Positions 1 through 64,000 of a stretch of DNA of 64,000 bases are shown in pieces; positions within the stretch are counted from its first letter, which is position 1, and each line of letters starts with the position of its first letter. The DNA lies in the NCBI GenBank assembly GCA_944393175.1, contig CALXZH010000027.1:54926-118925 (forward strand), given 5' to 3'. The notes beneath the pieces are model-generated. The model made no database searches. It was not told the DNA's origin and saw only the letters and a list, made by a program, of their open reading frames with translations. A program made the translations under genes and the position numbers. The stretch comes from an uncultured Alphaproteobacteria bacterium (GTDB lineage: Bacteria; Pseudomonadota; Alphaproteobacteria; RF32; CAG-239).

Positions 1-761
1 TCCATATACAAATCATCGTTATTATCCAATTCTTTAATTTTTTCAATGACTGCATCTAAATTTTCATAATCATTACAATTAATAAATGCTTTGGTATTAA
101 AATCTTCGGCTATACGCGGATTACCCCAATAGATGGGAATACTTTGTGCTTGAAACGGATGAATTAATTTTTCGGTAAAGTAACCCTCCGATTGCGAATT
201 TTCAAAAGCTATCGAAAACTTATAGTTCTTCATAAATTCTAATTTGCCGGCTTCCCAATTGCCAAACCGCGGTTCTATGGCATTTTTCATATTATTCAAT
301 ACTTTGCCCGGACAATCCACATGTTTGTACGCCATTAGCCGTTTTGCAAATTCTTCTCTTAAATGAGCCCCTTCTCCGCTGAAATTATTGCTGTATATAA
401 AATTGCAAAATTTTCGATTGAGTGCTTTGGTTCTATCATATGGGCGAGGTTGTTTCCAGGCCTCATCTATCAGCAAATACGGGAAAGGAAGTCGCAAATA
501 TCTATCCCCAAAACTTAAATAGTCAAAACCTATACCATAGTCGCATTCATTAAAATCCGGAACAATATTTTCACTTGTATAAAATATTTTAACGCAATGT
601 GCGTCTTTATATTGTTTGTGTTGGTAGCCATAATTCGAATAAAAAAGGAAGTCCGGCGTATCGGTTTCTTCTAATTCATATTGCTCCGAAAGCAAGTGAT
701 ATATTAAATTATCTTTAATATCTCCTAAGAAATCAACAAATTTTACTTTTAGTCTTTCCAT
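1..761 (-). CDS. Glycosyltransferase family 10 (alpha-1,3/4-fucosyltransferase-like); C-terminus runs off the left edge of the window
   Basis: Absent from the ORF track because its stop lies outside the window. My own reverse-strand translation from the ATG at 761-759 stays open to position 1: MERLKVKFVDFLGDIKDNLIYHLL...KFSIAFENSQSEGYFTEKLIHPFQAQSIPIYWGNPRIAEDFNTKAFINCNDY. The FENS..GY.TEK and IPIYWG blocks match the GT10 (Helicobacter FutA-type) signature as I recall it. Confidence 0.7.
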   Translation of the reverse strand, partial: MERLKVKFVDFLGDIKDNLIYHLLSEQYELEETDTPDFLFYSNYGYQHKQYKDAHCVKIFYTSENIVPDFNECDYGIGFDYLSFGDRYLRLPFPYLLIDEAWKQPRPYDRTKALNRKFCNFIYSNNFSGEGAHLREEFAKRLMAYKHVDCPGKVLNNMKNAIEPRFGNWEAGKLEFMKNYKFSIAFENSQSEGYFTEKLIHPFQAQSIPIYWGNPRIAEDFNTKAFINCNDYENLDAVIEKIKELDNNDDLYM

Positions 762-801
762 GGTAGTCTCGGTCGTTCTATTTAAATGAATTTGCTTGAG
801 T

Positions 802-1239
802 TTATGCGCTTTTCTTCCAATTTGCCAATATCCAAGAAGATGAATTTGCTTTATTTTCTCCGCCGACGCCAAATTCTAATTGGACATTTAATTCATTGCA
901 GACTGATGATTCAGGAATGTTATCTTTGGTACGGTCGCCTCCGTTGGCAAAGACCAAATCACTATCGTGATATTTGGCTCGAGCCTTACGAATCCCGTCG
1001 CAAGCCGAATTGTCCGAATCGTCAAATGATAAGACGTCTATTACACCTTTCAAATTTTCACAAATTACACGGCGTGTGTTATAATTCATAAAATTTTTGC
1101 CTTTTTTGCGGCACAACCATTCATCTGAATTCAGCAATAAAATCACGCCGTCACTTTTGGATGCAGAAGCTTTTATCATTTCGATGTGGCCTTCGTGTAT
1201 CGGGTCAAAACCACCGCTGACGATATAATATTTTTTCAT
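802..1239 (-). CDS. Cytidylyl/adenylyltransferase-family nucleotidyltransferase (RfaE domain II / TagD-like)
   Basis: N-terminal IVSGGFDPIHEGHIEMI carries the HxGH nucleotidyltransferase motif. Size is 145 aa. It lies next to a glycosyltransferase. Confidence 0.7.
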   Translation of the reverse strand: MKKYYIVSGGFDPIHEGHIEMIKASASKSDGVILLLNSDEWLCRKKGKNFMNYNTRRVICENLKGVIDVLSFDDSDNSACDGIRKARAKYHDSDLVFANGGDRTKDNIPESSVCNELNVQLEFGVGGENKANSSSWILANWKKSA

Positions 1240-1502
1240 TAGTCTTCCTTTCTTCTCACTTCAAATACCTACAATAGATTTGTAACACAATAACTTTTGA
1301 AAAGATTTGAACTTCCATGCATAAATAATCTTCAGAAGACTAATTATACTTTATCATAAAGCCGTTCAAAGCTTCGAATCTTTGGGGTAATAATCCCCTT
1401 GTGTCAGATACACTACTTAAAGAGTGCATGAAATGCAAGAATATTTTGCCCTAAACAATAAAATTGTGGATTAGCTTAATGTATCAATTAAAAATTGTTA
1501 TA

Positions 1503-3350
1503 CTAATAATTACTTTCCAATTTTTCTGATACGGATAACCAATTATTTTCTGCCTCTTGCAGCGATTGTTCAACCGCTGTAAGTCTTTTCTGCAGAGCTA
1601 TCAATTCATCCGTTGGCAACAGTGCTTGAAATTTCTTTTCTATTTCTACTTTTTCTAGTGAAAGTTGAGACATTTCCTTTTCCAGTTTGCGTATGGTCGA
1701 TTGGAGTTGTTTTTTCTCCTGCCAGCTTAATCCTTTGGCTACGGGGGCTTTTTCTTTAGCGTTTTTTTCCTCCTTGCATACTGCTTGTGATTTTAATAAC
1801 AAATGTTCTCGATAATCGGCTAAGTCCCCTAAATATTTTTTGCATTGTCCCTTTTCTACCAACCATAATTCATCTGCCGTTAATTCTAAAAAATGCATAT
1901 CATGCGTAATCAGAATCACGGCTCCAGAATAATCATTTAAGGCTTTTATCAGTGCTTCTCTGCCATCTATATCCAAATGATTGGTCGGTTCATCCAATAT
2001 CAGCAATTGCGGCGCATCATAGGTCATGGCGGCAAATAAAAGTCTTGCTTTTTCACCGCCGGAAAGCTTGGCTATTTGCGTTAAGGCTTTTTCTTTGTTC
2101 AGTCCAAAACCTGCCAAATGCGCTCTGATTTGCGTTTCGGTCTTATCGGGCATCAATGTTTGCATATATTCATAAGCACTTAAATCCAGCGGAAGTTCCG
2201 TATTTTGATGTTGCGCAAAATACCCTATTTTTAGCTTGGAGGAGACTTTTCTACTTCCCGAGAGCAAAGGCAGTCTTCCTGATATTACTTTTGCTAGCGT
2301 CGACTTACCGTTACCGTTTGCTCCCAACAGTGCAATTTTATCATTTTCCGCTAACTGAAAATTTAATTTTTTTAAGACTACCTTATCACCATATCCTGCC
2401 ACACCGTCTTCTATACTTAAAAAAGGCGACGGTAAAACGTTGACAGGCGGAAAACTAAATATGGTCGTCGGGTCGTTTTCAAGCAAGGTAACATCTTCTA
2501 ATTTTTCAAGCATTTTCATACGACTTTGCGCTTGTTTTGCCTTGCTGGCTTTATAGCGAAATCTATCTACAAAGGATTGTAAATGTTTGCGTTGAGCGGC
2601 TATTTTTTCTGCTTGCTTGGACAATATATCTTGTCTTAAGGCTCGCGTGCGTGAGAAATTATCATAATTTCCCGTATATAACACAAGCTTGCCGTGATCA
2701 AAATGTATAATATGCGTGCATATATTATTTAGTATTGAGGTATCATGGCTGATGAGAAGTAAAGTGCCTTTATAATGTTCCAGATGCTTTTCTAGCCAGA
2801 TAGATGCTTCCAAATCCAAGTGATTGGTCGGTTCATCGAGCAATAAAATGTCTGAGCGGCGGAACAGAGCGGCTGCTAAAGCAATGCGTCTTTGCCATCC
2901 TCCCGAAAATTCTCTTATTTCTTGTGACATTTCCGATTGCGAAAATCCCAATCCATACAAAATGCCGGCGGCACGTGCCGGTGCCGTATCTGCTTCGATT
3001 ATCTTTAATTGTTCGTGAATTTGAGCCATTTCATCGGGCGATGCCGTTTCTAGTTGCAATAACAGTTCAGCCCTTTCCTTATCTTGGCTTAAAACATAAT
3101 CTAATATCTTTTGCGATAAATCTTCAGGACTAAATTCCTGCTCTACAAAAACAAGCTGTTGGTGTGAAGAATAGCAGATTTCTCCGGTTTGGGTTTCTAT
3201 TTCTCCTCTTATGGCGCGATATAAAGTTGTTTTGCCACAGCCATTTGCGCCTACAAGCCCTACTTTCCAGCCATCTGAAATCTGGACAGAGGCATTTTCC
3301 AGCAAAAGCCTGTCACCTTGGCGAATTGTTATATTACTGATATTTATCAT
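1503..3350 (-). CDS. ABC-F family ATPase (two ABC cassettes, no TM domain, C-terminal coiled coil)
   Basis: Two Walker A motifs (GANGCGKTT, GANGNGKST), two ABC signatures (LSGGWQRRIALA, LSGGEKARLLFA) and a K/E-rich tail. Confidence 0.9.
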   Translation of the reverse strand: MINISNITIRQGDRLLLENASVQISDGWKVGLVGANGCGKTTLYRAIRGEIETQTGEICYSSHQQLVFVEQEFSPEDLSQKILDYVLSQDKERAELLLQLETASPDEMAQIHEQLKIIEADTAPARAAGILYGLGFSQSEMSQEIREFSGGWQRRIALAAALFRRSDILLLDEPTNHLDLEASIWLEKHLEHYKGTLLLISHDTSILNNICTHIIHFDHGKLVLYTGNYDNFSRTRALRQDILSKQAEKIAAQRKHLQSFVDRFRYKASKAKQAQSRMKMLEKLEDVTLLENDPTTIFSFPPVNVLPSPFLSIEDGVAGYGDKVVLKKLNFQLAENDKIALLGANGNGKSTLAKVISGRLPLLSGSRKVSSKLKIGYFAQHQNTELPLDLSAYEYMQTLMPDKTETQIRAHLAGFGLNKEKALTQIAKLSGGEKARLLFAAMTYDAPQLLILDEPTNHLDIDGREALIKALNDYSGAVILITHDMHFLELTADELWLVEKGQCKKYLGDLADYREHLLLKSQAVCKEEKNAKEKAPVAKGLSWQEKKQLQSTIRKLEKEMSQLSLEKVEIEKKFQALLPTDELIALQKRLTAVEQSLQEAENNWLSVSEKLESNY

Positions 3351-4125
3351 TTAGCTTTATTTTGTAATTTCCCTGACCATAGCGTATCAATGCATAAGTC
3401 GGATTTTCTCTTCTGTCCAAACTTAGTGAAAAATGTTTAGAATCGGCTTGTATCTTATCGTAGAAATAAAAGCGATACCCTCCGCATATATATTTTTTTG
3501 AAGTTTTATCTTCTTCTGCCGAACAAAAAGCCGTAACCGAACCTATCAACAAGTCATAATTGCCTTTAAGCGGAACGGCCTCCATACTCAAAATATAAAA
3601 AATTACTTTTCCGTTGTGTTGACCTATCACAATATCGTGGTACGGAAATTTATAACTTCGACTAAACTTCCATAATTGTTGCGTCGGTAAATTTGACCAC
3701 TCACTTCCTTGCCTATTATACGTATATCCTTGTGCATTTTGTTGCTGGCGTACATAGCCTACTAAGCTGTGATATGTATCGATTTTGTATAAAATGTCAT
3801 TAAACTTGACTTGGCAATCATTTCTATTTGTACAAGATTTGTTGTTGAATATGTCCGAAAACTCCATATTCGTGTCTTGATACAATCTATTTATACGACT
3901 ACTGAGATAAGTGTTGGAGATGTTATTATTCCAATCTGACATATAGGAGTCAAACTTCATATAGTTTAACTTGATGCATTTTAAGACATTGTCTATGTTG
4001 GGGCTAACGTCACAGTAAACAGGAGCCCCGTACGGACGAATCGAAACACCTAAGTATTTCTCGCTAAAGGATAAGCCAACGTAGCCTATCAATAAAATCA
4101 AAAATAAAATAACCAGCTTTTTCAT
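3334..4125 (-). CDS. Hypothetical secreted protein with an N-terminal signal or anchor
   Basis: 263-aa ORF starting MKKLVILFLILLIGYVGLSF. It sits 4 nt after the upstream exporter stop and overlaps the ABC-F start by 17 nt. I recognise no family. Confidence 0.5.
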   Translation of the reverse strand: MKKLVILFLILLIGYVGLSFSEKYLGVSIRPYGAPVYCDVSPNIDNVLKCIKLNYMKFDSYMSDWNNNISNTYLSSRINRLYQDTNMEFSDIFNNKSCTNRNDCQVKFNDILYKIDTYHSLVGYVRQQQNAQGYTYNRQGSEWSNLPTQQLWKFSRSYKFPYHDIVIGQHNGKVIFYILSMEAVPLKGNYDLLIGSVTAFCSAEEDKTSKKYICGGYRFYFYDKIQADSKHFSLSLDRRENPTYALIRYGQGNYKIKLNDKYQ

Positions 4126-4128
4126 CTC

Positions 4129-5904
4129 TTATTTCAACTGTGCTCGATAGAGTGAACGATAAATACTATCCTCTTTTGCCATAAGTTCTTCATGACTGCC
4201 CATTTCCACAATTTCACCATAGTTCACAACGACAATTTTATCGGCATTGCGTACCGTCGATAAACGGTGTGCAATAATAAATACCGTTCGGTCTGCCATT
4301 AAGTTGTCTATGGCTTGTTGAACAATTGCTTCTGACTTATTGTCCAATGCTGACGTCGCTTCGTCTAAAATTACTATCGGGGCATTTTTTAAGAAAGCGC
4401 GCGCTATTGCAATTCTTTGCTTTTGTCCGCCGGACAACAAGACCCCTCTTTCTCCGATTTCTGTATCCAGTCCTTTATCAAGAGAGGCTATAAATTCTTC
4501 CAAACAAGCTGCTTTTACGGCTTTGTTTACTTCTTCTTGGGTGGCATCTTCTTTGCCTAAGAGTATATTTTCACGAATCGTTCCCGCAAAAAGGAAGTTA
4601 TCTTGGAAAACTATTGCTATTTTATCACGCAGACTGTCTAGCTGCATATCTCGAATATCTACTCCGTCAATTTCAATTTTGCCTGATTTTACATCATAAA
4701 ATCTGGGCAATAAATTAACCATCGTCGTTTTACCGCCGCCGGAGTTGCCGACAAAAGCTATGGTTTGCCCAACATCTACTTTTAAATTAATGTGTTTTAA
4801 GACGGGTTTGTTGGGGACATATTCAAAACAAACATCTTTATATTCTATTGTGTTGCGTACGGCATTCAGCGGAACTGCATTTGCCTTATCATGAATTGCA
4901 GGTACGGCCTCCAAAAGCCCAAAGACCCTCTCCATGGCCATTAAGGACAGTTGAACACTGTTAAAATTGTTTCCTATACTCTTGATTGGGTTATAAAGCA
5001 TTATCAAAGCGGCTATGAAGGCTACAAAATTACCCGGTGTTATTTTTTGAGTTACAATTAAATAGCTTCCCAACCAAATAATTATCGCTACACCCAGCGA
5101 AACCACAAAGTGCATTAAAGGCGACATCATTCCTGTTCTTTGAATCATCTTTATGCCTAATTTAAAAACACTGTGCAAGGTGTTGCGAAATCTGTCTAAC
5201 TGATAGTTATATAAATTATATGATGTCACTATTCTATTACCGTTAAAGGTTTCATTATAGTGCGTCATAACCGCCGAGCCTGAAAATATCGTCTTATCCA
5301 TTAAACTTTTTATGCGGCGGCGAACCGTTGTTAAAGGATAAAGGGCTCCGAGCAATACTATAATGGCAACGATTGCCAGCTGCCATGAGTTATATATCAG
5401 GACACCTATCAAAGATAATGATGAAAATACACGGGTCGTAAATAACTTTAAGTTGCTGAGCAGCCCTGCGCAAGCCATATCCACATCATAGTTAAATCGA
5501 AACAGGATGTCCCCCGATGTCGACTTATCAAAGAAAGATGCATCATAGTGCATTAACTTTTCAAACAACGTAATCTTCAGACTCTGTGAGATTTTTTGTC
5601 CTACCCATGTGTTTAAATATGTGGCCGTGTAATTCAGCAGGCTTTGTACACTGCTAAACAAAATGATTAATATCGGGATGTAAGATGTTGATGCCGTGTT
5701 CTTTTCCATCATAACGACATCCATATACGGTTGCAACGCGCCGGCAATAACGGCATCCATCGCACCTATGGGAATTGTTATCAATACGCCTATCAGTGCC
5801 CTAACCCAATAAGGTTTTACATAGGGCAATATTTTGCAATAATTGCTAATTGTGTAAGTCGATTTTAATTTTTTTATAACTTTATTTGTAAGTTTTTTAA
5901 ACAT
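4129..5904 (-). CDS. ABC exporter, fused permease and ATPase (MsbA/lipid A export-like)
   Basis: Six-TM N-terminal half followed by GNSGGGKTT, LSGGQKQRIAIARA and ILDEATSALD. I prefer the ATG at 5904 (MFKKLTNKV...) over the track start at 5988. Confidence 0.85.
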   Translation of the reverse strand: MFKKLTNKVIKKLKSTYTISNYCKILPYVKPYWVRALIGVLITIPIGAMDAVIAGALQPYMDVVMMEKNTASTSYIPILIILFSSVQSLLNYTATYLNTWVGQKISQSLKITLFEKLMHYDASFFDKSTSGDILFRFNYDVDMACAGLLSNLKLFTTRVFSSLSLIGVLIYNSWQLAIVAIIVLLGALYPLTTVRRRIKSLMDKTIFSGSAVMTHYNETFNGNRIVTSYNLYNYQLDRFRNTLHSVFKLGIKMIQRTGMMSPLMHFVVSLGVAIIIWLGSYLIVTQKITPGNFVAFIAALIMLYNPIKSIGNNFNSVQLSLMAMERVFGLLEAVPAIHDKANAVPLNAVRNTIEYKDVCFEYVPNKPVLKHINLKVDVGQTIAFVGNSGGGKTTMVNLLPRFYDVKSGKIEIDGVDIRDMQLDSLRDKIAIVFQDNFLFAGTIRENILLGKEDATQEEVNKAVKAACLEEFIASLDKGLDTEIGERGVLLSGGQKQRIAIARAFLKNAPIVILDEATSALDNKSEAIVQQAIDNLMADRTVFIIAHRLSTVRNADKIVVVNYGEIVEMGSHEELMAKEDSIYRSLYRAQLK

Positions 5905-6129
5905 AGTTATCCTGTTTTGTATTTTGTAGTTATGCTTAACATAGTATATTATTGTTTGTCTTGGCAAGTAGAAAACATCAGATATCAATTATTAATTGCT
6001 TTTAGAAATGAACTTTGGGCTTTATCTTCTTGTTTTTTTAAATTATAGTGCTCGCATCAAAGAAAGTAAAAACTTTGACTTTTTATGTTTCTTTGGTGAG
6101 ATGTATCATTTTCACTTTAGAGGATAATA

Positions 6130-7203
6130 ATGAAAATTCTAGTAGGTATGAGCGGCGGGGTTGATTCTTCCGTCGCAGCTCAATTGCTCAAAGAACAAGG
6201 AAACGAGGTTATCGGGGCAACAATGTCAATTTGGGACAAAAATCAACATTTTGCCAACTTAACCGGAAAAGGTTGCTTTTCGCCGCATGAAGAACAAGAT
6301 GTTCAAGCTGCAAAAAAAGTATGTGAAAAATTAAATATACCCTATTATGTCGTTGATTGTACGGAACAATATAAAAAAATTGTGTTATCTAATTTTCGCT
6401 CAGAGTATTTATCGGGAAGGACGCCTAATCCTTGTGTTTTATGCAATGCAACAATCAAATTTGAGGCTCTCCCCTTAGCGGCTCGCGCTTTGGGAATTGA
6501 ATTTGATAAATTTGCAACGGGACATTATGCAAAAGTTGCTTTTAATCCGCAAAACGGGCGTTATCAACTCTTCTCGGGCAAAGATACAAAAAAAGACCAA
6601 GCCTATTTTTTATATCGCTTATCTCAAGAACAATTGGCAAAAATTGTTATGCCTTTAGGCGATTTTACAAAAATCGAAATCAGAGAAAAAGCGCAAAAAG
6701 CCGGATTGGAAGTTTGCAACAAACCGGACAGTCAAGATTTTTATACCGGCGATATTAACGATATTATTCAAGCGCCACTTAAAAAGGGAAATTTCGTAAA
6801 CAAAGACGGCAAAATTTTAGGCCAACACAACGGTTTTTGGAAATTTACAATCGGACAACGCAGAGGGCTCGGCATTTCTGCAGAAAAGCCTCTTTATGTT
6901 ATCGATCTTATTCCTGAAAAAAATGAGGTTGTTCTTGGCTTTGATGATGAAACTTTACAAAACGGCGTTATTGCCGATGCTTTTAATTGGGTATCGGTAG
7001 AGCCGCCTCTTAGTCCATTTACTTGTCAGGCTAAAGTTCGTTCCTCTCAAAGGCCGGTTACTGTTTGCGTTACTCCTTTGAATGATAACAGTGCAAAAGT
7101 TGAATTTGATGTTGCGCAAAAGGCGCTAACCCCCGGACAGTCCGTTGTTTTATATGATGATGCGCTTGTCTTGGGCGGCGGTTTTATTCAATCCGTATTT
7201 TAG
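6130..7203 (+). CDS. mnmA: tRNA 2-thiouridine(34) synthase
   Basis: MKILVGMSGGVDSSVAA PP-loop, the conserved PNPCVLCN block, and a typical 357-aa length. Confidence 0.95.
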   Translation: MKILVGMSGGVDSSVAAQLLKEQGNEVIGATMSIWDKNQHFANLTGKGCFSPHEEQDVQAAKKVCEKLNIPYYVVDCTEQYKKIVLSNFRSEYLSGRTPNPCVLCNATIKFEALPLAARALGIEFDKFATGHYAKVAFNPQNGRYQLFSGKDTKKDQAYFLYRLSQEQLAKIVMPLGDFTKIEIREKAQKAGLEVCNKPDSQDFYTGDINDIIQAPLKKGNFVNKDGKILGQHNGFWKFTIGQRRGLGISAEKPLYVIDLIPEKNEVVLGFDDETLQNGVIADAFNWVSVEPPLSPFTCQAKVRSSQRPVTVCVTPLNDNSAKVEFDVAQKALTPGQSVVLYDDALVLGGGFIQSVF

Positions 7204-7235
7204 AAAAAAGCCCGCATCTTAGCGGGCTTTTTTTT
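7204..7235. terminator. Bidirectional intrinsic terminator between convergent mnmA and the ParB-like gene
   Basis: An A-run, the hairpin GCCCGC-atctta-GCGGGC (7210-7227), then a T-run (7228-7235). Confidence 0.75.
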
Positions 7236-7748
7236 CTAGACTTCCCAACTTCTGGAAAACTCTTCATCCTTAAAGAGTGATGCCAAGCCGGTTATTTGTT
7301 TGAGCCTTAAAACCTCATCGGCGGACATGCCGATGTTTTTACATATCCATGCGTCACTTTTGCCCATTTCAAGCAATTCTGCCACTATATTGCTCATTAA
7401 ATCAACATTATGTGATCCTCTGGCGCGGTTATGTCTGATGGTGGAAGCCATTCTATCCCCTAGGGGTTTGTCAATTACGACGACCGGCATCAGCCCTTTT
7501 TCGCGCTCATAAATCCGTTTGCTGGTTAGCATGGTGGTATAGCGGTGAAAACCATCTACAACTATATATTGATCTTTTTCTTTATCATGGTAACAAACAA
7601 TCGGTTGCGTAAAGCCATCTTCCCAAATCGAAATCTCCAAAAGTTTCATTTCGGGCGGGGCTACGCGATTGGGGTTATAGTCATTGGCTTTTATTTTTTC
7701 TACCGGTATTGCTTGAACGTTATAAACCGGACTTTTGAAATCACTCAT
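7236..7748 (-). CDS. ParB/sulfiredoxin-fold protein, IbrB-like
   Basis: Motifs KANDYNPNRV and YIVVDGFHRY (DGxHR box). I prefer the ATG at 7748 (MSDFKSPVY), which follows an AAGGA SD and lies 10 nt after the upstream stop. The track start at 7850 would overlap the upstream gene by 92 nt. Confidence 0.8.
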   Translation of the reverse strand: MSDFKSPVYNVQAIPVEKIKANDYNPNRVAPPEMKLLEISIWEDGFTQPIVCYHDKEKDQYIVVDGFHRYTTMLTSKRIYEREKGLMPVVVIDKPLGDRMASTIRHNRARGSHNVDLMSNIVAELLEMGKSDAWICKNIGMSADEVLRLKQITGLASLFKDEEFSRSWEV

Positions 7749-7758
7749 TTGTTTTTCC

Positions 7759-9060
7759 TTATAAATTTCTGTATTTTTCCAACAATTCTCGTTCTCTTTC
7801 CGCTTGGCGCTTGGTTTGGGTAAAGCCCATATATTTACACAAGTGGTCATTTTTTAAGATACACACTGCCATTCGTTTCCATGAAGGTATATCTATGGTG
7901 GATTTAATGTCATCCGTATTATCCGGCGTGCCTAAAAAACGAATTTTATCACGGCTTTTGTTATAACCGCTCGGCCCGTTATGCTTTATCGGATAGTTAC
8001 ACTCTTCCAATTCTTTTAAGGCTGCTTCGTTTACAACTCCTCCCGTCTTCCACCAAAACTTTATGGATGTTTTGAACTTGGCTATATAGTTTTGCCGCAT
8101 ATTTTCAGGCAGTGTGGCCAGCAGAAATTTTACGTAAGAACGCCATGTATGACCGGGAGGAAGCGTAAATTTTCTGGCTCCAAGCGCCTTAGTATTGCCG
8201 TAAATGGCTCCGAAATTTGCGCCTTGAACTCTTCCGACTACTCTTATCCAGGTATCGGGCTCCAAAACGCGATACAAATTCAGGCTGTCTTTGGCACTTT
8301 CGTGATATGGGCTGGCAACCCTCATTTGATTGATGGACAGACCCGCTTTATAAAACAAGTCATATATGTGATTATAGTCAAAGCCAAATTTGCCGTTGGC
8401 TATCCAGACATCTTTCGTGGTCCAATCATATAACGGATAAGCGTGATATAAGTTGTCTCCCATTTTTGTGGTCCACTTGCCGTTACCTAAACTTATTTTT
8501 TTATCATTGGCGTAGGCACGGTATCGATTAAGCGACTCGTCGGCCCTGATACCCAATAAACAAACCGTTGTTCCTTTATGGGTTCTGGCATACCAATGGC
8601 TAAATTCGGCATAAAAATCTTCTTGCGGCATTTTATATTTGTAAAAATCAAAATGATGATTTTGCAAATTTATTATGTAATCTTGCTTGGGCATCGGACG
8701 AACCCAGGCGCTTTCCATATCCGGATCCCATGTATACCAATACATTTGATAATTACTTACCGCGCAACGAGAGGCCTGCGGAATACAAACCCAATAGGGT
8801 TCTATATCATGAATATTGTTTTCAAACATACGGGTTACAAAATCCGTCGTGGTTTGATATTGAGCCTCAAAATCTTGATGAAATACCCCTATTTTCTTCT
8901 CAATATTATGGCGGCGCTTATAGTCCAAAACTAAATTTAACAATAACCCGCTGTCTTTACCGCCCGAAAAAGAAACATAGATATTATCAAAATTTTCAAA
9001 TATATATTGCAGGCGATTTTGCAGTGCATCATAAACGTTTATATCTAAATATTTTTTCAA
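7759..9060 (-). CDS. PP-loop ATP pyrophosphatase of the PAPS-reductase family with a DUF3440-type C-terminal extension (IbrA-like)
   Basis: SFSGGKDS PP-loop, verified at nt 8950-8973. Also LLGIRADESLNR and a C-terminal WKRMAVCILKNDHLCKYMGF block. Its start overlaps the upstream gene's stop as ATGA. Confidence 0.85.
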   Translation of the reverse strand: MKKYLDINVYDALQNRLQYIFENFDNIYVSFSGGKDSGLLLNLVLDYKRRHNIEKKIGVFHQDFEAQYQTTTDFVTRMFENNIHDIEPYWVCIPQASRCAVSNYQMYWYTWDPDMESAWVRPMPKQDYIINLQNHHFDFYKYKMPQEDFYAEFSHWYARTHKGTTVCLLGIRADESLNRYRAYANDKKISLGNGKWTTKMGDNLYHAYPLYDWTTKDVWIANGKFGFDYNHIYDLFYKAGLSINQMRVASPYHESAKDSLNLYRVLEPDTWIRVVGRVQGANFGAIYGNTKALGARKFTLPPGHTWRSYVKFLLATLPENMRQNYIAKFKTSIKFWWKTGGVVNEAALKELEECNYPIKHNGPSGYNKSRDKIRFLGTPDNTDDIKSTIDIPSWKRMAVCILKNDHLCKYMGFTQTKRQAERERELLEKYRNL

Positions 9061-10313
9061 AGCTTTAGAGCCTCCTCTTTACTAATCATTCGGCACACAT
9101 TGGACAGAACATTCTTTTTACGTTCTAAATTATCGCTTATTAATTGCTCTAAATTGGTTTTGACCCAAAAATCATGAATATTTACGTGCCGTCCTATGCC
9201 CTTAGAATTTACACTTTCCAAACCTTCTATCTTACTCTTATAATTGAATGTCTGAGAAAAATAAATAATATTATTGCAGATTTGCATATCTAAGCCAAAC
9301 TTATCCACGCCATAGGTGCAAAACATTATATCCGAATGCCTTTCAAATTCTTTTATGGCTTTCTTTTTGTTGGTTTTTCCGGTAAGTTCAACACAGTTAA
9401 TATCCGTAAAGAACCGGCTTTCTTTGAAAAATGTCAGTTCATCCAAAAATTTTGTATAAACTATCGCTTTTTCGCCTTGTTCAACTATTTTCTTTACCAA
9501 TTCTTGCAGTTTTTGTAATTTATTGTTGGATAAAGTATACATTCGCTGAAAATTTTGTACGACATCCATAAAGACGACTTGTTCCTTATTTTGTAAAAAT
9601 TTTATCTTTTCATCACTATAGCTTTTTTCTTCCTGCGGGGTTAGGTCAAAGTAATAATCATTTTGGGTTATTTCAAGCTTTTCTCCGAAATCATAGCCCA
9701 AAACATAAGGTTTCATATATTCAAATACTTTTGCTTCGTCTTCGGGGCGAGACCACCGCCTCATTACCAAATAGTTGCTATATTTAAACGGCATAAATAT
9801 ATGGCCGAACTGCTTTTCGTTCATGCGTAATATTTTACTGCTCATAAATTCAATTTGCGAATATAAATCTATCAAACCTTGCGCTAACGGGATACTGCTT
9901 AATATCAAGCGATAAGCAAAGTGCGAACTTAACGAAAGCAAACGTTGCGTTCGTCCTGCCTCCGTGTTTTTTATGGTAATGCTCTCGTCTACCACGCAAA
10001 ATATTTTGAAATTATGTGTCAAATTATATAGTTCCAAATATTTTTCATCCGAGGCCGAAATGCTTTCTATTGAATAAAAATAAATTCTATGGCGAAACGT
10101 ACGATTGTTTTTTTTGATTTCGTTCATATACATTTTTGTCGCCAAAAATCCGGCAGGAGCTATCCAAACCACAAAATCGACATCTTTTAGCTTTGCAGCC
10201 ACCAATGCAAGAGCCGTTTCGATTTTTTTATTAATTTTATTTATAAACAGAATCCCCGATTTTAGCTCAGATAGTCGTTGATGTGCCTGTTCTTTTGTTT
10301 TTTGTTCATCCAT
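9057..10313 (-). CDS. SNF2-like helicase-fold protein with degenerate ATPase motifs
   Basis: VVDESITIKN aligns with the DExH/KN motif II. LILSSIPLAQGLIDLYSQIEFM aligns with LLLTGTPxQN...L..FL. AIVYTKF...VELTGKT...FGLDMQICNNIIYF aligns with the helicase-C lobe. No GxGKT is present where motif I should be (ILFINKINKKIETA). Confidence 0.6.
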   Translation of the reverse strand: MDEQKTKEQAHQRLSELKSGILFINKINKKIETALALVAAKLKDVDFVVWIAPAGFLATKMYMNEIKKNNRTFRHRIYFYSIESISASDEKYLELYNLTHNFKIFCVVDESITIKNTEAGRTQRLLSLSSHFAYRLILSSIPLAQGLIDLYSQIEFMSSKILRMNEKQFGHIFMPFKYSNYLVMRRWSRPEDEAKVFEYMKPYVLGYDFGEKLEITQNDYYFDLTPQEEKSYSDEKIKFLQNKEQVVFMDVVQNFQRMYTLSNNKLQKLQELVKKIVEQGEKAIVYTKFLDELTFFKESRFFTDINCVELTGKTNKKKAIKEFERHSDIMFCTYGVDKFGLDMQICNNIIYFSQTFNYKSKIEGLESVNSKGIGRHVNIHDFWVKTNLEQLISDNLERKKNVLSNVCRMISKEEALKL

Positions 10314-10409
10314 GTCCGTCTCACAATTTGCTTTTTCTTATTAAAATATAGTTCGTTTATATGCCGTTTGCACCTTGATTATAACATTTTAGAAACATTT
10401 TTATTTTTT

Positions 10410-10425
10410 TGGCACAAAAATTGCA
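10410..10425 (+). promoter_or_regulatory. Sigma-54 (-24/-12) promoter upstream of flgI
   Basis: TGGCACaaaaaTTGCA fits TGGCAC-N5-TTGCA exactly, about 45 nt upstream of the flgI ATG. Sigma-54 control of flagellar basal-body and hook genes is established in Caulobacter-type hierarchies. Confidence 0.6.
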
Positions 10426-10470
10426 TATTATCCAGCAGATTAATGTAAAGTTTTTAGGGTATGGTTAATT

Positions 10471-11595
10471 ATGAAAACACTTTCTTTTAGAAAATCAGCA
10501 ATTTTGACCTTGGTTTGCTCTTGGTTTGTGTGCTTGCCTGATTGGACTTGGGCAAGTTCAAGAATCAAGGATATTGCAGATTTTGAAGGCGTGAGAGAAA
10601 ACCAGTTAGTCGGTTACGGACTTGTGGTTGGTTTGAATGGTACGGGAGATAACATCAAATCCATTAACTTTGCCAAAGAAAGCTTGATAAGCATGCTTGA
10701 CCAACTCGGAATTAATGCTCGCGACGGGCAGCTCAAGTCAAAAAATATTGCTGCCGTTATGGTGACCGCCAGCTTGCCGCCTTTTGCACGCCAAGGAAGC
10801 CGCATTGACGTGACGGTCAGCGCCATGGGTGATGCCAAAGATTTGCAAGGCGGAACCTTGATTGCAACTCCTTTGAGCGCTGCAAACGGTGAAATCTACG
10901 CTCTGGCTCAAGGGCAAATTGCAACCGGCAGTGTTTCGGCCAGAAGTAACGGAAATTCTATCACCAAAGGTGTTCCGACTTCAGGTAGAATTGCCAATGG
11001 TGCAATCATAGAAAATGAGGTCGATTTCTCTTTGGAAGATTTAAAAAATATTCGTATTGCTTTACGCAATCCTGATTTTACCACAGCCAGACGTGTTTCC
11101 GATGCCATTAATGCAATGCTTGGTCAACCGGCGGCAAAAGCTACCGACCCAACGACGGTTGATTTGGAAATTCCTGCCGAGTATCGCGGCAAAGTCGTCG
11201 ATTTGATGACAAAAATCGAACAACTGCAAGTTCAACCTGACCAATTGGCTAAAGTCGTTATTGATGAAAGTTCAGGAATTATTGTCATCGGCAAAGATGT
11301 TAAAATCAATAAATTAGCCATTGCACAGGGCAATTTAACCATCAAAATCTCGGAAACTCCTTTAGTTTCCCAACCTTTGCCTTTTTCTGACGGTGTTACC
11401 GTTACGCAAGATTTAACCGCTATTGACGTTAACGAAAGTGTTAACAGTAAACTCAGCGTGTTGGATGCAGGGGTTAATCTGCAAGAGCTCGTTGACGGAC
11501 TTAATGCCTTAGGCGTTACTCCCAGAGATTTAATCAGTATTTTGCAAGCCGTGAAAGCAAGCGGTGCTTTGCAAGCAGATATTGAGGTGATGTAA
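10471..11595 (+). CDS. flgI: Flagellar P-ring protein
   Basis: A signal peptide followed by SRIKDIADFEGVRENQLVGYGLVVGLNGTGD, which is typical of FlgI. Confidence 0.95.
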   Translation: MKTLSFRKSAILTLVCSWFVCLPDWTWASSRIKDIADFEGVRENQLVGYGLVVGLNGTGDNIKSINFAKESLISMLDQLGINARDGQLKSKNIAAVMVTASLPPFARQGSRIDVTVSAMGDAKDLQGGTLIATPLSAANGEIYALAQGQIATGSVSARSNGNSITKGVPTSGRIANGAIIENEVDFSLEDLKNIRIALRNPDFTTARRVSDAINAMLGQPAAKATDPTTVDLEIPAEYRGKVVDLMTKIEQLQVQPDQLAKVVIDESSGIIVIGKDVKINKLAIAQGNLTIKISETPLVSQPLPFSDGVTVTQDLTAIDVNESVNSKLSVLDAGVNLQELVDGLNALGVTPRDLISILQAVKASGALQADIEVM

Positions 11596-11596
11596 A

Positions 11597-11965
11597 ATGA
11601 CTACCATGGCAGGAAATATAAACGATTTTGCCTCGCAGGGCTTGGTTTTGAATGTAAAACCAAACACCTCTTTGCTGGGTAATAAAATTTTCTCAAAAGA
11701 AGAGGCGAAAGAAACTGCTCAAGACTTTGAGGCATTCTTCATGACCAAAATGATGGAAAGCATGTTTGAAGGCATTTCAACCGATGGAATGTTTGGCGGT
11801 GGAAATGCCGAAAAAGTTTATCGCTCCTTGCTCCTTAACGAATACGGAAAAGCTATGGCAAAGACCAGTTCTATCGGCGTGTCCGATGATATTATGTCTG
11901 CAATTTTACAAATGCAGGAAGCCGCTTCTTCTCAAGCAAATGATAAAATTGAAGTAAAATTGTGA
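11597..11965 (+). CDS. flgJ: Rod-binding protein (FlgJ N-terminal domain only, no muramidase domain)
   Basis: AQDFEAFFMTKMMESMF motif, 122 aa, positioned immediately after flgI. Confidence 0.8.
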   Translation: MTTMAGNINDFASQGLVLNVKPNTSLLGNKIFSKEEAKETAQDFEAFFMTKMMESMFEGISTDGMFGGGNAEKVYRSLLLNEYGKAMAKTSSIGVSDDIMSAILQMQEAASSQANDKIEVKL

Positions 11966-11973
11966 GGTGAAAC

Positions 11974-12429
11974 ATGACTGAAACGATTTCTCAAAATGAT
12001 ATGAAAAATAAAATTACAGACTATTTAGAGATACTGTCTCAGTTTATGTCCTTAATTAAACAGGAAAACGAGGCATTAAGAAAATATGACGTGTTTACCG
12101 TCAGTTCTTTATATCCTCAAAAGGCTAAAATTGTGGCGGCTTATAGAAATATGGTTGCTTTCTTTATTAAAAACCAAGCATTGCTTAATGCTTTGCCCGA
12201 ACAGGAAAGAAACAATTTAAAGGCCGTTTCTGCGGAATTAGACACGCTGTTGCAGGAAAACAACTTATTATTAAAAACCAGAATGGAAACCAGTGAATCT
12301 GTGATTGGAACTATTGTCAATGCGGCAAAAGCAAGTACGAAAAAAAATGCTACCTCTTATGGGGCTCACGGGCAATTTTCTCCGGTTGACAATCATCACA
12401 GCTCTATGGCTATTAACAGTACATTTTAG
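11974..12429 (+). CDS. Probable flagellar chaperone, FlgN-like
   Basis: 151-aa helical protein (LEILSQFMSLIKQENEALRKYD...) located directly upstream of flgK-flgL. The call rests on position and composition. Confidence 0.5.
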   Translation: MTETISQNDMKNKITDYLEILSQFMSLIKQENEALRKYDVFTVSSLYPQKAKIVAAYRNMVAFFIKNQALLNALPEQERNNLKAVSAELDTLLQENNLLLKTRMETSESVIGTIVNAAKASTKKNATSYGAHGQFSPVDNHHSSMAINSTF

Positions 12430-12440
12430 GAGTTAAGACC

Positions 12441-14624
12441 ATGGTTATGTTAGCAGGATTACAGACTTCTCTCAGCGGCATGAAAGCGGCTCAGAATCAG
12501 TTAAATATCGTCAGCAGCAATATTGCCAATGTCGATACGGTAGGCTATACCAGAAAAACAGCTGCTCAAAATAATGTGGTCTTGGGTGGTTCAAGCGTAG
12601 GCGTCCAACTCGGCGACATCACTCGTACCGTTAACGAAGGATTGCTCAAGAGCTATCTCTCTTCTAACAGTACAACCAATAACTATAGTGCTCAAAGCCA
12701 ATATTTGGAAAAAGCCGAAACTTTACTGGGTACTCCTCAAGGAAATAACTCAATTGCCGCAAATGTCAGCGATTTGCAATCGGCAATCGAAACCTTTGCT
12801 TCCGATGTGACTTCAGCCTCGGGAAGATATACGCTTTTGACTAATGCCAGCACTTTAGCCAATCGTTTAAATTCTCTTACAACCGAAATTCAAAAATTAC
12901 GTGGCGATGCTGATTTAAATGTTTCGGAATCTTGTGATAAGATTAACGACTATTTGGATAAACTTCAGGAACTTAACGACCAGATTGTTAAATATAAAGT
13001 CTTAAATTATGATGGCGTGGCTGATTTGGAAGACCAACGCGACCAAGCCCTGCGCGAGCTTAGCGGATTAATTGATATTTCTTATTTTAAGCGTGAAAAC
13101 GGTGAAATCGTCATTCAAACCAACGGCGGTGTCACTTTGTTGGACAGATACCCTCACTACTTGTCACACAGTGCAGTCGCTCAAGCCAGCCCAACCAGCT
13201 CTTATGCCGGCGGCGGAATTAACGGAATTATGGTCGATGGGGAAGATATTACCAATTCAATTAATGACGGCGAACTCAAAGGTTTAATTAATATTCGAGA
13301 TAATCTATTACCTTCGCTGCAATCACAACTCAATGAATTGGCAGGTGTTTTGAAAGACAATGTCAATCAGATGCATAACCGTGGTACCGCTTATCCAAAT
13401 GCTCCGTCGGAACTGACGGGTACAAGGACCTTTATTGATCCTGATAACCAAAATATTCAGATTTCTAACGGTGATGTACATTTTACGATTTTTGATGCCG
13501 ACGGTAAACAAGTTGCAACAACAACTTTGCTCGGCGGCTTAGGCTTTCCTGATGCCGGAGGCAGCGTGTCAGATATGGTCGGTTTGCTCAACGACTGGTT
13601 GACTGCTGCAGACGGCGCTAACCTGCCCCAAGCTTATGCGCAAATTAATGATGACGGAAAACTTGTCATTAACACGGGAGACAGCAATTACTCCTTTGCC
13701 GTACAAGATTTGGCCTCATCAACTCCGGGAAGTGAACAACAAGATGTAACTATTCAATATGATGTTAACGGTGATAATATTGCTGACCGCACGATGCAAG
13801 GATTTTCTTACTTCTTCGGCCTTAATGATTTTTTCACCAGCACGATGAATGAACATGTCTATGATTCAAATGTTTTGGGTTTGACTGCAAATCTTGGTGT
13901 AACAAGTCCCATCACTCTCAATTTTGCAACGGGGAATAACACTAATCTCGGATCCATAACTATTTCCTCCAGTGATAACTTACAAACAATTGTTAATAAA
14001 ATTAATTCAGATACCAATTTGAATGGGCAAATTAAAGCTTCGCTTATTCCAAACGGAAACGGTTATGTCTTGCAAATTAATAATACTTCGGGTGAACAGT
14101 TGGAAATCAGTGAACAAGCCGTTAATGGAAAAACATCCGGTTTCTTGAGCAGAATCGGAATGCATCCTTCAAATGCTGATGCGGCAGGCTCGATTGCCGT
14201 TCGTGAAGATTTGATGGAGAATCCGGCTGCTATTGCTGCAGGCTCACCAGAATTCAATACTAATTCCGGTGAATTTCAGCTTAATCCGGCCGCTAACAAT
14301 ATTGCTAATGATATGGCTTCGGTGTTCAGCGAATCTTTAACCTTTGCTCAAGCCGGAAATATTGCCAAGACCAGCACGACTATTGCAAACTATGCTTCAA
14401 CTTTTGTCGGCTCCGTGGCTACGGAAACCAGCAGTGCTCAATCAAATTTGAGCTATCAACAAGAATTAACCGATTCAATTTCAATGAAAGAGGCTACCAT
14501 AAGCGGCGTCGATCAAGACCAAGAATTGGCTCAGTTGATTATCTTTCAGCAGAGCTATGCCGCTTGCGCACAAACCTTTACCGCGTCTAAAGAAATGTTA
14601 GACATCTTACTCGGTATGCTTTAA
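12441..14624 (+). CDS. flgK: Flagellar hook-associated protein 1
   Basis: N-terminal GLQTSLSGMKAAQNQLNIVSSNIANVDTVGYTRK and C-terminal ELAQLIIFQQSYAACAQTFTASKEMLDILL. Confidence 0.9.
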   Translation: MVMLAGLQTSLSGMKAAQNQLNIVSSNIANVDTVGYTRKTAAQNNVVLGGSSVGVQLGDITRTVNEGLLKSYLSSNSTTNNYSAQSQYLEKAETLLGTPQGNNSIAANVSDLQSAIETFASDVTSASGRYTLLTNASTLANRLNSLTTEIQKLRGDADLNVSESCDKINDYLDKLQELNDQIVKYKVLNYDGVADLEDQRDQALRELSGLIDISYFKRENGEIVIQTNGGVTLLDRYPHYLSHSAVAQASPTSSYAGGGINGIMVDGEDITNSINDGELKGLINIRDNLLPSLQSQLNELAGVLKDNVNQMHNRGTAYPNAPSELTGTRTFIDPDNQNIQISNGDVHFTIFDADGKQVATTTLLGGLGFPDAGGSVSDMVGLLNDWLTAADGANLPQAYAQINDDGKLVINTGDSNYSFAVQDLASSTPGSEQQDVTIQYDVNGDNIADRTMQGFSYFFGLNDFFTSTMNEHVYDSNVLGLTANLGVTSPITLNFATGNNTNLGSITISSSDNLQTIVNKINSDTNLNGQIKASLIPNGNGYVLQINNTSGEQLEISEQAVNGKTSGFLSRIGMHPSNADAAGSIAVREDLMENPAAIAAGSPEFNTNSGEFQLNPAANNIANDMASVFSESLTFAQAGNIAKTSTTIANYASTFVGSVATETSSAQSNLSYQQELTDSISMKEATISGVDQDQELAQLIIFQQSYAACAQTFTASKEMLDILLGML

Positions 14625-14640
14625 TCGGGAGGACTGAACT

Positions 14641-16878
14641 ATGAGAGTACCTACTTATGCAACTTATATGAATATGACCAATGATACAATTGCCAATAAA
14701 AAGTTGGTCGATCTTTATAGCTATCAATCTATTACCGGATTAAAAGCACAAACCTATTCCGGATATGGAATGAGTGCTTCCACAATCGTGTCTTTGGAAG
14801 CGACACTCGGCGTTACCAATAATTTTATGGAAAATAATAAAATTACGGAAGTCGAAATAAAAACCATGAATACTTCCATGGAATCCATTCAAGATGCAAT
14901 CAATGACTTCAAAAGCGCTTTAACCAGCTTTAGCGGCTTGGTCACAGGAAGTACATCAACCACCACGACGGATGAAACCGGCGGCAAAATTACCTTTACA
15001 AGTAATGACCCGGCTGATTATTTGGGAAAGACAATTGTTGTTGATGGCGTGACCTATACTTTTGCTAATGATGCTACCGGCAATAATATTGACATAAACG
15101 GAGCTACATCTGCACAAGATGTTATGGATGCTTTGGAAAATAAGCTTCCGGCTAATGCTGATTTTAACTTTAACGGCACAACCTTTACCTATCCTTTGGG
15201 AACGGTTGCAAATAATTCAACCATTATCTCGGCTAACGGTGTGACTACCGGTGAACCGGTAACATCAACTTCAGGCGGAAAAAATCTCACACCGGACTAC
15301 ACGGGTGGTGAAATTACCTTCACTAATAATACCGTAGCTGATTACATGGGAACAACTATTACTGTTAACGGTATTCAATATACTTTTGCCGATAATTCCA
15401 ACGGTAATAATATTGATATTAGCGGGGCAGCCGATGCCGAAGGCGTTATGGCTGCACTGCAGGCAAAACTTCCGGCTAATCCCGATTTTTCATTTAACGG
15501 AGCGACTTTTAGTTTTCCAAGCTATACCATTAACGGGTCGTCAAGCGTCTTAAATGTAAGCGGTGTGGAAACAGGTGAGCCTTACACCATGTCGGCCGAC
15601 CAATATCGTGAAATGCAACAGCTGCAACAACAAGCTTTCACGACCTTGAAGATGTTGGTAGACAGCTTAAATACTTTTGCTAACGGAAAATATTTGTTTG
15701 GCGGCGGTGTGTCAAGTCAGCCTCCGGTTAGCATTCCTTTTACTTCTTTGGATGCTTTCCAAGCTTATTATGACGGGATTAATATTCAGTATCCCTCTAA
15801 TTCGAGTGCCGACTTGTCTGATTTTTCGGTTAATGCCGATGATACCGGAGCAATCACCTTACAGCTCAACGGTGATAACACCAACCAAGGCACCATTACC
15901 GCCGCTAATGCCGGAGGATTCTTAAAACCTGTCTTAACGGCTAATGACAAAACGACCGGAACACTCACCTTTAACAGCGATAAAAATACGCTGAATTCTA
16001 CGCAATACGGTGCATTTGATACTTTGAGCGCCGGTGACACAATCGTTTTGGGCGGAGATGCCGCAGGTAATAATGCCAAGGCTTATATTATTAAATCGGT
16101 TTCGGCTGACGGTAAAACAATTACCTTTGACGAATCGACTCCGATTGCCGAAGATGCCGTGATTAACCCAACCAACAATTTGACCATGAGCAAATCTTTT
16201 CCGGTTGGCTCCGTCATTAATATGGAAGGATTTAACAATAACAACATTGCCAGTCAGGTTCAAGTTACCGGAATTAGCGATGACGGTACTCAGCTCTATG
16301 TTACGGTTGATCCGTCACGTTTTCCGACTACAACCATTCCGGCATCAAGTTCTTGGAGTATGAGCAACGAATCTTACTATCAAGGCGGTAACTTAGATTC
16401 TGAAAAACGTATCTCTGAAAATCAAACTTTGAATTTTGATATTAATGCAGGTGACCCCGCCTTTGAAAAACTCTTCCGCGCGTTGGGTACAATCGCACAA
16501 GGCAACTTGGTTGACACCCGCAATCCCGCCGATGAATTTGTGGGAACAATTGATTCTCAAAATCCGCTCGACCGTGTTAACGAAGCACTCGATTTAATCA
16601 GTGAGGCCTTGTTTAATGCCGGAGAAAATGCAACAACTCCTAATGCTGATATATACTCAATCTCGGCAAAAATTAATGCAAACTATGTAGTGTTAAATCA
16701 AACAATTGAAAATCAGACCAATTTGGCGGCTAATATGGAAAACAACATCAGCTCACTCAAAGATGTTGATAAGACTGAGGCGGCTACTAAATTGTTATTA
16801 GCCTCGCAAAATTTGGAGGCATCTTACGCCGTACTGCAACAAGCCATGAGCTTGAGTTTGCTAAACTATATGAATTAA
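14641..16878 (+). CDS. flgL: Flagellar hook-associated protein 3 (hook-filament junction), unusually long at 745 aa
   Basis: Flagellin-type N terminus and C terminus (EAATKLLLASQNLEASYAVLQQAMSLSLLNYM), positioned after flgK. Confidence 0.8.
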   Translation: MRVPTYATYMNMTNDTIANKKLVDLYSYQSITGLKAQTYSGYGMSASTIVSLEATLGVTNNFMENNKITEVEIKTMNTSMESIQDAINDFKSALTSFSGLVTGSTSTTTTDETGGKITFTSNDPADYLGKTIVVDGVTYTFANDATGNNIDINGATSAQDVMDALENKLPANADFNFNGTTFTYPLGTVANNSTIISANGVTTGEPVTSTSGGKNLTPDYTGGEITFTNNTVADYMGTTITVNGIQYTFADNSNGNNIDISGAADAEGVMAALQAKLPANPDFSFNGATFSFPSYTINGSSSVLNVSGVETGEPYTMSADQYREMQQLQQQAFTTLKMLVDSLNTFANGKYLFGGGVSSQPPVSIPFTSLDAFQAYYDGINIQYPSNSSADLSDFSVNADDTGAITLQLNGDNTNQGTITAANAGGFLKPVLTANDKTTGTLTFNSDKNTLNSTQYGAFDTLSAGDTIVLGGDAAGNNAKAYIIKSVSADGKTITFDESTPIAEDAVINPTNNLTMSKSFPVGSVINMEGFNNNNIASQVQVTGISDDGTQLYVTVDPSRFPTTTIPASSSWSMSNESYYQGGNLDSEKRISENQTLNFDINAGDPAFEKLFRALGTIAQGNLVDTRNPADEFVGTIDSQNPLDRVNEALDLISEALFNAGENATTPNADIYSISAKINANYVVLNQTIENQTNLAANMENNISSLKDVDKTEAATKLLLASQNLEASYAVLQQAMSLSLLNYMN
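14980..15582 (+). repeat. Intragenic tandem duplication in flgL: two 93-aa units separated by a 15-aa linker, period 108 aa
   Basis: Unit 1 is 14980-15258: GGKITFTSNDPADYLGKTIVVDGVTYTFANDATGNNIDINGATSAQDVMDALENKLPANADFNFNGTTF...GVTTGEP. Unit 2 is 15304-15582: GGEITFTNNTVADYMGTTITVNGIQYTFADNSNGNNIDISGAADAEGVMAALQAKLPANPDFSFNGATF...GVETGEP. Confidence 0.8.
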
Positions 16879-16894
16879 ATCAATACAAATACGT

Positions 16895-16929
16895 AAAAAA
16901 ATGCCGGAGAAAATCTCCGGTATTTTTTT
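16895..16929. terminator. Bidirectional intrinsic terminator between convergent flgL and malQ
   Basis: An A-run, CCGGAGA-aaa-TCTCCGG (16904-16920), then a T-run that overlaps the malQ stop. Confidence 0.7.
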
Positions 16930-19078
16930 ATCTTGCTTTGTGGATAGCTTTGATATTGCGTATGTAGGCAATATCTCCCTCCAAATTTTCAAGCGAGACC
17001 GGAAGCTTGCGCCGCCAATTCGGATGTTTATCAATATCCGTTCCGGGCAGATTTTGCATCTTTTCAACGTGCAATATATCTTCCAACTGGGCTAAAAATA
17101 CTTTAGAATTGGTACGTGATGCAAAAGTATGGACTGCTTCCTCTATCCCTTCAGGATAAGACTCACCATAGAGGTAATCGGCTTTACGCAAATTGTCTTC
17201 AGGCCAACAGCCGTTAATATCCAATGCATGCAATAACTTCCATCTATCCTGCTCTCGTTTGTGGTAAGCATTATTTTTTTCATCTTCGGTCATCATTTGC
17301 AGATTATGCATTAAGGCTATATCATAGCCAAACCACCACATTCTGAGTGGAGCCATATCATGCGTGCCGACCGACATAAAGGCTTTGCTCGGATATTCCC
17401 ACGGGGCATTAAAATCGCCCCAGCCGGCATCTTTTCTTTCGGCCCACAAAACACTCAAAGAATAGATGTTTTTGGCTTCTAATTGCTCAATAAATCCATC
17501 TGGAACGTTGCCGATACTTTCGCCTACAATTTGGCATTTGTTCCGCCAACTTTCCAGTGCTACAATGTTAAGCATATCTTTGAGGTTATACATAATATAA
17601 GTTCCGGGTTCATCACTTTTATCCGGACTGACATATAGCCTCATTAAGCCCATTACATGGTCTATGCGCAAAGCTCCCGCTCCTTGCATATTAGCCCGCA
17701 AAATTTTGATGAAAGGCTCATAGCAACGCTCTTTTAAGACATATGGATTAAACGCACCCAAGCCCCATTTTTGTCCGGCCGGGAAAAATGCATCCGGCGG
17801 AGCTCCCGCTCCTAAATCTTTCAGAAACAAATCATGATCAGACCAAAGTTCGGCACTGTCTTTGCCAACGCCGACTGCCAAATCGCGATACAGTCCTATT
17901 TTGAGGCCGCATTCTTTCACCTTGTCTTCCACTTGCTTAAACTGGCGAAAAGCTTCAAACTGTAAAAATTTAAAAAAGCGAATTTTATCGGCATATTCTT
18001 GAGCAAATTTTCTTACCGCGGCCGAATTTGGATTTTGAAACTCATCTTCCCAACTTCTCCAACCGCCAAAACGGTATGTGCTCTTTATATCATACAAAGT
18101 TTGAAAAAGCGCCAAACGATGTAAACTCTCGCCGTAGGTTTCGACAAAGTCGTGAAATTCTCTTTGTCGGGGTGTGGTTAAATCGGCCATAAAACGACCG
18201 TATAGTTTTTCAAGCACGGCAATTTTCAGCGGATACACTTCTTCGTATTTTATTAATTCACTGGCACGAACTTCCTCTAATTTATCCTTTATTTCTTCTT
18301 TATCTTCAGGCTTAAATTCAGGCACGGCCTCAATATCAATATATATCGGGTTCAAAAACAGGCGACTGATTGAACTATATGGGCTGGCATTTTCAGGAAA
18401 TGTATGCACCAAGACATTGAGCGGATTCAGCCCGATGACTTGCGCCCCGCAACGTGAACAAATTTCTATAAAACGTTGCAAATCGCTGAAATCACCGACG
18501 CCCCAGTTATGTTCACTTTTCAGTGAATATAACTGAATAGCATAGCCCCATGTTTTGCCTTCTTTCAGAATATCATTTTCATAGCACTCTTTAGGTGCTA
18601 CTGCCAAAGTTGCGGTATAATTTTTATCACCGACGGTAAAGGTTATCTTGTAATAGCCTATCGGTAGCTCACTGGTAATTGTCAGCAACATTTTGACATA
18701 AATTGTTTTCCCGATGGTGTAGGTTTCACCGGTAGGATGTATTTCAAACGTAACGGCAGAACTTATGCCCGTATCTTTATTTTCGGCTTGGAGCGCAAAG
18801 TAACTTTGCTCTTGGTCTTTGGCTATTACAGCATCTATATGGATATTTCCTTGTTCTACAACATAAATATTTTCCAACGTTGTTTGCCAACGTCTTTTAT
18901 CAAAATCGGCCAGAGATTTTTTTATCTCACCTAAATTTCCGGCTTTATAGCCCAATTTATCGGCTATAAATCTTACCGTGGAATCAGGAATTTCATATTC
19001 TTGTCTGACTAAGCCGGCATCGGTAAAAGTTGTCGCTATACCGAGTTTATCTGCTAATTGTTTTAAATTTTCTTCCAT
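16928..19078 (-). CDS. malQ: 4-alpha-glucanotransferase (amylomaltase, GH77) with an N-terminal extension
   Basis: NWGVGDFSDL, GALRIDHVMGL and MSVGTHDMAP blocks; last gene of a glycogen operon. Confidence 0.9.
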   Translation of the reverse strand: MEENLKQLADKLGIATTFTDAGLVRQEYEIPDSTVRFIADKLGYKAGNLGEIKKSLADFDKRRWQTTLENIYVVEQGNIHIDAVIAKDQEQSYFALQAENKDTGISSAVTFEIHPTGETYTIGKTIYVKMLLTITSELPIGYYKITFTVGDKNYTATLAVAPKECYENDILKEGKTWGYAIQLYSLKSEHNWGVGDFSDLQRFIEICSRCGAQVIGLNPLNVLVHTFPENASPYSSISRLFLNPIYIDIEAVPEFKPEDKEEIKDKLEEVRASELIKYEEVYPLKIAVLEKLYGRFMADLTTPRQREFHDFVETYGESLHRLALFQTLYDIKSTYRFGGWRSWEDEFQNPNSAAVRKFAQEYADKIRFFKFLQFEAFRQFKQVEDKVKECGLKIGLYRDLAVGVGKDSAELWSDHDLFLKDLGAGAPPDAFFPAGQKWGLGAFNPYVLKERCYEPFIKILRANMQGAGALRIDHVMGLMRLYVSPDKSDEPGTYIMYNLKDMLNIVALESWRNKCQIVGESIGNVPDGFIEQLEAKNIYSLSVLWAERKDAGWGDFNAPWEYPSKAFMSVGTHDMAPLRMWWFGYDIALMHNLQMMTEDEKNNAYHKREQDRWKLLHALDINGCWPEDNLRKADYLYGESYPEGIEEAVHTFASRTNSKVFLAQLEDILHVEKMQNLPGTDIDKHPNWRRKLPVSLENLEGDIAYIRNIKAIHKAR

Positions 19079-19090
19079 GTCCGGCTCCTT

Positions 19091-21172
19091 TTATTTTTTG
19101 ATTTCAAAAACCAATACACTCCAGCTCGGAACTTGTATTATTTGTTCTGCTCCCAACTTTTGAGACACATCAAATTTAGCAGAACTATCTAACAATAACG
19201 TCCATTTATAGCGTGTATCAATTGCTGGCAATTTCCAATTTTGAGCACTGTAATTGGCATTGAGTATAACCATAACAAAACGGCTTCCCGTATATACACA
19301 GTAAGATATTGATTTGCGGTTGACATCATGCCAATTGTCCGTTGTAAACTCTTTTCCCTGCTCGTTATACCAGGTTAAATCTTTATAGCCTTTGTTGACG
19401 ATTTTTCCTTCAAAAAAATGACGGCGGTTAAATATTTTTAATTTTTTGCGCAATGTAATAACGCGGCGAACATATTTAACCAAATCTTTATTTTCTTTAC
19501 TGATTGCATCCCAAGCTATCCACGTTAAAACATTATCCTGACAATAGGGATTATTGTTGCCGAACTGTGTATGCGCAAATTCATCACCGGCCAACATCAT
19601 CGGCGTGCCGAAAGACATTAACAAAGTTGTTATCATGGCTTTAAGACGCTGCAAGCGATTTTCTTTAATCGTTTGATTGGTTGTTTCACCTTCGGCTCCC
19701 GAATTCCAACTCCAGTTGCTGTCCGTTCCGTCGCGGTTATTTTCGCCGTTACTCATATTGTGTTTGACATTATAGCTCACTAAGTCTTTTAAGCTAAAGC
19801 CATCATGTGCCGTCACAAAATTAATGCTGCTCCAAATGTCGCGGTTCAGATAATTAAACACATCACTGGAACCGGCCAAACGACTGGCTAAGTCCGCAAT
19901 CTGATATTGATCGCCTTTCCAAAAACGACGAACGGTATCACGGTATTTATCATTCCATTGTCCCCAGCCCGGAGGAAAAGCACCTACCTGATAGCCGCCA
20001 TAGCCAATGTCCCATGGTTCGGCTATCATTTTTACTCGGCGTGTCAACGGATCTTGTCCGGTGGCATATAAAAAGCCGCAATGCATTTTAAATTCTTGAT
20101 TTTGACGACATAATGTCGGCGCCAAATCAAAACGGAAACCGTCAACATGCATTTCCTCTATCCAATAACGCAGGGAATCCATGACCAAAGACAAAACATA
20201 GCCGTTTTGCACATTAAAGGAGGCTCCGCAACCGGTGCTGTCGTAGTAATATCTTTTATTTTCCGGATTAAGTGTATAATACGAAGCATTATCAATTCCG
20301 CGGTAACAAAAAGTCGGCCCTAATTGATTGCCTTCACCTGTATGATTATAGACCACATCTAAAATGACCTCTATGCCCTTTTGGTGAAGGGATTTTACCA
20401 TTCTTTTGAACTCGTCTATTTCATCTGTTGACATATATGACTGCTCAGGTGCAAAGAAGGTAAAACTCTCATAGCCCCAATAATTGTCTTTGATATAGCC
20501 TTTTTTGTGACGATTACCAAAAAATGCGTGCACGGGCAAAAATTCTACCGCCGTTACGCCTAACCATTTCAGATAGCTGGTCACGCTCTTGTCTGCAAAA
20601 CCGGCAAAGGTGCCTCTTTTGTCGTCAGAAATTTGCGGGTGAAGTTTGGTGAACCCACGCAGATGTGTTTCATAGATAATGGTTTCATCCATCTTATAAT
20701 GCGGGCGGATTTCATTATCATCGCCCCAATCAAAGGTGTTGCCGACGACAACCGACTTGGGAACATAAGGTGCGCTATCGAGCTCCGAAAAAGATAAATC
20801 CTTATCAGGGCTGTCTATATCATATCCAAATATGGCCTTATGCCAAATCAGCTTACCTACCAGTTTACGGCCATACGGATCGATTAATAATTTATTGGGA
20901 TTAAACCGGTGTCCTTCCAACGGTTTATAGGGACCATAGACTCGGTATCCATAGACTTGCCCGGGGGTTAAGCCCGAAATATAAATATGCCATATGCTGT
21001 TGTCATTTTCAGTGATGGTAAAACGCCCGATTTCCTCTGCTCCGGAAGCATCGAATAAGCATAGCTCAACCTTTTCGGCATGGGCGGAAAACAATGCAAA
21101 GTTTACACCTTTTCCATCATAAGTCGCTCCGAGCGGATAGGCTGCTCCTGACTGGACTTTGTAACTTTGCAT
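19091..21172 (-). CDS. glgX: Glycogen debranching enzyme (GH13)
   Basis: YPLGATYDGKGVNFALFSAHAEKVELCLFD, VDGFRFDLA and AEPWD motifs. Confidence 0.9.
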   Translation of the reverse strand: MQSYKVQSGAAYPLGATYDGKGVNFALFSAHAEKVELCLFDASGAEEIGRFTITENDNSIWHIYISGLTPGQVYGYRVYGPYKPLEGHRFNPNKLLIDPYGRKLVGKLIWHKAIFGYDIDSPDKDLSFSELDSAPYVPKSVVVGNTFDWGDDNEIRPHYKMDETIIYETHLRGFTKLHPQISDDKRGTFAGFADKSVTSYLKWLGVTAVEFLPVHAFFGNRHKKGYIKDNYWGYESFTFFAPEQSYMSTDEIDEFKRMVKSLHQKGIEVILDVVYNHTGEGNQLGPTFCYRGIDNASYYTLNPENKRYYYDSTGCGASFNVQNGYVLSLVMDSLRYWIEEMHVDGFRFDLAPTLCRQNQEFKMHCGFLYATGQDPLTRRVKMIAEPWDIGYGGYQVGAFPPGWGQWNDKYRDTVRRFWKGDQYQIADLASRLAGSSDVFNYLNRDIWSSINFVTAHDGFSLKDLVSYNVKHNMSNGENNRDGTDSNWSWNSGAEGETTNQTIKENRLQRLKAMITTLLMSFGTPMMLAGDEFAHTQFGNNNPYCQDNVLTWIAWDAISKENKDLVKYVRRVITLRKKLKIFNRRHFFEGKIVNKGYKDLTWYNEQGKEFTTDNWHDVNRKSISYCVYTGSRFVMVILNANYSAQNWKLPAIDTRYKWTLLLDSSAKFDVSQKLGAEQIIQVPSWSVLVFEIKK

Positions 21173-21191
21173 TGCTTTCTCCTTATCTGAA

Positions 21192-23393
21192 TTAATCCCT
21201 TATCGGCTTTATCACAATCGTTGAAAGCGGCGGTAAGGTGATGGAAATATAGCGAGGTTTGTTATTGCACTCTCCTTCTTCGGAGGTGATGAAACCTTCA
21301 TTTTTAACGCCGCTTCCCCAATAGTTTACATCATCAGAGTTAAAAATTTCCTGATAACGACAATTTTCATAAACTCCAATGTGATAATTATGGCGAACAA
21401 CAGGCGTAAAGTTGCAAACAACTATCATATAATCAGCCGGATTTTGCGCCTTTCGCATATAAGAAATTACACTATCATCGGCATTGGAATGGTCAATCCA
21501 CTCAAAACCGCGATAGTCAAAATCGACTTCATAAAATGCAGGATTTCCTTTATACATTAAATTCAAATCGCGAACACAATTTTGCATTCCTTTATACATC
21601 GGATATTGCAGTAAGTGCCAACGCAAACTCTCTTCGGAATTCCACTCCCAATCTTGCCCGAATTCGCAGCCCATAAACAGCAACTTCTTGCCGGGGTGGG
21701 TATACATAAAGCCGTAATAAGCTCTTAAGTTAGCAAATTTTTGCCACTCATCTCCCGGCATTTTATACAGCATCGAGCCTTTACCATGCACCACTTCATC
21801 ATGGGATATAGGTAAAATGAAATTCTCATTAAACGCATAGAGCAGACCAAAGGTCAACATACCATGGTGGTATTTACGGTGTACAGGTTCGTGGCTAATG
21901 TACTTCAAGGTATCGTTCATCCAGCCCATGTTCCATTTATAGCCGAATCCCAAACCACCCATTGAGGTCGGGCGAGATACCATCGGCCATGCGGTTGATT
22001 CTTCTGCACAAGTGAAGGCACCTTTGCATTGTCCGTAAACCAGCTCGTTCATCTTACGCAAAAAAGCAATAGCTTCAATATTTTCATTGCCGCCATAGAT
22101 GTTTGGAATCCACTCACCGCTCTTGCGTGAATAGTCCAAATAAAGCATTGAGGCAACAGCATCAACACGCAAGCCGTCGATGTGATATTCCTTTAACCAA
22201 TACAAAGCACTGGCGCATAAGAAATTGCAAACTTCCGTACGACCGTAGTTATAAATTTTTGTACCCCAATCCAAGTGCTCGCCTTTGCGCGGGTCTGCGT
22301 GTTCGTATAGATGTGTTCCATCAAATTCTACCAAACCGTGACCGTCTTTCGGGAAGTGAGCCGGAACCCAGTCCATAATTACGGCAATACCTGCTTGGTG
22401 GAATTTATCTATCATATAGCGCAAGTCATCAGGCGTACCGAAACGACTGGTCGGGGAAAACATGCCGATAACCTGATAGCCCCAAGAACAATCCAACGGG
22501 TGTTCGGCAAGCGGCAAAAACTCAACATGCGTAAAGCCCATATTGACGACGTATGGCACAAGATTATCCGCCAGTTCACGATAGGTTAAAAACTCGGAAC
22601 CGTTTTCACCTTTTCTTTTCCATGAACCTAAGTGAACTTCATAAATTGACATCGGCTTGTCAAAAGCATTATGCTCTTCACGATATTTCATCCAATCGGA
22701 ATCATCCCAATTATAGTGATTTAAATCATAAACAACCGATGCCGTTTTCGGACGGACTTCGCTCCAAAATGCCAGCGGATCGGATTTGAGCAAAATATAA
22801 TCTTCTTGGGTTTTAATTTCATATTTATAGATTTCGCCTTCATCAATCCCCGGAATAAATATATCCCATACACCGCAAGTCGGATGTTTACGCATAGCAT
22901 TGACGCGACCATCCCAATTATTGAAATTTCCGACTACGGATACGCGTTTGGCATTCGGTGCCCAAACAGCAAAACTAACACCTTTGACGCCGTCCATTTC
23001 TGTAACGTGCGCCCCTAATTTTTTATACATATCGAGGTGATTACCTTCAGCCAAAAGGTAAACATCTATATCACCTAAAATAGAAGAAAAACGATAGGCA
23101 TCTTCATGTTCATAAACCGTGCCGTTATCATTTTCTATGCGAAACTTATAAGGAAAATTTTCAATTGCGCCGAGATTAATTTGATAGAATCCTCTATCAT
23201 CAAGTTTGGTCATTTGTCCTAAAGAGGTACCGTCTTTTTTGAGTAACTCTATTGAGCGTGTGTTTGGTTGATATGTGCGAATAAATACTTCTTTGCTGCC
23301 TTTATTTTTATGTATTCCCAATACGGCAAAAACATTGCCATGGTCTCCGTTAATAACAGCTTCCATTTCTTCTTTTGATAATAAATTTTCCAT
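21192..23393 (-). CDS. glgB: 1,4-alpha-glucan branching enzyme
   Basis: 733 aa with GVSFAVWAPNAKRVSVVGNFNNWDG, IDGLRVDAVASMLY and SHDEVVHGK. Confidence 0.95.
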   Translation of the reverse strand: MENLLSKEEMEAVINGDHGNVFAVLGIHKNKGSKEVFIRTYQPNTRSIELLKKDGTSLGQMTKLDDRGFYQINLGAIENFPYKFRIENDNGTVYEHEDAYRFSSILGDIDVYLLAEGNHLDMYKKLGAHVTEMDGVKGVSFAVWAPNAKRVSVVGNFNNWDGRVNAMRKHPTCGVWDIFIPGIDEGEIYKYEIKTQEDYILLKSDPLAFWSEVRPKTASVVYDLNHYNWDDSDWMKYREEHNAFDKPMSIYEVHLGSWKRKGENGSEFLTYRELADNLVPYVVNMGFTHVEFLPLAEHPLDCSWGYQVIGMFSPTSRFGTPDDLRYMIDKFHQAGIAVIMDWVPAHFPKDGHGLVEFDGTHLYEHADPRKGEHLDWGTKIYNYGRTEVCNFLCASALYWLKEYHIDGLRVDAVASMLYLDYSRKSGEWIPNIYGGNENIEAIAFLRKMNELVYGQCKGAFTCAEESTAWPMVSRPTSMGGLGFGYKWNMGWMNDTLKYISHEPVHRKYHHGMLTFGLLYAFNENFILPISHDEVVHGKGSMLYKMPGDEWQKFANLRAYYGFMYTHPGKKLLFMGCEFGQDWEWNSEESLRWHLLQYPMYKGMQNCVRDLNLMYKGNPAFYEVDFDYRGFEWIDHSNADDSVISYMRKAQNPADYMIVVCNFTPVVRHNYHIGVYENCRYQEIFNSDDVNYWGSGVKNEGFITSEEGECNNKPRYISITLPPLSTIVIKPIRD

Positions 23394-23624
23394 TCGGTAG
23401 CCCCCTGTTAGAACTATATTTACATAATTAGATTTTTGATAATATTCAAACTCTGTGTAAGTGTTATCTATAAATTCTTATCGCTTTAAATGCAAGTAAA
23501 TATCTAACTCGTTTGATAATATTTCATTTTTCAAATAAAAAACAAACTTTTATGATTGACGTATTTTTTTTTGAATGTATATTAAATGTTGTTTACCAAA
23601 CATTTAATTTATTTGGAGTTAGTT

Positions 23625-23852
23625 ATGGTTAATAATTGTAATGAAAACGCAATCAGAGAAGCTGCTTATTTTATGTGGCAAAATGCTGGTTGCCCTTCTG
23701 GCAGAGACCAGGAATTCTGGGCTTTAGCCGTTGAACAGTTGAACAACTGCAGTTGCAAATCTTCGAGCAAAAAAACTTCTTCTTGCTCAAAGAAATCTTC
23801 TTCTGCTTCTTGCAAAACTTCAACTTCAAAAAAGACTTCTTCTAAAAAATAA
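23625..23852 (+). CDS. Small DUF2934-like protein with a Ser/Lys/Cys-rich tail
   Basis: IREAAYFMWQNAGCPSGRDQEFWALAVEQL fits the DUF2934 pattern. The tail reads CSCKSSSKKTSSCSKKSSSASCKTSTSKKTSSKK. ATG at 23625 follows a GGAG SD. Confidence 0.6.
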   Translation: MVNNCNENAIREAAYFMWQNAGCPSGRDQEFWALAVEQLNNCSCKSSSKKTSSCSKKSSSASCKTSTSKKTSSKK

Positions 23853-23869
23853 GTCTTTGGGAAGTAAGC

Positions 23870-23901
23870 AAAAACCTCTTTGGAAACAAAGAGGTTTTTT
23901 T
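23870..23901. terminator. Bidirectional intrinsic terminator
   Basis: AAACCTCTTTG-gaaa-CAAAGAGGTTT followed by a T-run, lying between convergent genes. Confidence 0.7.
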
Positions 23902-23907
23902 ATTATG

Positions 23908-25419
23908 CTAATCATTTTTTAGGGCAGAAAAAAGATAGCCGAAAACTTCTTGTTTTCCCTCATTTCTGAGTTTACATCTTTTGATTTTTTCTATGCAAAA
24001 ACAATTTGTTATCAGCAAGTTTTCTATGTATTTCTGACTGTGAAGATAACGTCCTGATGCATGCAAAAAATAGTCTTTATCATTGGCTGAATTTTCACTT
24101 ACGGTAAAAATGAATCGCCCTTTTGGGGTAAGACATTTTGATACACCGGAGATTACTTTTGAAAGATCTCCGAAATAGGTAAAAACATCGGCTGAAACGA
24201 CCATATCAAAATGCTGTGTTTGGTTTGCAAAAAAATGCTCAAGTTCATCACAATAGAGTTTGTGATAGAGATTTTTTTTCTTAGCTTCTTCCAACATTTT
24301 TTCTGAAATATCAACACCATATAGACCAAATATTTTGCTATATGATTTTAAGAATTCACCGCATAATCCGGTGCCGCAACCGGCATCCAAAATTTTGAAT
24401 TTCGTATGCGGTTTTTGCCCTAAGATATTTTGTAAATAGTGTTTGATTTCAGTGGGAGCTTGGTAGTCTAACGCGCTTAATACCTGTTCAAAATCAGGAG
24501 CAAAAGTATCAAATATATTTTGCAAATATTCATTGTTTGCACGTGCGGGAATCTCTTTATTTAGGACTGCATTTGCCATATGTCGTACAATTTTATTTTC
24601 CGGATATTTATTCAGCCAACGGCGGGCATATTGTTTGAGAGTCTCATCTGCAGTTTCAAGTGAAGATTCATACAGCAAATATCCAAAATTTACTTGTTGC
24701 GAATCTTCTCCGTTACTTAGCTGCAGGGCTTGCCATCCTTCTTGATAGGCTTGAGACCATTGTTCCATTTTTTGATAAACCTGACTTAAATAATTATGCA
24801 ACCAATAATCTTGCGAATCTAATTTTAGTGCTTCCGTAAAAGCTTGTTGTGCCGCTTGAAAATTCTCCAATTCAAATTCGGAATTTCCTAGTATGTTCCA
24901 CGCCATAACCTGAGACGAATCACTTTTGATGGCCTCTTTGGCATAGCTTATGGCTTGCGCGTATTGTTTGAGGTCAAAATAGGTGTTGGCCAAGTTGACG
25001 CATACTACTGAATTTTCTTTTTTAATGTCATATGCCTGTTGATAGTAATTAAGTGCAAAATCGTAATTTTTATGAAGGTATTCTATGTTGCCTAAATTGA
25101 TTAATGCCTGCGTGTTTTGAGAATCGAGTTTGAGAACCTTGTGAGCAATTTTTTCTGCTTGTTCATAGTCTTTATTTTCATACAGCGACGTTGCATAATT
25201 ACTCAGGGCTAAGATATTATGCTTATCTTGTTTGCAGGCTTTTTTATACCACTGAACGGCAGAATCTTTTTGTGCTAATTTGTCATAGCAATTCCCTATC
25301 ATTATCAGCGTATCTACATCGGAAGGGCTTTGCTCATTTTGGTGCAAATACTCTCTTAGTGCATTCTGATATTCGCCCGCGTCGTATAAACGTCGTGCCT
25401 CGGTTGTAAAATTTGACAC
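23908..25419 (-). CDS. TPR-repeat protein fused to a class I SAM-dependent methyltransferase
   Basis: The N-terminal ~230 aa carry TPR-like repeats (A..Y...L..D). The C terminus has ILDAGCGTGLCGE (SAM motif I). Confidence 0.75.
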   Translation of the reverse strand: MSNFTTEARRLYDAGEYQNALREYLHQNEQSPSDVDTLIMIGNCYDKLAQKDSAVQWYKKACKQDKHNILALSNYATSLYENKDYEQAEKIAHKVLKLDSQNTQALINLGNIEYLHKNYDFALNYYQQAYDIKKENSVVCVNLANTYFDLKQYAQAISYAKEAIKSDSSQVMAWNILGNSEFELENFQAAQQAFTEALKLDSQDYWLHNYLSQVYQKMEQWSQAYQEGWQALQLSNGEDSQQVNFGYLLYESSLETADETLKQYARRWLNKYPENKIVRHMANAVLNKEIPARANNEYLQNIFDTFAPDFEQVLSALDYQAPTEIKHYLQNILGQKPHTKFKILDAGCGTGLCGEFLKSYSKIFGLYGVDISEKMLEEAKKKNLYHKLYCDELEHFFANQTQHFDMVVSADVFTYFGDLSKVISGVSKCLTPKGRFIFTVSENSANDKDYFLHASGRYLHSQKYIENLLITNCFCIEKIKRCKLRNEGKQEVFGYLFSALKND

Positions 25420-25479
25420 TGTTTTTCATTTCCTTTTTACTTTTTTTATAAATTTATGGCATTTTTAGTAAAAAAACTA

Positions 25480-25508
25480 TTGACGAGTTGAATTAAATAT
25501 TATATTTA
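25480..25508 (+). promoter_or_regulatory. Candidate sigma-70 promoter for tRNA-Leu
   Basis: TTGACG, a 17-nt spacer, then TATTTA, ending about 13 nt upstream of the tRNA 5' end. Confidence 0.4.
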
Positions 25509-25521
25509 TTCTCTCGTCGCC

Positions 25522-25608
25522 GGGGATGTGGCGGAATGGTAGACGCGGCGGACTCAAAATCCGTTGATAGCAATATCTTAAGAGTTCAAGTCTCTTCATC
25601 CCTACCAA
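25522..25608 (+). tRNA. tRNA-Leu (anticodon CAA), class II long variable arm, CCA encoded
   Basis: Hand fold. Acceptor GGGGATG/CATCCCT (G1-U72). D region GCGGAATGGTAGACGC. Anticodon stem-loop GCGGA-CTCAAAA-TCCGT. Long variable arm. T arm AAGAG-TTCAAGT-CTCTT. Confidence 0.9.
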
Positions 25609-25610
25609 TT

Positions 25611-25640
25611 AAAAAGCCTTGCAATTTGCAAGGCTTTTTC
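25611..25640. terminator. Intrinsic terminator after tRNA-Leu (palindromic, also faces the LysR gene)
   Basis: AAAAA-GCCTTGCA-att-TGCAAGGC-TTTTT. Confidence 0.75.
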
Positions 25641-25647
25641 TTTTGCT

Positions 25648-26538
25648 TTAAGGTTCTGACATCACTTGTTTTAATAAATTTAAAACCGCTGCGATTTTAG
25701 GATAATTTATGATTTTAGGATGAGACAGTAAATGGATGGTGTAATGAAAATTAATCCCTGCCTCCGGCAAATATTGCCCAACATTAATTAAATTTTCATG
25801 TTTGAGATGCAGCGGCAATATCCCTATTCCGCCCCCTGCTGCAATCATGTTATTTACCATATATACCGAATTGGCCGCATAGCTGATATGACGTAATAAT
25901 TTACGAAATTCTTTCCAACCTTGAATTTGCCGGATGTAATTCGGATTATCACAAAAATGATGTTCGTTCACCAACTCTTGCAAAGTATTGGGAAAACCAA
26001 ATTTATCAATGTAGCTTTTTGAGGCAAACAAACCACAAGGTAAAACTGATGAATGAACAAGACTCATGATATTTGATGAAGGAATCGTGTAACTCAACAG
26101 AATATCTATCGTATGCAAATTTATCTGATTGACATTGTCACAACATGAAGATGCTATTTGTAAATCAGGGTAATCCATAATAAAATCTATAATTTTATTA
26201 TTAAACAAAGTTTGCGAAACGCCTTCTTCAACTCCGATTTTAACTTGTCCGCCTACCATATTCGTCGATAAGGCGATTTCATCAAGTTGATGCAAAATAT
26301 CGTTTAGTTCCTCGGCTAAAACCAGTAATTCTTGTCCTTGCGGGCTCACAATACTGCCATGTCCGCCATTGGAAAATATTTTTAGCCCTAAATCTCGTTC
26401 CAACTCAGAAATATATTTGTTAAGCGTGTCTATAGAGGTTGACAGGCTCTCTGATGCTTTGCGTTTGCTTTTATTTTGAATAACGGAAAGCAGATATAAC
26501 AGGCCTGAGATTTTATTGATGTCTTTCTTGCTTAGCAT
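25648..26538 (-). CDS. LysR-family transcriptional regulator
   Basis: N-terminal HTH (SKRKASESLSTSIDTLNKYISELERDLGLKIF) followed by a ~200-aa substrate-binding-type domain; 296 aa. Confidence 0.85.
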   Translation of the reverse strand: MLSKKDINKISGLLYLLSVIQNKSKRKASESLSTSIDTLNKYISELERDLGLKIFSNGGHGSIVSPQGQELLVLAEELNDILHQLDEIALSTNMVGGQVKIGVEEGVSQTLFNNKIIDFIMDYPDLQIASSCCDNVNQINLHTIDILLSYTIPSSNIMSLVHSSVLPCGLFASKSYIDKFGFPNTLQELVNEHHFCDNPNYIRQIQGWKEFRKLLRHISYAANSVYMVNNMIAAGGGIGILPLHLKHENLINVGQYLPEAGINFHYTIHLLSHPKIINYPKIAAVLNLLKQVMSEP

Positions 26539-26611
26539 AATCCTCCTCTCTTTCCGCGTTATTTATCTATCAATATTATATATAACACTTTTTAGTTGAA
26601 ATATCGTTAAT

Positions 26612-26643
26612 AAAAAAATCCCGATTTTTATCGGGATTTTTTT
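26612..26643 (-). terminator. Intrinsic terminator downstream of gltX
   Basis: ATCCCGAT-tttt-ATCGGGAT flanked by A and T runs. Confidence 0.7.
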
Positions 26644-26648
26644 AACTT

Positions 26649-27971
26649 TTAGGCTGCCTGCCCAAGCAATCTTTTGAGGGCTTTTTCTCGTCCAATTAAG
26701 GGCAACAGAATCTTTAGTTCCGGTCCATTGTCTTGCGCAGTTAAAGCCTTGCGTAAGGGGTGGAAAAGTGCTTTCCCGCTTTTGCCTGACTTGGACTTAA
26801 CTTCCTCTACCCATTGGTTCCAGGTTTCGGAATTCCACGGCTCAGGCGGCAACAAATCAGCAGCCATAGAGGTAAGGTCTTTATCCTCAATTACCGGCGT
26901 TACAACCTTGTGACAAATCGAATCCCACAAGTTGACATCGGAGACGATTGACAAATTCGGGCGAACAGCATCCCAGAAAGTTTCGTCGCCTTCAATGCGA
27001 TTTTTTACTTGATTATAGCTCAGGCCATGAACCAATTTGGTATTGAGGTGTTTGAGTTCTTCCTCATCAAACTTAGGCTGAGCACGACCGATTTTGCCAA
27101 AGTCCAAAGTATCTGCCAAAGACTGCAAATCATAGTACGGTTCAATGGCTTCTGAGGTTCCCAACTTAGCCAAGAAAGAGCAAATTGACATTGCTTCAAT
27201 TCCTTCGGCGCGGAGTTCACTCACACCCATACTACCCAGACGTTTGGAGAGTTTGCCCTCCTTACCGGTCAGCAACGGCAAGTGCGCAAAAGTCGGAACT
27301 GTTCCGCCCAAGGCTTCAAACATTTGAACTTGTGATGCCGTGTTGGTAACGTGGTCTTCCCCACGAACAATGTGGGTAATGCCAAAATCAAAGTCATCAA
27401 TAACTGAGGGCAAGTGATACAAGAAACTTCCATCCTCACGAATGATAATCGGGTCGCTTAATTTTTCGGCTTCGTATTTGACTTCGCCTCTGACCATATC
27501 ATTCCACTTAATTTCTCCGGGGAGAAGTTTGAAACGATAGTGCGGACGACGTCCCTCGGCCTCAAAACGCGCAATATCTTCTTGCGTATAGCTCAATGCC
27601 TGACGGTCATAAATCGGCGGAAGTCCTTTGGACAGCGCACGTTTGCGTTTGAACTCGAGTTCTTCGGGAGTTTCATAACAAGCATAAATTCGTCCTTCGG
27701 CTTTGAGTTTTTGCGTGACTTCATTATAACGATCAAAACGGGCCGATTGTCTGGCTTCTTCCGTCCAGGTTAAACCTAACCAGGTGAGGTTATCACGAAT
27801 GACGTCTTCATATTCTTTTTTCGAACGGACTTTATCCGTATCATCAATACGGAGCATAAACTTGCCGCCGAGCTTTTTAGCCCAGAGCCAGTTAAACAAT
27901 GCCGTACGGGTGTTGCCGATGTGCATAAAGCCGGTCGGCGACGGTGCGAATCTTACTTTGATGTTACTCAT
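26649..27971 (-). CDS. gltX: Glutamate--tRNA ligase (short 440-aa form)
   Basis: VRFAPSPTGFMHIGNTRTALFNW (HIGH region) and KLSKRLG (KMSKS). Confidence 0.95.
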   Translation of the reverse strand: MSNIKVRFAPSPTGFMHIGNTRTALFNWLWAKKLGGKFMLRIDDTDKVRSKKEYEDVIRDNLTWLGLTWTEEARQSARFDRYNEVTQKLKAEGRIYACYETPEELEFKRKRALSKGLPPIYDRQALSYTQEDIARFEAEGRRPHYRFKLLPGEIKWNDMVRGEVKYEAEKLSDPIIIREDGSFLYHLPSVIDDFDFGITHIVRGEDHVTNTASQVQMFEALGGTVPTFAHLPLLTGKEGKLSKRLGSMGVSELRAEGIEAMSICSFLAKLGTSEAIEPYYDLQSLADTLDFGKIGRAQPKFDEEELKHLNTKLVHGLSYNQVKNRIEGDETFWDAVRPNLSIVSDVNLWDSICHKVVTPVIEDKDLTSMAADLLPPEPWNSETWNQWVEEVKSKSGKSGKALFHPLRKALTAQDNGPELKILLPLIGREKALKRLLGQAA

Positions 27972-28066
27972 TACCTTTATCCATAAATTATCAAAAAATT
28001 AAGTGGATAATAAACACTTCCTTTTTGAAATTCAAGCACAAACTACAGATTGGGCTTGTTTTATTC

Positions 28067-28762
28067 CTAATCTAACAGATTTAGCATTTCATCTATCAGA
28101 TTTTGGGTACCGCGCCTTATATCTTTAATGGATTTTGCCAACATATATGCCGGTGTGGTCACAACGCGGTTTTCCTCATCAACACAGACATCTAACGTGC
28201 CTTTAGGCTCAAAGACGGCGCCCATTTTAGCAATGCCGTCTCCTACGCCTTTGTCCGTTCCGATGGTGACTTTGACTTGGTGTTTGGCCAAAGCCTTGGC
28301 AATCACCACCGGTGCAATGCACATTGCGCCGATTACCAGGTGATTGTCATAAGCATCATGGATGGCTTTTTCCACCTCTTTATTGAGTTCGCAATCCGAG
28401 CCTTTGATGGCAAAGTTGCTCCAATTCATTGCGGCTCCGAATCCGCCGGGAAAAACAATGGCATCATAGTCTTTGGCATTAAACTCTTTTAGGTTTTTGA
28501 TGTTGCCTCTGGCAATACGGGCAGATTCTGCCAAAACATTGCGATTGTCATCGTCGCCGGCAATGGCCGTGGCCTGACCGGTATAGTGGTCGATGGTTTT
28601 GGCTTGCCAGGTATCGGGGGCAAAGCACTGATAATCGCAACCGGCTTCATCTATGGCTAACATGGTCATGGTGGCTTCATGGATTTCTGAGCCGTCAAAG
28701 ACTCCGCATCCTGACAAAACTATTGCAAATTTAGGATTTGTATCGTTCATTTCTTTCTCCAA
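28067..28762 (-). CDS. elbB: DJ-1/PfpI-superfamily protein, ElbB-like
   Basis: FAIVLSGCGVFDGSEIHEATMTMLAIDEAG...FPGGFGAA...GAMCIAP is typical of ElbB. Confidence 0.8.
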   Translation of the reverse strand: MEKEMNDTNPKFAIVLSGCGVFDGSEIHEATMTMLAIDEAGCDYQCFAPDTWQAKTIDHYTGQATAIAGDDDNRNVLAESARIARGNIKNLKEFNAKDYDAIVFPGGFGAAMNWSNFAIKGSDCELNKEVEKAIHDAYDNHLVIGAMCIAPVVIAKALAKHQVKVTIGTDKGVGDGIAKMGAVFEPKGTLDVCVDEENRVVTTPAYMLAKSIKDIRRGTQNLIDEMLNLLD

Positions 28763-28837
28763 AGTTTATTTTTATTGTAATAATATATAATAGTTTGTAT
28801 AAATAACAATCAAATATTAATTTCAGGACAAATATTC

Positions 28838-30100
28838 ATGATTTCAGAAATTTCTACTTTGCCAAACGGCATCCGCGTTATTACCTCCTCCAGACCCGAA
28901 ATCGAATCTGTTTCTTTGGGAATTTGGGTCAACACCGGTGCGGCTTATGAAAAACCACAACTCAACGGTATTTCTCACTTTTTGGAGCATATGGTTTTTA
29001 AGGGAACAAAAACCCGTAATGCGTTTGAAATTTCTGACCAATTTGAAGATGTCGGCGGTCAATCAAATGCCTATACCGCACGCGAGTTTACGGCTTTTTA
29101 TGCCAAAATGCTCAAAGCCGATACCGAACTGGCCATTGATATTTTAGCAGACCTTGTCACTAACCCGACTTTTCCGATTGAAGAATTGGTAAAGGAAAGA
29201 GAAGTCGTGGTGCAAGAAATTAAGCAAGGGATTGATACGCCTGATGACATTATTTTTGATTTTGTTCAAGAAAAAGCTTTTCCGAATCAGGCCTTGGGTC
29301 GCACAATTTTAGGACCGGCCGAAAAAGTTCGCTCTTTCGGACAAGAAGAATTACAGGGTTATTTGAAATCAAATTATTCCGGCGAAAATATGGTGGTTTG
29401 TGCGGTAGGTAACATTGAACACAAACAATTTGTGGAGATGGTTAAATCAAGACTGGGAGGTTTTCAGGCAAAAGCGCATTTTGACAAAGACGCTCAAAGC
29501 TATCACGGCGGATTTATGAGCGAAAAACGCGATATTGAACAAGCACATGTTGTTCTGGCTTTCAATGGGGTCAAATATGAGTGCGATACTTATTATCCTT
29601 GCCAAATTTTTTCTACCATTTTCGGCGGAGGGATGTCTTCTCGCTTGTTCCGCGAAATAAGAGAAAAGAGAGGCTTGGTTTATAGTGTTTATAGTTTCAG
29701 CAACTCGCATACTCAATCGGGATTATTCGGAATTTATGCCGGAACTACCAACAAAGAACTGCAAGAACTCATGCCGGTTATCGGTACCGAAATTAAAAAG
29801 ATATGCAATGATTTGGTCAGCCCGCAAGAACTTTCACGCGCCAAATCTCAACTCAAAGCCAGTATGCTTATGGCCTTAGAAAGCTCTTCTACAACGGCCG
29901 AAATTTTAGCTCGTCAGATGCTGCTCTATAACCGCATTATTCCGATTGAAGAAATGGTGGAGAGAATCGAAAAAGTTACCTTGCAAGACGTACAAGATAT
30001 GGCGCAACAAATTTTTGCCTCTCGCCCAACTTATTGTCTGGTCGGCGATATTAATAATCATCCTGATTACGAAAAAATCCAACATATGATTAAAGGATAA
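28838..30100 (+). CDS. M16-family zinc peptidase (mitochondrial-processing-peptidase-like)
   Basis: Inverted zinc motif HFLEHMVFKGT; 420 aa. Confidence 0.9.
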   Translation: MISEISTLPNGIRVITSSRPEIESVSLGIWVNTGAAYEKPQLNGISHFLEHMVFKGTKTRNAFEISDQFEDVGGQSNAYTAREFTAFYAKMLKADTELAIDILADLVTNPTFPIEELVKEREVVVQEIKQGIDTPDDIIFDFVQEKAFPNQALGRTILGPAEKVRSFGQEELQGYLKSNYSGENMVVCAVGNIEHKQFVEMVKSRLGGFQAKAHFDKDAQSYHGGFMSEKRDIEQAHVVLAFNGVKYECDTYYPCQIFSTIFGGGMSSRLFREIREKRGLVYSVYSFSNSHTQSGLFGIYAGTTNKELQELMPVIGTEIKKICNDLVSPQELSRAKSQLKASMLMALESSSTTAEILARQMLLYNRIIPIEEMVERIEKVTLQDVQDMAQQIFASRPTYCLVGDINNHPDYEKIQHMIKG

Positions 30101-30103
30101 AAC

Positions 30104-31021
30104 ATGGAAATTTATTTAGCCGAACCCAGAGGATTTTGTGCCGGTGTGAGACGGGCGATTGCCATTGTGGAAAACGCTCTTGCTCAACACGGGGCGCCGA
30201 TTTATGTCAGACACGAGATTGTACATAACAAACACGTCCTTGAAAATTTACGGCAAAAAGGCGTGGTATTTATTGAAGATATTAGAGACGCCGACCCAAA
30301 ACGTCCGCTTATTTTTTCGGCTCACGGCGTTAGTCAGAAAGTTAAAGACAAAGCTCAAGCTTTGGGGCTGTTTACCATAGATGCCACCTGCCCTTTGGTG
30401 GAAAAAGTGCATCGTCAGGTTAAGCAATTTTTTGAACAAAATTTTGAAATTATTGTTATTGGCAAAAAAGAACATCCCGAAATTATAGGCACCGTCGGAC
30501 AAGTCGGAGAAAACGCCAAACTGCACGTTATTTATTCCTTGGATGAAGCGAAAAGTCTTGAAATTGAAGATACCGAGCATGTTGGCTTTGTGACGCAAAC
30601 GACGCTTTCAACCGATGATACATTTGAGATTATTCATTGTCTGAAAGAGAGATTTCCAAAAATACTAGGTTTACCAAAGGCTGATATTTGTTATGCAACA
30701 ACTAACCGTCAAACAGCAATTAAAGAACTGGCAAAGCATACGCAAAATATCATTATTTTGGGTTCTAAAAACTCATCAAACTCCAGACATTTGCAAGAAA
30801 CAGCTTTGAAAGCCGGAGCGCAAAACGCTTGGCTGGTTGATGATTATTCGGAGTTGGATTGGAAGTGCATTGACACACTTGCTTCGCTTGGAATTAGTGC
30901 CGGAGCATCGGCTCCCGAATATTTAGTCGAAGATTTGCTTAAAGAATTAGAAAAACGTTATCACAATATTAACAAAAATTATGTTACTGTGGTGAAAGAA
31001 AATATTAATTTCAAACTTTAA
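30104..31021 (+). CDS. ispH: 4-hydroxy-3-methylbut-2-enyl diphosphate reductase
   Basis: MEIYLAEPRGFCAGVRRAI, SAHGVS and TCPLVEKVH motifs. Confidence 0.95.
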   Translation: MEIYLAEPRGFCAGVRRAIAIVENALAQHGAPIYVRHEIVHNKHVLENLRQKGVVFIEDIRDADPKRPLIFSAHGVSQKVKDKAQALGLFTIDATCPLVEKVHRQVKQFFEQNFEIIVIGKKEHPEIIGTVGQVGENAKLHVIYSLDEAKSLEIEDTEHVGFVTQTTLSTDDTFEIIHCLKERFPKILGLPKADICYATTNRQTAIKELAKHTQNIIILGSKNSSNSRHLQETALKAGAQNAWLVDDYSELDWKCIDTLASLGISAGASAPEYLVEDLLKELEKRYHNINKNYVTVVKENINFKL

Positions 31022-31045
31022 TTTGTGACGATAAGGAGTTTATTT

Positions 31046-32116
31046 ATGTCTCGCGCCGAAGATATTTTTCAAAAGCTGATTTATTTCGGCGAAGATGCCA
31101 TTGATGAATATATCCAAAATATGCAAACCGAAGAGTTGTTCTTGGACTTTAAGCAAGCTATATCAGTGGGAAAAAACGGAACAACGCTCCATAAAGACGA
31201 TCGCAAAAATTTGGCAAAGTGTATTTCCGGCTTCGGAAACTCCGAAGGCGGTGTGATTATTTGGGGCGTGGAGTGCTCCAGAGATATGGATATTGGCGAT
31301 GTGGCCAAAGCAAAAGTTAAGGTGCAGAACGTACATCGGTTTTTGAGCTGGCTGGAAAATGCCATTTCCGGCTGCACAATTCCCAGTCATAACAAAGTGC
31401 GCAATCATATTATCAGTGTGGATGCTAACGGTAATGGGTTTATTGCAACTTATATCCCAAAATGCGAAATTGCCCCTTTAATGTCTACAGTGGGCAATAA
31501 CTTTTATATTCGTTCAGGCTCAAATAATGTGCCGGCACCTTATTCGGTTATTGCAGGAATGTTTGGAAGACGTCCTCAGCCAAATATTGAACTCTTAATT
31601 CGCGATAAAAGATTAGAAGTTTTAGATAATGTGGATGAGGATGTTCTCTATCCTCAAAGTGTTGATAATCCACCGGAAAAATATGTGAAAATCAGCTTTA
31701 CCATTCGCGGACAAAATGACAGCAACGTGATTGCAAGAGAATTATATCTCTCTTGCGCGGCAACTGAAGTTGGCGGTGAATATAATAAGGTTCGTTTTTT
31801 GAACTATAATCAGATGGATTCAATTCAAGGAATAGAAGGTCAGCTTAATATCATCACTCGTCCCGAGCTGCGTTTGCCACCGCGGGGAATTATTCGCTTT
31901 ACCAATGTAGATATTATCCTCTCTCCTTATATTGATGAAGATTTTCTTTTTGACGGTGTTATCGGTGCTGACCATGCTGCCCCTAAAAATTTTAGGCTCT
32001 ATATTCCCAAAAACAGGCTGCGCTCCTTTGTGGCCAAAGCACTCAAAGAAGATGAAGAAGATACGAATCTGTTGGCGCATGAGTTTTTCAGAGAATTTAT
32101 GATTGGGGAAGAATAA
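31046..32116 (+). CDS. AlbA_2 (Schlafen-type 'divergent AAA') domain protein with an uncharacterised ~180-aa C-terminal domain
   Basis: EELFLDFKQ...[22 protein letters not shown]...[12 protein letters not shown] fits the AlbA_2 pattern (E..lEFK ... AfaNt.GG.l.iGV ... yiR.gs.t..a). ATG at 31046 follows an AAGGAG SD. The track's GTG at 31025 is less likely. Confidence 0.6.
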
Positions 32117-32118
32117 CC

Positions 32119-32568
32119 ATGGCACGAGTAGAAATTTTTACCGACGGGGCCTGTTCGGGCAACCCCGGACCCGGTGGTTGGGGTGTGATTTTGCGCTGCA
32201 AAGATGTTGAAAAAGAACTCAGCGGCGGGGATGCGCAAACGACCAATAATCGGATGGAACTCACTGCCGTGATTGAAGCTCTCAAAGCGCTTAAAACGCA
32301 ATGTGTCATCACTCTTTATACCGACAGCAAATATGTGATGGACGGGGTGAATAAATGGCTCCCAAACTGGAAACAAAATAACTGGAAAACCGCAAACAAA
32401 AAATCAGCCGTAAAAAACATTGAACTCTGGCAAGAGCTGGATAAATTAGTTTCTCAACATGAGATTATTTGGGTTTGGGTAAAAGGACATGCCGGTCATC
32501 CCGAAAACGAAAGAGTTGACAAACTCGCCCGTGACGAATCTTTAAAATTCAGACAATCAGACAGCTAA
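32119..32568 (+). CDS. rnhA: Ribonuclease HI
   Basis: [25 protein letters not shown] and [15 protein letters not shown]. Confidence 0.95.
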
Positions 32569-35295
32569 TTATTCGGCGACATTACGCAAAATGTCGCTAA
32601 ATTCTCGTTCGGTCATTATCTCGGGTAAAACCATTCCTTCCGGAATATTGGGACTGAATATAATTGAAAAAGGAATACCGACCCGCCCGAATCTTTCCAT
32701 AAATTGCAATATTTCCGTGCTATAATTCGTCCAGTCGACATTTATAACCTTGATGTTGTATTGATTTATCAATTTTTTGACCGAGATATTTCCAAATACC
32801 AGATAGTCATTATAGGTACAGGTCAAACACCAACTGGCTCCGACATTGACCAAAACTATTCTTCCTTGTTTTACGGCTGCGGCTATTTCCGATAAATTTA
32901 ATTGTTTGGTCGTGGTTTGCGCTGTTTCTTGCCGCGAGGCGGTAAAACTTGATTTTATATCCCATGAAGCGCCGATAAACAACAAAACCGATACAAACCA
33001 AAAGGCATAACGCACCATTCTTTGCGCACTCTTTTTGATGTCTTCTTGTGTGTCTTGTGTTTCTATATCATTAATCGTGTGTTGGCGCAACCATATGAGA
33101 CCAAAGAATAGGCTTAAGTATATGACAACTCTGAAAACTGTCCAGGCATCAGTCTGCGACCATAAAATGCTCAACAACCAAATTATGGTTAGGATAAGCA
33201 AAAAGTTCATCCAATGTTCGAGCTTTTCCATCCATGGTCCCGGTTTGGGAACAAATACGGAAATATCAGGCATAAAAATAAATAACAAATACGGTAAAGA
33301 TATTCCTATTGCCACAGCCGATAGAACCGCAAATATATCTACCGGACTGCCGGCAAGAGCAAAGCCTATCGTTGTGCCTAAATACGGTGCCGTACAAGGT
33401 GTTGCCATCAAGACAACCAAAAATCCCGTAAAAATATGGCGCAGGGCTGACTTATCTCCCAGTCTTTGTGAAAAGGTCAGCAGTTTGCTCGATATATTGA
33501 TTGAATAGAGACCTTTTATTTGGGCAATAAACAGCGTGATGATAAACAAAATAAACATTATAAACAACGGATTTTGGAATTGCATTCCCCAACCTACGGC
33601 ATAGCCCAAGGATTTAATGATTGAAAGCAGTAACGCTAACATTAAAAATGTTAAATAGATGCCAACGACCGTTAAGGCAAAACTTCTTTTGAGCGTTTTG
33701 GCGTTTTGGGCGCCAAACTCCGTTACCGATAAAAGCTTAAGCGACAAAACCGGAAAAACACATGGCATAAAGTTTAGGATAAATCCGCCCAGCATTGCCA
33801 TAAACAAAATACCTAAAGTTAATCTTTCACTCATAAAGTCAAAAATTGATGCTGCTGATACCTCTACCCTCGTGCGTAGTGCGTTATATGCATCTTTGGT
33901 TAAGATAACTTCTATTTCTCTGTCGGCAAGATTGGTATTGTCTCCAGAAACATCAAAAAGAGCCGTCATTTTATCGCCATCTACGGCTATACGCGGACGC
34001 GAAAAAATAGTCTGAGCTCCGGCATTGACAAAGATGTCAGGTTTTCCGATTATGCCGGAATTTAGTATACTCAGCCTTAAAGTTTTGTTTTCTGCATCAT
34101 AAATAGCTTTGGTAATTTCGACGTCATCCAATGAGGTAGACGGCAAATAATTAAAGTTTTGTGTTATATAATTACTGACACTGGAGCTAAAACCAATTCC
34201 TGCTTCTAAATCGAGCTGCGGAGTGAGGCTTACTTGGCGACAAGGCGCTTGTTTTGAGCAAACTGAAAAATCTATTTTAGCATTCAGTTTTACGGGCTGT
34301 TTCGGGTCGGTTATCGTTACGACAAAGGGAATAGCTAAATTATCTTGATAGACAATTTGGTCCTTGCCTTCATAAATATCCGATCTCATCGGAATCGGCA
34401 TATAAATATCACTGTTGCTCAGATTTTGTGATACGCTGAAGTCAATTTTCGGTTTAGCGGCATATTTATTGTTAAATGCGGGAATCACATAACCTTCGGG
34501 AATTTTTACCCTTAATATGCCTCGCATTTGTTCTTGGTTGTTGGTCGCTGTTTTTTCAGATAAAAGCGTAGCTTTCAATTCTTTATTGTGTTCACCTACC
34601 GCCCAGCGGCCTATTCCTTTATTGCCGATTATCGGATAATCATAAACCAGACCGTAAAAAGGTAATTTTTTCCAGTTTAATTTGGATAGCACCATACTCA
34701 ATTGCTCAAAGCCATCAGGATTTTCTTTTTGGACTTGCTCTTGGCGCTTTCGTTCATATCTGGCTTTGTAAGCCTCATAATCCCTCCTATCGGGTCCGTA
34801 AGACAAAACTTTCTTTATATCCGTAATTACTAATGCTTTATCTGCTCCTACATCGACATACGGTTCGGGCGTATAAATATCATAATCCTCTTCAGCTACA
34901 ACCAGAGGCGGTGCTTCCGGCGTCAGTAATTTGCTTTTTACTTTTTCATAAATTCCTTTGGCATAGCGGTATATTTTTACACCGTCTCGGATTAATTCTT
35001 CTCTATCATAGACCTCTTGATTACTTAAATACGGAAAAAACTCTCTGACATCTTCCGATAAATCTCCGTTAATAAAGTCGCCGGGATAGTTCTTTTCAAA
35101 GTAACGGCCAACTTCCAATATGGTTCCGACTTGATCCGATAAGGTTATTTTTTGTTCATCTTCTTCTCCGGGAGCCAAATCAAGCACAACATTGTTGGGC
35201 AAAACTTCAGGTGTGTTTTTGCTAACACTCTCCTTAGCCAAAGATATTTGGCTGAGCATACTCAAAAAAACAACTATGACTAAAAATTTTTTCAT
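32569..35295 (-). CDS. DsbD/ScsB-family thiol:disulfide reductase (large periplasmic N-domain, CcdA-type TM core, C-terminal thioredoxin)
   Basis: FMPCVFPVLSLK and ATPCTAPYLG TM cysteine motifs, plus GASWCLTCTYN (CxxC). Confidence 0.85.
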   Translation of the reverse strand: MKKFLVIVVFLSMLSQISLAKESVSKNTPEVLPNNVVLDLAPGEEDEQKITLSDQVGTILEVGRYFEKNYPGDFINGDLSEDVREFFPYLSNQEVYDREELIRDGVKIYRYAKGIYEKVKSKLLTPEAPPLVVAEEDYDIYTPEPYVDVGADKALVITDIKKVLSYGPDRRDYEAYKARYERKRQEQVQKENPDGFEQLSMVLSKLNWKKLPFYGLVYDYPIIGNKGIGRWAVGEHNKELKATLLSEKTATNNQEQMRGILRVKIPEGYVIPAFNNKYAAKPKIDFSVSQNLSNSDIYMPIPMRSDIYEGKDQIVYQDNLAIPFVVTITDPKQPVKLNAKIDFSVCSKQAPCRQVSLTPQLDLEAGIGFSSSVSNYITQNFNYLPSTSLDDVEITKAIYDAENKTLRLSILNSGIIGKPDIFVNAGAQTIFSRPRIAVDGDKMTALFDVSGDNTNLADREIEVILTKDAYNALRTRVEVSAASIFDFMSERLTLGILFMAMLGGFILNFMPCVFPVLSLKLLSVTEFGAQNAKTLKRSFALTVVGIYLTFLMLALLLSIIKSLGYAVGWGMQFQNPLFIMFILFIITLFIAQIKGLYSINISSKLLTFSQRLGDKSALRHIFTGFLVVLMATPCTAPYLGTTIGFALAGSPVDIFAVLSAVAIGISLPYLLFIFMPDISVFVPKPGPWMEKLEHWMNFLLILTIIWLLSILWSQTDAWTVFRVVIYLSLFFGLIWLRQHTINDIETQDTQEDIKKSAQRMVRYAFWFVSVLLFIGASWDIKSSFTASRQETAQTTTKQLNLSEIAAAVKQGRIVLVNVGASWCLTCTYNDYLVFGNISVKKLINQYNIKVINVDWTNYSTEILQFMERFGRVGIPFSIIFSPNIPEGMVLPEIMTEREFSDILRNVAE

Positions 35296-35386
35296 TTATT
35301 TTAAATTTTCCTCAAATTGTATTTCTAAATTACTTTATTATGTGATAAGATACAAGTGTTGAGTAAATTAATTAGGGTATAAAATT

Positions 35387-35956
35387 ATGACGACTTTCAG
35401 AGATAATTATTTGACAGGCAAGTGTCTGGTTGCCATGCCCAATATGCAAGATGAACGTTTTGCTAACACCTTGATTTATATTTGCTCTCATTCTAAAGAT
35501 GGAGCCATGGGGTTTGTGGTAAATAAAAAAATTAAAGAATTTTCTTTTGCCGACCTTGCCAACCAACTGCCTATCAACACAGTCAGACCAATTGAACAAA
35601 TTGATTTGCATCAGGGCGGCCCTTTGGAAAAAGTAAGAGGCTTTGTTTTACATTCTACGGATTATGTCAAAGAAGATACCATCGTGATTAACGATACAAT
35701 GGCTATTTCGTCTTCAATTGACATTATTACAGACATTGCTTTCGGGACGGGACCAAAAGATAATTTGGTGGCTTTGGGATATGCCAGCTGGGGACCTCAG
35801 CAACTTGAAACTGAAATTATTAATAACACTTGGTTGGTGGCTAATACAACACCGGAACTGGTCTTTCGTACAAAAGATGAAGAAAAATGGCAAAAAGCAA
35901 TTGATTCTTTAGGAATCGATTTAGACAGACTGTCTTATCTTTCGGGTAATGCTTAG
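35387..35956 (+). CDS. yqgE: YqgE/AlgH-family protein (UPF0301)
   Basis: GKCLVAMPNMQDERFANTLIYICSHSKDGAMGFVVNK. Confidence 0.85.
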   Translation: MTTFRDNYLTGKCLVAMPNMQDERFANTLIYICSHSKDGAMGFVVNKKIKEFSFADLANQLPINTVRPIEQIDLHQGGPLEKVRGFVLHSTDYVKEDTIVINDTMAISSSIDIITDIAFGTGPKDNLVALGYASWGPQQLETEIINNTWLVANTTPELVFRTKDEEKWQKAIDSLGIDLDRLSYLSGNA

Positions 35957-36018
35957 AAGTATTTAAACAACAAAAAGAGCTTGCTTTAACATGGCAAGCC
36001 CTCTTTTTGTAGCTTAAG

Positions 36019-36303
36019 TTACTGCTCTTGTAATTGTTGATGCATAATTTGACACATGTCCGCAAAAGATTGCATTTCTTCTATGGCAGAATCGGGAATA
36101 TGAATTCGGAATTCTTTTTCTACATCCATCACAATTTCAACGACATCTAACGAATCTAAAAACAAATCATTGCGCAGGTGTGAAGTCAGTGTGATTTCCT
36201 CTGCTTCAAAGTAATTTTTGCTGATAATGATTGATTTGATTTTTTCTATATCCTTGTCTTGTAACAAAGGAGCATCACTGGCCAGGAATAACTTATTTTC
36301 CAT
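36019..36303 (-). CDS. Acyl carrier protein, stand-alone
   Basis: LFLDSLDVVEIVMDVEKEFRIHIPD carries the DSL phosphopantetheine-site motif. I prefer the ATG at 36303 (MENKLFL...). Confidence 0.7.
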   Translation of the reverse strand: MENKLFLASDAPLLQDKDIEKIKSIIISKNYFEAEEITLTSHLRNDLFLDSLDVVEIVMDVEKEFRIHIPDSAIEEMQSFADMCQIMHQQLQEQ

Positions 36304-36411
36304 AATGCTTAAAAATTTAAAGTTAATAATAGTTATTATGAATTTATCAATAAAAGATTTTCTGACATTTGTCAAATTAAAAGCCTCTGAAGTGTCAGAG
36401 GCTTTTTATCT

Positions 36412-39141
36412 TTAGGCTACTTGTCCGTGGCAATGCTTATACTTTTTACCACTGCCGCAAGGGCAAGGATCATTGCGGGCAACTTTGCCCCAAGTGCTCG
36501 GATCTTTAGGATCTATCGCGCCCTGAGCATAGCGGAAAGGTGTTATTTTTTCCTCTTTTTCTTCTGTGGTATTAGCCGAGCCTACAAAAGTTTGCGGTTG
36601 CTCATGGACTTCCTGCATACGCGGAGCTTGCTGCCCTGCTGCCTGAAAAGCCTCGGCACTTTCTGTTTGTATGGTTGCGCGACACATTAAAAACGTTGTT
36701 TTCTCACGCAGTTGATCCAGCATATTCGAAAACAGGTTGAAGGCCTCTTTTTTGTACTCAATCAAGGGGTCTTTTTGACCATAGGCACGCAAAACAATTG
36801 TGTGACGCATCATATCCAAAGTGGCAATATGGTCTTTCCATAATTGATCCAAAACCTGCAAGAGAATATTTTTTTGCAATAAATGCATAATCTCTTCAGG
36901 AACATGCGCATTTTTAGCCTTTAATTCCGCTTCCAAAGTTTCAATTATCTTGGAGCGCATGGTTTCGGTATCCATTTCAGGCTCTTTGGCCCACTCTTCT
37001 AGCGGGAATGTAAAGCCCGTGATGCGGAACAGTTCTTGATTTAGTTCTTGGAGCGGCCATTCTGACGGCGTTAGATGCGGCGGTAAGAAAGACGTGATAA
37101 CATCTGATAAATATTCTTCGCGCATATCTTGCAGAGTTTCTGAGACATCATCTGCTTCCATAAGTTCTTTTCGTTGTTCATAAATAACTTTACGTTGGTC
37201 ATTCATCACGTTGTCGTATTTCAACAAATTCTTACGAATGTCAAAGTTACGCTCTTCAACCTTTTGTTGCGCTTTTTCCAAAGCTTTGCTTATCCATGGG
37301 TGAACCAAAGCCTCCCCTTCAGGCAAGCCTAAGCGTTGCAACATTACAGACATTCTATCAGAACCAAAAATGCGCATCAAATCATCTTCCAACGACAAGA
37401 AGAATTTTGATGTTCCCGGGTCTCCCTGACGTCCCGAACGACCACGCAGCTGATTATCTATACGACGGCTTTCATGGCGCTCCGTACCCAAAATATACAA
37501 ACCACCGCATGCTATTACTTTTTCTTTATCTTCGGCAACTTGCTTTTTGATTTTTTCTTTTAGGGCTTCTACTTGTTCCGGCGTTTCTTCTCCGGTCAAA
37601 ACCTCTTTAAGCTTCATCTCGACATTACCGCCGAGTTGAATATCCGTACCACGTCCTGCCATATTGGTTGCAATGGTAATGGCTCCGGGGACACCGGCTT
37701 GGGCGACAATCGCGGCTTCTCTCTCGTGGTGGCGCGCATTTAAGACTTCAAAGCGTACCGAACTTTGGGCTCGCAGCATTTCGGCTATTAATTCCGATTT
37801 TTCAATTGAGGTTGTACCAACCAAAATCGGTTGTCCTTTTTTGTGACATTCCAGTATCGTATCAATTATGGCTTTATATTTTTCTTTTTCGGTACGATAA
37901 ATAACATCGTGTTCATCGACCCTTTGTATCGGACGGTTGGTCGGAATCTCGACGCAATTTAAGCCATAAATATCATTAAACTCGGCTTCCTCGGTCATGG
38001 CCGTACCGGTCATACCTGATAATTTCGGGTACAAACGGAAGTAATTTTGGAAAGTGATTGAGGCCAAAGTTTGATTTTCTGATTGAATTTTGACGCCTTC
38101 TTTGGCTTCAATTGCTTGATGCAACCCATCCGAATAGCGTCGTCCTTCCATCATACGTCCGGTAAATTCATCAATTATCATAACCTTGCCGTCTTTAACG
38201 ATGTAGTCGACATCCTTAATATGGAGTTTATGTGCTCGCAAAGCCTGATTTACATAATGGACCAAACTTACGTTATTGATGTCGTACAATCCGCCTTCGG
38301 TTATAAGACCTACTTGTTTGAGCAAATTTTCAACATGCTCCATTCCCGCTTCCGTCAAAACTACCGTTCTCGCTTTTTCATCTTTTTCATAGTCCTCAGG
38401 CGTTAATTGCGGAATGATTTTATTGACGCTGATATATTTTTCCGAAGAATCTTCTGCGGCACCCGAAATAATTAACGGGGTTCTCGCCTCATCTATCAAA
38501 ATAGAGTCAACTTCATCGACAATGGCATAGTTAAACGGACGTTGAACCATATCTTCAAGACTAAACTTCATATTATCACGCAGATAGTCAAAGCCCAACT
38601 CATTATTCGTTCCATAAATAATATCGCAATTATAGGCAGCGCGACGTTCTTCATCATTTTTTTCGTGGACAATATAATCCACGGTCAGACCTAAAAAGCG
38701 ATAAACCTGCCCCATCCACTCAGCATCACGTTTGGCTAAGTAATCGTTGACGGTCACAATATGAACACCTTTGCCGGTCAAGGCATTGAGATATGCGGCC
38801 AAGGTGGCAACCAAGGTTTTACCTTCACCGGTTTTCATTTCGGCTATCATACCTTTGTGAAGAACAATACCCCCGATTAATTGGACATCATAGTGGCGTT
38901 GACCGAGTGTGCGCTTGGCAGCCTCTCTTACAACGGCAAAAGCCTCAGGCAATAAGTCATCCAATGTTTCACCTGCTTGGAGGCGTTGTTTGAATTCATC
39001 TGTCTTGGCTTTCAGCTCCGTATCGCTTAATTTAGAAATTTCGGGCTCAAGCGCATTGATTCTTTGAACTGTTTTATATTGCTTTTTTATAAAGCGGTCA
39101 TTGGCACTGCCGAAGATGGCACGGGCGAGTTTACCTATCAT
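36412..39141 (-). CDS. secA: Preprotein translocase ATPase SecA
   Basis: 909 aa with [32 protein letters not shown] and a C-terminal zinc finger [14 protein letters not shown]. Confidence 0.97.
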
Positions 39142-39319
39142 ATTATTATACCTTATGTAATTCTTAAATTCTTTCTACATTTAGTGTTTATCTCTCATAA
39201 AGTCAATAGTTTACTCTCATTCGTACCAAGTTATAAACCAGATAAAAAAATAGTTTGGATTTTTTTTGATACTTATTATATAAATGTTCACAGTTTAATG
39301 TTTTACGGAGGTAAATATT

Positions 39320-40147
39320 ATGAAAAACAATTATTTGGCTTTAGCCGTTGTTTCTGCTTTAGCCTTCTCCTCAAATGCTTTTGCTGAAGGAAAAGACGGA
39401 ATCGCCGCTGTCGTTAACGGCGAAGAAATCAGTGTTGATGAAATTAAAAAAGGTTACGAAGCTAATCCCCAGATTAAAGCTAAGGTGCCCTTTGAAGATT
39501 TCTATGCCAAAGCCTTGGATATTTATGTTAACGGTAAACTCGTTTACCAAGCCGCCGTTGCCGATAAAGTTACAGATACTCCCGAATATAAAGAGCAACT
39601 TAAAACCGCTCAAGAAGATGTGGCTCGCAAAGTCTTCTTAGAGAAAAATGTTAAAAAAGTTGTTACAGATAAAGAAATTAAAGCCGCTTATGACAAATAT
39701 AAAAAAGATTTCAAATCACAAAAAGAAATCAAAGCTCGTCATATCTTGGTCAATTCCGAATCTCAAGCCAAAGATATTATCGCTCAACTGAAAAAAGGCG
39801 CAAAATTTGATGATTTGGCTAAGAAATATTCTAAAGACCAAGCCGTTGATTTGGGCTACTTCACCCAAAATATGATGGTACCTGAATTCGGTAAAGCCGC
39901 TTTTGCCATGAAGAAAGGTACTTACTCTAAGACTCCGGTTAAAACTCAGTTTGGTTATCACATCATTCAAGTTGATGATGTGCGTGATACAAAACCTCTC
40001 GAACTTAAAGTTGTTCGTCCGCAAATCGAAGCTATGCTGACACAGCAGGCCGTTGCCAAAGTCTTCCAAAATCTTAACTCCGAAGCTAAAATCGAAAGAT
40101 ATGACTTGGATGGCAAAGTTTTGCCGGCTCAAGATGCTGACAAATAG
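39320..40147 (+). CDS. Periplasmic parvulin-type peptidyl-prolyl isomerase (SurA/PpiC-like)
   Basis: Signal peptide, then ARHILV...FGYHIIQV of the parvulin domain. Confidence 0.85.
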   Translation: MKNNYLALAVVSALAFSSNAFAEGKDGIAAVVNGEEISVDEIKKGYEANPQIKAKVPFEDFYAKALDIYVNGKLVYQAAVADKVTDTPEYKEQLKTAQEDVARKVFLEKNVKKVVTDKEIKAAYDKYKKDFKSQKEIKARHILVNSESQAKDIIAQLKKGAKFDDLAKKYSKDQAVDLGYFTQNMMVPEFGKAAFAMKKGTYSKTPVKTQFGYHIIQVDDVRDTKPLELKVVRPQIEAMLTQQAVAKVFQNLNSEAKIERYDLDGKVLPAQDADK

Positions 40148-40173
40148 CTTGCTTGCAAGCGCAAAAATATTGC

Positions 40174-40206
40174 AAAGAGCTCTCTTAAAAAAGAGAGCTC
40201 TTTTTC
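40174..40206 (+). terminator. Intrinsic terminator after the PPIase gene
   Basis: AGAGCTCTCTT-aaaa-AAGAGAGCTCT followed by TTTTT. Confidence 0.7.
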
Positions 40207-40330
40207 TGTAATATTTCGAAATATTTTAGGAATTTCAATGGCGTAACAATTTGTAATTTTATTTGGTTTGTGTTTTATAAAACTTTCCGCGACAATCTTT
40301 TTAGTCAATAATTAAACAGGGAACTAAAAT

Positions 40331-40852
40331 ATGAAACACGGAAAGAATTTCACTTTAGGCGAATATGTCATTATTAAAAAGCCTGAGCTTATGGATATTG
40401 GCGACAATGTCAGAATCGCTGATTTTTGCCGTATCTCTTCGGCTTGCAAAATCGGCTCGGATTGCGAAATTGCTCCCGGAACTTATATTGCCGGCGGTGA
40501 TGGAAAATATACTTTTCAGATGGGCGAATGCTCAAGTCTTGCCTCTGGGGTTAAAGTTTGGCTCAGCAGCAACGACTATGTCAACGAGCTGGTTACCCAC
40601 TCTTTACCTGAAGTCAAAGAGATTCAAGGAAACGTTACTTTGGGAAAATACACCGGTGTCGGCACCAACTCTGTCATTATGCCTAACAACAATATTCCCG
40701 AAGGGGTGAGCATCGGCGCTTTGAGTTTTGTTCCGTCGAATTACAAATTTGAACCTTGGACCGTTTATGCCGGAAGGCCGATTAAACCCATTAAAAAGCG
40801 CAATAAGGAAAATGTGCTCAATACCTTACGCAAAATCGGATACCTGAAATAA
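40331..40852 (+). CDS. Left-handed beta-helix (hexapeptide-repeat) acyltransferase
   Basis: Repeated [LIV]G..x.I hexapeptide pattern (IGDNVRIADFCRIS..CKIGSDCEIAPGTYI); 173 aa. Confidence 0.75.
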   Translation: MKHGKNFTLGEYVIIKKPELMDIGDNVRIADFCRISSACKIGSDCEIAPGTYIAGGDGKYTFQMGECSSLASGVKVWLSSNDYVNELVTHSLPEVKEIQGNVTLGKYTGVGTNSVIMPNNNIPEGVSIGALSFVPSNYKFEPWTVYAGRPIKPIKKRNKENVLNTLRKIGYLK

Positions 40853-40864
40853 GGAGAAATAACC

Positions 40865-42700
40865 ATGTGTGGATTAATCGGATATATCGGCAACAATGCC
40901 GTCGCTCAGACCTTGCTCGATGGCTTGAAAAACCTTGAATATAGAGGCTATGATTCAGCCGGAATTGCCTTAAACGATAATAACGAGATTGATGTTTTTA
41001 AGGCCAAAGGAAAACTCAACAACCTGTTTGAGGTTATCTCTCACCACCAAGCCCAAGTCAAATCATCACATTTGGGAATCGGACATATTCGTTGGGCAAC
41101 GCATGGCAAAGCAACGGTTGAAAATGCCCACCCTCACCTCTCAAATGACAAAAAGTTGGTTTTGGTTCACAACGGCATTATTGAAAACTATCAAGAATTG
41201 CGCAACCGCCTTGAAAAAGAAGGTTTTGTGTTTCACTCACAAACAGATACCGAAACCGCCGTGCATTTGATTGATAAAGAATACAAAACTTGTGCCAATC
41301 TGGAGCAAGCCGTCATCAAAGCCGTTAAGCAGTTGGAAGGGGCGTTTGCCTTTTGCATTATGCACAAAGACGAGCCCGACAAAATTATTGCCGTGCGCAA
41401 AAATGCTCCCCTCATTATCGGCTTGGGCGACAATGAAAACTTTATTACCAGCGATATTCCGGCCGTTCTCGGTAGGGTTAAAAAAATTATTCACCTCAAT
41501 GACGGCGAGTTGGCCATTGTTAAGCAGGACTCCGTGGAAGTCAAAGACTTAAACGGTAATCTTCTCAATAAAGAAATTGAAGAAATCGGTTTTAATCCAG
41601 AGGTTATCGGCAAAGCCGGGTACAAACATTTTATGCTGAAAGAAATTAACGAACAACCCGCCATTATTCGTAAAATCGTTCAAGAACACCTGAGCGATGA
41701 GGCCATTGTTTGGGGCAAATTGCCTTGCACGCTAAGTTTGGAAAAAATTCAAAACATCAGCATAATTGCCTGCGGAACTTCTTTGCATGCCGCCATGTTT
41801 GCGCAAAATCTTTGGGAAGATTGGCTCCAAATTCCGGTGCATGTGGAAGCGGCCAGCGAATATATTTATCGCAAAAACATTACAAACCCAAACACTTTGT
41901 TTATCGGAATTTCACAATCAGGTGAAACCGCAGATACGATTACGGCCGTTAAGCAAGCTAAAGAAAAAGGCGCGCAAATTCTTATTTTGACCAACCGCGA
42001 GGATTCAAGCATTGTCCGATACGGCGACTGCGTGGTTCCGCTTCAAGCCGGAATCGAGGTTAGTGTGGCGGCGACCAAATCTTATACCGCTCAGTTGGCT
42101 GCTCTTTATTGGATGGGCTTGTACTTTGCCGAACGCAAAAGGACACTTAATACAGCTCAATTAGCAGTCTTAAAGCAAAACTTAACCGAATTGCCGGCTA
42201 AGATGGAAGAAATTTTAAGCAATTCCGATGCTGCGCAAAGTTTGGCACAAAGACTCAAATCTTATGCCGATTTGGTGTATATCGGGCGCGGCATTAATTT
42301 GGCCAGTGCTTTGGAAGGCGCTCTCAAGCTCAAAGAAATCAGCTATATCAATGCCAATGCTTATGCCGCCGGCGAGCTTAAACATGGCCCGATTGCCTTG
42401 TTGGATGAAAATATGCCGGTAATTGCCATTTTAGGACCCGGCGTAACATTTGCCAAAATGATTTCAAACTGTGAGGAAGCCAAGGCCAGAAATGCAAAAG
42501 TCATTGCCGTGTTGCCGACACATTTTGATGTTAAGGAAGGGTTATTTGACACCTGCTTGTTTACCCCGCAAGCCGATGAAACAACTTTTCCATTGCTTGC
42601 AAATCTTCAACTGCAACTTTTGGCCTACTACACGGCTGATGCCTTAGGGCGCGAAGTGGACCAGCCTCGCAATTTGGCCAAGTCGGTCACTGTCGAATAA
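40865..42700 (+). CDS. glmS: Glutamine--fructose-6-phosphate aminotransferase
   Basis: MCGLIGYIG N-terminal nucleophile, SQSGETADT, and C-terminal NLAKSVTVE. Confidence 0.97.
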   Translation: MCGLIGYIGNNAVAQTLLDGLKNLEYRGYDSAGIALNDNNEIDVFKAKGKLNNLFEVISHHQAQVKSSHLGIGHIRWATHGKATVENAHPHLSNDKKLVLVHNGIIENYQELRNRLEKEGFVFHSQTDTETAVHLIDKEYKTCANLEQAVIKAVKQLEGAFAFCIMHKDEPDKIIAVRKNAPLIIGLGDNENFITSDIPAVLGRVKKIIHLNDGELAIVKQDSVEVKDLNGNLLNKEIEEIGFNPEVIGKAGYKHFMLKEINEQPAIIRKIVQEHLSDEAIVWGKLPCTLSLEKIQNISIIACGTSLHAAMFAQNLWEDWLQIPVHVEAASEYIYRKNITNPNTLFIGISQSGETADTITAVKQAKEKGAQILILTNREDSSIVRYGDCVVPLQAGIEVSVAATKSYTAQLAALYWMGLYFAERKRTLNTAQLAVLKQNLTELPAKMEEILSNSDAAQSLAQRLKSYADLVYIGRGINLASALEGALKLKEISYINANAYAAGELKHGPIALLDENMPVIAILGPGVTFAKMISNCEEAKARNAKVIAVLPTHFDVKEGLFDTCLFTPQADETTFPLLANLQLQLLAYYTADALGREVDQPRNLAKSVTVE

Positions 42701-42704
42701 GACC

Positions 42705-42738
42705 TAAAAAAAGCTCCCTATTCGGGAGCTTTTTTTTG
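42705..42738. terminator. Bidirectional intrinsic terminator after glmS
   Basis: An A-run, AGCTCCC-tatt-cGGGAGCT, then T8. It overlaps the stop of the convergent membrane-protein gene. Confidence 0.7.
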
Positions 42739-43164
42739 ATTTTCTTCTGCGTAGTCTGATAAATCTTGAAATCTTTTGAAAATTCCGGCCCAAAAGCCTG
42801 TTTTTTCCTCACATCGTTCGGTTTGCTCATTCCATTGTCCTCCCGATGCCTCACACTGCGAAATTTCTCGCGTGGAATATTCATGATAAACAGATGCGCC
42901 GTAAGCTATGGCTATTGCTAACAATATAAGCTTAAATAAATTTTGTGCTACATACCAAAACACCCAGAGAAAAACCAGAATTATCATATAGAGTTGATTG
43001 GTGAACGTATCTATATGAAATACAAAAGCTTTAATTCCAAAGTAAGCAAATAACAATATCATGATTGTACTCAAAGGTGAGCGTACGGCACTCATCAGAA
43101 TACGTTTTTTAATACTCATTGCCGGTTTGATTGTATCGGGTACTTCTGGTCTTTTATCTGTCAT
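42718..43164 (-). CDS. Hypothetical membrane protein (about 3 TM) with a Cys-containing C-terminal tail
   Basis: Hydrophobic segments (STIMILLFAYFGIKAFVF, LYMIILVFLWVFWYV, LILLAIAIAYGASVY). Its start overlaps the upstream gene's stop by 4 nt. I recognise no family. Confidence 0.5.
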   Translation of the reverse strand: MTDKRPEVPDTIKPAMSIKKRILMSAVRSPLSTIMILLFAYFGIKAFVFHIDTFTNQLYMIILVFLWVFWYVAQNLFKLILLAIAIAYGASVYHEYSTREISQCEASGGQWNEQTERCEEKTGFWAGIFKRFQDLSDYAEENQKKAPE

Positions 43165-43562
43165 GGCTTAGCTTTTCTAATTTGTTTAATGAAATCTATT
43201 TTTCCTTGCACATAATCCAATTGTTCTTTCGAGGTATCGCTTCTTTGGAGTTGGTGCTCTAAAATGGTCATAATATCTGCAGCCAAACGATCTTCATTTA
43301 CGGCTATACTGGCTAAACGATATACGGCCGCTTTGTAAATTGAATTATCAGGAACTTGTAACTGCTTCGCTATTTCTTGATATGGCGGCGTATAAGTCTC
43401 CTTATGCTTGATTTGTTGGGCTTCATAGGCTGTTCTTTGTATTTTTCGGGCAATTGATTCCGTTATGCCCTTATCGCGACCATTGCGAAAAATCACATGT
43501 CCGGTTTTGCGAACAATGTTTTTAAGCTTTTTGATAATACCAAAATTTGCTGTTGAGGACAT
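43161..43562 (-). CDS. Hypothetical protein
   Basis: 133-aa ORF translationally coupled to the downstream membrane protein. I recognise no family. Confidence 0.45.
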   Translation of the reverse strand: MSSTANFGIIKKLKNIVRKTGHVIFRNGRDKGITESIARKIQRTAYEAQQIKHKETYTPPYQEIAKQLQVPDNSIYKAAVYRLASIAVNEDRLAADIMTILEHQLQRSDTSKEQLDYVQGKIDFIKQIRKAKP

Positions 43563-43669
43563 GTTCCTCTCCTTTCTGTTATTTTTATTGTATCGTGCGA
43601 AAGTTAATAATGTTTAAATACCTTTCTAATATTATTAAAAGCGTTATCGGAAAATTTTGGAGAATTAAT

Positions 43670-44071
43670 ATGAATCAAGCCCTCAAAGATTACCACTCTC
43701 AAAGACGTGCTTTTATTATTATTCCCGATGTCGGATTGATTTTGGGTGAGAGCGGACAACCTTTTTCTCATCGTGAGATTTTAACCAATTTGGGCTTGGA
43801 TAAAGAACAAGTGGCCTATGTTTTGGAAAATTATCCAAGAGGCTATTTTTTGAATAATAAGCTGGTTATATATCAATCTGATGATATTAAAGAAAATGAA
43901 TCTTGGGAATTAAAGCCTGAAAACTATTTTTATGTACGCAAATATTTTCAGGACTTGAAAAATTTATTCCATATTACAGCAAAAACAAAAATATTCTTAG
44001 GCGTGCAAAGAGGTAAGGAAGGCGATATTTGGCCTACAATCAATGAAGTCGAAGCCGCTTTTTTTGAATAG
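43670..44071 (+). CDS. Hypothetical protein
   Basis: ATG at 43670 (MNQALKDYHSQ...) follows a GGAG SD 7 nt upstream; 133 aa. I recognise no family. Confidence 0.45.
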   Translation: MNQALKDYHSQRRAFIIIPDVGLILGESGQPFSHREILTNLGLDKEQVAYVLENYPRGYFLNNKLVIYQSDDIKENESWELKPENYFYVRKYFQDLKNLFHITAKTKIFLGVQRGKEGDIWPTINEVEAAFFE

Positions 44072-44157
44072 ACTTGACGTTTTGGCTTTTTTATCCTAGT
44101 GTGCATGCAATAATCTATATTTATTAAATTATTGTTGCACTAAATTTATTAGGATTT

Positions 44158-44769
44158 ATGAAAACTTCTTATTGTAAGTCTGATGACGAATATAAAGTAA
44201 AGCTTTGTGTTCGCAAAATTGGAATTGAATATGTCGGAAATTCTTCCTTCCCCTTTTGTTGCGATATAACGACGCAAGATGATAAGTTTTTTCGTTGTGC
44301 CGTAAGATTTTGCGATATTGCTCAATTTGCTTTGGCTCAGGAAAACGATGTTCTCTCCCTCAAACTAGGGGTTGTTTTTGAAAAATCTTTGGTCATGGGG
44401 GTTGTTGAATGCCAAAATCTGACACATCAGTGGAAAGACATCGGTCTTCAAGAAATGAGATATAATAAGTGCAGTTATTTTGAGATTAACATTCATTTGG
44501 AAAGTGTATTTTTTCTATCGCTTTCATCTGAGTGCACTTTTTATCCTCCGCATGTGTCTTATTGCATTCTCTCGCAGGCTCATGGGGAGTATGTTTGCTT
44601 TTATACAAATCATACCTTTATGCCGGATATTCTTGGAGCAAAAGTCGGTGATGATATTTTACTTAAAGTGGGAAATTGGTTTGAGTGGGGACAAATCGAT
44701 GTTTTGCAAGTTTTTGATAACAAGTCCAGAAAGATTGATTCAATTAATCAACTTGTTAGGGATTTGTAA
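44158..44769 (+). CDS. Hypothetical Cys-rich protein, possibly two repeated ~95-aa halves
   Basis: 203-aa ORF. The halves resemble each other weakly (ENDVLSLKLGVVFEKS..VVECQNL versus GDDILLKVGNWFEWGQIDVLQVFDN). Confidence 0.45.
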   Translation: MKTSYCKSDDEYKVKLCVRKIGIEYVGNSSFPFCCDITTQDDKFFRCAVRFCDIAQFALAQENDVLSLKLGVVFEKSLVMGVVECQNLTHQWKDIGLQEMRYNKCSYFEINIHLESVFFLSLSSECTFYPPHVSYCILSQAHGEYVCFYTNHTFMPDILGAKVGDDILLKVGNWFEWGQIDVLQVFDNKSRKIDSINQLVRDL

Positions 44770-44845
44770 GTTTTCAATCTTACACAGCAGGGCTTTAACA
44801 GCTCTGCTTTTTTTATATATTTGCAAAATATCTGAAAAAAAATTT

Positions 44846-44919
44846 GAGGTCGCTTCTTCTCGCCTCTTTTTTCAAAAAACTAAAAGCCGCCATAACGGCG
44901 GCTTTTTAATGGCGGGAGT
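44846..44919. repeat. Direct repeat copy 1 (74 nt): terminator hairpin plus the last 10 nt of tRNA-Asp
   Basis: GAGGTCGCTtCTTCTCGCCTCTTTTTTCAAAAAACTAAAAGCCGCCATAACGGCGGCTTTTTAATGGCGGGAGT. It differs from copy 2 by one substitution and one A. Confidence 0.9.
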
Positions 44920-44985
44920 ATTGAGGCTCCTCTAGCTTGGTAAGTTCACGCTTTGCGCTCACTAACCGCGCGTCGGTCACTCGTT
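44910..44985 (-). pseudogene. Decayed tRNA-Asp-like sequence
   Basis: The reverse complement retains GGTTAGtGAGCGC (D region), GAGCCTC (T region) and ACTCCCGCCA (3' end) of the intact tRNA-Asp. The acceptor, anticodon and T stems no longer pair. Confidence 0.5.
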
Positions 44986-45098
44986 TTTTATGTTTTTTTT
45001 GCGGTTGCTTACTCAACCTCAAAAAAACTAACAAAACTTCGCCTCTTGCGGTAAAATCAACCGGAGCAACGGTTGATTTTATCCTCGAGCTCGCGACC

Positions 45099-45173
45099 GA
45101 GGTCGCTCCTTCTCGCCTCTTTTTTCAAAAAAACTAAAAGCCGCCATAACGGCGGCTTTTTAATGGCGGGAGT
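45099..45173. repeat. Direct repeat copy 2 (75 nt), overlapping the 3' end of the intact tRNA-Asp
   Basis: Same sequence as 44846-44919; see that entry. Confidence 0.9.
45126..45160 (-). terminator. Intrinsic terminator of tRNA-Asp
   Basis: AAAAGCCGCC-ataac-GGCGGCTTTT, followed in the minus sense by AGTTTTTTT. An identical copy lies at about 44873-44906. Confidence 0.7.
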
Positions 45174-45240
45174 GACGAGGCTCGAACTCGCGACCTCCTG
45201 CGTGACAGGCAGGCGCTCTAACCAACTGAGCTACACCCCC
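45164..45240 (-). tRNA. tRNA-Asp (anticodon GUC), CCA encoded
   Basis: The reverse complement is GGGGGTGTAGCTCAGTTGGTTAGAGCGCCTGCCTGTCACGCAGGAGGTCGCGAGTTCGAGCCTCGTCACTCCCGCCA. It folds by hand into a cloverleaf with anticodon loop CTGTCAC. Confidence 0.92.
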
Positions 45241-45254
45241 AAGGGACGTTTTCT

Positions 45255-45283
45255 CTTATAAACAACTCTTAAAATAAAAGCAA
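45255..45283 (-). promoter_or_regulatory. Candidate sigma-70 promoter for tRNA-Asp
   Basis: Minus-strand TTGCTT, a 17-nt spacer, then TATAAG, ending 14 nt upstream of the tRNA 5' end. Confidence 0.35.
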
Positions 45284-45453
45284 GCTTTTTTTTAAGTTTT
45301 TTGTATTTTTTTTCTAAGTCCCTGTTTTATATACTTACTTATGCACATAATATCTAGAAAAAACTTGGATTTTCTGTTATTATAAAATATATTCCTTGCA
45401 TTAGTGCGACCTTTAGAGGGCGCATATTGTCAATTAACTTATGGTATTTATAC

Positions 45454-46947
45454 ATGAAGCTGTTGCAAAAATATAAAAATAGTAATGTAGAAAGAATCGT
45501 CAATTTGGCAAAAACGAAACTCTCTCAGCTTCGTTATGTGCGCTTGGTTGTTAAACGCCGCAATAAACATAAAGTTATTGCCGTTGGCTATGCCGGTGCA
45601 ATTGCTATCGCTTTTATTTTGTCTTTGACAAATAACAGTAATGTTAATGCCTCCATTGCTCCTACAGATTCCATTAATTATATTATTCTAGAAAATACAC
45701 TAGATGACAGTTTGCAACAAAATGAAGTTGCCCCTTCTCTTTATCCGCAAAAATCAATCGAAAATATACGCTCCTTGCAAGATATGGTTGCCGTGCAAGA
45801 AAAAGAACAGCATATTGAAAAAGAATTAGTCGTTCAAAAAGGCGATACTTTTATTTCTTTATTGACCGATTTGGGCATGAACTATAATGATGCACATGGA
45901 ATTTACACAACTCTGAAAAAAGTTTATAATCCGGCCAATCTCAAAATCGGGCAAAAATTATTTGTCTCTCTTACCCAAGATACTGAAACAAACGCCTTAA
46001 TTTCACTTGACGGATTGGTGATTGAACCTAAAGTCGGGCATCGTTTTATCTTAGAAAAAAATGATCAAAATCAATATATTGCCAAAGTTGAAAAAGATGA
46101 ATTGTTAGAAGAGGTAAACAGTGCTACCGGTACTATTTCAGGCTCTTTATCCGTTTCTATGCGCAAGCAAGGTGTTCCGGGCAAAATTATTGCAAAATTC
46201 AGCAATTTATTTGGTGCTGCCGTGGATTTCAGACGTGATGTGAAAAACGGAGACAAATTTGAAGTTATTTATGAAAACCATATTACGCCAAGCGGTGAAA
46301 TTGTTAAAACCGGTAATATCATCTATGCAGGACTGATTTTACGTAAAGATAAATTGGAACTATTCCGTTTTACGGATTCAAAGGGAAATGTCGACTATTA
46401 TAACGAAAAAGGTTTGGCCATGAAGCGCACCCTGCATCGCAAGCCCCTGGCTTTCCAAAGAGCCCGCATTTCTTCTCCTTTCGGTAAAAGAAGACATCCG
46501 ATTTTGAAAAGAGTTATTATTCACTGGGGTGTGGATTATGCTGCTCCTAAAGGTACCGCAATTTACGCCGGTGGTGATGGCGTCGTACAAGTGGCGAAAT
46601 ATAACGGCGGTTACGGAAACTATATTAAAATCCGTCACAATTCCGAATACTCTACCGCTTACGGACATATGCAAAAATTTGCTAAAGGTATTCGTCCGGG
46701 CGTGCGTGTAAAGCAAGGACAAGTCATCGGTTATGTTGGCAGCACCGGTCGCTCAACAGGCCCTCACCTGCACTATGAGGTGGTTAAAAACGGAAGACGT
46801 GTTAATCCTTTGAAAATTAAAGCTGCTGCCGGTGAAAATCTTAAAGGCAACAATTTAAAGAGATTTAAGTCTCAAGTTGCAGAACTGAAGAAAACATATA
46901 ATACTATGTTTGCTCAAAATGAACCGGCAAAAGTAGCTAAAAAATAG
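45454..46947 (+). CDS. M23-family murein endopeptidase with an N-terminal anchor and OapA/LysM-like region
   Basis: HWGVDYAAPKGTAIYAGGDGVV...GNYIKIRH...YGHM...GSTGRSTGPHLHYEV. ATG at 45454; the track uses a TTG at 45427. Confidence 0.85.
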   Translation: MKLLQKYKNSNVERIVNLAKTKLSQLRYVRLVVKRRNKHKVIAVGYAGAIAIAFILSLTNNSNVNASIAPTDSINYIILENTLDDSLQQNEVAPSLYPQKSIENIRSLQDMVAVQEKEQHIEKELVVQKGDTFISLLTDLGMNYNDAHGIYTTLKKVYNPANLKIGQKLFVSLTQDTETNALISLDGLVIEPKVGHRFILEKNDQNQYIAKVEKDELLEEVNSATGTISGSLSVSMRKQGVPGKIIAKFSNLFGAAVDFRRDVKNGDKFEVIYENHITPSGEIVKTGNIIYAGLILRKDKLELFRFTDSKGNVDYYNEKGLAMKRTLHRKPLAFQRARISSPFGKRRHPILKRVIIHWGVDYAAPKGTAIYAGGDGVVQVAKYNGGYGNYIKIRHNSEYSTAYGHMQKFAKGIRPGVRVKQGQVIGYVGSTGRSTGPHLHYEVVKNGRRVNPLKIKAAAGENLKGNNLKRFKSQVAELKKTYNTMFAQNEPAKVAKK

Positions 46948-46957
46948 TTTGATATAT

Positions 46958-46997
46958 TAAAATCCCCTTATTCTTACCAATAAGGGGATTTTTTTTG
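46958..46997. terminator. Bidirectional intrinsic terminator
   Basis: ATCCCCTTA-N10-TAAGGGGAT followed by T8, between convergent genes. Confidence 0.75.
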
Positions 46998-47005
46998 ACT
47001 AAATC

Positions 47006-47674
47006 TTACATATAAGCTTGGTCTTCTAATTTTTGCTTATTTTGTAATTCAGTTGACTGTGTTACGGTTTCTAAATCCTCCAAAAACCATTCTATATCTC
47101 CGTCATCTTGGGCTATCATTTCGTAAAAGCGATTACGGTAGGATAGAATTAAGCTGCTTTCACCAAGTTTTAAGTCAATAATTCTTAACTTGCCATTTGT
47201 TTTGTTCAGACGGAATTCGACCAGAATATTTTGTAAATTTACATCTTTTACCTCTTGATTTAGATGAATATTCGCATAGACTTGCGCGTAGTCTCTTCTG
47301 ATTTGCGCTTTGGTAATGCTAAACGTAATTTGCGAAGTATCAAACTCAAGCGGAAAACTTTTATAAATGCTTAAGGCGTAGCGCGTGAAAATATCCTGAT
47401 AGCGTTGACGTTGTTCCGCACTCATTTGCCTCCAGTATTTGCCGACTACAAATTGCGCAATATAATTTAGGTCTATATCTTCCAAAAACATTTTATCAAG
47501 CGCTGCATAACGTTTTTCCAAGTCTGTTTCGGCAAATGTATTCAGCAATTGGTTGCCTTTTGCCTCAGCCCAGGATTTTGCTTCTGACGGAGTAATCGTA
47601 TCAGCTTGCGCCGGAATACTCATAAATAAACCTAAACTTAATATGATAACTCGTAAAAAAATCTTACTTTTCAT
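47006..47674 (-). CDS. MlaC/Ttg2D-family periplasmic phospholipid-binding protein
   Basis: Signal peptide, then DLNYIAQFVVGKYWRQMSAEQRQRYQDIFTRY, which is typical of MlaC. Confidence 0.75.
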   Translation of the reverse strand: MKSKIFLRVIILSLGLFMSIPAQADTITPSEAKSWAEAKGNQLLNTFAETDLEKRYAALDKMFLEDIDLNYIAQFVVGKYWRQMSAEQRQRYQDIFTRYALSIYKSFPLEFDTSQITFSITKAQIRRDYAQVYANIHLNQEVKDVNLQNILVEFRLNKTNGKLRIIDLKLGESSLILSYRNRFYEMIAQDDGDIEWFLEDLETVTQSTELQNKQKLEDQAYM

Positions 47675-47734
47675 AAATTTTGCCTTATATTGCTATATAT
47701 CTGGATAGATTGTACAACATAATTGGTTAATAAA

Positions 47735-48760
47735 ATGAAACTTTTTCCGCTGTTTATTGGTTTGGGATGTTTTTTAGGCTTAACGATTGACGCTTATGCC
47801 GCTGACGACGCAGGTTTACGTTTTATTCAAACGAGGGGGAGTGTTCGTTGCGGAACAGATTTGCAATCAAAGTCTTTTGCTTATAAAGATGAAGACGGTT
47901 TCTGGCACGGAATTGATGTTGATTTTTGCAAAGCCTTATCCTTTGCCGTGTTTAATCGAGGCGACCGTTTTAAAATGGTTGATGTGAAGCCTGAAAATGT
48001 TAATCAAGCCCTAAACACAAATAAAATTGACGTGATGTTCAGCGGAACTTCGTTTTCCGCCAAAGATGAAATTTCTTATAAATTTATGCCGGCCGATTTA
48101 ATATATTATGACACGCAGTCCTTTTTGGCTCGTAACATTGCAAACGCTACCTCAATGGAAGCCTATAAAGGATCTAAGGTCTGCGTTGTGGCCGATTCAA
48201 ATGATTATAATAATGTATTAAATTTCAGTGATACTTACAAACTTGACTTTAAACTCTTGACTTTCAAACTAAAAAGACGTGCAGAAGAAGCATTTTTGTT
48301 AAATCGGTGTCAAATTCTGACCGGAAGTTCGTTAACTCTCAAGGCAATAAAGGAAAATCGGTTTAAGGATACAAGCGATGTGGTGGTATTGCCTGAAAAT
48401 ATTGCAATCAAACCTATTTACGCAACGGTTGCCAAGGATAATAATACACTCAGAATTATTGTTAAATGGGTGTTCAATGCCTTAAAATTGGCTGAAGAAC
48501 ATGACATTACTTCCAGCAACATAAATGTCTTTATCGGAGAGAAAGACTTGTCTTTACAAAATTTATTGGGAGATAATCCTCAGCTATGGCAAAAATTCGG
48601 GCTTAATCCAAACTGGATGAGAAAAGCAATTGCCGATATTGGCAATTATGGTGAAATTTATGAAAGAAATCTGGGTAGCGGCTCAAACTTCAATATTGAG
48701 CGAAAAGAAAACAATCTCATTAAAAACGGAGGGTTAATTATCTCCGAGCCGTTCCTTTAA
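47735..48760 (+). CDS. Amino-acid ABC transporter substrate-binding protein (AapJ/BztA-like)
   Basis: Signal peptide, then GSVRCGTDLQSKSFAYKDEDGFWHGIDVDFCKAL. ATG at 47735. Confidence 0.8.
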   Translation: MKLFPLFIGLGCFLGLTIDAYAADDAGLRFIQTRGSVRCGTDLQSKSFAYKDEDGFWHGIDVDFCKALSFAVFNRGDRFKMVDVKPENVNQALNTNKIDVMFSGTSFSAKDEISYKFMPADLIYYDTQSFLARNIANATSMEAYKGSKVCVVADSNDYNNVLNFSDTYKLDFKLLTFKLKRRAEEAFLLNRCQILTGSSLTLKAIKENRFKDTSDVVVLPENIAIKPIYATVAKDNNTLRIIVKWVFNALKLAEEHDITSSNINVFIGEKDLSLQNLLGDNPQLWQKFGLNPNWMRKAIADIGNYGEIYERNLGSGSNFNIERKENNLIKNGGLIISEPFL

Positions 48761-49457
48761 TGTGTTGCATAATGAACTTTTTGGCGGCATTTAACCCATC
48801 TTCCGTTATGCGATGTTGTCCATCCGCAACGCTATAGGTTTTTACTTTGCAACCGTAGCTTTTCAACTTTTCTTTCGTATAATCCATTACAGAATATCTG
48901 ACCAAATTATCCGCCGTGCCATGGACAAGCAGAAAGTCAGGCGTATTGGGGTGATGTTTGGTAAAAAATCCCGACGCCGTTAACAAGCCGCTGAAACTTA
49001 TACAGCCGCCGACTTTTTCCTCCAGCCGCAATGCCGTATAAATTGCCAGCATTGCCCCTTGCGAAAATCCGCAGATAAATAAGTCTTTATAATCTAACTC
49101 ATAGAGATTCAAGCAATTATCTATATAGCGCCGCAAAATATTATAACTTTCTTCAAAGCCCGGCGTCATTTTTTCATAGAAAGCAAGGCATTCTTCTAAG
49201 CTCGGAACGGTTTTTCTTTCATCATCGGGATCGAAACGATGCATTGAAAACCATTGGCGTTTTTTTTCGTGAATTTCACATAACAAGGGGGCTTCGGGAA
49301 TGTGAAAGGCTGTATTATCAAAGCTGTCCGCAAAAGCTTCTATGCGATGATTTAAGCATTCACAGTTATCTATATAACCATGCAGAAAGATAATTAATTT
49401 TTGCGGAAGGCCTTTAACGTGGGCTATTTCTTCCGTGATTTCGCCTTTCATCTCCAA
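48738..49457 (-). CDS. Alpha/beta-hydrolase, phospholipase/carboxylesterase family
   Basis: LIIFLHGY, the GFSQGA nucleophile elbow, and VHGTADNLV. Confidence 0.8.
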   Translation of the reverse strand: MEMKGEITEEIAHVKGLPQKLIIFLHGYIDNCECLNHRIEAFADSFDNTAFHIPEAPLLCEIHEKKRQWFSMHRFDPDDERKTVPSLEECLAFYEKMTPGFEESYNILRRYIDNCLNLYELDYKDLFICGFSQGAMLAIYTALRLEEKVGGCISFSGLLTASGFFTKHHPNTPDFLLVHGTADNLVRYSVMDYTKEKLKSYGCKVKTYSVADGQHRITEDGLNAAKKFIMQHIKGTARR

Positions 49458-49523
49458 CCTTTTATGTTTTTTGTTTTTTTAGAAGTTAGCCCGAATGTCT
49501 TAAAATTTTCTTAATAGCAGATA

Positions 49524-49560
49524 TAAAAAAATTCTACTCCGCCGTATATAACGGCGGAGT
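49524..49560 (-). terminator. Intrinsic terminator closing the phage-like operon
   Basis: ACTCCGCCGT-atata-ACGGCGGAGT, followed in the minus sense by T7, and 10 nt after the stop at 49570. Confidence 0.7.
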
Positions 49561-49569
49561 AAGTATGCT

Positions 49570-49968
49570 TTATTTTAGTAAGCTTTGCGTTGCATTCAAC
49601 AATCCGTTTACGGTATTGCTGCGAATTTTATATTTGGTATTTATTTTATTGGTTTTATACTGATTATAATAATTATAGTCATCTTCTGCTATGTCTTTGT
49701 AGCCTTGGTAAGCTTCACGATTTTGTTCGGCGGCGGCTGAACCATCTCCGCTTAACCCCATTGCTGCGACACGAGCTCGTCTTTGTGCCAAATTTTGCTC
49801 CAAGATATTGGTTTTTCTTTCACGATTTGCCTGTTGGTCATGGACTAATTTATTTTGTTCCATTTTATAATTTTTTTGCATATTGCGATTATCTTCAACC
49901 ATATTATACAAGTCTTGCGCACTGGCTAAGCCCTTGCTGGCATTTTCCATTGTCATTAATTGTCCCAT
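49570..49968 (-). CDS. Phage-cluster hypothetical protein (Q/N-rich, helical)
   Basis: 132-aa ORF, last in the operon. I recognise no family. Confidence 0.45.
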   Translation of the reverse strand: MGQLMTMENASKGLASAQDLYNMVEDNRNMQKNYKMEQNKLVHDQQANRERKTNILEQNLAQRRARVAAMGLSGDGSAAAEQNREAYQGYKDIAEDDYNYYNQYKTNKINTKYKIRSNTVNGLLNATQSLLK

Positions 49969-49979
49969 AGTTTTTCTCC

Positions 49980-51884
49980 TTACTCTTTTAATTTAATTTC
50001 TACCACGGCTGAAAGCAGGGTAAACGATAACGGTTCATCACTTTTGATACTCCACATCGGCTTATCCATATCACGTATCCAACCTATGGCTCTCATTTGA
50101 ACATCTCCCGAATAGGTCATCGGCGGAGCGTCAAAAATTTTATCTTGATGTATTCGTTTTAGCGGATACTGGAAATATCCTCCGCCAATATCAATACATA
50201 AAGATTTACTGTTGATTATACGGAATCTGGCGTTTATTACTCTTAGTGCTTTAGGGGCATAAGGTCTTTCGCTTTCTACCATATAAGGTAAAGGCTCTAT
50301 CCAGTGTTCATAAGGTATGCCGACAAGTAATTCGTCGGCTTCATCCAAAAGGTGAATTTCTCCCTCCTCTACCGGAAATTTGCCTAAACTAAATCCATTT
50401 GCCAAAACAACGACTTCTTCTCCTTCCAAATGTTCCAACCCGCTCCAATCTCTTTGCGGTTGTTCGGAAGTTAAGCGAATGGCACAATCCGAATAATAAT
50501 CATCAGCCAATTTTTCAAGAAAATAGCCATTTTGACGTTTGACACAAAAATATACGTTGTTGCCGATTACGGCAACTGACAAAAACTTGCCTTTGGTTGT
50601 TAATTTGCTCCAAGCGGTCACTTCTTCGGTTCGGTAGCTGGTCAGACTGGAAACACTGCCATCTTCCAAAACAATATAAAGGACACACTCATTGGCATCA
50701 AAGCTTATATCTCGAGGAGATGCTATAATATCATTGGAAAGAATCGTTAAATCCTTAGCCTGATAAGCTTGCTCAACATCTGCATAGAGAAATTCTCTTA
50801 ACTGACGACCATTTCGGGAAACAAATACCGTAGCACCATCTATTTGCTGAGGCATAAGAATTTTGTCGGAATACATACCGACGCTGGTTTGCCGTTTGAG
50901 CTGAATATTTTCAGGCGTCAAAGGTTCTCCGGTCACCATCCATTCAGCCCCGGTGGTAAATACAAGTAAGTGACGGCTCGAAACAACGGCTTTGATTGCA
51001 TTGACCTGGTCAGATAAAATGCCAAACTCAATTGCTTCATCGTCTAATGCATCGCCTAAGTCAAAATTAAACAAATCCGATGATTTTGAAAGCCATAAGC
51101 GGTTTGGCAAATCTCGCGATCCTCCGATAACCATGCGGTTTTGGTGGAAAGTAACTGAAACAGGCCAGCCTCTTGCATTTGAAAAAGCAGCCTCGGCCCA
51201 GTCGTTGGTAACATCCGTCGAAGTAAAATTTTTTAAAACAGTGGCTTCTACTACCTTAGCACTTGTTACCTTTGTTATCTTGGCCAGACCTTTCTGATAC
51301 TTAATATAGCTTCCGGCTTGACTGGACATCCAGATATCTGTTTCTGAGCTCAAGGTAACATTTCCACTGCCTCCGTTGGCCCAAATTTTAGGCTTTTTTT
51401 GATAAAAATTATAGAATGGCATAAAAATCATTCCTGCATCATCACTATAATATTCCCAATCTTCAATTTTCCAGACTTCATTATTATTTCTGGTGATTTG
51501 TTTAGGCGCTACATCGGGATGAACTATCAAAAATGTATCGGCACTTTGAGTATAGTTGAGCTGCCAAAGCTGATCTCCCGACCAAGGTGTTGTCAGTTCT
51601 GCTATGATGTTATCATCTTTAAGAACTTGCAGCTTATTATCCGTAAGGCATAACAGATATATTTGCTCTGTATTAAACTCAAACGGAAGCAGGCGAAGCG
51701 GCTTATCGACTTTGCTTACAAACTGCAAACCTTTTCTACGAGATACGCCTCCGGTGGGGTGAATTATTACATTTTCAAGATGCCTCGCGCCGTTGGCATA
51801 AACTCTCAAATCGCCTCGACCCAGCAAATCAGTCGACATTTGTCCCGCGGTAAAATTGGTTTTAACAGATCCTAAGTTACTCAT
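49980..51884 (-). CDS. Tail tubular protein B-like (T7 gp12 position)
   Basis: 634 aa, directly after the gp11-like gene with an ATGA overlap. The N terminus NFTAGQMSTDLLGRGDLRVYANGARHLENVIIHPTGGVSRRKG resembles podoviral nozzle proteins as I recall them. Confidence 0.5.
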   Translation of the reverse strand: MSNLGSVKTNFTAGQMSTDLLGRGDLRVYANGARHLENVIIHPTGGVSRRKGLQFVSKVDKPLRLLPFEFNTEQIYLLCLTDNKLQVLKDDNIIAELTTPWSGDQLWQLNYTQSADTFLIVHPDVAPKQITRNNNEVWKIEDWEYYSDDAGMIFMPFYNFYQKKPKIWANGGSGNVTLSSETDIWMSSQAGSYIKYQKGLAKITKVTSAKVVEATVLKNFTSTDVTNDWAEAAFSNARGWPVSVTFHQNRMVIGGSRDLPNRLWLSKSSDLFNFDLGDALDDEAIEFGILSDQVNAIKAVVSSRHLLVFTTGAEWMVTGEPLTPENIQLKRQTSVGMYSDKILMPQQIDGATVFVSRNGRQLREFLYADVEQAYQAKDLTILSNDIIASPRDISFDANECVLYIVLEDGSVSSLTSYRTEEVTAWSKLTTKGKFLSVAVIGNNVYFCVKRQNGYFLEKLADDYYSDCAIRLTSEQPQRDWSGLEHLEGEEVVVLANGFSLGKFPVEEGEIHLLDEADELLVGIPYEHWIEPLPYMVESERPYAPKALRVINARFRIINSKSLCIDIGGGYFQYPLKRIHQDKIFDAPPMTYSGDVQMRAIGWIRDMDKPMWSIKSDEPLSFTLLSAVVEIKLKE

Positions 51885-52450
51885 AACCTTGCCTCCATTA
51901 ATGAATAGTCTTCCAAGGTTCTCGGGGTTCCTTGTTGGGCGTCGGTCAACCGCGCCTTATTGATGGTTTCTTCGGCCAATTTTTCAAGTAACTCCGCGCG
52001 TGTGGTACTTTCGGTCAAAGGCAAACAAAATTCTGCCGCCAATTTGGCCGTTAATGCTTCGCAAAAAAATGCCGGAAACGTACTCTCATGTGGGCGAAAA
52101 ATATAACTTAAGCTAACATTTTCGGCATTTGTATGCAGCCTGTTCTCATAAATTCTGTATTCGATGCCCCTGCCCCTTTTGCCGCTTCCGGCTGAGATAA
52201 CGCGTAAAAAATCGTTGGGCAGCAAATATGCATACTGATAATCGGCTACAGGTACATTATTTAATCTGGGCAAAGTTTTTTGTGCTTTGGCAAAACTCCA
52301 CGGATAAGAAGATAACAGACTATCACGAATCAGAGGATACAAGCTGTAAGCTATCTCTGCTTCAGCCGTGCCGTCTTCAAACGAGGTAATGCCTTCCGCG
52401 CCGATTTTCAGTAATGCATTGGAACATATCCCTATATTGGTATAACTCAT
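51881..52450 (-). CDS. Tail tubular protein A / adaptor-like (T7 gp11-like)
   Basis: ICSNALLKIGAEGITSFEDGTAEAEIAYSLYPLIRDSLLSSYPWSFA parallels the gp11 N-terminal pattern (N.iL..iG...vssle......a......l.s.gW.Fn). ATG at 52450 follows a GGAG SD. Confidence 0.55.
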   Translation of the reverse strand: MSYTNIGICSNALLKIGAEGITSFEDGTAEAEIAYSLYPLIRDSLLSSYPWSFAKAQKTLPRLNNVPVADYQYAYLLPNDFLRVISAGSGKRGRGIEYRIYENRLHTNAENVSLSYIFRPHESTFPAFFCEALTAKLAAEFCLPLTESTTRAELLEKLAEETINKARLTDAQQGTPRTLEDYSLMEARL

Positions 52451-52460
52451 AAACTTCTCC

Positions 52461-52501
52461 ATATAAAAAAGGAGAAACCTTTAATGCATAAAGGTTTCTC
52501 C
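52461..52501 (-). terminator. Strong hairpin plus T-run between the head and tail-tube genes
   Basis: 13-bp perfect stem GGAGAAACCTTTA-atgca-TAAAGGTTTCTCC, followed in the minus sense by TTTTTTATAT. Confidence 0.5.
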
Positions 52502-52531
52502 TGCCTTTGCTATTAATGTTATATAACTTTA

Positions 52532-52789
52532 CTAGGCCGCAGCTGAAGTAAAGTCTGATACTGTGACGGCACCATCGCTAATAGATGTTACGGCCAAAAT
52601 TGCCGGTGTAACCGTACTTTGGTTATCGGCAACGGTCAGTATCATATCTCCTAAACGCGCAAACGGGGCAATATCATCAAAATAATTTGCTCCCTTGACG
52701 GTGCTTAAGGAATCTGAGGTGGTGTAATTCCAAAGCGTAAAACCATTGGCATAGGCCATTACACTAAAATCTTTTGACATAAACGACAT
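52532..52789 (-). CDS. Small virion-module protein (85 aa), function unknown
   Basis: ATG at 52789 follows a GGAG SD and lies 11 nt after the capsid stop. Confidence 0.45.
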   Translation of the reverse strand: MSFMSKDFSVMAYANGFTLWNYTTSDSLSTVKGANYFDDIAPFARLGDMILTVADNQSTVTPAILAVTSISDGAVTVSDFTSAAA

Positions 52790-52800
52790 ATTATTTCTCC

Positions 52801-53640
52801 TTATTCGCTGATTGAAGATTCTTCTTTGCATTTAATACGAACGACACCGGTCGGATCAATTAAGCATGCGCCTTGGCTCATCATATTATTAACAAAGTGA
52901 GCTGCATGGTCACCGTGCCATGTGATGTCGCTTTGGACATCTTTGCCGCAAGCATGACCGACTGCTGTTTTATGGAAAATAAAGCATTGACGCTCCGTTC
53001 CGTTTAAGGGCAAACCGGTATGCATAATCCAGTTGATACCTAACCATTTGCGGCTTTCGGTTCCTTTTAAGAACGGAAGATTATCGCCGGCATAATCCGA
53101 ATTTGAGAACTCGGCAATATTGAGCAAGGCATTCCATTGGTAAGGGCCTACCAAACCAAAACGTTGTCCGTCATCGGGAACATCGTTTGAGTTTAATTTG
53201 GCAAAGGCATCCAAAATGTCTTTTTTGCTCATAGCCAAGCTATAATCTCCAACATCATTATCTTCGGGGGCTTTGCTCAAGGCTTCAATAATCAATTCAT
53301 CGGTTTTGCGACCCAAGGCATAAGCACCGGAATTGGCAATGACGCGGCGCTCATCAATGCTGACTTTTAATTCATCCAAAGCATCTACCCAATCGCCGGC
53401 ATAGTAATCTTGAAGTTCACACTCTATCGGGGTATGGTCCAAAGACATTACCGGGACTAAACCATGGCGTGCTTTTTGTGAGGCCGTACCTTTGCCTACC
53501 TTTTGAAAGACTGTTGATGAGCCTTTGACATTGTTTTTGGTTCGAACCGCATTTCTCAATTTTGAGCCGTTTTGTTGGTAAGCCAAATGCACATCGGCTT
53601 CAAATTGTTTGATAAAGGATTCGGTTATTTGTGTTGACAT
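52801..53640 (-). CDS. Phage major capsid protein
   Basis: 279 aa, with a strong AGGAGG SD, positioned after the scaffold. FIKQFEADVHLAYQQNGSKLRNAVRTKNNVKGSSTVF...DYYAGDWVDALDELK...GRKTDELIIEAL resembles podoviral (BPP-1/N4-type) coat proteins as I recall them. Confidence 0.75.
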   Translation of the reverse strand: MSTQITESFIKQFEADVHLAYQQNGSKLRNAVRTKNNVKGSSTVFQKVGKGTASQKARHGLVPVMSLDHTPIECELQDYYAGDWVDALDELKVSIDERRVIANSGAYALGRKTDELIIEALSKAPEDNDVGDYSLAMSKKDILDAFAKLNSNDVPDDGQRFGLVGPYQWNALLNIAEFSNSDYAGDNLPFLKGTESRKWLGINWIMHTGLPLNGTERQCFIFHKTAVGHACGKDVQSDITWHGDHAAHFVNNMMSQGACLIDPTGVVRIKCKEESSISE

Positions 53641-53670
53641 ATTTTCCTCCTATTTGTGATTAACCTATAT

Positions 53671-53702
53671 AAAAAAGCCCTGAAAAGGTTTATTTTTCAG
53701 GG
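53671..53702 (-). terminator. Hairpin plus T-run overlapping the scaffold stop, upstream of the capsid gene
   Basis: CCCTGAAAA-ggtttat-TTTTCAGGG, followed in the minus sense by CTTTTTT. Confidence 0.4.
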
Positions 53703-54412
53703 TAGAGTTTTTCAAATCCGCGCGTAATCTTATTGATATAAGCACTGTCTTTGTCGCGCCAGTAACGCGGATCTTCCATCATCTTGCGTAAGGTCTGTTC
53801 GCTCAACTCGCCTTCATAGCCGTTGTCTTTGCTAAGTATCGGTTCGTTAGACGACATCATCTTATACAAGGCTATTACGCCTTCGGCCGTTGAACCTAAA
53901 GCGTCATAGACTTCCGTGCTCAAATTTTGCTTTGCCCAAGCTGCCAGTTGGCGAGAAACTTCATCAAATCTTTCTTGCCCGCCAAAATAATTTATCAGTT
54001 TGGAAAGTTGCTTTTGAGCCTCAAAGTTTACGGTCAACTGGTCTAAGACCGGAATGACACGTTCATTAGCCAAGTCATAAACAAATTGTGCTTGATCGTT
54101 GGTGAAGCCATGTTCATAAAATTGTTTGAACAATTCTTCATCTCGGTCCAACAATTCGTTGGGAATGTTTATCTGATATTTATCATAACTTTCCGGCATA
54201 TTGCGGTTATGGGTTTCTATCAGATTTTCATCTCTGATGGCCATAGAATTATAATCATCTATCAATTCTTGGAGTTTGACCGTTTGTGTGGCCTCATCCC
54301 AAAATTTTGGCGGCAAATTTGCAGGTTTGCCGTTGGTTTGAGATGGAAAGCCTGAATTTTGCTGTGCGGCAAGATTCATTGCGTTGAAATTTTCAACTGG
54401 TTTTTCTTTCAT
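53690..54412 (-). CDS. Probable capsid scaffolding protein
   Basis: 240-aa acidic, helical protein between the portal and capsid genes. The call is positional. Confidence 0.5.
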   Translation of the reverse strand: MKEKPVENFNAMNLAAQQNSGFPSQTNGKPANLPPKFWDEATQTVKLQELIDDYNSMAIRDENLIETHNRNMPESYDKYQINIPNELLDRDEELFKQFYEHGFTNDQAQFVYDLANERVIPVLDQLTVNFEAQKQLSKLINYFGGQERFDEVSRQLAAWAKQNLSTEVYDALGSTAEGVIALYKMMSSNEPILSKDNGYEGELSEQTLRKMMEDPRYWRDKDSAYINKITRGFEKLYPEK

Positions 54413-54431
54413 CTTTTTTTCCTTTCTTTGG

Positions 54432-54656
54432 TTAATTTTCGTCTGATATCTTGTTTTGGATTATTGCAACCAGATGTCTTTGGCCTTCCAGATGACGCAA
54501 AGCATCAGAAGAACTTTCCGGTCCCAAGTATCTCTCTTGAGTCAGACGTTTTAGGTAAGAGAGGACTATTTGCCCCTCTCTGCTCGAAAAGCATTTTACA
54601 AATGCTTCACGAATTTGTGCTTCCGACATTTGTCGGGTATCATACAGCGGCAACAT
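54432..54656 (-). CDS. Small phage protein, possibly Bbp19-like
   Basis: FVKCFSSREGQIVLSYLKRLT resembles the Bbp19-type motif as I recall it. ATG at 54656 has a GGAG SD; the track start at 54677 is a TTG. Confidence 0.4.
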   Translation of the reverse strand: MLPLYDTRQMSEAQIREAFVKCFSSREGQIVLSYLKRLTQERYLGPESSSDALRHLEGQRHLVAIIQNKISDEN

Positions 54657-56169
54657 CTCCGTTCTCCGTAGTTTCAACCTCTGTTTGGGGTGGCGTTTCT
54701 TTGATTAAATTTGAGGGAACGCATAAGGTTTTTCCCAACCATCTTGAGGCTTCTTCCACGTTAACCGCCATTAAGGCATCTTGTCCGAACGAGGCTAGCA
54801 TTGAAACCCATTCGCTGACATTGGTAATGTCTTTTCTTGTTTGTGCTAACGCTAAAGGCGACTTATACTGTAAGTCAACTATCTTGCCGTCTAAATCAAA
54901 ATTCGGAATATCTCCGCGGCGGCGTAAAATATGAAACGCCCTCTTTAATAACGGCGTAAGCAGCTCTGATTGCAACCGTCCGAAGGTTGCGCCCAAAATA
55001 CGTGCTACTTCGGCCGAACGTTCCAAAACTTCAGTCGCGGTCATATTCGGCGTGGCAATTTGTGATAGTCTGTCTGCCAGCAAAGAATGATTTATTCTTT
55101 GGCGCAAATCGGACAATATGAGCTGTGAAACATCAAAATCACCAGGAGCACTCAATGGCGTTAAGCCTTTAGAACCCACCGCTTTGGGAATAATTGCTCC
55201 AGGAACGAGTTTGATGTTATCGGGATTTAGGATGCCATCGTCATCTGCTTGCCAAATTCCCGTTACCGCAATAGAGGCATTTTTCAAAATCAATTCCACA
55301 ACTTTATTGGCGGTTTTTATATCAGGCAATGCTTTCATGACCGGGGAACGGCCATAAATTTCTCCGGGGGCTTTTAACCACCTAAAGTTAATAAACGGTG
55401 AGGTTTCAAATATTCCTTCTTTTAAGACAAAGCTATCTTCATAGCCCCCATTTTCATCCCAAGCAAAAGCTATATAATTATATCCGCATGCGCCCGAATT
55501 ATAATTTCTCGGCATTACAGCCTCAATAATACTTACTTGGCTGTCAGGGTCTTGCTGCAATCTTTCTTGCATCAAGGGCGGAATGTCTGCTTCGGGAAAG
55601 CGCGTCCTAATGCCCTCAAAATTGAGTTTGGAACAGCGAAAAGTCGTATCAATTTTTCCGTCGGCACTCTCTTCTATGGCAATTTCTCTTAGCGGAACGG
55701 CATAAAAATGAAAAGCCGTGGCTTCTCCGATGCTTGATTCTTCAAACATTAAACAAGCCGTCCCTACCGTTACCAAATCCAAATAACACTGGTGAACTTC
55801 GACTGCAAAATTTGAATGCTCAAAATTTTGCAACATTACCTCTGAGGCCTTCTCCAAAATAGGAGCGACTTGTTCTTGTTCGGTCGGACTTAATTCATTT
55901 CCCGGTCTTAGTCCAAACCATTTTGCCCAAGGCGGGGTTAATTCAGAAAGTAAAGATGAGGCTAATTGGTCAACCGCATCCGGTGCCGTTCCATCATAGA
56001 GGCACAAATTTTTCTTTGTACCGGGCTGTGTGTCATAGCTAAAGGAACTGACATTTTCTCTTAAAGGAAAGGCATATTCGTAGCATTCTTTCCAATGATT
56101 CTCCCAGTTTTGTTTTCTCTCGGAGGCTTTCTTATATCGGCTTACCAATCTTTCAAGTTGAAACTCCAT
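54640..56169 (-). CDS. Portal protein (T7 gp8-type head-to-tail connector)
   Basis: 509 aa. N-terminal LVSRYKKASERKQNWENHWKECYEYAFPLRE matches the head-tail-connector family pattern. It sits between the terminase/lysis genes and the scaffold. Confidence 0.8.
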   Translation of the reverse strand: MEFQLERLVSRYKKASERKQNWENHWKECYEYAFPLRENVSSFSYDTQPGTKKNLCLYDGTAPDAVDQLASSLLSELTPPWAKWFGLRPGNELSPTEQEQVAPILEKASEVMLQNFEHSNFAVEVHQCYLDLVTVGTACLMFEESSIGEATAFHFYAVPLREIAIEESADGKIDTTFRCSKLNFEGIRTRFPEADIPPLMQERLQQDPDSQVSIIEAVMPRNYNSGACGYNYIAFAWDENGGYEDSFVLKEGIFETSPFINFRWLKAPGEIYGRSPVMKALPDIKTANKVVELILKNASIAVTGIWQADDDGILNPDNIKLVPGAIIPKAVGSKGLTPLSAPGDFDVSQLILSDLRQRINHSLLADRLSQIATPNMTATEVLERSAEVARILGATFGRLQSELLTPLLKRAFHILRRRGDIPNFDLDGKIVDLQYKSPLALAQTRKDITNVSEWVSMLASFGQDALMAVNVEEASRWLGKTLCVPSNLIKETPPQTEVETTENGDVAAV

Positions 56170-56171
56170 GG

Positions 56172-56396
56172 CTATTCTCCCAAGAGATTTTTTCGTTTGA
56201 GGCTATCTTCTTTTTCTCCAAGAATGCCGTTATATGAAGTACGAATCGTGCCTTCTTGTCCGCGACGTTGACGTGCCAAATTTTCTTGTCTTTCTTCTTC
56301 GGCCTTTCTCTTGGCTTCTGCTTCCGTATCAACAACCGGAACTATCGGTTGTTCTACTTTCGGCGTACTGAAATACTTAAATACTCCTCCCATCAT
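56172..56396 (-). CDS. Small charged phage protein
   Basis: 74-aa ORF that ends immediately before the portal start. Confidence 0.4.
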   Translation of the reverse strand: MMGGVFKYFSTPKVEQPIVPVVDTEAEAKRKAEEERQENLARQRRGQEGTIRTSYNGILGEKEDSLKRKNLLGE

Positions 56397-56757
56397 TATT
56401 TCCTTTCATTTGATTGTGGTTTATTTTGACTGATGTAACTTTGGTTGATGAATGTTTTGCTTCCGGAAGGGAACTCTTTACGACTGAAATTCCCATAACT
56501 CCCAAAGCCATACTCCAAAGTGATGTGGTTTCAACAAGTGCCATAATAATTGCTTCTGCCTTGGGGTGATTTATCCAAATAACCCAACAAATGGTGCCCA
56601 TTTGCAAAACCCAAGTCAGACAGATAGAATACCCAAATAGCGGACGCCAATTATTCTCCCAAGATGCATTTTTTCCTTTACGCCTTGGTGAATTATTCGC
56701 ACAAAAAAAGCGGCGCATCATACTTATCAGCACCGCCAATATTTGTTTGCTTTTCAT
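56377..56757 (-). CDS. Holin-like membrane protein (possibly the DUF3154 3TM holin family)
   Basis: NASWENNWRPLFGYSICLTWVLQMGTICWVIWI plus a second TM segment, located immediately downstream of the endolysin. Confidence 0.5.
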   Translation of the reverse strand: MKSKQILAVLISMMRRFFCANNSPRRKGKNASWENNWRPLFGYSICLTWVLQMGTICWVIWINHPKAEAIIMALVETTSLWSMALGVMGISVVKSSLPEAKHSSTKVTSVKINHNQMKGNNDGRSI

Positions 56758-56761
56758 GTTA

Positions 56762-57178
56762 TCACCTCTCTATATCGTTATAAAAAAGGTGATGTCCGAT
56801 TTCGGCACAAGGTATTTTGCCTCTTGCCCAAGAGGGATTTGTGCTCTTGGTGTGATAGTGAGTCGCATGCGACGTGCTATCCTCCAGAAGACCCGAAATG
56901 GCTCTGCCGGCAATTCTTTTACAAATACAAAAAATTATATCCGTATCAGAGACTTTTTGAATTAAAGCATAATTGGCATCATTCTTATTCCAACAAGAAA
57001 ATTGGTACGGGTAGCGGCATATATCTTTAATCGTATTGCCCCACCAATATCGCCCTTTCTTTTTACTTAATGCCAAACGGTTTAAAACAACTGAGGCGAC
57101 AGCTTCCATGCCGGATATGCTCTCGCCTCGTGCCTCCCCATAAATCGTGCGGGCTAATGTGTCCAAATCTTCACTCAT
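56762..57178 (-). CDS. SleB-type cell wall hydrolase (endolysin)
   Basis: LARTIYGEARGESISGMEAVASVVLNRL...ATHYH is typical of the Hydrolase_2 (SleB) family. Confidence 0.85.
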   Translation of the reverse strand: MSEDLDTLARTIYGEARGESISGMEAVASVVLNRLALSKKKGRYWWGNTIKDICRYPYQFSCWNKNDANYALIQKVSDTDIIFCICKRIAGRAISGLLEDSTSHATHYHTKSTNPSWARGKIPCAEIGHHLFYNDIER

Positions 57179-57462
57179 CTTGACCTCCCTACTTCATCTA
57201 ATTTTTTCTCTATTCTTAGTAAGTGATTGGTCAGGCGGTTTTCGACATCTTTAAGATAGCCCGTGGAAACATAATTTCTGGCAACATGAAGTTTGAAATC
57301 GGCTAAAGCTTCTTTGCACACATCTACCCTGCCTTCGGTATGATTTTGAGTGGCTAGAAGTTGTTCCTCCATCTCTTTTCGCTGCTTGACCAGCATACGA
57401 AATACCGCTACAAACAGCGGCAATTCAATCATTGCTATCCAATTTATCAATTCATTAAACAT
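57175..57462 (-). CDS. Membrane-anchored coiled-coil protein of the lysis cassette
   Basis: An N-terminal TM segment (WIAMIELPLFVAVFRMLV) followed by a helical region. It overlaps the endolysin start as ATGA. Confidence 0.4.
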   Translation of the reverse strand: MFNELINWIAMIELPLFVAVFRMLVKQRKEMEEQLLATQNHTEGRVDVCKEALADFKLHVARNYVSTGYLKDVENRLTNHLLRIEKKLDEVGRSR

Positions 57463-57473
57463 CTTAGTTTTCC

Positions 57474-58970
57474 TTATACGCTAAAATTGGTTTGTGCCTT
57501 AAACTGGTTTGAACTTCCCTGCCAGCTAAAACGTTTATATTCTCCTTCTCCCGAAACTTGTGCAAAACGTATCGGCTCGGAGGATAAACAGCCGGCAACG
57601 GCGTCTAGACCATCATCATGGACGCTGCCTTCTACATTCCACTCTCTCATTTCTTCAATAAACGGAGTGTTCCAAATTCTGCGGTGCGCATTTAAGGCTC
57701 GCTCTGCCAGCAAAACTTCAAAAGCCTCCAAAATTCGAACGGCTTTATTGGTTGAAGAATACATCTCTAACACCGCCGTGCGAATCTTGCGCTTTTGCAA
57801 AGTTTGTTTGAGGATACCCGGCAAAAACTTTCCTATGCCGTTGGCTTCGACCCGAATGGAAGGCAAATGATTTCTTTCAATAAAATCCGCAACCTTTTCA
57901 CATTGGAGCGAGGCTTGATTATCCTGAGGCGTGTCTGCAAGTTTAATATATTCAACGTCGTGCAGCCAAAATTTTCCATCTTCATCGGTAAAGACACAGG
58001 CAATAACACTATTGTCTCCTGACGAAGAAGCAAAAGACGGATCCCACCAGCAAGATGCCGACAGCAATTTCTTATCCCCCAAGTGCAAAATTTCTCGTCC
58101 GTTGGCAAAAGTTTGCGTGAGTTCTAAGTTGTAAACACACAACCTCTCGGGATTTAGCACACAATCTCTGAAATTTACCGGTTGCAACATCATCTGTGAT
58201 AAAAACTTATTCTCTCCAGAGCGTTGGCGGAGAGAGGCTATCTTTTCTACAGAAAATCTTTCAGGCCACGCGCTTTGCCCATGCTTATCCAAAATGGGAA
58301 TCTCTAATTTTTGAAAATTTAACAAAAATGGTTCCAATTCGGGACGCGAATCGTCATAAGCTATTTGGTAAATGGTATAAAATGTATGTGGTGTTCCTAT
58401 ATATAACTGCATTCCTTCTGGGGTTAAGATATAGTCCAGCTCCTCCAACTTTTCTCGTAATTCAAGTCGTTTGAGAGAAGTATCACAGTTTTTGGGAACT
58501 TCGACATCATCACAAATTATTAAATCCGCTCGCAAACCGGTTATATTGGCTCCTATTCCCTTTGCAAGCATGGACGGGTCGCGTAATTCCTGATTGCGTC
58601 TGATGGTAAACTGGTCTGAGGCCCATTGCTCCAGTTTTTCTGGTTTTAGCTCTTTGGTTAGCGGATGTTGCTCAATAATCCTTTTAACATTACGAACCAT
58701 CTTTTTGGCCAAGGCGTGATCTGCTGCCATTACCAAAATACGGGTTGCCGTTTTGGTATACAAAACCCATGCACAAAAAAGACCGACAATGGTAGATTTG
58801 CCTGAATTGCGAAATGCCATCAGTAAACCTTGTCGGTCTTTGTCACTTTGCCACAGATTGCTCAACCATTTTGCAATCTTACGTTGGTGCTTGGGAACTG
58901 AGAGATTTTGTAACTTGAACCAGATATAAATAAACTCATAAAAGCTAATCTTGTTCATCTTCCGCACCAT
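57474..58970 (-). CDS. Terminase large subunit
   Basis: Walker A AFRNSGKST, Walker B LIICDDVE, and a C-terminal nuclease-type half (SCWWDPSF..., DDGLDA). Confidence 0.85.
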   Translation of the reverse strand: MVRKMNKISFYEFIYIWFKLQNLSVPKHQRKIAKWLSNLWQSDKDRQGLLMAFRNSGKSTIVGLFCAWVLYTKTATRILVMAADHALAKKMVRNVKRIIEQHPLTKELKPEKLEQWASDQFTIRRNQELRDPSMLAKGIGANITGLRADLIICDDVEVPKNCDTSLKRLELREKLEELDYILTPEGMQLYIGTPHTFYTIYQIAYDDSRPELEPFLLNFQKLEIPILDKHGQSAWPERFSVEKIASLRQRSGENKFLSQMMLQPVNFRDCVLNPERLCVYNLELTQTFANGREILHLGDKKLLSASCWWDPSFASSSGDNSVIACVFTDEDGKFWLHDVEYIKLADTPQDNQASLQCEKVADFIERNHLPSIRVEANGIGKFLPGILKQTLQKRKIRTAVLEMYSSTNKAVRILEAFEVLLAERALNAHRRIWNTPFIEEMREWNVEGSVHDDGLDAVAGCLSSEPIRFAQVSGEGEYKRFSWQGSSNQFKAQTNFSV

Positions 58971-59262
58971 CCAATTCTGCTCTTGCCTCGGATAAGAGTT
59001 TTAATATATCTTCTGTTCCGCTCATTGTATTTGTGTCAGTTGTTCCCTCTTCAGTCCACTTGGCTAATTTTAACAATGTCTCGGCGTGATTAACTGCCGA
59101 TTTGCAGGCACTGTGGTGTGCACTAAAACCCTTGGCATCTTCGGGAATGGGTCTTTCCGAAAATGTTTCATAACTCTCTAGCACCTGTGAAACTTTTTCG
59201 GGAAGGGTTCTTTGCAAATTTTTCTTTAAGGACTTTAGTGTCTTGGCCTTTTTGAAATGCAT
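58945..59262 (-). CDS. Hypothetical protein, candidate small terminase subunit by position only
   Basis: 105-aa ORF immediately upstream of TerL, overlapping it by 26 nt. Confidence 0.3.
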   Translation of the reverse strand: MHFKKAKTLKSLKKNLQRTLPEKVSQVLESYETFSERPIPEDAKGFSAHHSACKSAVNHAETLLKLAKWTEEGTTDTNTMSGTEDILKLLSEARAELDGAEDEQD

Positions 59263-59291
59263 TTTAACTCCTTTCTTTTACAGGTCTTTAA

Positions 59292-59329
59292 ATATAAAAA
59301 AATTCGCTAAGACTTGTGGTCTTGCGAAT
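59292..59329 (-). terminator. Intrinsic terminator between the two leading small genes and the packaging/structural operon
   Basis: Minus sense: ATTCGC-AAGAC-cacaa-GTCTT-a-GCGAAT (11 bp with one bulge), followed by TTTTTTATATT, about 30 nt upstream of the ATG at 59262. Confidence 0.6.
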
Positions 59330-59396
59330 CTTACTTTGTTTTGGACACACTAATAGCAAGTGGCGTTTTTGTATGTAGCAAATTTTTTTGTGTTTG

Positions 59397-59810
59397 TCAA
59401 GACTTTTTTCCTACAATTTTTAATATTTTTTGATAAAGCTGCCATGGCGTGTGGATAAATCTGTCATGAATGCCTATGGCACGCTTTACAAATTCTACGC
59501 AAGTAAAGAACGATAAAGGAGAACATTTTAACGGTGCTTGCCTAATCTCAATCGGGCATAATATAACTTTGCGACTCCGTTTTATATAATCTGCAAAATC
59601 AAAATCTATCGGATAGTCATAAACAAATACGGCGGTTTGATTAGAAAATGGATTTAGTTCAATCCACATGCCGCTATTTTTCATTTTTAACAAAAGATAA
59701 CAATGCCTAAACCCCGGCTTTAGAAATCTTAACCACCAGATGGTGGTATTATCTGAAAAAACAACATAACATTTTTCATAATCTTGCTTGGCAAATACAT
59801 CTAAGCGCAT
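59397..59810 (-). CDS. Phage-cluster hypothetical protein
   Basis: 137-aa ORF overlapping the upstream gene by 10 nt. I cannot name a family. Confidence 0.4.
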   Translation of the reverse strand: MRLDVFAKQDYEKCYVVFSDNTTIWWLRFLKPGFRHCYLLLKMKNSGMWIELNPFSNQTAVFVYDYPIDFDFADYIKRSRKVILCPIEIRQAPLKCSPLSFFTCVEFVKRAIGIHDRFIHTPWQLYQKILKIVGKKS

Positions 59811-60142
59811 TGCGTAATGATTCCTTTAGAAAGTAAATAATATTCAAAAACATGTATACCCTCATCCCAAAGTCTGATTTCACTTCTTTTGGCTCGATAA
59901 TTATAGTAAGGCGGACATTCCAGTTGTCCCCATTTTACCATAACCCGCAAATGACGATTGGTGATATGATGATTTAGTTTCATTTTTTTTATGATGCGAT
60001 AAATATCTGCTACTTCGCAATTTCTTTGTTTTCCTTTGTAATCGTTACACGACCTTAGACCATTATCTCTGGCCAGCATACAACCACAAAACCAAAACCA
60101 GACTTGTTCAGCATTATCAAAAGGTTCATACTCTTCTATCAT
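59801..60142 (-). CDS. Small putative DNA-binding regulator, first gene of the leftward operon
   Basis: 113 aa. HITNRHLRVMVKWGQL looks like a sigma-region-4/LuxR-type HTH. This is a weak call. Confidence 0.3.
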   Translation of the reverse strand: MIEEYEPFDNAEQVWFWFCGCMLARDNGLRSCNDYKGKQRNCEVADIYRIIKKMKLNHHITNRHLRVMVKWGQLECPPYYNYRAKRSEIRLWDEGIHVFEYYLLSKGIITQCA

Positions 60143-60169
60143 TAGGCAACCTCCAGCTTGCGTTCTATT

Positions 60170-60184
60170 TTAACTAAACGTTAA
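60170..60184. promoter_or_regulatory. Palindrome TTAAC-N5-GTTAA, candidate operator in the divergent control region
   Basis: A perfect 5+5 inverted repeat lying just downstream of a candidate leftward promoter (TTGAAA, 16-nt spacer, TATAAC on the minus strand). Confidence 0.3.
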
Positions 60185-60233
60185 CTTTATTTGTTATATA
60201 TTAGGTTGTAGGAATTTCAACACAAAAAAAGAA

Positions 60234-60262
60234 TTGAATCCTAAAATCTTTTGTTGTATACT
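60234..60262 (+). promoter_or_regulatory. Candidate sigma-70 promoter of the repressor gene
   Basis: TTGAAT, a 17-nt spacer, then TATACT, about 40 nt upstream of the ATG at 60304, which has an AAGGAGG SD. Confidence 0.45.
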
Positions 60263-60303
60263 TTTTTTGTGCTCGTAAAACATAGAGAAAACAAGGAGGA
60301 ACA

Positions 60304-60921
60304 ATGCAATATGAACAAGTTTGGGATGCTGTTGATAAGTTAGCAAGATTACACGGCCTTTCTCCTTCGGGACTGGCAAAAAAAGCCGGTCTCGATGCTA
60401 CTACTTTTAACAAAAGTAAAAGAACTCGTCGTGACGGAAAACAGAGATGGCCCTCTTTGGATAGTATTAATAAAATCTTGGATGCCTGTAATATCTCTTT
60501 TGAACAGTTTTATCAACTCATAGATGAAGATTTGGCTACTCAAGCTGAGGGAATTCCTTTTATACGTTTTTCTGAATTGGAAAAAAACGGTATTAAAAAT
60601 TCTAAGTTAGTAACCGATAAGTGGGAAAAAATTCAATTTCCCGATACGACGGTAAACCTTTACGCCGTTAATTTAGACACTGCAGATTTTGAGCCAATCT
60701 TTAGAAAAGGAAATACCCTCATTGCAACTAAAGATCCGGAAATCAGAAAAGGAGACCGCGTCTTGATTTTTTTGATAGAGGGGTCTCCTATCATTAAAGA
60801 ATTTAGACATCGTACAACCTCTACTCTTGTGTTCGGAGACTTGATATCCCCTAATCACGAAGTGCAAATTAACATTTCTGATATTAAGCTTATTAACCGA
60901 ATCGTTTGGGCTGAACAATGA
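60304..60921 (+). CDS. HTH plus S24 (LexA/CI-like) repressor; the catalytic Ser appears to be replaced
   Basis: N-terminal HTH (LSPSGLAKKAGLDATTFNKSKR). The C-terminal beta domain reads NLDTADFEPIFRKGNTLIA...GDRVLIF...IIKEF, aligning to G(D/N)SMEP....GD.v.v...vKrl. Confidence 0.8.
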   Translation: MQYEQVWDAVDKLARLHGLSPSGLAKKAGLDATTFNKSKRTRRDGKQRWPSLDSINKILDACNISFEQFYQLIDEDLATQAEGIPFIRFSELEKNGIKNSKLVTDKWEKIQFPDTTVNLYAVNLDTADFEPIFRKGNTLIATKDPEIRKGDRVLIFLIEGSPIIKEFRHRTTSTLVFGDLISPNHEVQINISDIKLINRIVWAEQ

Positions 60922-61148
60922 CAGGATTGAAAACATATTTAGAAAATGATTCTAAATTTTTAGATGATTTGGAGCGCAAGTTTGATAATTTGCCTTGGGT
61001 AAATGATGTTTCTTTATTGCTCTCTTTAGATAAAATTTGTTATAAATATACTAAAGAATTAGCTCGTAATCGGCTTATTTTGCATAAATGTCGGCCTTTG
61101 GAAAAAAACTTGCGCATTTATCGAAATTATGCCATTCGTCTTAAATGA
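60918..61148 (+). CDS. Hypothetical small protein, translationally coupled to the repressor
   Basis: 76-aa ORF whose start overlaps the repressor stop as ATGA. Confidence 0.35.
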   Translation: MTGLKTYLENDSKFLDDLERKFDNLPWVNDVSLLLSLDKICYKYTKELARNRLILHKCRPLEKNLRIYRNYAIRLK

Positions 61149-61164
61149 TACGGGAGTATGTCGC

Positions 61165-61818
61165 ATGAAACTTTTTAAAAAACTGATTAAAATTAAGGGA
61201 AAAAATAATCAACTCCTTTCTCCCAAAATTAAAGGTAATGGTTTTTATGACAGATCTCCCGTTAAAATTACGGGTAATCAGAATATTATTAATATTCATC
61301 CCAATAATAAATTTTATAAATTAGAGTTAATCATCAGCGGTAACAACAACCATATTTCGATTGATGAGGGATGTTGGGGCTCCTTAAAAATCATTATTAA
61401 TACCGATAACGCCTCTGTCAAAATCGGTAAAAACTGCGTATTTAGAGGCGTGGATGCAGGCCTGTGGGAAACGGGGAGCTCTCTTTCTATCGGTGACGAA
61501 GTCATGATTGCCAGAGATTCTCGTCTTTATGTTTCTGATTTTCACAGTATTGTTAACATTAACTCCATGGAAGCAATCAACCAAGGAAAGTTCATTACTA
61601 TAGGCAACCATGTGTGGATTGGCGAAAGAGTTTTTGTTTTAAAAAATAATACAATTGCTGACGATATTATGGTGGCAGCAGGCTCAATCGTTACAAAAGA
61701 TTTATCCGAAAGCCATTCCATTTATGCCGGAAATCCTGCCAGAGCCGTGAAGCATGATGTTACTTGGGCAGAAGACAAATTTGATGATTATCAGGCAAAA
61801 CATTTGGCTAATTCTTAA
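61165..61818 (+). CDS. Hexapeptide-repeat (LbH) O-acetyltransferase-like protein
   Basis: IGNHVWIGERVFVLKNNTIADDIMVAAGSIVTKD...YAGNPAR. ATG at 61165 follows a GGGAG SD. Confidence 0.7.
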   Translation: MKLFKKLIKIKGKNNQLLSPKIKGNGFYDRSPVKITGNQNIINIHPNNKFYKLELIISGNNNHISIDEGCWGSLKIIINTDNASVKIGKNCVFRGVDAGLWETGSSLSIGDEVMIARDSRLYVSDFHSIVNINSMEAINQGKFITIGNHVWIGERVFVLKNNTIADDIMVAAGSIVTKDLSESHSIYAGNPARAVKHDVTWAEDKFDDYQAKHLANS

Positions 61819-62305
61819 TATTTGCCAAAATATGCTCTAATTGAATGATACTTTCTTCGGCTGGAAGTTTGAAATTTATTATATATTTGTCGTTTACAGT
61901 ACATTCATTTCTTTGGCTATTATAACAGCAATACGGCGTGGAAAAACTTTGACCGTAAATTTTCGAATCGTCAATATGAATATCTATATCATATTTTTTA
62001 CAAAAACGAGCTTTAGCCGTATTCCATAATTTATCATCGACGTGAAAACTGCCATCTTGAAAAAAAGTCACCTCTCCTTTAGTGGCATAGTAATCCAAAA
62101 TTGCAAAAAGGTCTTGATAACATATTCCCCAGCCTCTTAAAAAGCATGCTATCTTATCAGCAGGACCTCCGGTAATAATATAAATTTCATGACCTCGAGA
62201 TGTCGCCGCCTGCGTAAAATCTTTAAAATATGACGGGTGGGTATTAATTACCCCATGAAAATCAAGCCCTATTTTTAAATGTTTAATTTTCATCACTTGT
62301 TCCAA
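61808..62305 (-). CDS. Hypothetical protein with a weak HAD-like motif
   Basis: KIGLDFHGVIN...IYIITGG...HIDDS suggests a HAD/NT5C-like fold, but the second Asp of DxD is His. Confidence 0.35.
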   Translation of the reverse strand: MEQVMKIKHLKIGLDFHGVINTHPSYFKDFTQAATSRGHEIYIITGGPADKIACFLRGWGICYQDLFAILDYYATKGEVTFFQDGSFHVDDKLWNTAKARFCKKYDIDIHIDDSKIYGQSFSTPYCCYNSQRNECTVNDKYIINFKLPAEESIIQLEHILANIKN

Positions 62306-64000
62306 ACAACTCGTTGAGTTTATCTTTTAATGAACTCGGACTTAAAGCCGACAATGGATTTATATCAATATCAGCGTCGTCCAAATTGCCAGTTATGCTG
62401 TAATTGGCGGCAAATACCGTTCCGTCTTTACCAACCAACAAATTGCCTAGCAAGGGAATTTTTCCTAACATCGTATTCAAACTATAGGCCGGAGCAATAA
62501 CACCATTGACATTAATTTCATCAAAACGACGGTCATAAGTACCGCTGGCCGTAATACCCAACACGTCTCCGAATGCTTTTGATTCCTTGAGGTGCAATTG
62601 TTTATTTTGATATTCAAACGGCGCATCTAAATGTGAAAAAGTCAGTCCCTCGCCTTTTAGTAAATCTACCATACCGCTGAATGAAGCAACAGTCAGCAAT
62701 TTGGCTATAACCGGCGTATTATATATGCTAAAGTTTCTGATTTTGGCATGGCCTATAAAATTTTTATCCTTGGTTCTTCTGGCTTCAATTTGGATAATTC
62801 CATTTTTCATATTATCGTAGACACGTAGGGCTTTGAGCGTTGCTCCGGCATCATTACTGTCAACCGAGAGCAAAAATTCATTATTGGGGCGCGGAACATA
62901 ATCAAACTTAATTCTTTTACGTTGATCATTGCTATAGTTGCCTATCAAATGTATTTCGTTAACACCTATGCCATTGCGAAGTTGTGCCGAGCCTGCAAAA
63001 TTTGTTATCGGCAGCTGAGGGGTTGTCCACAAATTGTTTACGGCAATAAAGATGTCCGTATCCGTGACATGTTCTAATTCGTCATCATCTTCTTGCGTCG
63101 TGGCAACCAAAGTCTTTTTATCTATTTTGATTTTATTTTCATTCTTTTCAAAGAAAGGTGTTAAATCATAACTTGTTCCCGAAATATTAATTTTTACTTT
63201 TTTCTTGGGGCTATATGAAAAGTCTATTCTCGCTTTGGCTGATGTTTTGGGACCGTTTATCTCGCCAATGTCAACCGTTTTCATATTTCCTTGAGCATCA
63301 AGCTCAACTTTTCCTGACAATTTAAAATCATCTTTAAATAAGGAAAATTGCGGAACAGCTACTAGTTTATTATTATATAAATTAAGTGTGGTCGTTAAAT
63401 TGGCCGGCTCATCTAATTTTTTCTTAAATCCTAAGAACGAGAAATCCACCGTCATTTTGCTTAATTGTGCATTTAAGCTAACGGAAGTTCTCTTGTCATC
63501 AAATATTGTGATTTCAGAATCAATCATCGCATACCCATCAACATAGGGCGGATTTAAAATTGAGCTATCGACACCTAAAACTTGTTTTACCGCATTGTTA
63601 AATTTGAATGATAACTTATAACGGCTTTGATAGTTTTTAGCTGAGAAATTCTCATTCCAAACTAATTTTAGCGGAATATTCTCTAATTTGGCATCTCCGG
63701 TTAACGATAGCCCTTGATTATTTACCTCAAGAGTTAGGCTCTCGGCGGATAGTGCCTTGTTTTTATAAGCATTCGGGAAACGTACATTCTTTAGTGAAGA
63801 TAAGACATTTACCTTTACTTCATCTGTATTCAAATCATTTTTTAATTCAAAATTCAGCTTTAATGAAGTGTCTGCGTCACCGATAATGGCATCAGGCTTT
63901 AATCCCATTGCCGTCGTATAGCCAAGCGGCGGATTGTCAATTAAACGCAGGGCATCACTCACGCTGGAATTGAGCTCCAAATCTATATCTGCATAATTGT
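62283..64000 (-). CDS. AsmA/YhdP-family large envelope protein (DUF3971-type C-terminal region); N-terminus runs off the right edge
   Basis: The frame is open to the window end. The C terminus FAANYSITGNLDDADIDINPLSALSPSSLK is typical of the YhdP/AsmA2 family as I recall it. Confidence 0.65.
   Translation of the reverse strand, partial: NYADIDLELNSSVSDALRLIDNPPLGYTTAMGLKPDAIIGDADTSLKLNFELKNDLNTDEVKVNVLSSLKNVRFPNAYKNKALSAESLTLEVNNQGLSLTGDAKLENIPLKLVWNENFSAKNYQSRYKLSFKFNNAVKQVLGVDSSILNPPYVDGYAMIDSEITIFDDKRTSVSLNAQLSKMTVDFSFLGFKKKLDEPANLTTTLNLYNNKLVAVPQFSLFKDDFKLSGKVELDAQGNMKTVDIGEINGPKTSAKARIDFSYSPKKKVKINISGTSYDLTPFFEKNENKIKIDKKTLVATTQEDDDELEHVTDTDIFIAVNNLWTTPQLPITNFAGSAQLRNGIGVNEIHLIGNYSNDQRKRIKFDYVPRPNNEFLLSVDSNDAGATLKALRVYDNMKNGIIQIEARRTKDKNFIGHAKIRNFSIYNTPVIAKLLTVASFSGMVDLLKGEGLTFSHLDAPFEYQNKQLHLKESKAFGDVLGITASGTYDRRFDEINVNGVIAPAYSLNTMLGKIPLLGNLLVGKDGTVFAANYSITGNLDDADIDINPLSALSPSSLKDKLNELFGTSDEN

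Follow-up and report, generated by a model that had tools for sequence, protein, structure and literature searches.

Three genes, here called g1, g2 and g3, occupy the minus strand between mnmA and flgI in a 64,000-nucleotide stretch of DNA (the window) from an uncultured alphaproteobacterium (Table 1). The ORF listing and direct reading agree that they are co-directional and translationally coupled in that order, as an earlier note made from the sequence alone had proposed. One detail has to be corrected. The overlap at 9057-9060 was described as ATGA but reads TTGA, with the TTG start of g2 overlapping the TGA stop of g1. Overlap or abutment of these two genes also occurs in nearly all related loci and in phages. 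The 10-nt gap between g2 and g3 is as described, including an AAGGA Shine-Dalgarno sequence that overlaps the g2 stop codon. For g3, a mechanical ORF call and a few database entries use an upstream ATG at 7850; this start was rejected and the ATG at 7748 taken instead. Both neighbours lie on the plus strand, opposite to the cassette as claimed, and the proposed bidirectional terminator is well supported. The hairpin has an A-run and a T-run on its sides, folds at -20.7 kcal/mol (z = -4.85) and was equalled in 0 of 200 shuffles. The A/T runs lengthen the stem, which is the sole reason why a simple terminator scan did not report it. A search upstream of g1 found no putative operator or target site.

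Table 1. Features of the cassette and its borders (positions counted from the first nucleotide of the window).
Feature	Position	Strand	Description
mnmA	6130-7203	+	Neighbour on the opposite strand to the cassette
Intrinsic terminator hairpin	7204-7235	.	Bidirectional; common to g3 and convergent mnmA
g3	7236-7748	-	IbrB-type ParB/Srx-fold protein, helix-turn-helix-like C-terminal region; 170 aa, ATG start
g3 signature TIRHNRARGSH	7410-7442	-	Invariant except S112 in 20 sequences
g3 motif VDGFHRY	7539-7559	-	Aligns with the GERRxR NTP-binding box of Noc/ParB (alignment to Noc 7ol9)
g3 motif NDYNPN	7668-7685	-	Direct reading
g2/g3 spacer	7749-7758	-	10 nt; AAGGA Shine-Dalgarno (direct reading)
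g2	7759-9060	-	IbrA-type enzyme: N-terminal PAPS-reductase-fold PP-loop domain and C-terminal DUF3440; 433 aa, TTG start
g2 PP-loop SFSGGKDS	8950-8973	-	F31 to S37 invariant from E. coli through Firmicutes phages
g1 to g2 coupling	9057-9077	-	GAGGAGG Shine-Dalgarno (9071-9077) and TTGA stop/start overlap (direct reading)
g1	9057-10313	-	Minimal two-lobe Snf2-family protein, 418 aa, ATG start; predicted pseudo-ATPase in the gut-alphaproteobacterial lineage
g1 degenerate motif VI region EGLESVNSKGIGRHVN	9180-9227	-	Phage relatives: Q..HR.YR.GQ with arginine fingers (alignments)
g1 motif II region VVDESITIKN	9966-9995	-	D109, K115 and N116 invariant; E110 variable
g1 degenerate motif I (Walker A)	10218-10244	-	INKINKKIE; phage relatives MGTGKTxxA (alignments)
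flgI	10471-11595	+	Neighbour on the opposite strand to the cassette

The second gene encodes an IbrA-type protein. It scores above the curated Pfam cut-offs for PAPS_reduct (PF01507; 40.9 bits) and, further towards the C-terminus, for nearly the whole of DUF3440 (PF11922; 259.8 bits, profile positions 1-181 of 182). It also resembles E. coli YbdN along its length (33% identity over 420 residues, E 3e-70) and matches phrog_2302 with 365.9 bits. This domain order and whole-length similarity define the IbrA family, which upholds the earlier assignment of g2 to IbrA/DUF3440-type proteins with a long C-terminal extension. The intact PP-loop is where it had been placed. GxRxDESxxR and YDW are further conserved motifs of IbrA, and among solved structures it is closest to two adenylyltransferases, FAD synthase and CysD. 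There is no conserved cysteine cluster in IbrA; the single well-conserved cysteine, C408, is alanine in Lactobacillus phage CR28. An AF2 model failed (pLDDT 49) and is therefore uninformative on the DUF3440 domain. An ordinary assimilatory PAPS/APS reductase (CysH) was rejected, with scores far below cut-off (TIGR00434, 16.2 against 165.1 bits; NF002537, 16 against 154) and no ECGLH in g2.

The third gene encodes an IbrB-type protein, as had been suggested. ParB_N is found above its curated cut-off (27.6 bits), the match to phrog_2159 reaches 273.9 bits, identity to E. coli YbdM is 50% and identity across phyla is 62-98%. The NPN and DGFHRY motifs noticed earlier are both present. They belong to the set NxYNPN, VDGxHR and TIRHNRARGxH that, with the ParB N-terminal domain and a coupled IbrA gene alongside, characterizes IbrB. 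The motifs of this set are invariant in an alignment of 20 diverse members from E. coli, phages and six phyla, in the second one V64, D65, G66, H68 and R69. A chromosome or plasmid partition ParB was rejected: the partition model stays below cut-off (TIGR00180, 20.3 against 58.45 bits), the protein has only 170 residues and there is no adjacent parA. A PDB sequence search matched neither IbrA nor IbrB to a solved structure.

The first gene is Snf2 by fold. SNF2-rel_dom (27.0 bits) and Helicase_C (25.5 bits) both exceed the curated Pfam cut-offs, and the family profile matches INO80 and SsoRad54 (E 1e-20; 2.6e-20 for the profile against the PDB). An AF2 model (pLDDT 77) gives Foldseek TM scores of 0.73-0.76 to ISWI, CSB and Rad26. 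Two RecA-like lobes and the Snf2-specific helical insertions are present. However, the full catalytic set of motifs I (GxGKT), II (DExx) and VI (QxxxRxxRxGQ) is not. In the window copy ESVNSKGIGR stands where motif VI should be and motif II (DES) is the only survivor; the alphaproteobacterial copies have DE, DD, DN or DG there. Motifs I and VI are intact in phage relatives, and g1 is therefore Snf2 by fold and descent and a predicted pseudo-enzyme. The description of g1 as a degenerate SNF2-like protein thus holds for this copy, but the degeneracy is limited to a gut-alphaproteobacterial clade. Walker A and motif VI are lost in 67 of 67 gut-alphaproteobacterial copies, that of the window included. 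These form a single clade with no intact member within it, whereas the sister group is intact and prophage-borne.

Is the cassette a unit at all? Of 77 loci in the genomes of other species, 74 keep the order g1-g2-g3 and the remaining three are truncated by contig ends. These loci span Alphaproteobacteria, Opitutales, Arcobacteraceae, Melioribacteraceae, Oscillospiraceae and Chitinophagaceae. The adjacency is far beyond chance, and the view of the cassette as self-contained passes this synteny check. Reading frames of all three genes are intact and almost constant in length in 60 or more species. All three are under strong purifying selection, with dN/dS of 0.025-0.075 for g1, 0.011-0.069 for g2 and 0.006-0.074 for g3, compared with 0.03-0.06 for flgI and 0.08-0.11 for mnmA.

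The trio occurs well beyond this genome. It was presented as a candidate new system, and it is a conserved unit, but it is already a common accessory module of bacteriophages. Phages of Streptococcus, Lactobacillus, Flavobacterium and Fusobacterium have it in their accessory regions (e.g., genes 0027-0029 of Streptococcus phage CHPC877, Lactobacillus phage CR28/phiAQ113 and Flavobacterium phages FCV-1/FCL-2), and many phage records annotate it piecemeal as 'DNA helicase', 'PAPS reductase/IbrA' and 'ParB-like/IbrB'. Among 80 IMG/VR contigs that carry IbrA, the Snf2 gene lies 0-483 nt upstream in 28 and IbrB is adjacent in 78, as it is at every genome locus whose contig allows. Prophage contexts include tail genes, Rad52, SSB and a serine integrase. 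Three groups of phages have cro and antirepressor genes next to the module. In Flavobacterium phages it lies between the terminase and portal genes, a position that gives no hint of a switch regulator. The Snf2 ATPase motifs (GTGKT, DE, R..R.GQ) are intact in every phage copy. The trio is of phage origin, as the strong PHROG matches also indicate, phage-borne trios are its direct evolutionary source, and the ancestral Snf2 form is predicted to have had an intact ATPase. A special link between the cassette and the phage block at 49.5-60.9 kb of the window had also been raised. No specific one was found, and the family of that block is spread far wider than the trio. The literature search turned up no paper on the trio and no functional study of any phage example, in keeping with the statement that no Snf2 partner of IbrAB had been described.

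The best explanation, to which about an even chance can be given, is that the cassette is a domesticated, chromosomally fixed copy of a phage Snf2-IbrA-IbrB module that acts on DNA, its output being target-gene expression. One monophyletic gut-alphaproteobacterial lineage keeps the unit among housekeeping genes after loss of Snf2 motifs I and VI. The coupling of the genes suggests that the three proteins may form a complex on DNA. IbrB would contribute nucleotide-gated DNA binding through its ParB/Srx nucleotide-binding domain (DGxHR and HNRAR boxes) and its helix-turn-helix-like C-terminal region. IbrA would split ATP into AMP and PPi, adenylylating or otherwise activating a substrate held on the DNA-protein complex, a role suggested by its intact SGGKDS PP-loop, the GxRxDESxxR and YDW motifs and its adenylyltransferase relatives. 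The Snf2 subunit of phages would translocate the complex along DNA or load it there, whereas that of the gut Alphaproteobacteria would be only a DNA-binding or structural scaffold. The most likely output would be a change in the expression of target genes, by analogy with a single genetic study of the E. coli two-gene version, which is without Snf2. A covalent DNA mark may be the means of that change.

Perhaps the mark is the main product. The cassette could be primarily a covalent DNA-modification machine with secondary effects on transcription, a possible but doubtful alternative. IbrA, carried along DNA by IbrB and the Snf2 subunit, would adenylylate a base or backbone position. The result would protect phages from host restriction and serve the gut Alphaproteobacteria as a genome-wide or site-specific epigenetic mark. 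ParB-like domains are repeatedly paired with DNA-modifying enzymes, as in DndB/DndC, DpdB/DpdA (PMC12839542) and ParB-methyltransferase fusions, and IbrB itself matches the ParB part of phrog_498, a 'DNA methyltransferase' (1.8e-10). The PP-loop of g2 is intact as in DndC, to which there are weak hits, and Snf2 helicases occur alongside modification in both Dpd and DISARM, with weak DpdE and DrmD hits for g1. Virulent phages have the module in an accessory or early region, which would also fit. However, the literature searched reports no modification for phages that carry the module. IbrA lacks the DndC cysteine cluster, and even C408 is dispensed with in phage CR28. An enzyme to supply sulfur, preQ0 or a methyl group is missing from the cassette, and a predicted dead motor is a poor fit to processive genome-wide marking in this host.

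What if the trio is instead an undescribed nucleic-acid modification machine of its own kind? In this speculative scenario, slightly less probable again, a ParB/Srx nucleotide-dependent DNA clamp (or kinase) and a PP-loop adenylyltransferase would place a new covalent mark on DNA, or else on a protein bound to it, while a Snf2 motor drove them along the phage genome. Phages would use the mark for host takeover or escape from restriction, and the gut Alphaproteobacteria would by exaptation have turned a version with a dead motor into a site-restricted epigenetic regulator of their own genes.

It is improbable that the trio is an anti-phage defence or superinfection-exclusion system, carried by prophages and kept by the alphaproteobacterial lineage. 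The domain logic is like that of parts of Dnd, Dpd and BREX type 4, an Oscillospiraceae prophage has the trio next to the integrase at its end, which is a typical place for defence cargo, and the PHROG category of IbrA is 'moron/host takeover'. The idea of a defence island nevertheless fares badly. Across the 77 loci the flanks hold no defence genes; they consist of housekeeping genes, in four or more different synteny groups, and there is no nuclease or other effector. The best PADLOC-DB v2 hits are weak and partial (ZorD 34 bits, DpdE 29.8 bits, DndC 24.7 bits), g3 has no match there and no component reaches a full-length system model. The trio is also present in strictly virulent phages. 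Its pattern is one of slow vertical inheritance under strong purifying selection (dN/dS 0.075 or less), unlike the turnover of defence and arms-race genes, and the ATPase is predicted to be dead in exactly the lineage with the chromosomal cassette.

A decaying prophage remnant without present function would account for the phage origin and the lost ATPase motifs of g1, but it is most improbable: the three frames are intact, translational coupling is kept and dN/dS values as low as or below those of flgI and mnmA contradict decay. Chance adjacency of a sulfate-assimilation PAPS reductase, a partition ParB and an unrelated helicase, as the generic Pfam names PAPS_reduct and ParB_N might imply, is refuted by synteny in six phyla, by NCBIfam scores far under cut-off (cysH, 16 bits against 165; parB_part, 20 against 58), by the 260-bit DUF3440 domain and by the lack of a parA gene.

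Few gene pairs of phages and bacteria that lack a known biochemistry are as widespread as IbrA/IbrB (YbdN/YbdM in E. coli K-12), for which only one genetic phenotype is on record. What is new here is a minimal Snf2 motor as third subunit in about a third of sampled viral IbrAB loci, which firmly indicates DNA as the place of action. The domesticated copy is also a natural experiment. A lineage abundant in human and animal guts keeps the module at dN/dS 0.006-0.075 with its motor apparently inactivated, so that a core function without the motor can be told apart from a phage function that depends on it. Dairy phages of Streptococcus thermophilus and Lactobacillus with the intact trio are open to engineering and provide tractable test systems. 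A module that installs a new DNA mark or controls prophage and host transcription would matter for phage-host conflict, for the control of dairy phages and for gene regulation in a poorly known group of gut bacteria.

The judgement that the cassette matches none of the Dnd, Dpd or BREX systems as a whole is sustained by weak family-model and PADLOC scores and by missing partner genes. In Dnd, DndB and DndC (compare also SspD and BrxP) combine a ParB/Srx-fold protein with a PAPS-reductase-fold PP-loop ATP pyrophosphatase, as the cassette does. However, g2 reaches no more than 18.6-24.7 bits with DndC models (TIGR03183 cut-off 290.4; the PADLOC match covers 100 residues), DndC itself has no DUF3440 domain, and the cassette lacks DndA, DndD and DndE. 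A Dnd phosphorothioation system was rejected on the DndC score and the absence of DndD- or DndE-like ORFs from the cassette. The Dpd 7-deazaguanine system is directed at DNA and combines Snf2-type helicases with a ParB-like ATPase (PMC12839542). It too was rejected: there is no TGT (DpdA) or DUF328 gene in the cassette or flanks and no DpdC in the cassette, g3 has no PADLOC match to DpdB and the DpdE match of g1 covers 65 residues at about 30 bits. BREX type 4 fails on BrxP (16.1 bits over the 22 residues of the PP-loop only), BrxHI (17 bits) and the absence of PglZ from the flanks in the window. The Snf2 remodeller cores of ISWI, INO80, CSB/Rad26 and SsoRad54 share the full two-lobe fold with g1. 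In contrast to them g1 is a bare core of 418 residues without accessory domains, and the lineage copies lack Walker A and the motif VI arginines.

Close relatives are IbrA and IbrB of the E. coli ECOR-9 IbrAB island and their K-12 paralogues YbdN and YbdM, which belong to the same two families as g2 and g3. YbdM has all the signature motifs of g3, and the E. coli genes are likewise overlapping or coupled. No IbrA or IbrB protein has, to our knowledge, been assigned a biochemical activity. In E. coli the unit has two genes and no Snf2 partner, whereas here a Snf2-fold gene is fixed upstream; ybdNM pairs instead with the LysR repressor CitR/YbdO. IbrAB co-activate silent prophage eib genes in E. 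coli ECOR-9 (Sandt et al., 2002, cited by PMC6008420 and PMC4541368), a genetic phenotype of the two-gene version and the one function known for the family. E. coli IbrAB is linked to phages as well, since E. coli phage PhiR5_2 carries antirepressor-IbrA-IbrB. Phage-borne trios have the same three families, usually overlapping and in the same order. They often follow one to three small ORFs of unknown function in accessory or early phage regions and have motors predicted to be active, whereas the window copy has no such ORFs, a motor predicted to be dead and a place among core genes.

The earlier description of the cassette, three minus-strand genes for a Snf2-fold protein (g1), an IbrA-type protein (g2) and an IbrB-type protein (g3), is confirmed except for one start-codon detail. 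The ORF listing and direct reading place the genes (see table) on the strand opposite to both neighbours, mnmA and flgI. The g1/g2 overlap had been given as ATGA. The four bases are in fact TTGA, with the TTG start of g2 overlapping the TGA of g1 and GAGGAGG located 10 nt upstream of that start. The other signals are as claimed: a 10-nt gap between g2 and g3 with AAGGA overlapping the g2 stop, the PP-loop SFSGGKDS of g2, and the NDYNPN and VDGFHRY motifs of g3. The proposed terminator is also present, as a hairpin flanked by an A-run and a T-run between the convergent stops of g3 and mnmA (-20.7 kcal/mol, fold z = -4.85). A simple terminator scan overlooks it because the A/T runs lengthen the stem. 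The profile-HMM check suggested earlier found all of the expected domains above Pfam curated cut-offs, namely SNF2-rel_dom and Helicase_C in g1, PAPS_reduct and DUF3440 (260 bits) in g2 and ParB_N in g3. Three database entries (P0241, P0242 and P0244, 204 aa each) start g3 at an upstream ATG, 7850, inside g2. Most database entries and every distant homologue have the 170-aa start, MSDFKSP, and the longer form is probably a start mis-call.

The cassette has no meaningful repeats and matches no Rfam family, the sub-threshold "leader" matches being the terminator hairpin alone. No conserved operator or parS-like site was found upstream of g1 in 60-odd related loci. All that recurs there is the sigma-54 promoter driving the divergent flgI operon. 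In the window this promoter is perfect and sits in the intergenic region that flgI has in common with g1, and it is found again upstream of flgI in those related loci with the same arrangement (L001-L005, L007-L009, L012).

Features of the cassette, of the T7-like block and of related loci (L-numbers)
Feature	Sequence	Positions	Strand	Details
g1	window	9057-10313	minus	418 aa
g2	window	7759-9060	minus	433 aa, TTG start
PP-loop SFSGGKDS	window	8950-8973		in g2
g3	window	7236-7748	minus	170 aa, ATG start at 7748
g3, 204-aa form	window	7236-7850	minus	probable start mis-call
Sigma-54 promoter TGGCAC-N5-TTGCA	window	10410-10425	plus	45 nt upstream of flgI
flgI-flgJ and neighbouring flagellar genes	window	10471-14624		
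T7-like structural and lysis block	window	49570-58970	minus	
Terminase	window	57474-58970	minus	
Hydrolase_2 endolysin	window	56762-57178	minus	
GTA_holin_3TM-like	window	56377-56757	minus	
Portal	window	54640-56169	minus	
Scaffold	window	53690-54412	minus	
Capsid	window	52801-53640	minus	
Tail tube	window	51881-52462	minus	
Nozzle	window	49980-51884	minus	
DUF3440-tail small ORF	L188	5090-5461		
Upstream ORF cluster C2	L217	3889-4380		12 loci
Upstream ORF cluster C3	L178	3265-4560		9 loci
Further upstream ORFs	L078	3619-4789		
Further upstream ORFs	L079	3822-4852		
CitMHS upstream of g1	L065	5701-7131		
CitMHS, other loci	L082/L083	10174-11514		
Motor-dead trio setting with nitroreductase and terminase genes	L084	4338-6058		
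Motor-dead trio setting with nitroreductase and terminase genes	L085	1150-2870		

The three genes travel together. Relatives of g1, sought among about 5.8 billion proteins, form a discrete family of roughly 418 aa, and an exhaustive search with the family profile returned 273 clusters at E ≤ 1e-30, which argues for a distinct family of modest size. The g1-family alignment was then the query for a scan of one genome per species (185,579 species), which gave 77 loci. The order and orientation g1-g2-g3 is kept in 74 of them (tblastn), as the earlier note had proposed to check, and contig ends interrupt the trio in the remaining three. The majority are gut-derived alphaproteobacterial MAGs such as Candidatus Scatocola, classified by NCBI in Rhodospirillales. 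The trio is also found in Opitutales, Arcobacteraceae, Melioribacteraceae, Oscillospiraceae, Chitinophagaceae and Holosporaceae. Identity climbs along the operon, from 25-83% for g1 through 41-93% for g2 to 62-98% for g3. Among unsaturated pairs (Nei-Gojobori), dN/dS is 0.025-0.075 for g1, 0.011-0.069 for g2 and 0.006-0.074 for g3, equal to or below the values for flgI (0.03-0.06) and mnmA (0.08-0.11) in the same genomes. All three genes are thus functional.

The same trio is carried by phages. A tblastn search of 50,697 phage records found it in Streptococcus thermophilus Moineauvirus phages (CHPC877, CHPC1062, CHPC1148 and D4276), Streptococcus equinus phages, Lactobacillus helveticus phages (CR28 and phiAQ113), Fusobacterium phage phiFN37, Listeria phage fragments and Flavobacterium columnare phages (90 records). 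GenBank labels the genes piecemeal, the Snf2 gene as "DNA helicase" or hypothetical, the IbrA gene as "PAPS reductase" or IbrA and the IbrB gene as "ParB-like" or IbrB. The trio lies between the lysis cassette and cro/antirepressor genes in the dairy phages. In Flavobacterium phage FCV-1 its order is Snf2-IbrB-IbrA, and the flanking genes are those for terminase and portal. Two distant metagenomic g1 relatives are on prophage-like contigs that also carry tail, Rad52, SSB, methylase and lysis genes, and an Oscillospiraceae copy adjoins a serine integrase where a block of tail genes ends. Both g2 and g3 match PHROG families strongly (phrog_2302, 366 bits, and phrog_2159, 274 bits, respectively).

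The Snf2 gene is not universal among viral copies. A diverse IbrA profile returned 80 viral loci from IMG/VR. IbrB adjoins IbrA in 78 of these, and a Snf2 gene lies 0-483 nt upstream in 28 (35%). There is no Snf2 gene within reach in 51, and because 29 of those have ample flanks its absence is real. YqaJ, NinG, Phg_2220_C or ResIII helicase genes accompany the Snf2-less loci, which lie in early or recombination regions. The two-gene form also occurs in E. coli K-12 (ybdNM) and in E. coli phage PhiR5_2, and Mycobacterium and Arthrobacter phages appear among the IbrA matches and are absent from the g1 genera among the matches listed. Thus, this phage accessory module has two common architectures, and Snf2-IbrA-IbrB is one of them. 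An ORF of about 120 aa beside IbrAB resembles the C-terminal DUF3440 segment alone (...ICKAIMRNDLALTTLGY..., at viral locus L188; Pfam DUF3440 positions 139-178, E 0.0012) and occurs only in loci without a Snf2 gene (22 IMG/VR loci including L188). Conserved ORFs just upstream of the Snf2 gene are frequent in Snf2-bearing viral loci. These have no Pfam match, except for Phage_Gp111 in S. thermophilus phages, and may be further phage-specific parts of the module. The window cassette is without them.

One aspect that sets the window copy apart is its motor, the Snf2 ATPase of g1. Alignments of genome, metagenome and viral sequences find motif I (Walker A, GTGK[TS]), motif II (DE) and motif VI (R..R.GQ) in every phage and non-alphaproteobacterial g1, with a single viral motif I variant, GTAKT. 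Every gut-alphaproteobacterial g1, in contrast, has a non-P-loop sequence at motif I (INKINKKIE in the window) and has lost the motif VI arginines (ESVNSKGIGR), with motif II partly retained. The earlier label "degenerate SNF2-like" therefore fits the gut-alphaproteobacterial copies, including that of the window, but not those of phages and other hosts. Motifs I and VI are both intact in 128 of 244 family proteins and both degenerate in 102; among 127 cluster representatives the figures are 108 and 6. A neighbour-joining tree groups the 67 degenerate sequences in a single clade that contains no intact copy, and the sister group of this clade consists of intact sequences, some on prophage-like contigs. 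This indicates a single motor loss followed by vertical descent. The fold itself is predicted to be a complete Snf2 core: the AF2 model (pLDDT 77) resembles ISWI, CSB and Rad26 (Foldseek TM 0.73-0.76), and the family profile matches INO80 and SsoRad54 at about E 1e-20. A complete fold and low dN/dS despite the lost motifs point to a conserved pseudo-ATPase. Longer family proteins have extra regions without Pfam match, save one GNAT fusion, and so offer no clue to function.

Around the alphaproteobacterial trio, clustering of flanking ORFs and two annotated contexts reveal at least four synteny groups: flgI-flgJ with neighbouring flagellar genes, mutL with kdtA and lpxK, a CitMHS transporter with rmlACD, and a terminase pair plus a nitroreductase. 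Among the clustered flanks there is no recurrent integrase, transposase, restriction, toxin or other defence gene, and GC content is unremarkable. The pattern is that of a long-resident chromosomal operon and not of a mobile island.

Some of these neighbours merit mention in their own right. In 17 related loci (L001-L013, L016, L027, L030 and L035), as in the window, the trio is beside, or within about 4 kb of, the flagellar genes. An E. coli citR deletion, in which ybdNM is derepressed, has flagellar and chemotaxis genes among those with the strongest up-regulation (PMC9068703). A CitMHS-family citrate/anion transporter adjoins the trio in one alphaproteobacterial group (downstream of g3 in L018, L021, L029, L034, L036-L038 and L049) and, as a separate occurrence, in an Opitutales genome. 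In E. coli, CitR/YbdO controls ybdNM and has in addition been implicated in the regulation of citCDEF, the citrate lyase genes (PMC9068703). With two independent occurrences plus E. coli, this may still be coincidence. In the nitroreductase sub-lineage (L084, L085 and L055/57/58/61/62/72), small and large terminase genes and then a Cpn10-like gene follow in the opposite direction, which suggests a phage-derived neighbour. The window also holds a T7-like podovirus structural and lysis block. Species genomes contain at least 393 relatives of its portal, with 64-89% identity in gut alphaproteobacterial MAGs and 53-60% in cultured Rhodospirillales, e.g., Azospirillum, Magnetospirillum and Terasakiella. 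The block might represent either a prophage family that is very common or a GTA-like element that has been domesticated. A specific link between it and the trio finds no support, the portal having more than 393 relatives across Rhodospirillales without the trio.

What might the proteins do? IbrA is invariant from E. coli to Firmicutes phages at the PP-loop (F31-S37), D63/E65, G170-R172-E175-S176-R179 and YDW. The cysteine that is conserved best, C408, is replaced by Ala in phage CR28, which makes a CysH-like thiol mechanism unlikely. No solved structure for the IbrA or IbrB family was found by sequence and profile searches of the PDB. The nearest solved sequences to IbrA are remote and match over the PP-loop domain only; two adenylyltransferases, FAD synthase and CysD, come first, followed by CysH and LarE. 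The safest reading is that IbrA would cleave ATP between the alpha and beta phosphates and transfer AMP to, or activate, some acceptor. Its AF2 model came from a shallow alignment, in which every homologue was at least 76% identical, and with pLDDT 49 it is of no use for the DUF3440 domain. IbrB has invariant NxYNPN, VDGxHR and TIRHNRARGxH blocks. VDGxHR is aligned to GERRxR, the nucleotide box of Noc and ParB, the C-terminal region is helix-turn-helix-like, and the remote PDB matches are ParB N-domains of Noc, Spo0J, SbnI and SerK. The box and the C-terminus fit a predicted nucleotide-binding, DNA-associated protein.

The cassette is of phage origin and forms a conserved, coupled set of three genes with all parts under purifying selection, fixed once in gut Alphaproteobacteria with its motor inactivated. 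We infer that the three products form a DNA-bound complex in which IbrB would supply nucleotide-gated DNA binding and IbrA adenylylation chemistry. The phage Snf2 subunit would move or load the complex, and that of the window lineage would serve as a scaffold. Such a complex might regulate the expression of target genes by acting on DNA. E. coli IbrAB jointly switch on otherwise silent prophage eib genes (Sandt et al., 2002, as cited in PMC6008420 and PMC4541368), a genetic result and the sole functional datum for the family. The module also lies beside cro or antirepressor genes in three phage groups. On these two grounds the regulator reading is ranked first, with about an even chance of being correct. 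The main rival, a pure DNA-modification role, is only half as probable, and is not exclusive with a regulator. The defence system entertained in the earlier note is improbable, given flanks that amount to no defence island and the failure of every PADLOC model. A decaying prophage remnant is very hard to reconcile with purifying selection on all three genes (dN/dS 0.006-0.075), and chance adjacency is practically eliminated by a gene order kept in 74 of 77 loci.

How does the cassette compare with known systems? By membership tests g2 and g3 belong to the IbrA and IbrB families, and g1 to the Snf2 family by fold and descent, not by catalytic motifs. Judged by such tests, the trio is not a Dnd, Dpd or BREX type 4 system, its proteins are neither CysH nor a partition ParB, and no PADLOC model fits, so the earlier view that it matches no Dnd, Dpd or BREX system as a whole is upheld by PADLOC and equivalog models. 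Ordinary CysH plus partition ParB was likewise ruled out, by test scores and synteny. A literature search on IbrA/IbrB, DUF3440, ybdN/ybdM and PAPS reductase with ParB and SNF2 found no mechanistic study, no mention of a Snf2 partner and no paper treating the trio as a unit, in line with the earlier statement that this partner was undescribed. No component family is new, and public phage records already include the trio; the single-origin, motor-dead, chromosomally fixed form appears to be undescribed. Its closest relatives are functionally uncharacterised phage trios. The closest known system is the E. coli IbrAB/YbdNM pair, which differs in having two genes and no Snf2. The cassette is a well-defined, testable entry to this long-standing "known unknown", with a pseudo-enzyme twist.

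Follow-up and report, generated by a model that had tools for sequence, protein, structure and literature searches.

A podovirus-derived head, tail and lysis gene cluster that looks like a host-maintained, gene transfer agent-like element in gut alphaproteobacteria

Introduction

A 64-kb stretch of chromosome (hereafter, the window) from an uncultured gut alphaproteobacterium carries a compact cluster of phage-type genes, and the question raised by this locus is whether the cluster is a decaying prophage, a small mobile element, or a particle-encoding operon that is kept by its host. The host is placed with the 'Ca. Scatocola'-like Rhodospirillales of the gut, and Bartonella was rejected as the host lineage. 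A sequence-only reading had proposed that the genes could specify a podovirus-derived particle resembling a gene transfer agent (GTA). We found no published description of such a cluster in the literature.

Results

Gene content and boundaries

The cluster occupies positions 49534-60921 of the window and consists of 16 intact genes, all in one direction, bounded by a divergent CI/LexA-like repressor gene at one end and a strong terminator at the other (Table 1). The order is 2 small leading genes, a candidate small terminase (TerS), the large terminase (TerL), a lysis cassette, portal, scaffold, capsid, adaptor and nozzle genes, and a 132-aa ORF. The sequence-only reading had arrived at this content, order and pair of boundaries, and family and PDB matches now substantiate TerL, portal, scaffold, capsid, adaptor and nozzle. 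It had also claimed many 4-nt overlaps between genes, which we observed only at the g05/g06 and g14/g15 junctions; other overlaps are 10-38 nt in length. The neighbors are cellular, as had been supposed: MlaC, SBP_bac_3 and an esterase on one flank, a hexapeptide transferase and YhdP on the other. The remainder of the window is ordinary chromosome (FlgK, GlgB/GlgX/MalQ, GltX, SecA, GlmS, DsbD).

Table 1. Features of the cluster, with positions in the 64-kb window
Feature	Positions	Strand	Length	Matches and characteristics
CI/LexA-like repressor, HTH + S24 domains	60304..60921	+	205 aa	weak PF13443, weak PF00717; phrog_4
Divergent control region	60170..60243	.		two inverted repeats + two promoters
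g01, four-helix protein	59801..60142	-	113 aa	motifs AExVWFWF, RHLRVxxxWG
g02	59397..59810	-	137 aa	invariant His36, Cys37, Cys104; motif FTCVExVKR (alignments)
g03, candidate TerS	58945..59262	-	105 aa	position only
g04, T7-type TerL	57474..58970	-	498 aa	NCBIfam termin_lrg_T7 NF033889, E = 4.6e-123; PF17289
g05, N-terminal TM segment then coiled coil	57175..57462	-	95 aa	phrog_29007, 7e-33
g06, SleB-type cell-wall hydrolase = endolysin	56762..57178	-	138 aa	PF07486, 2.4e-20
g07, holin, 2-3 TM segments	56377..56757	-	126 aa	weak PF11351 GTA_holin_3TM, 0.0035
g08, small charged protein	56172..56396	-	74 aa	weak phrog_831 match
g09, portal, T7 gp8 type	54640..56169	-	509 aa	PF12236, 2.1e-138; PDB 9efk_A, 8ck0_A
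g10, Bbp19-like small protein	54432..54677	-	81 aa	PF25181, 7e-13
g11, T7-type scaffolding protein	53690..54412	-	240 aa	PF05396, 1.3e-18
Terminator-like hairpin, scaffold/capsid gene junction	53678..53702	-		
g12, major capsid protein	52801..53640	-	279 aa	PF19821, 4.7e-76; PDB 9eg4_A, 1e-28
g13, small protein after capsid gene	52532..52831	-	99 aa	phrog_18004, 9e-19
Internal terminator or attenuator, g13/adaptor gene junction	52470..52502	-		14-bp stem
g14, head-tail adaptor (= T7 gp11)	51881..52462	-	193 aa	weak PF17212; PDB 8ck1_E 'Connector Protein', 4e-6
g15, tail nozzle (= T7 gp12)	49980..51884	-	634 aa	PF25675, 1.2e-10; PDB 8ck1_A 'Tail Nozzle', 3.9e-54
g16, Q/N-rich, coiled-coil-like	49570..49968	-	132 aa	no family match
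Intrinsic terminator ending operon	49534..49562	-		12-bp stem, 7 GC pairs, then T-run

Related loci fall into 3 groups: group A, to which this cluster belongs, and the rearranged groups B and C described below. The TerL sequence, as read directly, contains both the Walker A (GKST) and Walker B (LIICDD) motifs. The sole match of g03 is to phrog_31793 (5e-41), a family without known function, and an equivalent of g03 also sits ahead of TerL in group C. The product of g13, whose homologue in Pelagibacter phage Hodr is an 81-aa ORF, may be a capsid accessory protein. Since its position matches that of T7 gp13, g16 may encode a distal tail or plug protein; it diverges fastest of the cluster genes (30-48% identity across group A, dN/dS 0.083). 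In the lysis cassette, g05 probably specifies a spanin-like or holin-associated protein; the TM segments of the g07 holin are evident from its sequence, and its group C orthologue matches PF11351 at 4.5e-13. Neither of the leading genes had a family match, and their AF2 models (pLDDT 85 for g01, 85.6 for g02) had no PDB match; the g02 model did match uncharacterised phage proteins in BFVD (E = 1e-7), and g01 is a candidate regulator.

The repressor and its putative operator

An inverted repeat between the repressor gene and g01, TAGGAATTTCAA (60209-60220) / TTGAATCCTA (60234-60243), is positioned such that its arms overlap each of the two -35 hexamers in the divergent promoters, namely the minus-strand promoter of the cluster (TTGAAA, 16 nt, TATAAC) and the plus-strand promoter of the repressor gene (TTGAAT, 17 nt, TATACT). 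Positions 60170-60184 form another inverted repeat, TTAAC-N5-GTTAA. The repeats of this region are invariant in all 12 aligned species, the promoter and putative operator are unchanged across the group A species compared, and each of 23 group A loci has a single copy of the operator motif. Alignment of the repressor with E. coli LexA and the group C orthologues showed strong conservation of the HTH domain, and an S24 domain that lacks both the catalytic Ser (DTADFEP replaces GxSMxP) and the Ala-Gly cleavage site. The repressor, which had been taken for a host-type protein, is instead phage-derived and part of the element.

Functions missing from the cluster

Family searches detected no integrase or replication gene in the cluster or elsewhere in the window, with the flanks of group C also checked, and no att-like direct repeats bracketing the cluster were found. 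Inspection of the window and of all group A loci revealed no tail fibre or receptor-binding gene and no equivalents of the T7 gp14-16 ejection proteins. Neither a prohead protease nor a tape measure protein was among the Pfam matches of the cluster, and no toxin or defence domain was detected in its genes by family searches. The gene set covers head, packaging, tail stub and lysis completely, and is devoid of integration, replication, ejectosome and fibre genes, much as the sequence-only reading had stated for integrase, replication, fibre and core genes. In this the cluster conforms to one generic description of GTAs, a chromosome-fixed set of phage structural and packaging genes without replication or integration functions of its own. 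A functional phage or prophage of the T7-supergroup/pelagiphage type can be set aside, since replication, core/ejection, fibre and integrase genes are lacking from the window and from the group A loci.

Distribution, inheritance and selection

At least 35 species-level genomes have the same 16 genes, in each case flanked by the same host genes as here, even though the flanking proteins are only 45-60% identical; all ORFs are intact in the 26 species compared. Each gene showed purifying selection, which was as strong as that on the flanking host genes: dN/dS ranged from 0.015 (the capsid gene) to 0.21 over all 16 genes versus 0.03-0.10 in the flanks, figures that are approximate because many dS values are near saturation. 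Constraint was strongest on the terminase, portal and capsid genes. Cluster and flank distances were highly correlated (r = 0.96; Mantel 0/5000), their topologies were nearly alike, and the evolutionary rate of the cluster was about 0.7 times that of its flanks. A clean empty site was observed in about 20 related species belonging to at least 6 separate clades, so that the cluster is all-or-none, repeatedly lost and dispensable; decayed intermediates were not seen among the relatives, in which the cluster is either intact or cleanly absent.

These observations bear on the possibility that the cluster is an ordinary defective prophage, from which integrase, replication, core and fibre genes were recently deleted and in which the remaining genes drift neutrally. 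The many missing phage functions and the absence of the cluster from many related species would fit such a remnant. Yet 16 of 16 ORFs are intact in the 26 species despite the divergence of their flanking proteins, the dN/dS values are low throughout, the cluster co-diverges with its flanks, the putative operator is conserved, and no relative examined carries a full-length or longer prophage at this site. We therefore regard a defective prophage as highly improbable.

A second alternative is a mobile element, either satellite-like, as are the capsid-forming PICIs (cf-PICIs), or disseminated through homologous recombination within the conserved flanks, and it would explain the pattern of presence and absence at one otherwise identical locus. 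The dS values of the head genes (0.35-0.53) are lower than those of the flanks (1.2-1.7), which could reflect exchange between lineages. The cf-PICIs are likewise small islands (10-15 kb) with their own capsid, portal and terminase; these islands integrate through an integrase and att sites, carry a replication module and take their tails from a helper phage. The cluster, in contrast, has no integrase, att repeats, or replication/primase gene, and encodes its own tail stub of adaptor and nozzle. Its tree also mirrors that of the flanks, and its genes are split by host genes in groups B and C. Mobility of either kind thus appears unlikely.

Sister groups and phage relatives

Two rearranged relatives of the cluster were observed. 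In group B (Ca. Enterousia), host lipB and dnaB lie among the cluster genes in 44 species, and TerL is split. In group C (Azospirillum and other Rhodospirillales), GGDEF-EAL and histidine-kinase genes are interleaved, and both internal hairpin junctions of the present cluster, after the scaffold gene and after g13, correspond to sites of host-gene insertion; this group retains a fibre gene and a cleavable repressor. Because host genes are interleaved in groups B and C, the cluster genes there can be neither mobilised nor packaged together as a single phage genome.

The nearest viral homologues are Pelagibacter phage Hodr (OQ414635), the HTVC010P-type pelagiphages and T7-like podoviruses, with 43% identity for the capsid and 36% for the portal. 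Capsid identity among the 3 groups is 62-66%, versus 43% to the nearest phage; no phage TerL exceeds 30% identity to that of the cluster, and similarity to the Hodr TerL was not detectable. These phages share with the cluster the order portal, scaffold, capsid, small ORF, adaptor, nozzle, small ORF. They differ from it in having genomes of 34-40 kb, replication genes and, after the nozzle gene, internal proteins of 783 and 1247 aa plus a fibre, none of which has a counterpart in the cluster. Among the best 80 capsid relatives in IMG/VR, none was on a contig longer than 21 kb, and no close 35-kb phage was present. Vertical inheritance, purifying selection, slower evolution than viral homologues and a clear identity gap to phages, all generic marks of GTAs, were found together here. 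A related cluster is represented by MT838907, a 5-kb scaffold obtained from human faeces in Mexico and deposited as 'Bacteriophage sp.'; through a possible link to a VLP virome study, it would be the one lead towards particle production.

Discussion

In the aggregate, the gene content and its evolution suggest that the cluster is probably a domesticated remnant of a T7-supergroup podovirus, with pelagiphages as the nearest phages, and that it is a non-mobile, host-kept operon still encoding a complete DNA-packaging particle. Its computational hallmarks are those used to define the GTA viriform families (PMC9662315). The computational checks that had been proposed with the sequence-only reading each came out on the side of domestication.

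On the GTA-like reading, the CI-like repressor would bind the conserved inverted repeat and keep both promoters off until some signal lifts repression. In this lineage the signal would be other than RecA-driven self-cleavage, which is excluded by loss of the protease residues of the repressor. The operon would then be transcribed, g01 and g02 probably acting as early or regulatory factors; proheads would be built from portal, scaffold and capsid, with expression ratios presumably set by the hairpins after the scaffold gene and after g13. TerS and TerL would fill the heads with DNA, and the substrate would be chromosomal, since the element neither replicates nor excises and lacks a recognisable pac/cos context. 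Heads would be closed with a short tail by adaptor, nozzle and g16, and the producer cell lysed by the holin, the SleB-type endolysin and g05. Delivery would extend at most into the periplasm, because the particle is without ejection proteins and, in this lineage, without a linked fibre; uptake would depend on the machinery of the recipient, as in RcGTA and BaGTA. In sum, the cluster would work like a gene transfer agent.

Several observations count against this reading. The cluster is dispensable, as the empty sites indicate; no fibre or receptor-binding protein was found in the window or the group A loci to explain adsorption; and g01, g02, g03 and g16 are without assignable function. Also, the capsid protein, at 279 aa, has about the length of its counterpart in Hodr, a phage of 34 kb, and this hints at a full-size head, unlike those of the classical small-headed GTAs. 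Such a head could hold the whole 11-kb cluster, in which case the description of GTA heads as too small for their own genes may fail here.

The same dispensability, and the absence of fibre and ejection proteins, which argues against efficient delivery, would suit a domesticated particle with a role other than transfer: altruistic lysis that is triggered by stress and frees protected DNA, a particle that kills or acts as a decoy, or defence against phages. PBSX-type elements, for example, package DNA and yet act as killers (discussed in PMC12946183). The constraint, however, is strongest on terminase, portal and capsid, which implies that DNA packaging itself is selected, and toxin or defence domains were not detected. 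We consider a non-transfer particle a possible, somewhat doubtful, explanation.

The GTA-like reading invites comparison with known systems. RcGTA (Rhodogtaviriformidae) likewise consists of chromosomal head, tail and packaging genes of phage origin, lacks integrase and replication genes, is vertically inherited, evolves slowly, has been lost in some lineages and is released by lysis, as predicted for the cluster from its lysis genes; the holins are of the same Pfam family (PF11351), and DNA entry is probably reliant on the recipient in both. The structural genes are nevertheless unrelated, those of the cluster being a T7-type portal, scaffold, adaptor and nozzle (Pfam gives PF12236, PF05396, PF19821 and nozzle), and those of RcGTA an HK97/siphovirus set, absent here, with prohead protease, tape measure and long tail. 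Regulation in the cluster is by a linked CI-like repressor rather than CtrA/GafA, and its capsid is probably not reduced in size.

BaGTA (Bartogtaviriformidae) is also alphaproteobacterial, host-associated, vertically inherited, about 11-14 kb in size and fixed at one chromosomal site (PMC6899734). We compared it by proxy only, the proxy being Sulfitobacter phage pCB2047-C, which has a TerL that falls inside the BaGTA clade. BLASTP comparison with three proteins of this phage (TerL, capsid and portal) gave E >= 0.4; the cluster TerL is of T7 type, and no Bartonella genome was among the matches. Unlike BaGTA, the cluster has no run-off replication module, its host is of a different order, and it is often lost, whereas BaGTA is strictly conserved in its genus. 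By description only, the cluster can be likened to FpGTA of Faecalibacterium, a GTA-like operon of about 10.5 kb in a gut bacterium with podovirus-like particles; FpGTA differs in its Firmicutes host and in that its packaging was shown experimentally (PMC12946183).

A podovirus-derived element of this kind is unusual in Alphaproteobacteria, as had been claimed, because it is homologous to neither RcGTA nor BaGTA (the latter by proxy). In summary, domestication of the cluster is supported by its sequence and that of its relatives, a role in gene transfer is a candidate one, and the cluster looks like a previously undescribed GTA-like element, podovirus-derived and maintained by its host.

Gene content of the cluster

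The cluster at 49534-60921 consists of 16 tightly packed ORFs, designated g01 to g16, which run on the minus strand from 60142 to 49570 in our ORF reading of the window, and of a divergent repressor gene. Family searches bore out the set of head, tail, packaging and lysis genes that the sequence-only reading had assigned to the 16 ORFs. Its description of the cluster was sound overall, and only the overlap lengths and the terminator coordinates needed small corrections. Assignments and positions are collected in the table below, together with those from relative loci discussed later.

Features of the cluster and of selected relative loci, with positions and identifying matches
Feature	Position	Description
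TerL (g04)		T7-type; NCBIfam termin_lrg_T7, 4.6e-123; Walker A and Walker B legible in the sequence
Lysis region, cell-wall hydrolase		SleB-type; PF07486
Lysis region, membrane protein		Weak match to the 3-TM GTA holin family
Portal (g09)		T7 gp8-type; PF12236, 2e-138
ORFs after the portal (g10 to g12)		Bbp19-like ORF, T7-type scaffold, PF19821 capsid
Adaptor (g14) and nozzle (g15)		Matches to solved podovirus tail components, PDB 8ck1 and 9efk
Operon-end terminator	49562-49534	12-bp stem
Internal hairpin	53678-53702	After the scaffold gene
Internal hairpin	52470-52502	After g13
Repressor	60304-60921	Divergent; HTH + S24
76-aa ORF	60918-61148	Overlaps the repressor ORF
Hexapeptide acetyltransferase gene	61129-61818	Overlaps the 76-aa ORF
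lipB, group B locus L033	7245-7925	Between the repressor remnant and the lysis gene
TerL N-terminal part, L033	13758-14351
Opposite-strand ORFs including dnaB, L033	14348-17917
TerL C-terminal part, L033	17610-18533
Host-gene insertions at loci besides L033	L149:4788-8771; L166, L176, L189 and others

The products of g01, g02, g03, g05, g08, g13 and g16 matched at best PHROG families of unknown function; for g03, the 'TerS' label is therefore given from position only. The 2 leading genes, g01 and g02, had no match in Pfam, PHROGs or NCBIfam and none in PDB profile searches, and their AF2 models, which are good (pLDDT 85), found no fold match in the PDB; structural matches of g02 in BFVD were to uncharacterised phage proteins only. 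Homologues of g02 with 42-46% identity are annotated in Micavibrio genomes (hits P0199 and P0215), and on these matches the element family, or at least g02, may extend to predatory Alphaproteobacteria.

We found no integrase or replication gene in the cluster, and no att-like repeats bracketing it other than short AT-rich chance matches. The remainder of the 64 kb is ordinary chromosome, with genes for MlaC, a solute-binding protein, an esterase, a hexapeptide transferase, YhdP, SecA, GlmS, DsbD, GltX, glycogen enzymes and FlgK. As the overlaps in the table suggest, the segment 60304-61818, comprising the repressor gene, the 76-aa ORF and the acetyltransferase gene, looks like a single plus-strand operon. 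The latter 2 were found in close relatives only, and the acetyltransferase gene persists at some sites that are empty of the cluster.

Conservation and selection at the same host site

Relatives of the capsid among GTDB species genomes come from uncultured gut Alphaproteobacteria, namely 'Ca. Scatocola' (placed in Rhodospirillales by NCBI), CAG:495 and MAGs from humans, chickens and ruminants. When all window proteins were compared by tblastn with the fetched loci, the same 16 genes were observed in the same order, with the divergent repressor, in approximately 30 species-level genomes. We term these clusters group A. Most have the same host neighbours, with YhdP and a 165-aa ORF at one end and the genes for the esterase, the solute-binding protein and MlaC at the other. 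Flanking host proteins were 45-60% identical in these comparisons, versus 84-88% for the capsid.

ORF lengths were essentially constant in 26 genomes, the exceptions being one short nozzle and one short adaptor. Median dN/dS values (Nei-Gojobori), which are approximate because many dS values are near saturation, were 0.015 for the capsid and 0.03-0.05 for the adaptor, portal, g05, TerL, nozzle and g01; the highest in the cluster were those of g13 and the holin (0.19-0.21), and flanking genes gave 0.03-0.10. Concatenated cluster and flank distances were correlated with r = 0.96, a value reached in none of 5000 Mantel permutations, and the 2 trees are almost identical, with the cluster evolving at about 0.7 times the rate of its flanks. 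A separate observation concerns the capsid, scaffold and g10 genes (52801-54677). Their dS is 0.35-0.53, lower by a factor of 2-4 than the dS of TerL, the nozzle and the flanking host genes when identical pairs of genomes are compared. Either selection on codon usage in highly expressed genes or recombination of the head segment between lineages could account for the difference.

Presence and absence of the cluster

A second scan, anchored on the esterase by profile search, yielded 78 species with that neighbourhood. The cluster was present in 36 of them. In 20 the site was cleanly empty, the esterase gene being directly adjoined by either the 165-aa ORF or the acetyltransferase gene. The neighbourhood was rearranged in 9, several of which carry the cluster elsewhere on the same contig, adjoining the YhdP gene. 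Recombination-mediated mobility of the cluster is a live rival explanation for its distribution, and is to be weighed against the agreement between cluster and flank trees described above. In a tree of 3 flanking proteins, which is not strongly resolved, the empty-site species formed at least six separate clades among the cluster bearers; since the cluster tree follows the flank tree, repeated deletion of the whole cluster is the simplest account. Half-decayed copies were not seen among the esterase-anchored loci, and this all-or-none pattern fits selection on the whole unit where it is kept.

In the remaining 9 of the 78 species, the repressor gene stands alone beside the esterase gene. These are deep-branching relatives (L261, L263, L268, L272, L277, L291, L294, L298 and L308) in which the lone divergent repressor homologue is accompanied neither by the cluster nor by the TAGGAAT...ATTCCTA repeat described below; the gene is what a deletion left behind, or else a repressor kept for another role.

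Control region and repressor

The 160-nt control region contains an invariant inverted repeat, TAGGAATCAA-N13-TTGAAATTCCTA, whose arms overlap the -35 hexamers of 2 divergent promoters. This motif occurs exactly once per locus. A second inverted repeat, TTAAC-N5-GTTAA, is likewise invariant. A repeat related to the first, TAGGAA...TTCCT, is present in group C, the Azospirillum and other Rhodospirillales relatives.

A search of the PDB with the single repressor sequence gave no match, and we compared the repressors of the 3 groups in an alignment (A1). Group C proteins are intact at the LexA-type Ala-Gly site, at the GxSMxP serine and at the lysine. Group A proteins have lost the serine and often the lysine as well; the window protein reads DTADFEP and has no Ala-Gly. 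In group B, the Ca. Enterousia type, only the HTH remains (91 aa in Enterousia). The HTH itself is highly conserved across all groups.

Intactness, dN/dS, co-divergence with the flanks and the conserved control region are, taken together, the opposite of what characterizes a decaying prophage.

Rearranged relatives

The members of group B are from Ca. Enterousia and from numerous rumen and gut MAGs, with capsids 63-66% identical to that of the window. Their gene order is altered, host genes lie among the cluster genes, and 44 species have this arrangement in common, with priA, lpxI and a tRNA methyltransferase gene on its flanks. The arrangement begins with the 91-aa HTH-only repressor remnant, a 151-aa ORF and lipB; continues with a lysis gene, scaffold, capsid, g13, adaptor, nozzle and a 115-aa ORF; and ends with a 197-aa TerL ATPase fragment, 3 opposite-strand genes including dnaB, a 307-aa TerL nuclease-domain fragment and the portal. 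The split of TerL is the same in approximately 44 loci (L032-L080), the halves lying 3.3 kb apart with a 217-aa ORF, a double-HTH protein and full-length DnaB encoded between them on the other strand. Both halves are of constant length and have low dN/dS (0.04 and 0.14); values for the group B capsid and DnaB were left out as artefacts of ORF-start and overlap problems.

Capsids of group C are 62-64% identical to that of the window and 74-91% identical within the group, whose hosts include Rhodovibrio, dozens of Azospirillum species, Niveispirillum, Skermanella, Roseospira and many Rhodospirillales MAGs. Here the order is repressor, g01, g02, portal, g10, scaffold, capsid, g13, adaptor, nozzle, a small ORF, a fibre gene, g03, TerL and lysis genes. 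Varying numbers of host genes interrupt this order exactly at the scaffold-capsid and g13-adaptor junctions, which correspond to the positions of the 2 internal hairpins in the window; in several Azospirillum, a GGDEF-EAL gene and a hybrid histidine kinase gene lie between the scaffold and capsid genes. The group C flanks checked consist of host genes and contained no integrase.

Loss of fibre and internal proteins

In Hodr, a Pelagibacter phage and the nearest cultured phage to the cluster, the nozzle gene is followed by a 159-aa ORF, genes for 783-aa and 1247-aa proteins and a 349-aa fibre gene. This arrangement matches that of T7, in which gp13, gp14-16 and gp17 follow one another. Homologues of the 2 large internal proteins of Hodr were found in none of groups A, B and C. 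Group C fibres (646-680 aa) match the Hodr fibre over their N-terminal 150 residues, and some group B loci have only a short ORF with the fibre N-domain. When the group C fibres, the Hodr fibre and the Hodr core proteins served as tblastn queries, neither the 64-kb window nor any of the group A loci yielded a fibre or core gene. Judged from the proteins that remain, candidates for adsorption without a fibre are g16, the fastest-diverging protein, or the nozzle; a fibre gene may also lie unlinked elsewhere in the genome.

Comparison with phages, virus databases and known gene transfer agents

The best phage matches were distant: 43% identity for the capsid (Hodr, the next match having 33%), 36% for the portal, and 26-30% for TerL, to T7-like and other podoviruses of ~35 kb. 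Among the IMG/VR contigs with this capsid, the top 80 range from 4 to 21 kb and represent the same loci called 'viral', not full phage genomes. More broadly, IMG/VR lists these chromosomal clusters, from all 3 groups, as 'viral' in hundreds of contigs 4-21 kb long (L083-L162 among them), some of them cut from isolate genomes. Automated prophage callers file host-maintained loci as viruses, and host DNA is mislabelled. One further database entry, L082 (MT838907.1, 5084 bp, 'UNVERIFIED: Bacteriophage sp.', from human faeces, Mexico), is a group A fragment extending from nozzle to portal, with a capsid 79.5% identical; it may derive from a virome study of DNase-treated VLPs (PMC8361208).

With regard to known gene transfer agents (GTAs), homology of the cluster with RcGTA is excluded by Pfam content. 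Holin family PF11351, which is named after the RcGTA holin, was matched significantly by the group C holin and weakly by that of the window, but the family is not GTA-restricted. A Bartonella identity had at first been suspected because GC content is low. For BaGTA we used Sulfitobacter phage pCB2047-C as a proxy, its TerL nesting in the BaGTA TerL clade (PMC9662315). The window TerL, capsid and portal had no similarity to pCB2047-C proteins and the relatives of the cluster are gut Alphaproteobacteria MAGs; identity with BaGTA was rejected on these grounds. FpGTA of Faecalibacterium, likened to the cluster by description only, belongs to a host phylum different from that of the window. Our literature searches found no published description of this element.

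Two earlier published observations on Azospirillum concern hosts of group C. Particles of A. lipoferum that resemble GTAs and carry 10 kb were tentatively ascribed to RcGTA-like genes (PMC3899980), and have never been tied to genes with certainty. The same work (PMC3899980) reports a single phage-related gene from the core genome of Azospirillum, a lone 'phage-related lysozyme' in a conserved context; it might be the group C endolysin, the T7-like structural genes having then been annotated as hypothetical.

Discussion

The sequence-only reading had left a choice between a remnant and a GTA-like domesticated particle. The cluster is a genuine feature and no prophage in decay. What describes it best is a GTA-like module of podovirus origin that the host maintains, in a family that is large and apparently undescribed. 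Its domestication is well supported, and we consider it highly probable.

Gene content, conservation, selection, control-region architecture and the loss of catalytic residues are directly established here, and a working scheme can be set beside them. The repressor would sit on the inverted repeat until induction by some non-SOS signal; proheads would then assemble, the T7-type terminase would package chromosomal DNA, the adaptor, nozzle and g16 would close the head, and holin and endolysin would lyse the cell. Delivery, if any, would depend on the recipient because there is no ejectosome. From its sequence, function as a gene transfer agent is plausible for the module, a reading that we favour somewhat less than its negation, and a non-transfer role is a live rival.

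To our knowledge, few independent origins of GTAs have been recognised, and 2 alphaproteobacterial origins dominate thinking on why cells keep such elements. We tentatively propose, with slightly more reserve, that the module represents a third independently domesticated alphaproteobacterial GTA family and the first from a T7-supergroup podovirus. It would span gut 'Ca. Scatocola'/CAG-495-like lineages, Ca. Enterousia and free-living Rhodospirillales (Azospirillum, Niveispirillum and Rhodovibrio), and would still make DNA-filled particles that move chromosomal DNA between cells. The ejectosome would have been lost in all lineages, the fibre and repressor self-cleavage lost in the gut lineages, and a functional two-piece terminase gained in Enterousia.

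If the separate podovirus origin is true, the family offers a natural replicate for studying phage domestication. Hundreds of species carry the element, ranging from gut bacteria of humans and animals to culturable, genetically tractable, plant-associated Azospirillum, and the 3 groups display graded stages: an SOS-type repressor, a dead protease domain and an HTH-only protein; a fibre, a fibre stub and no fibre; and a cluster that is either contiguous or has essential host genes interspersed. For the gut Alphaproteobacteria, the module could provide an unrecognised route of gene exchange.
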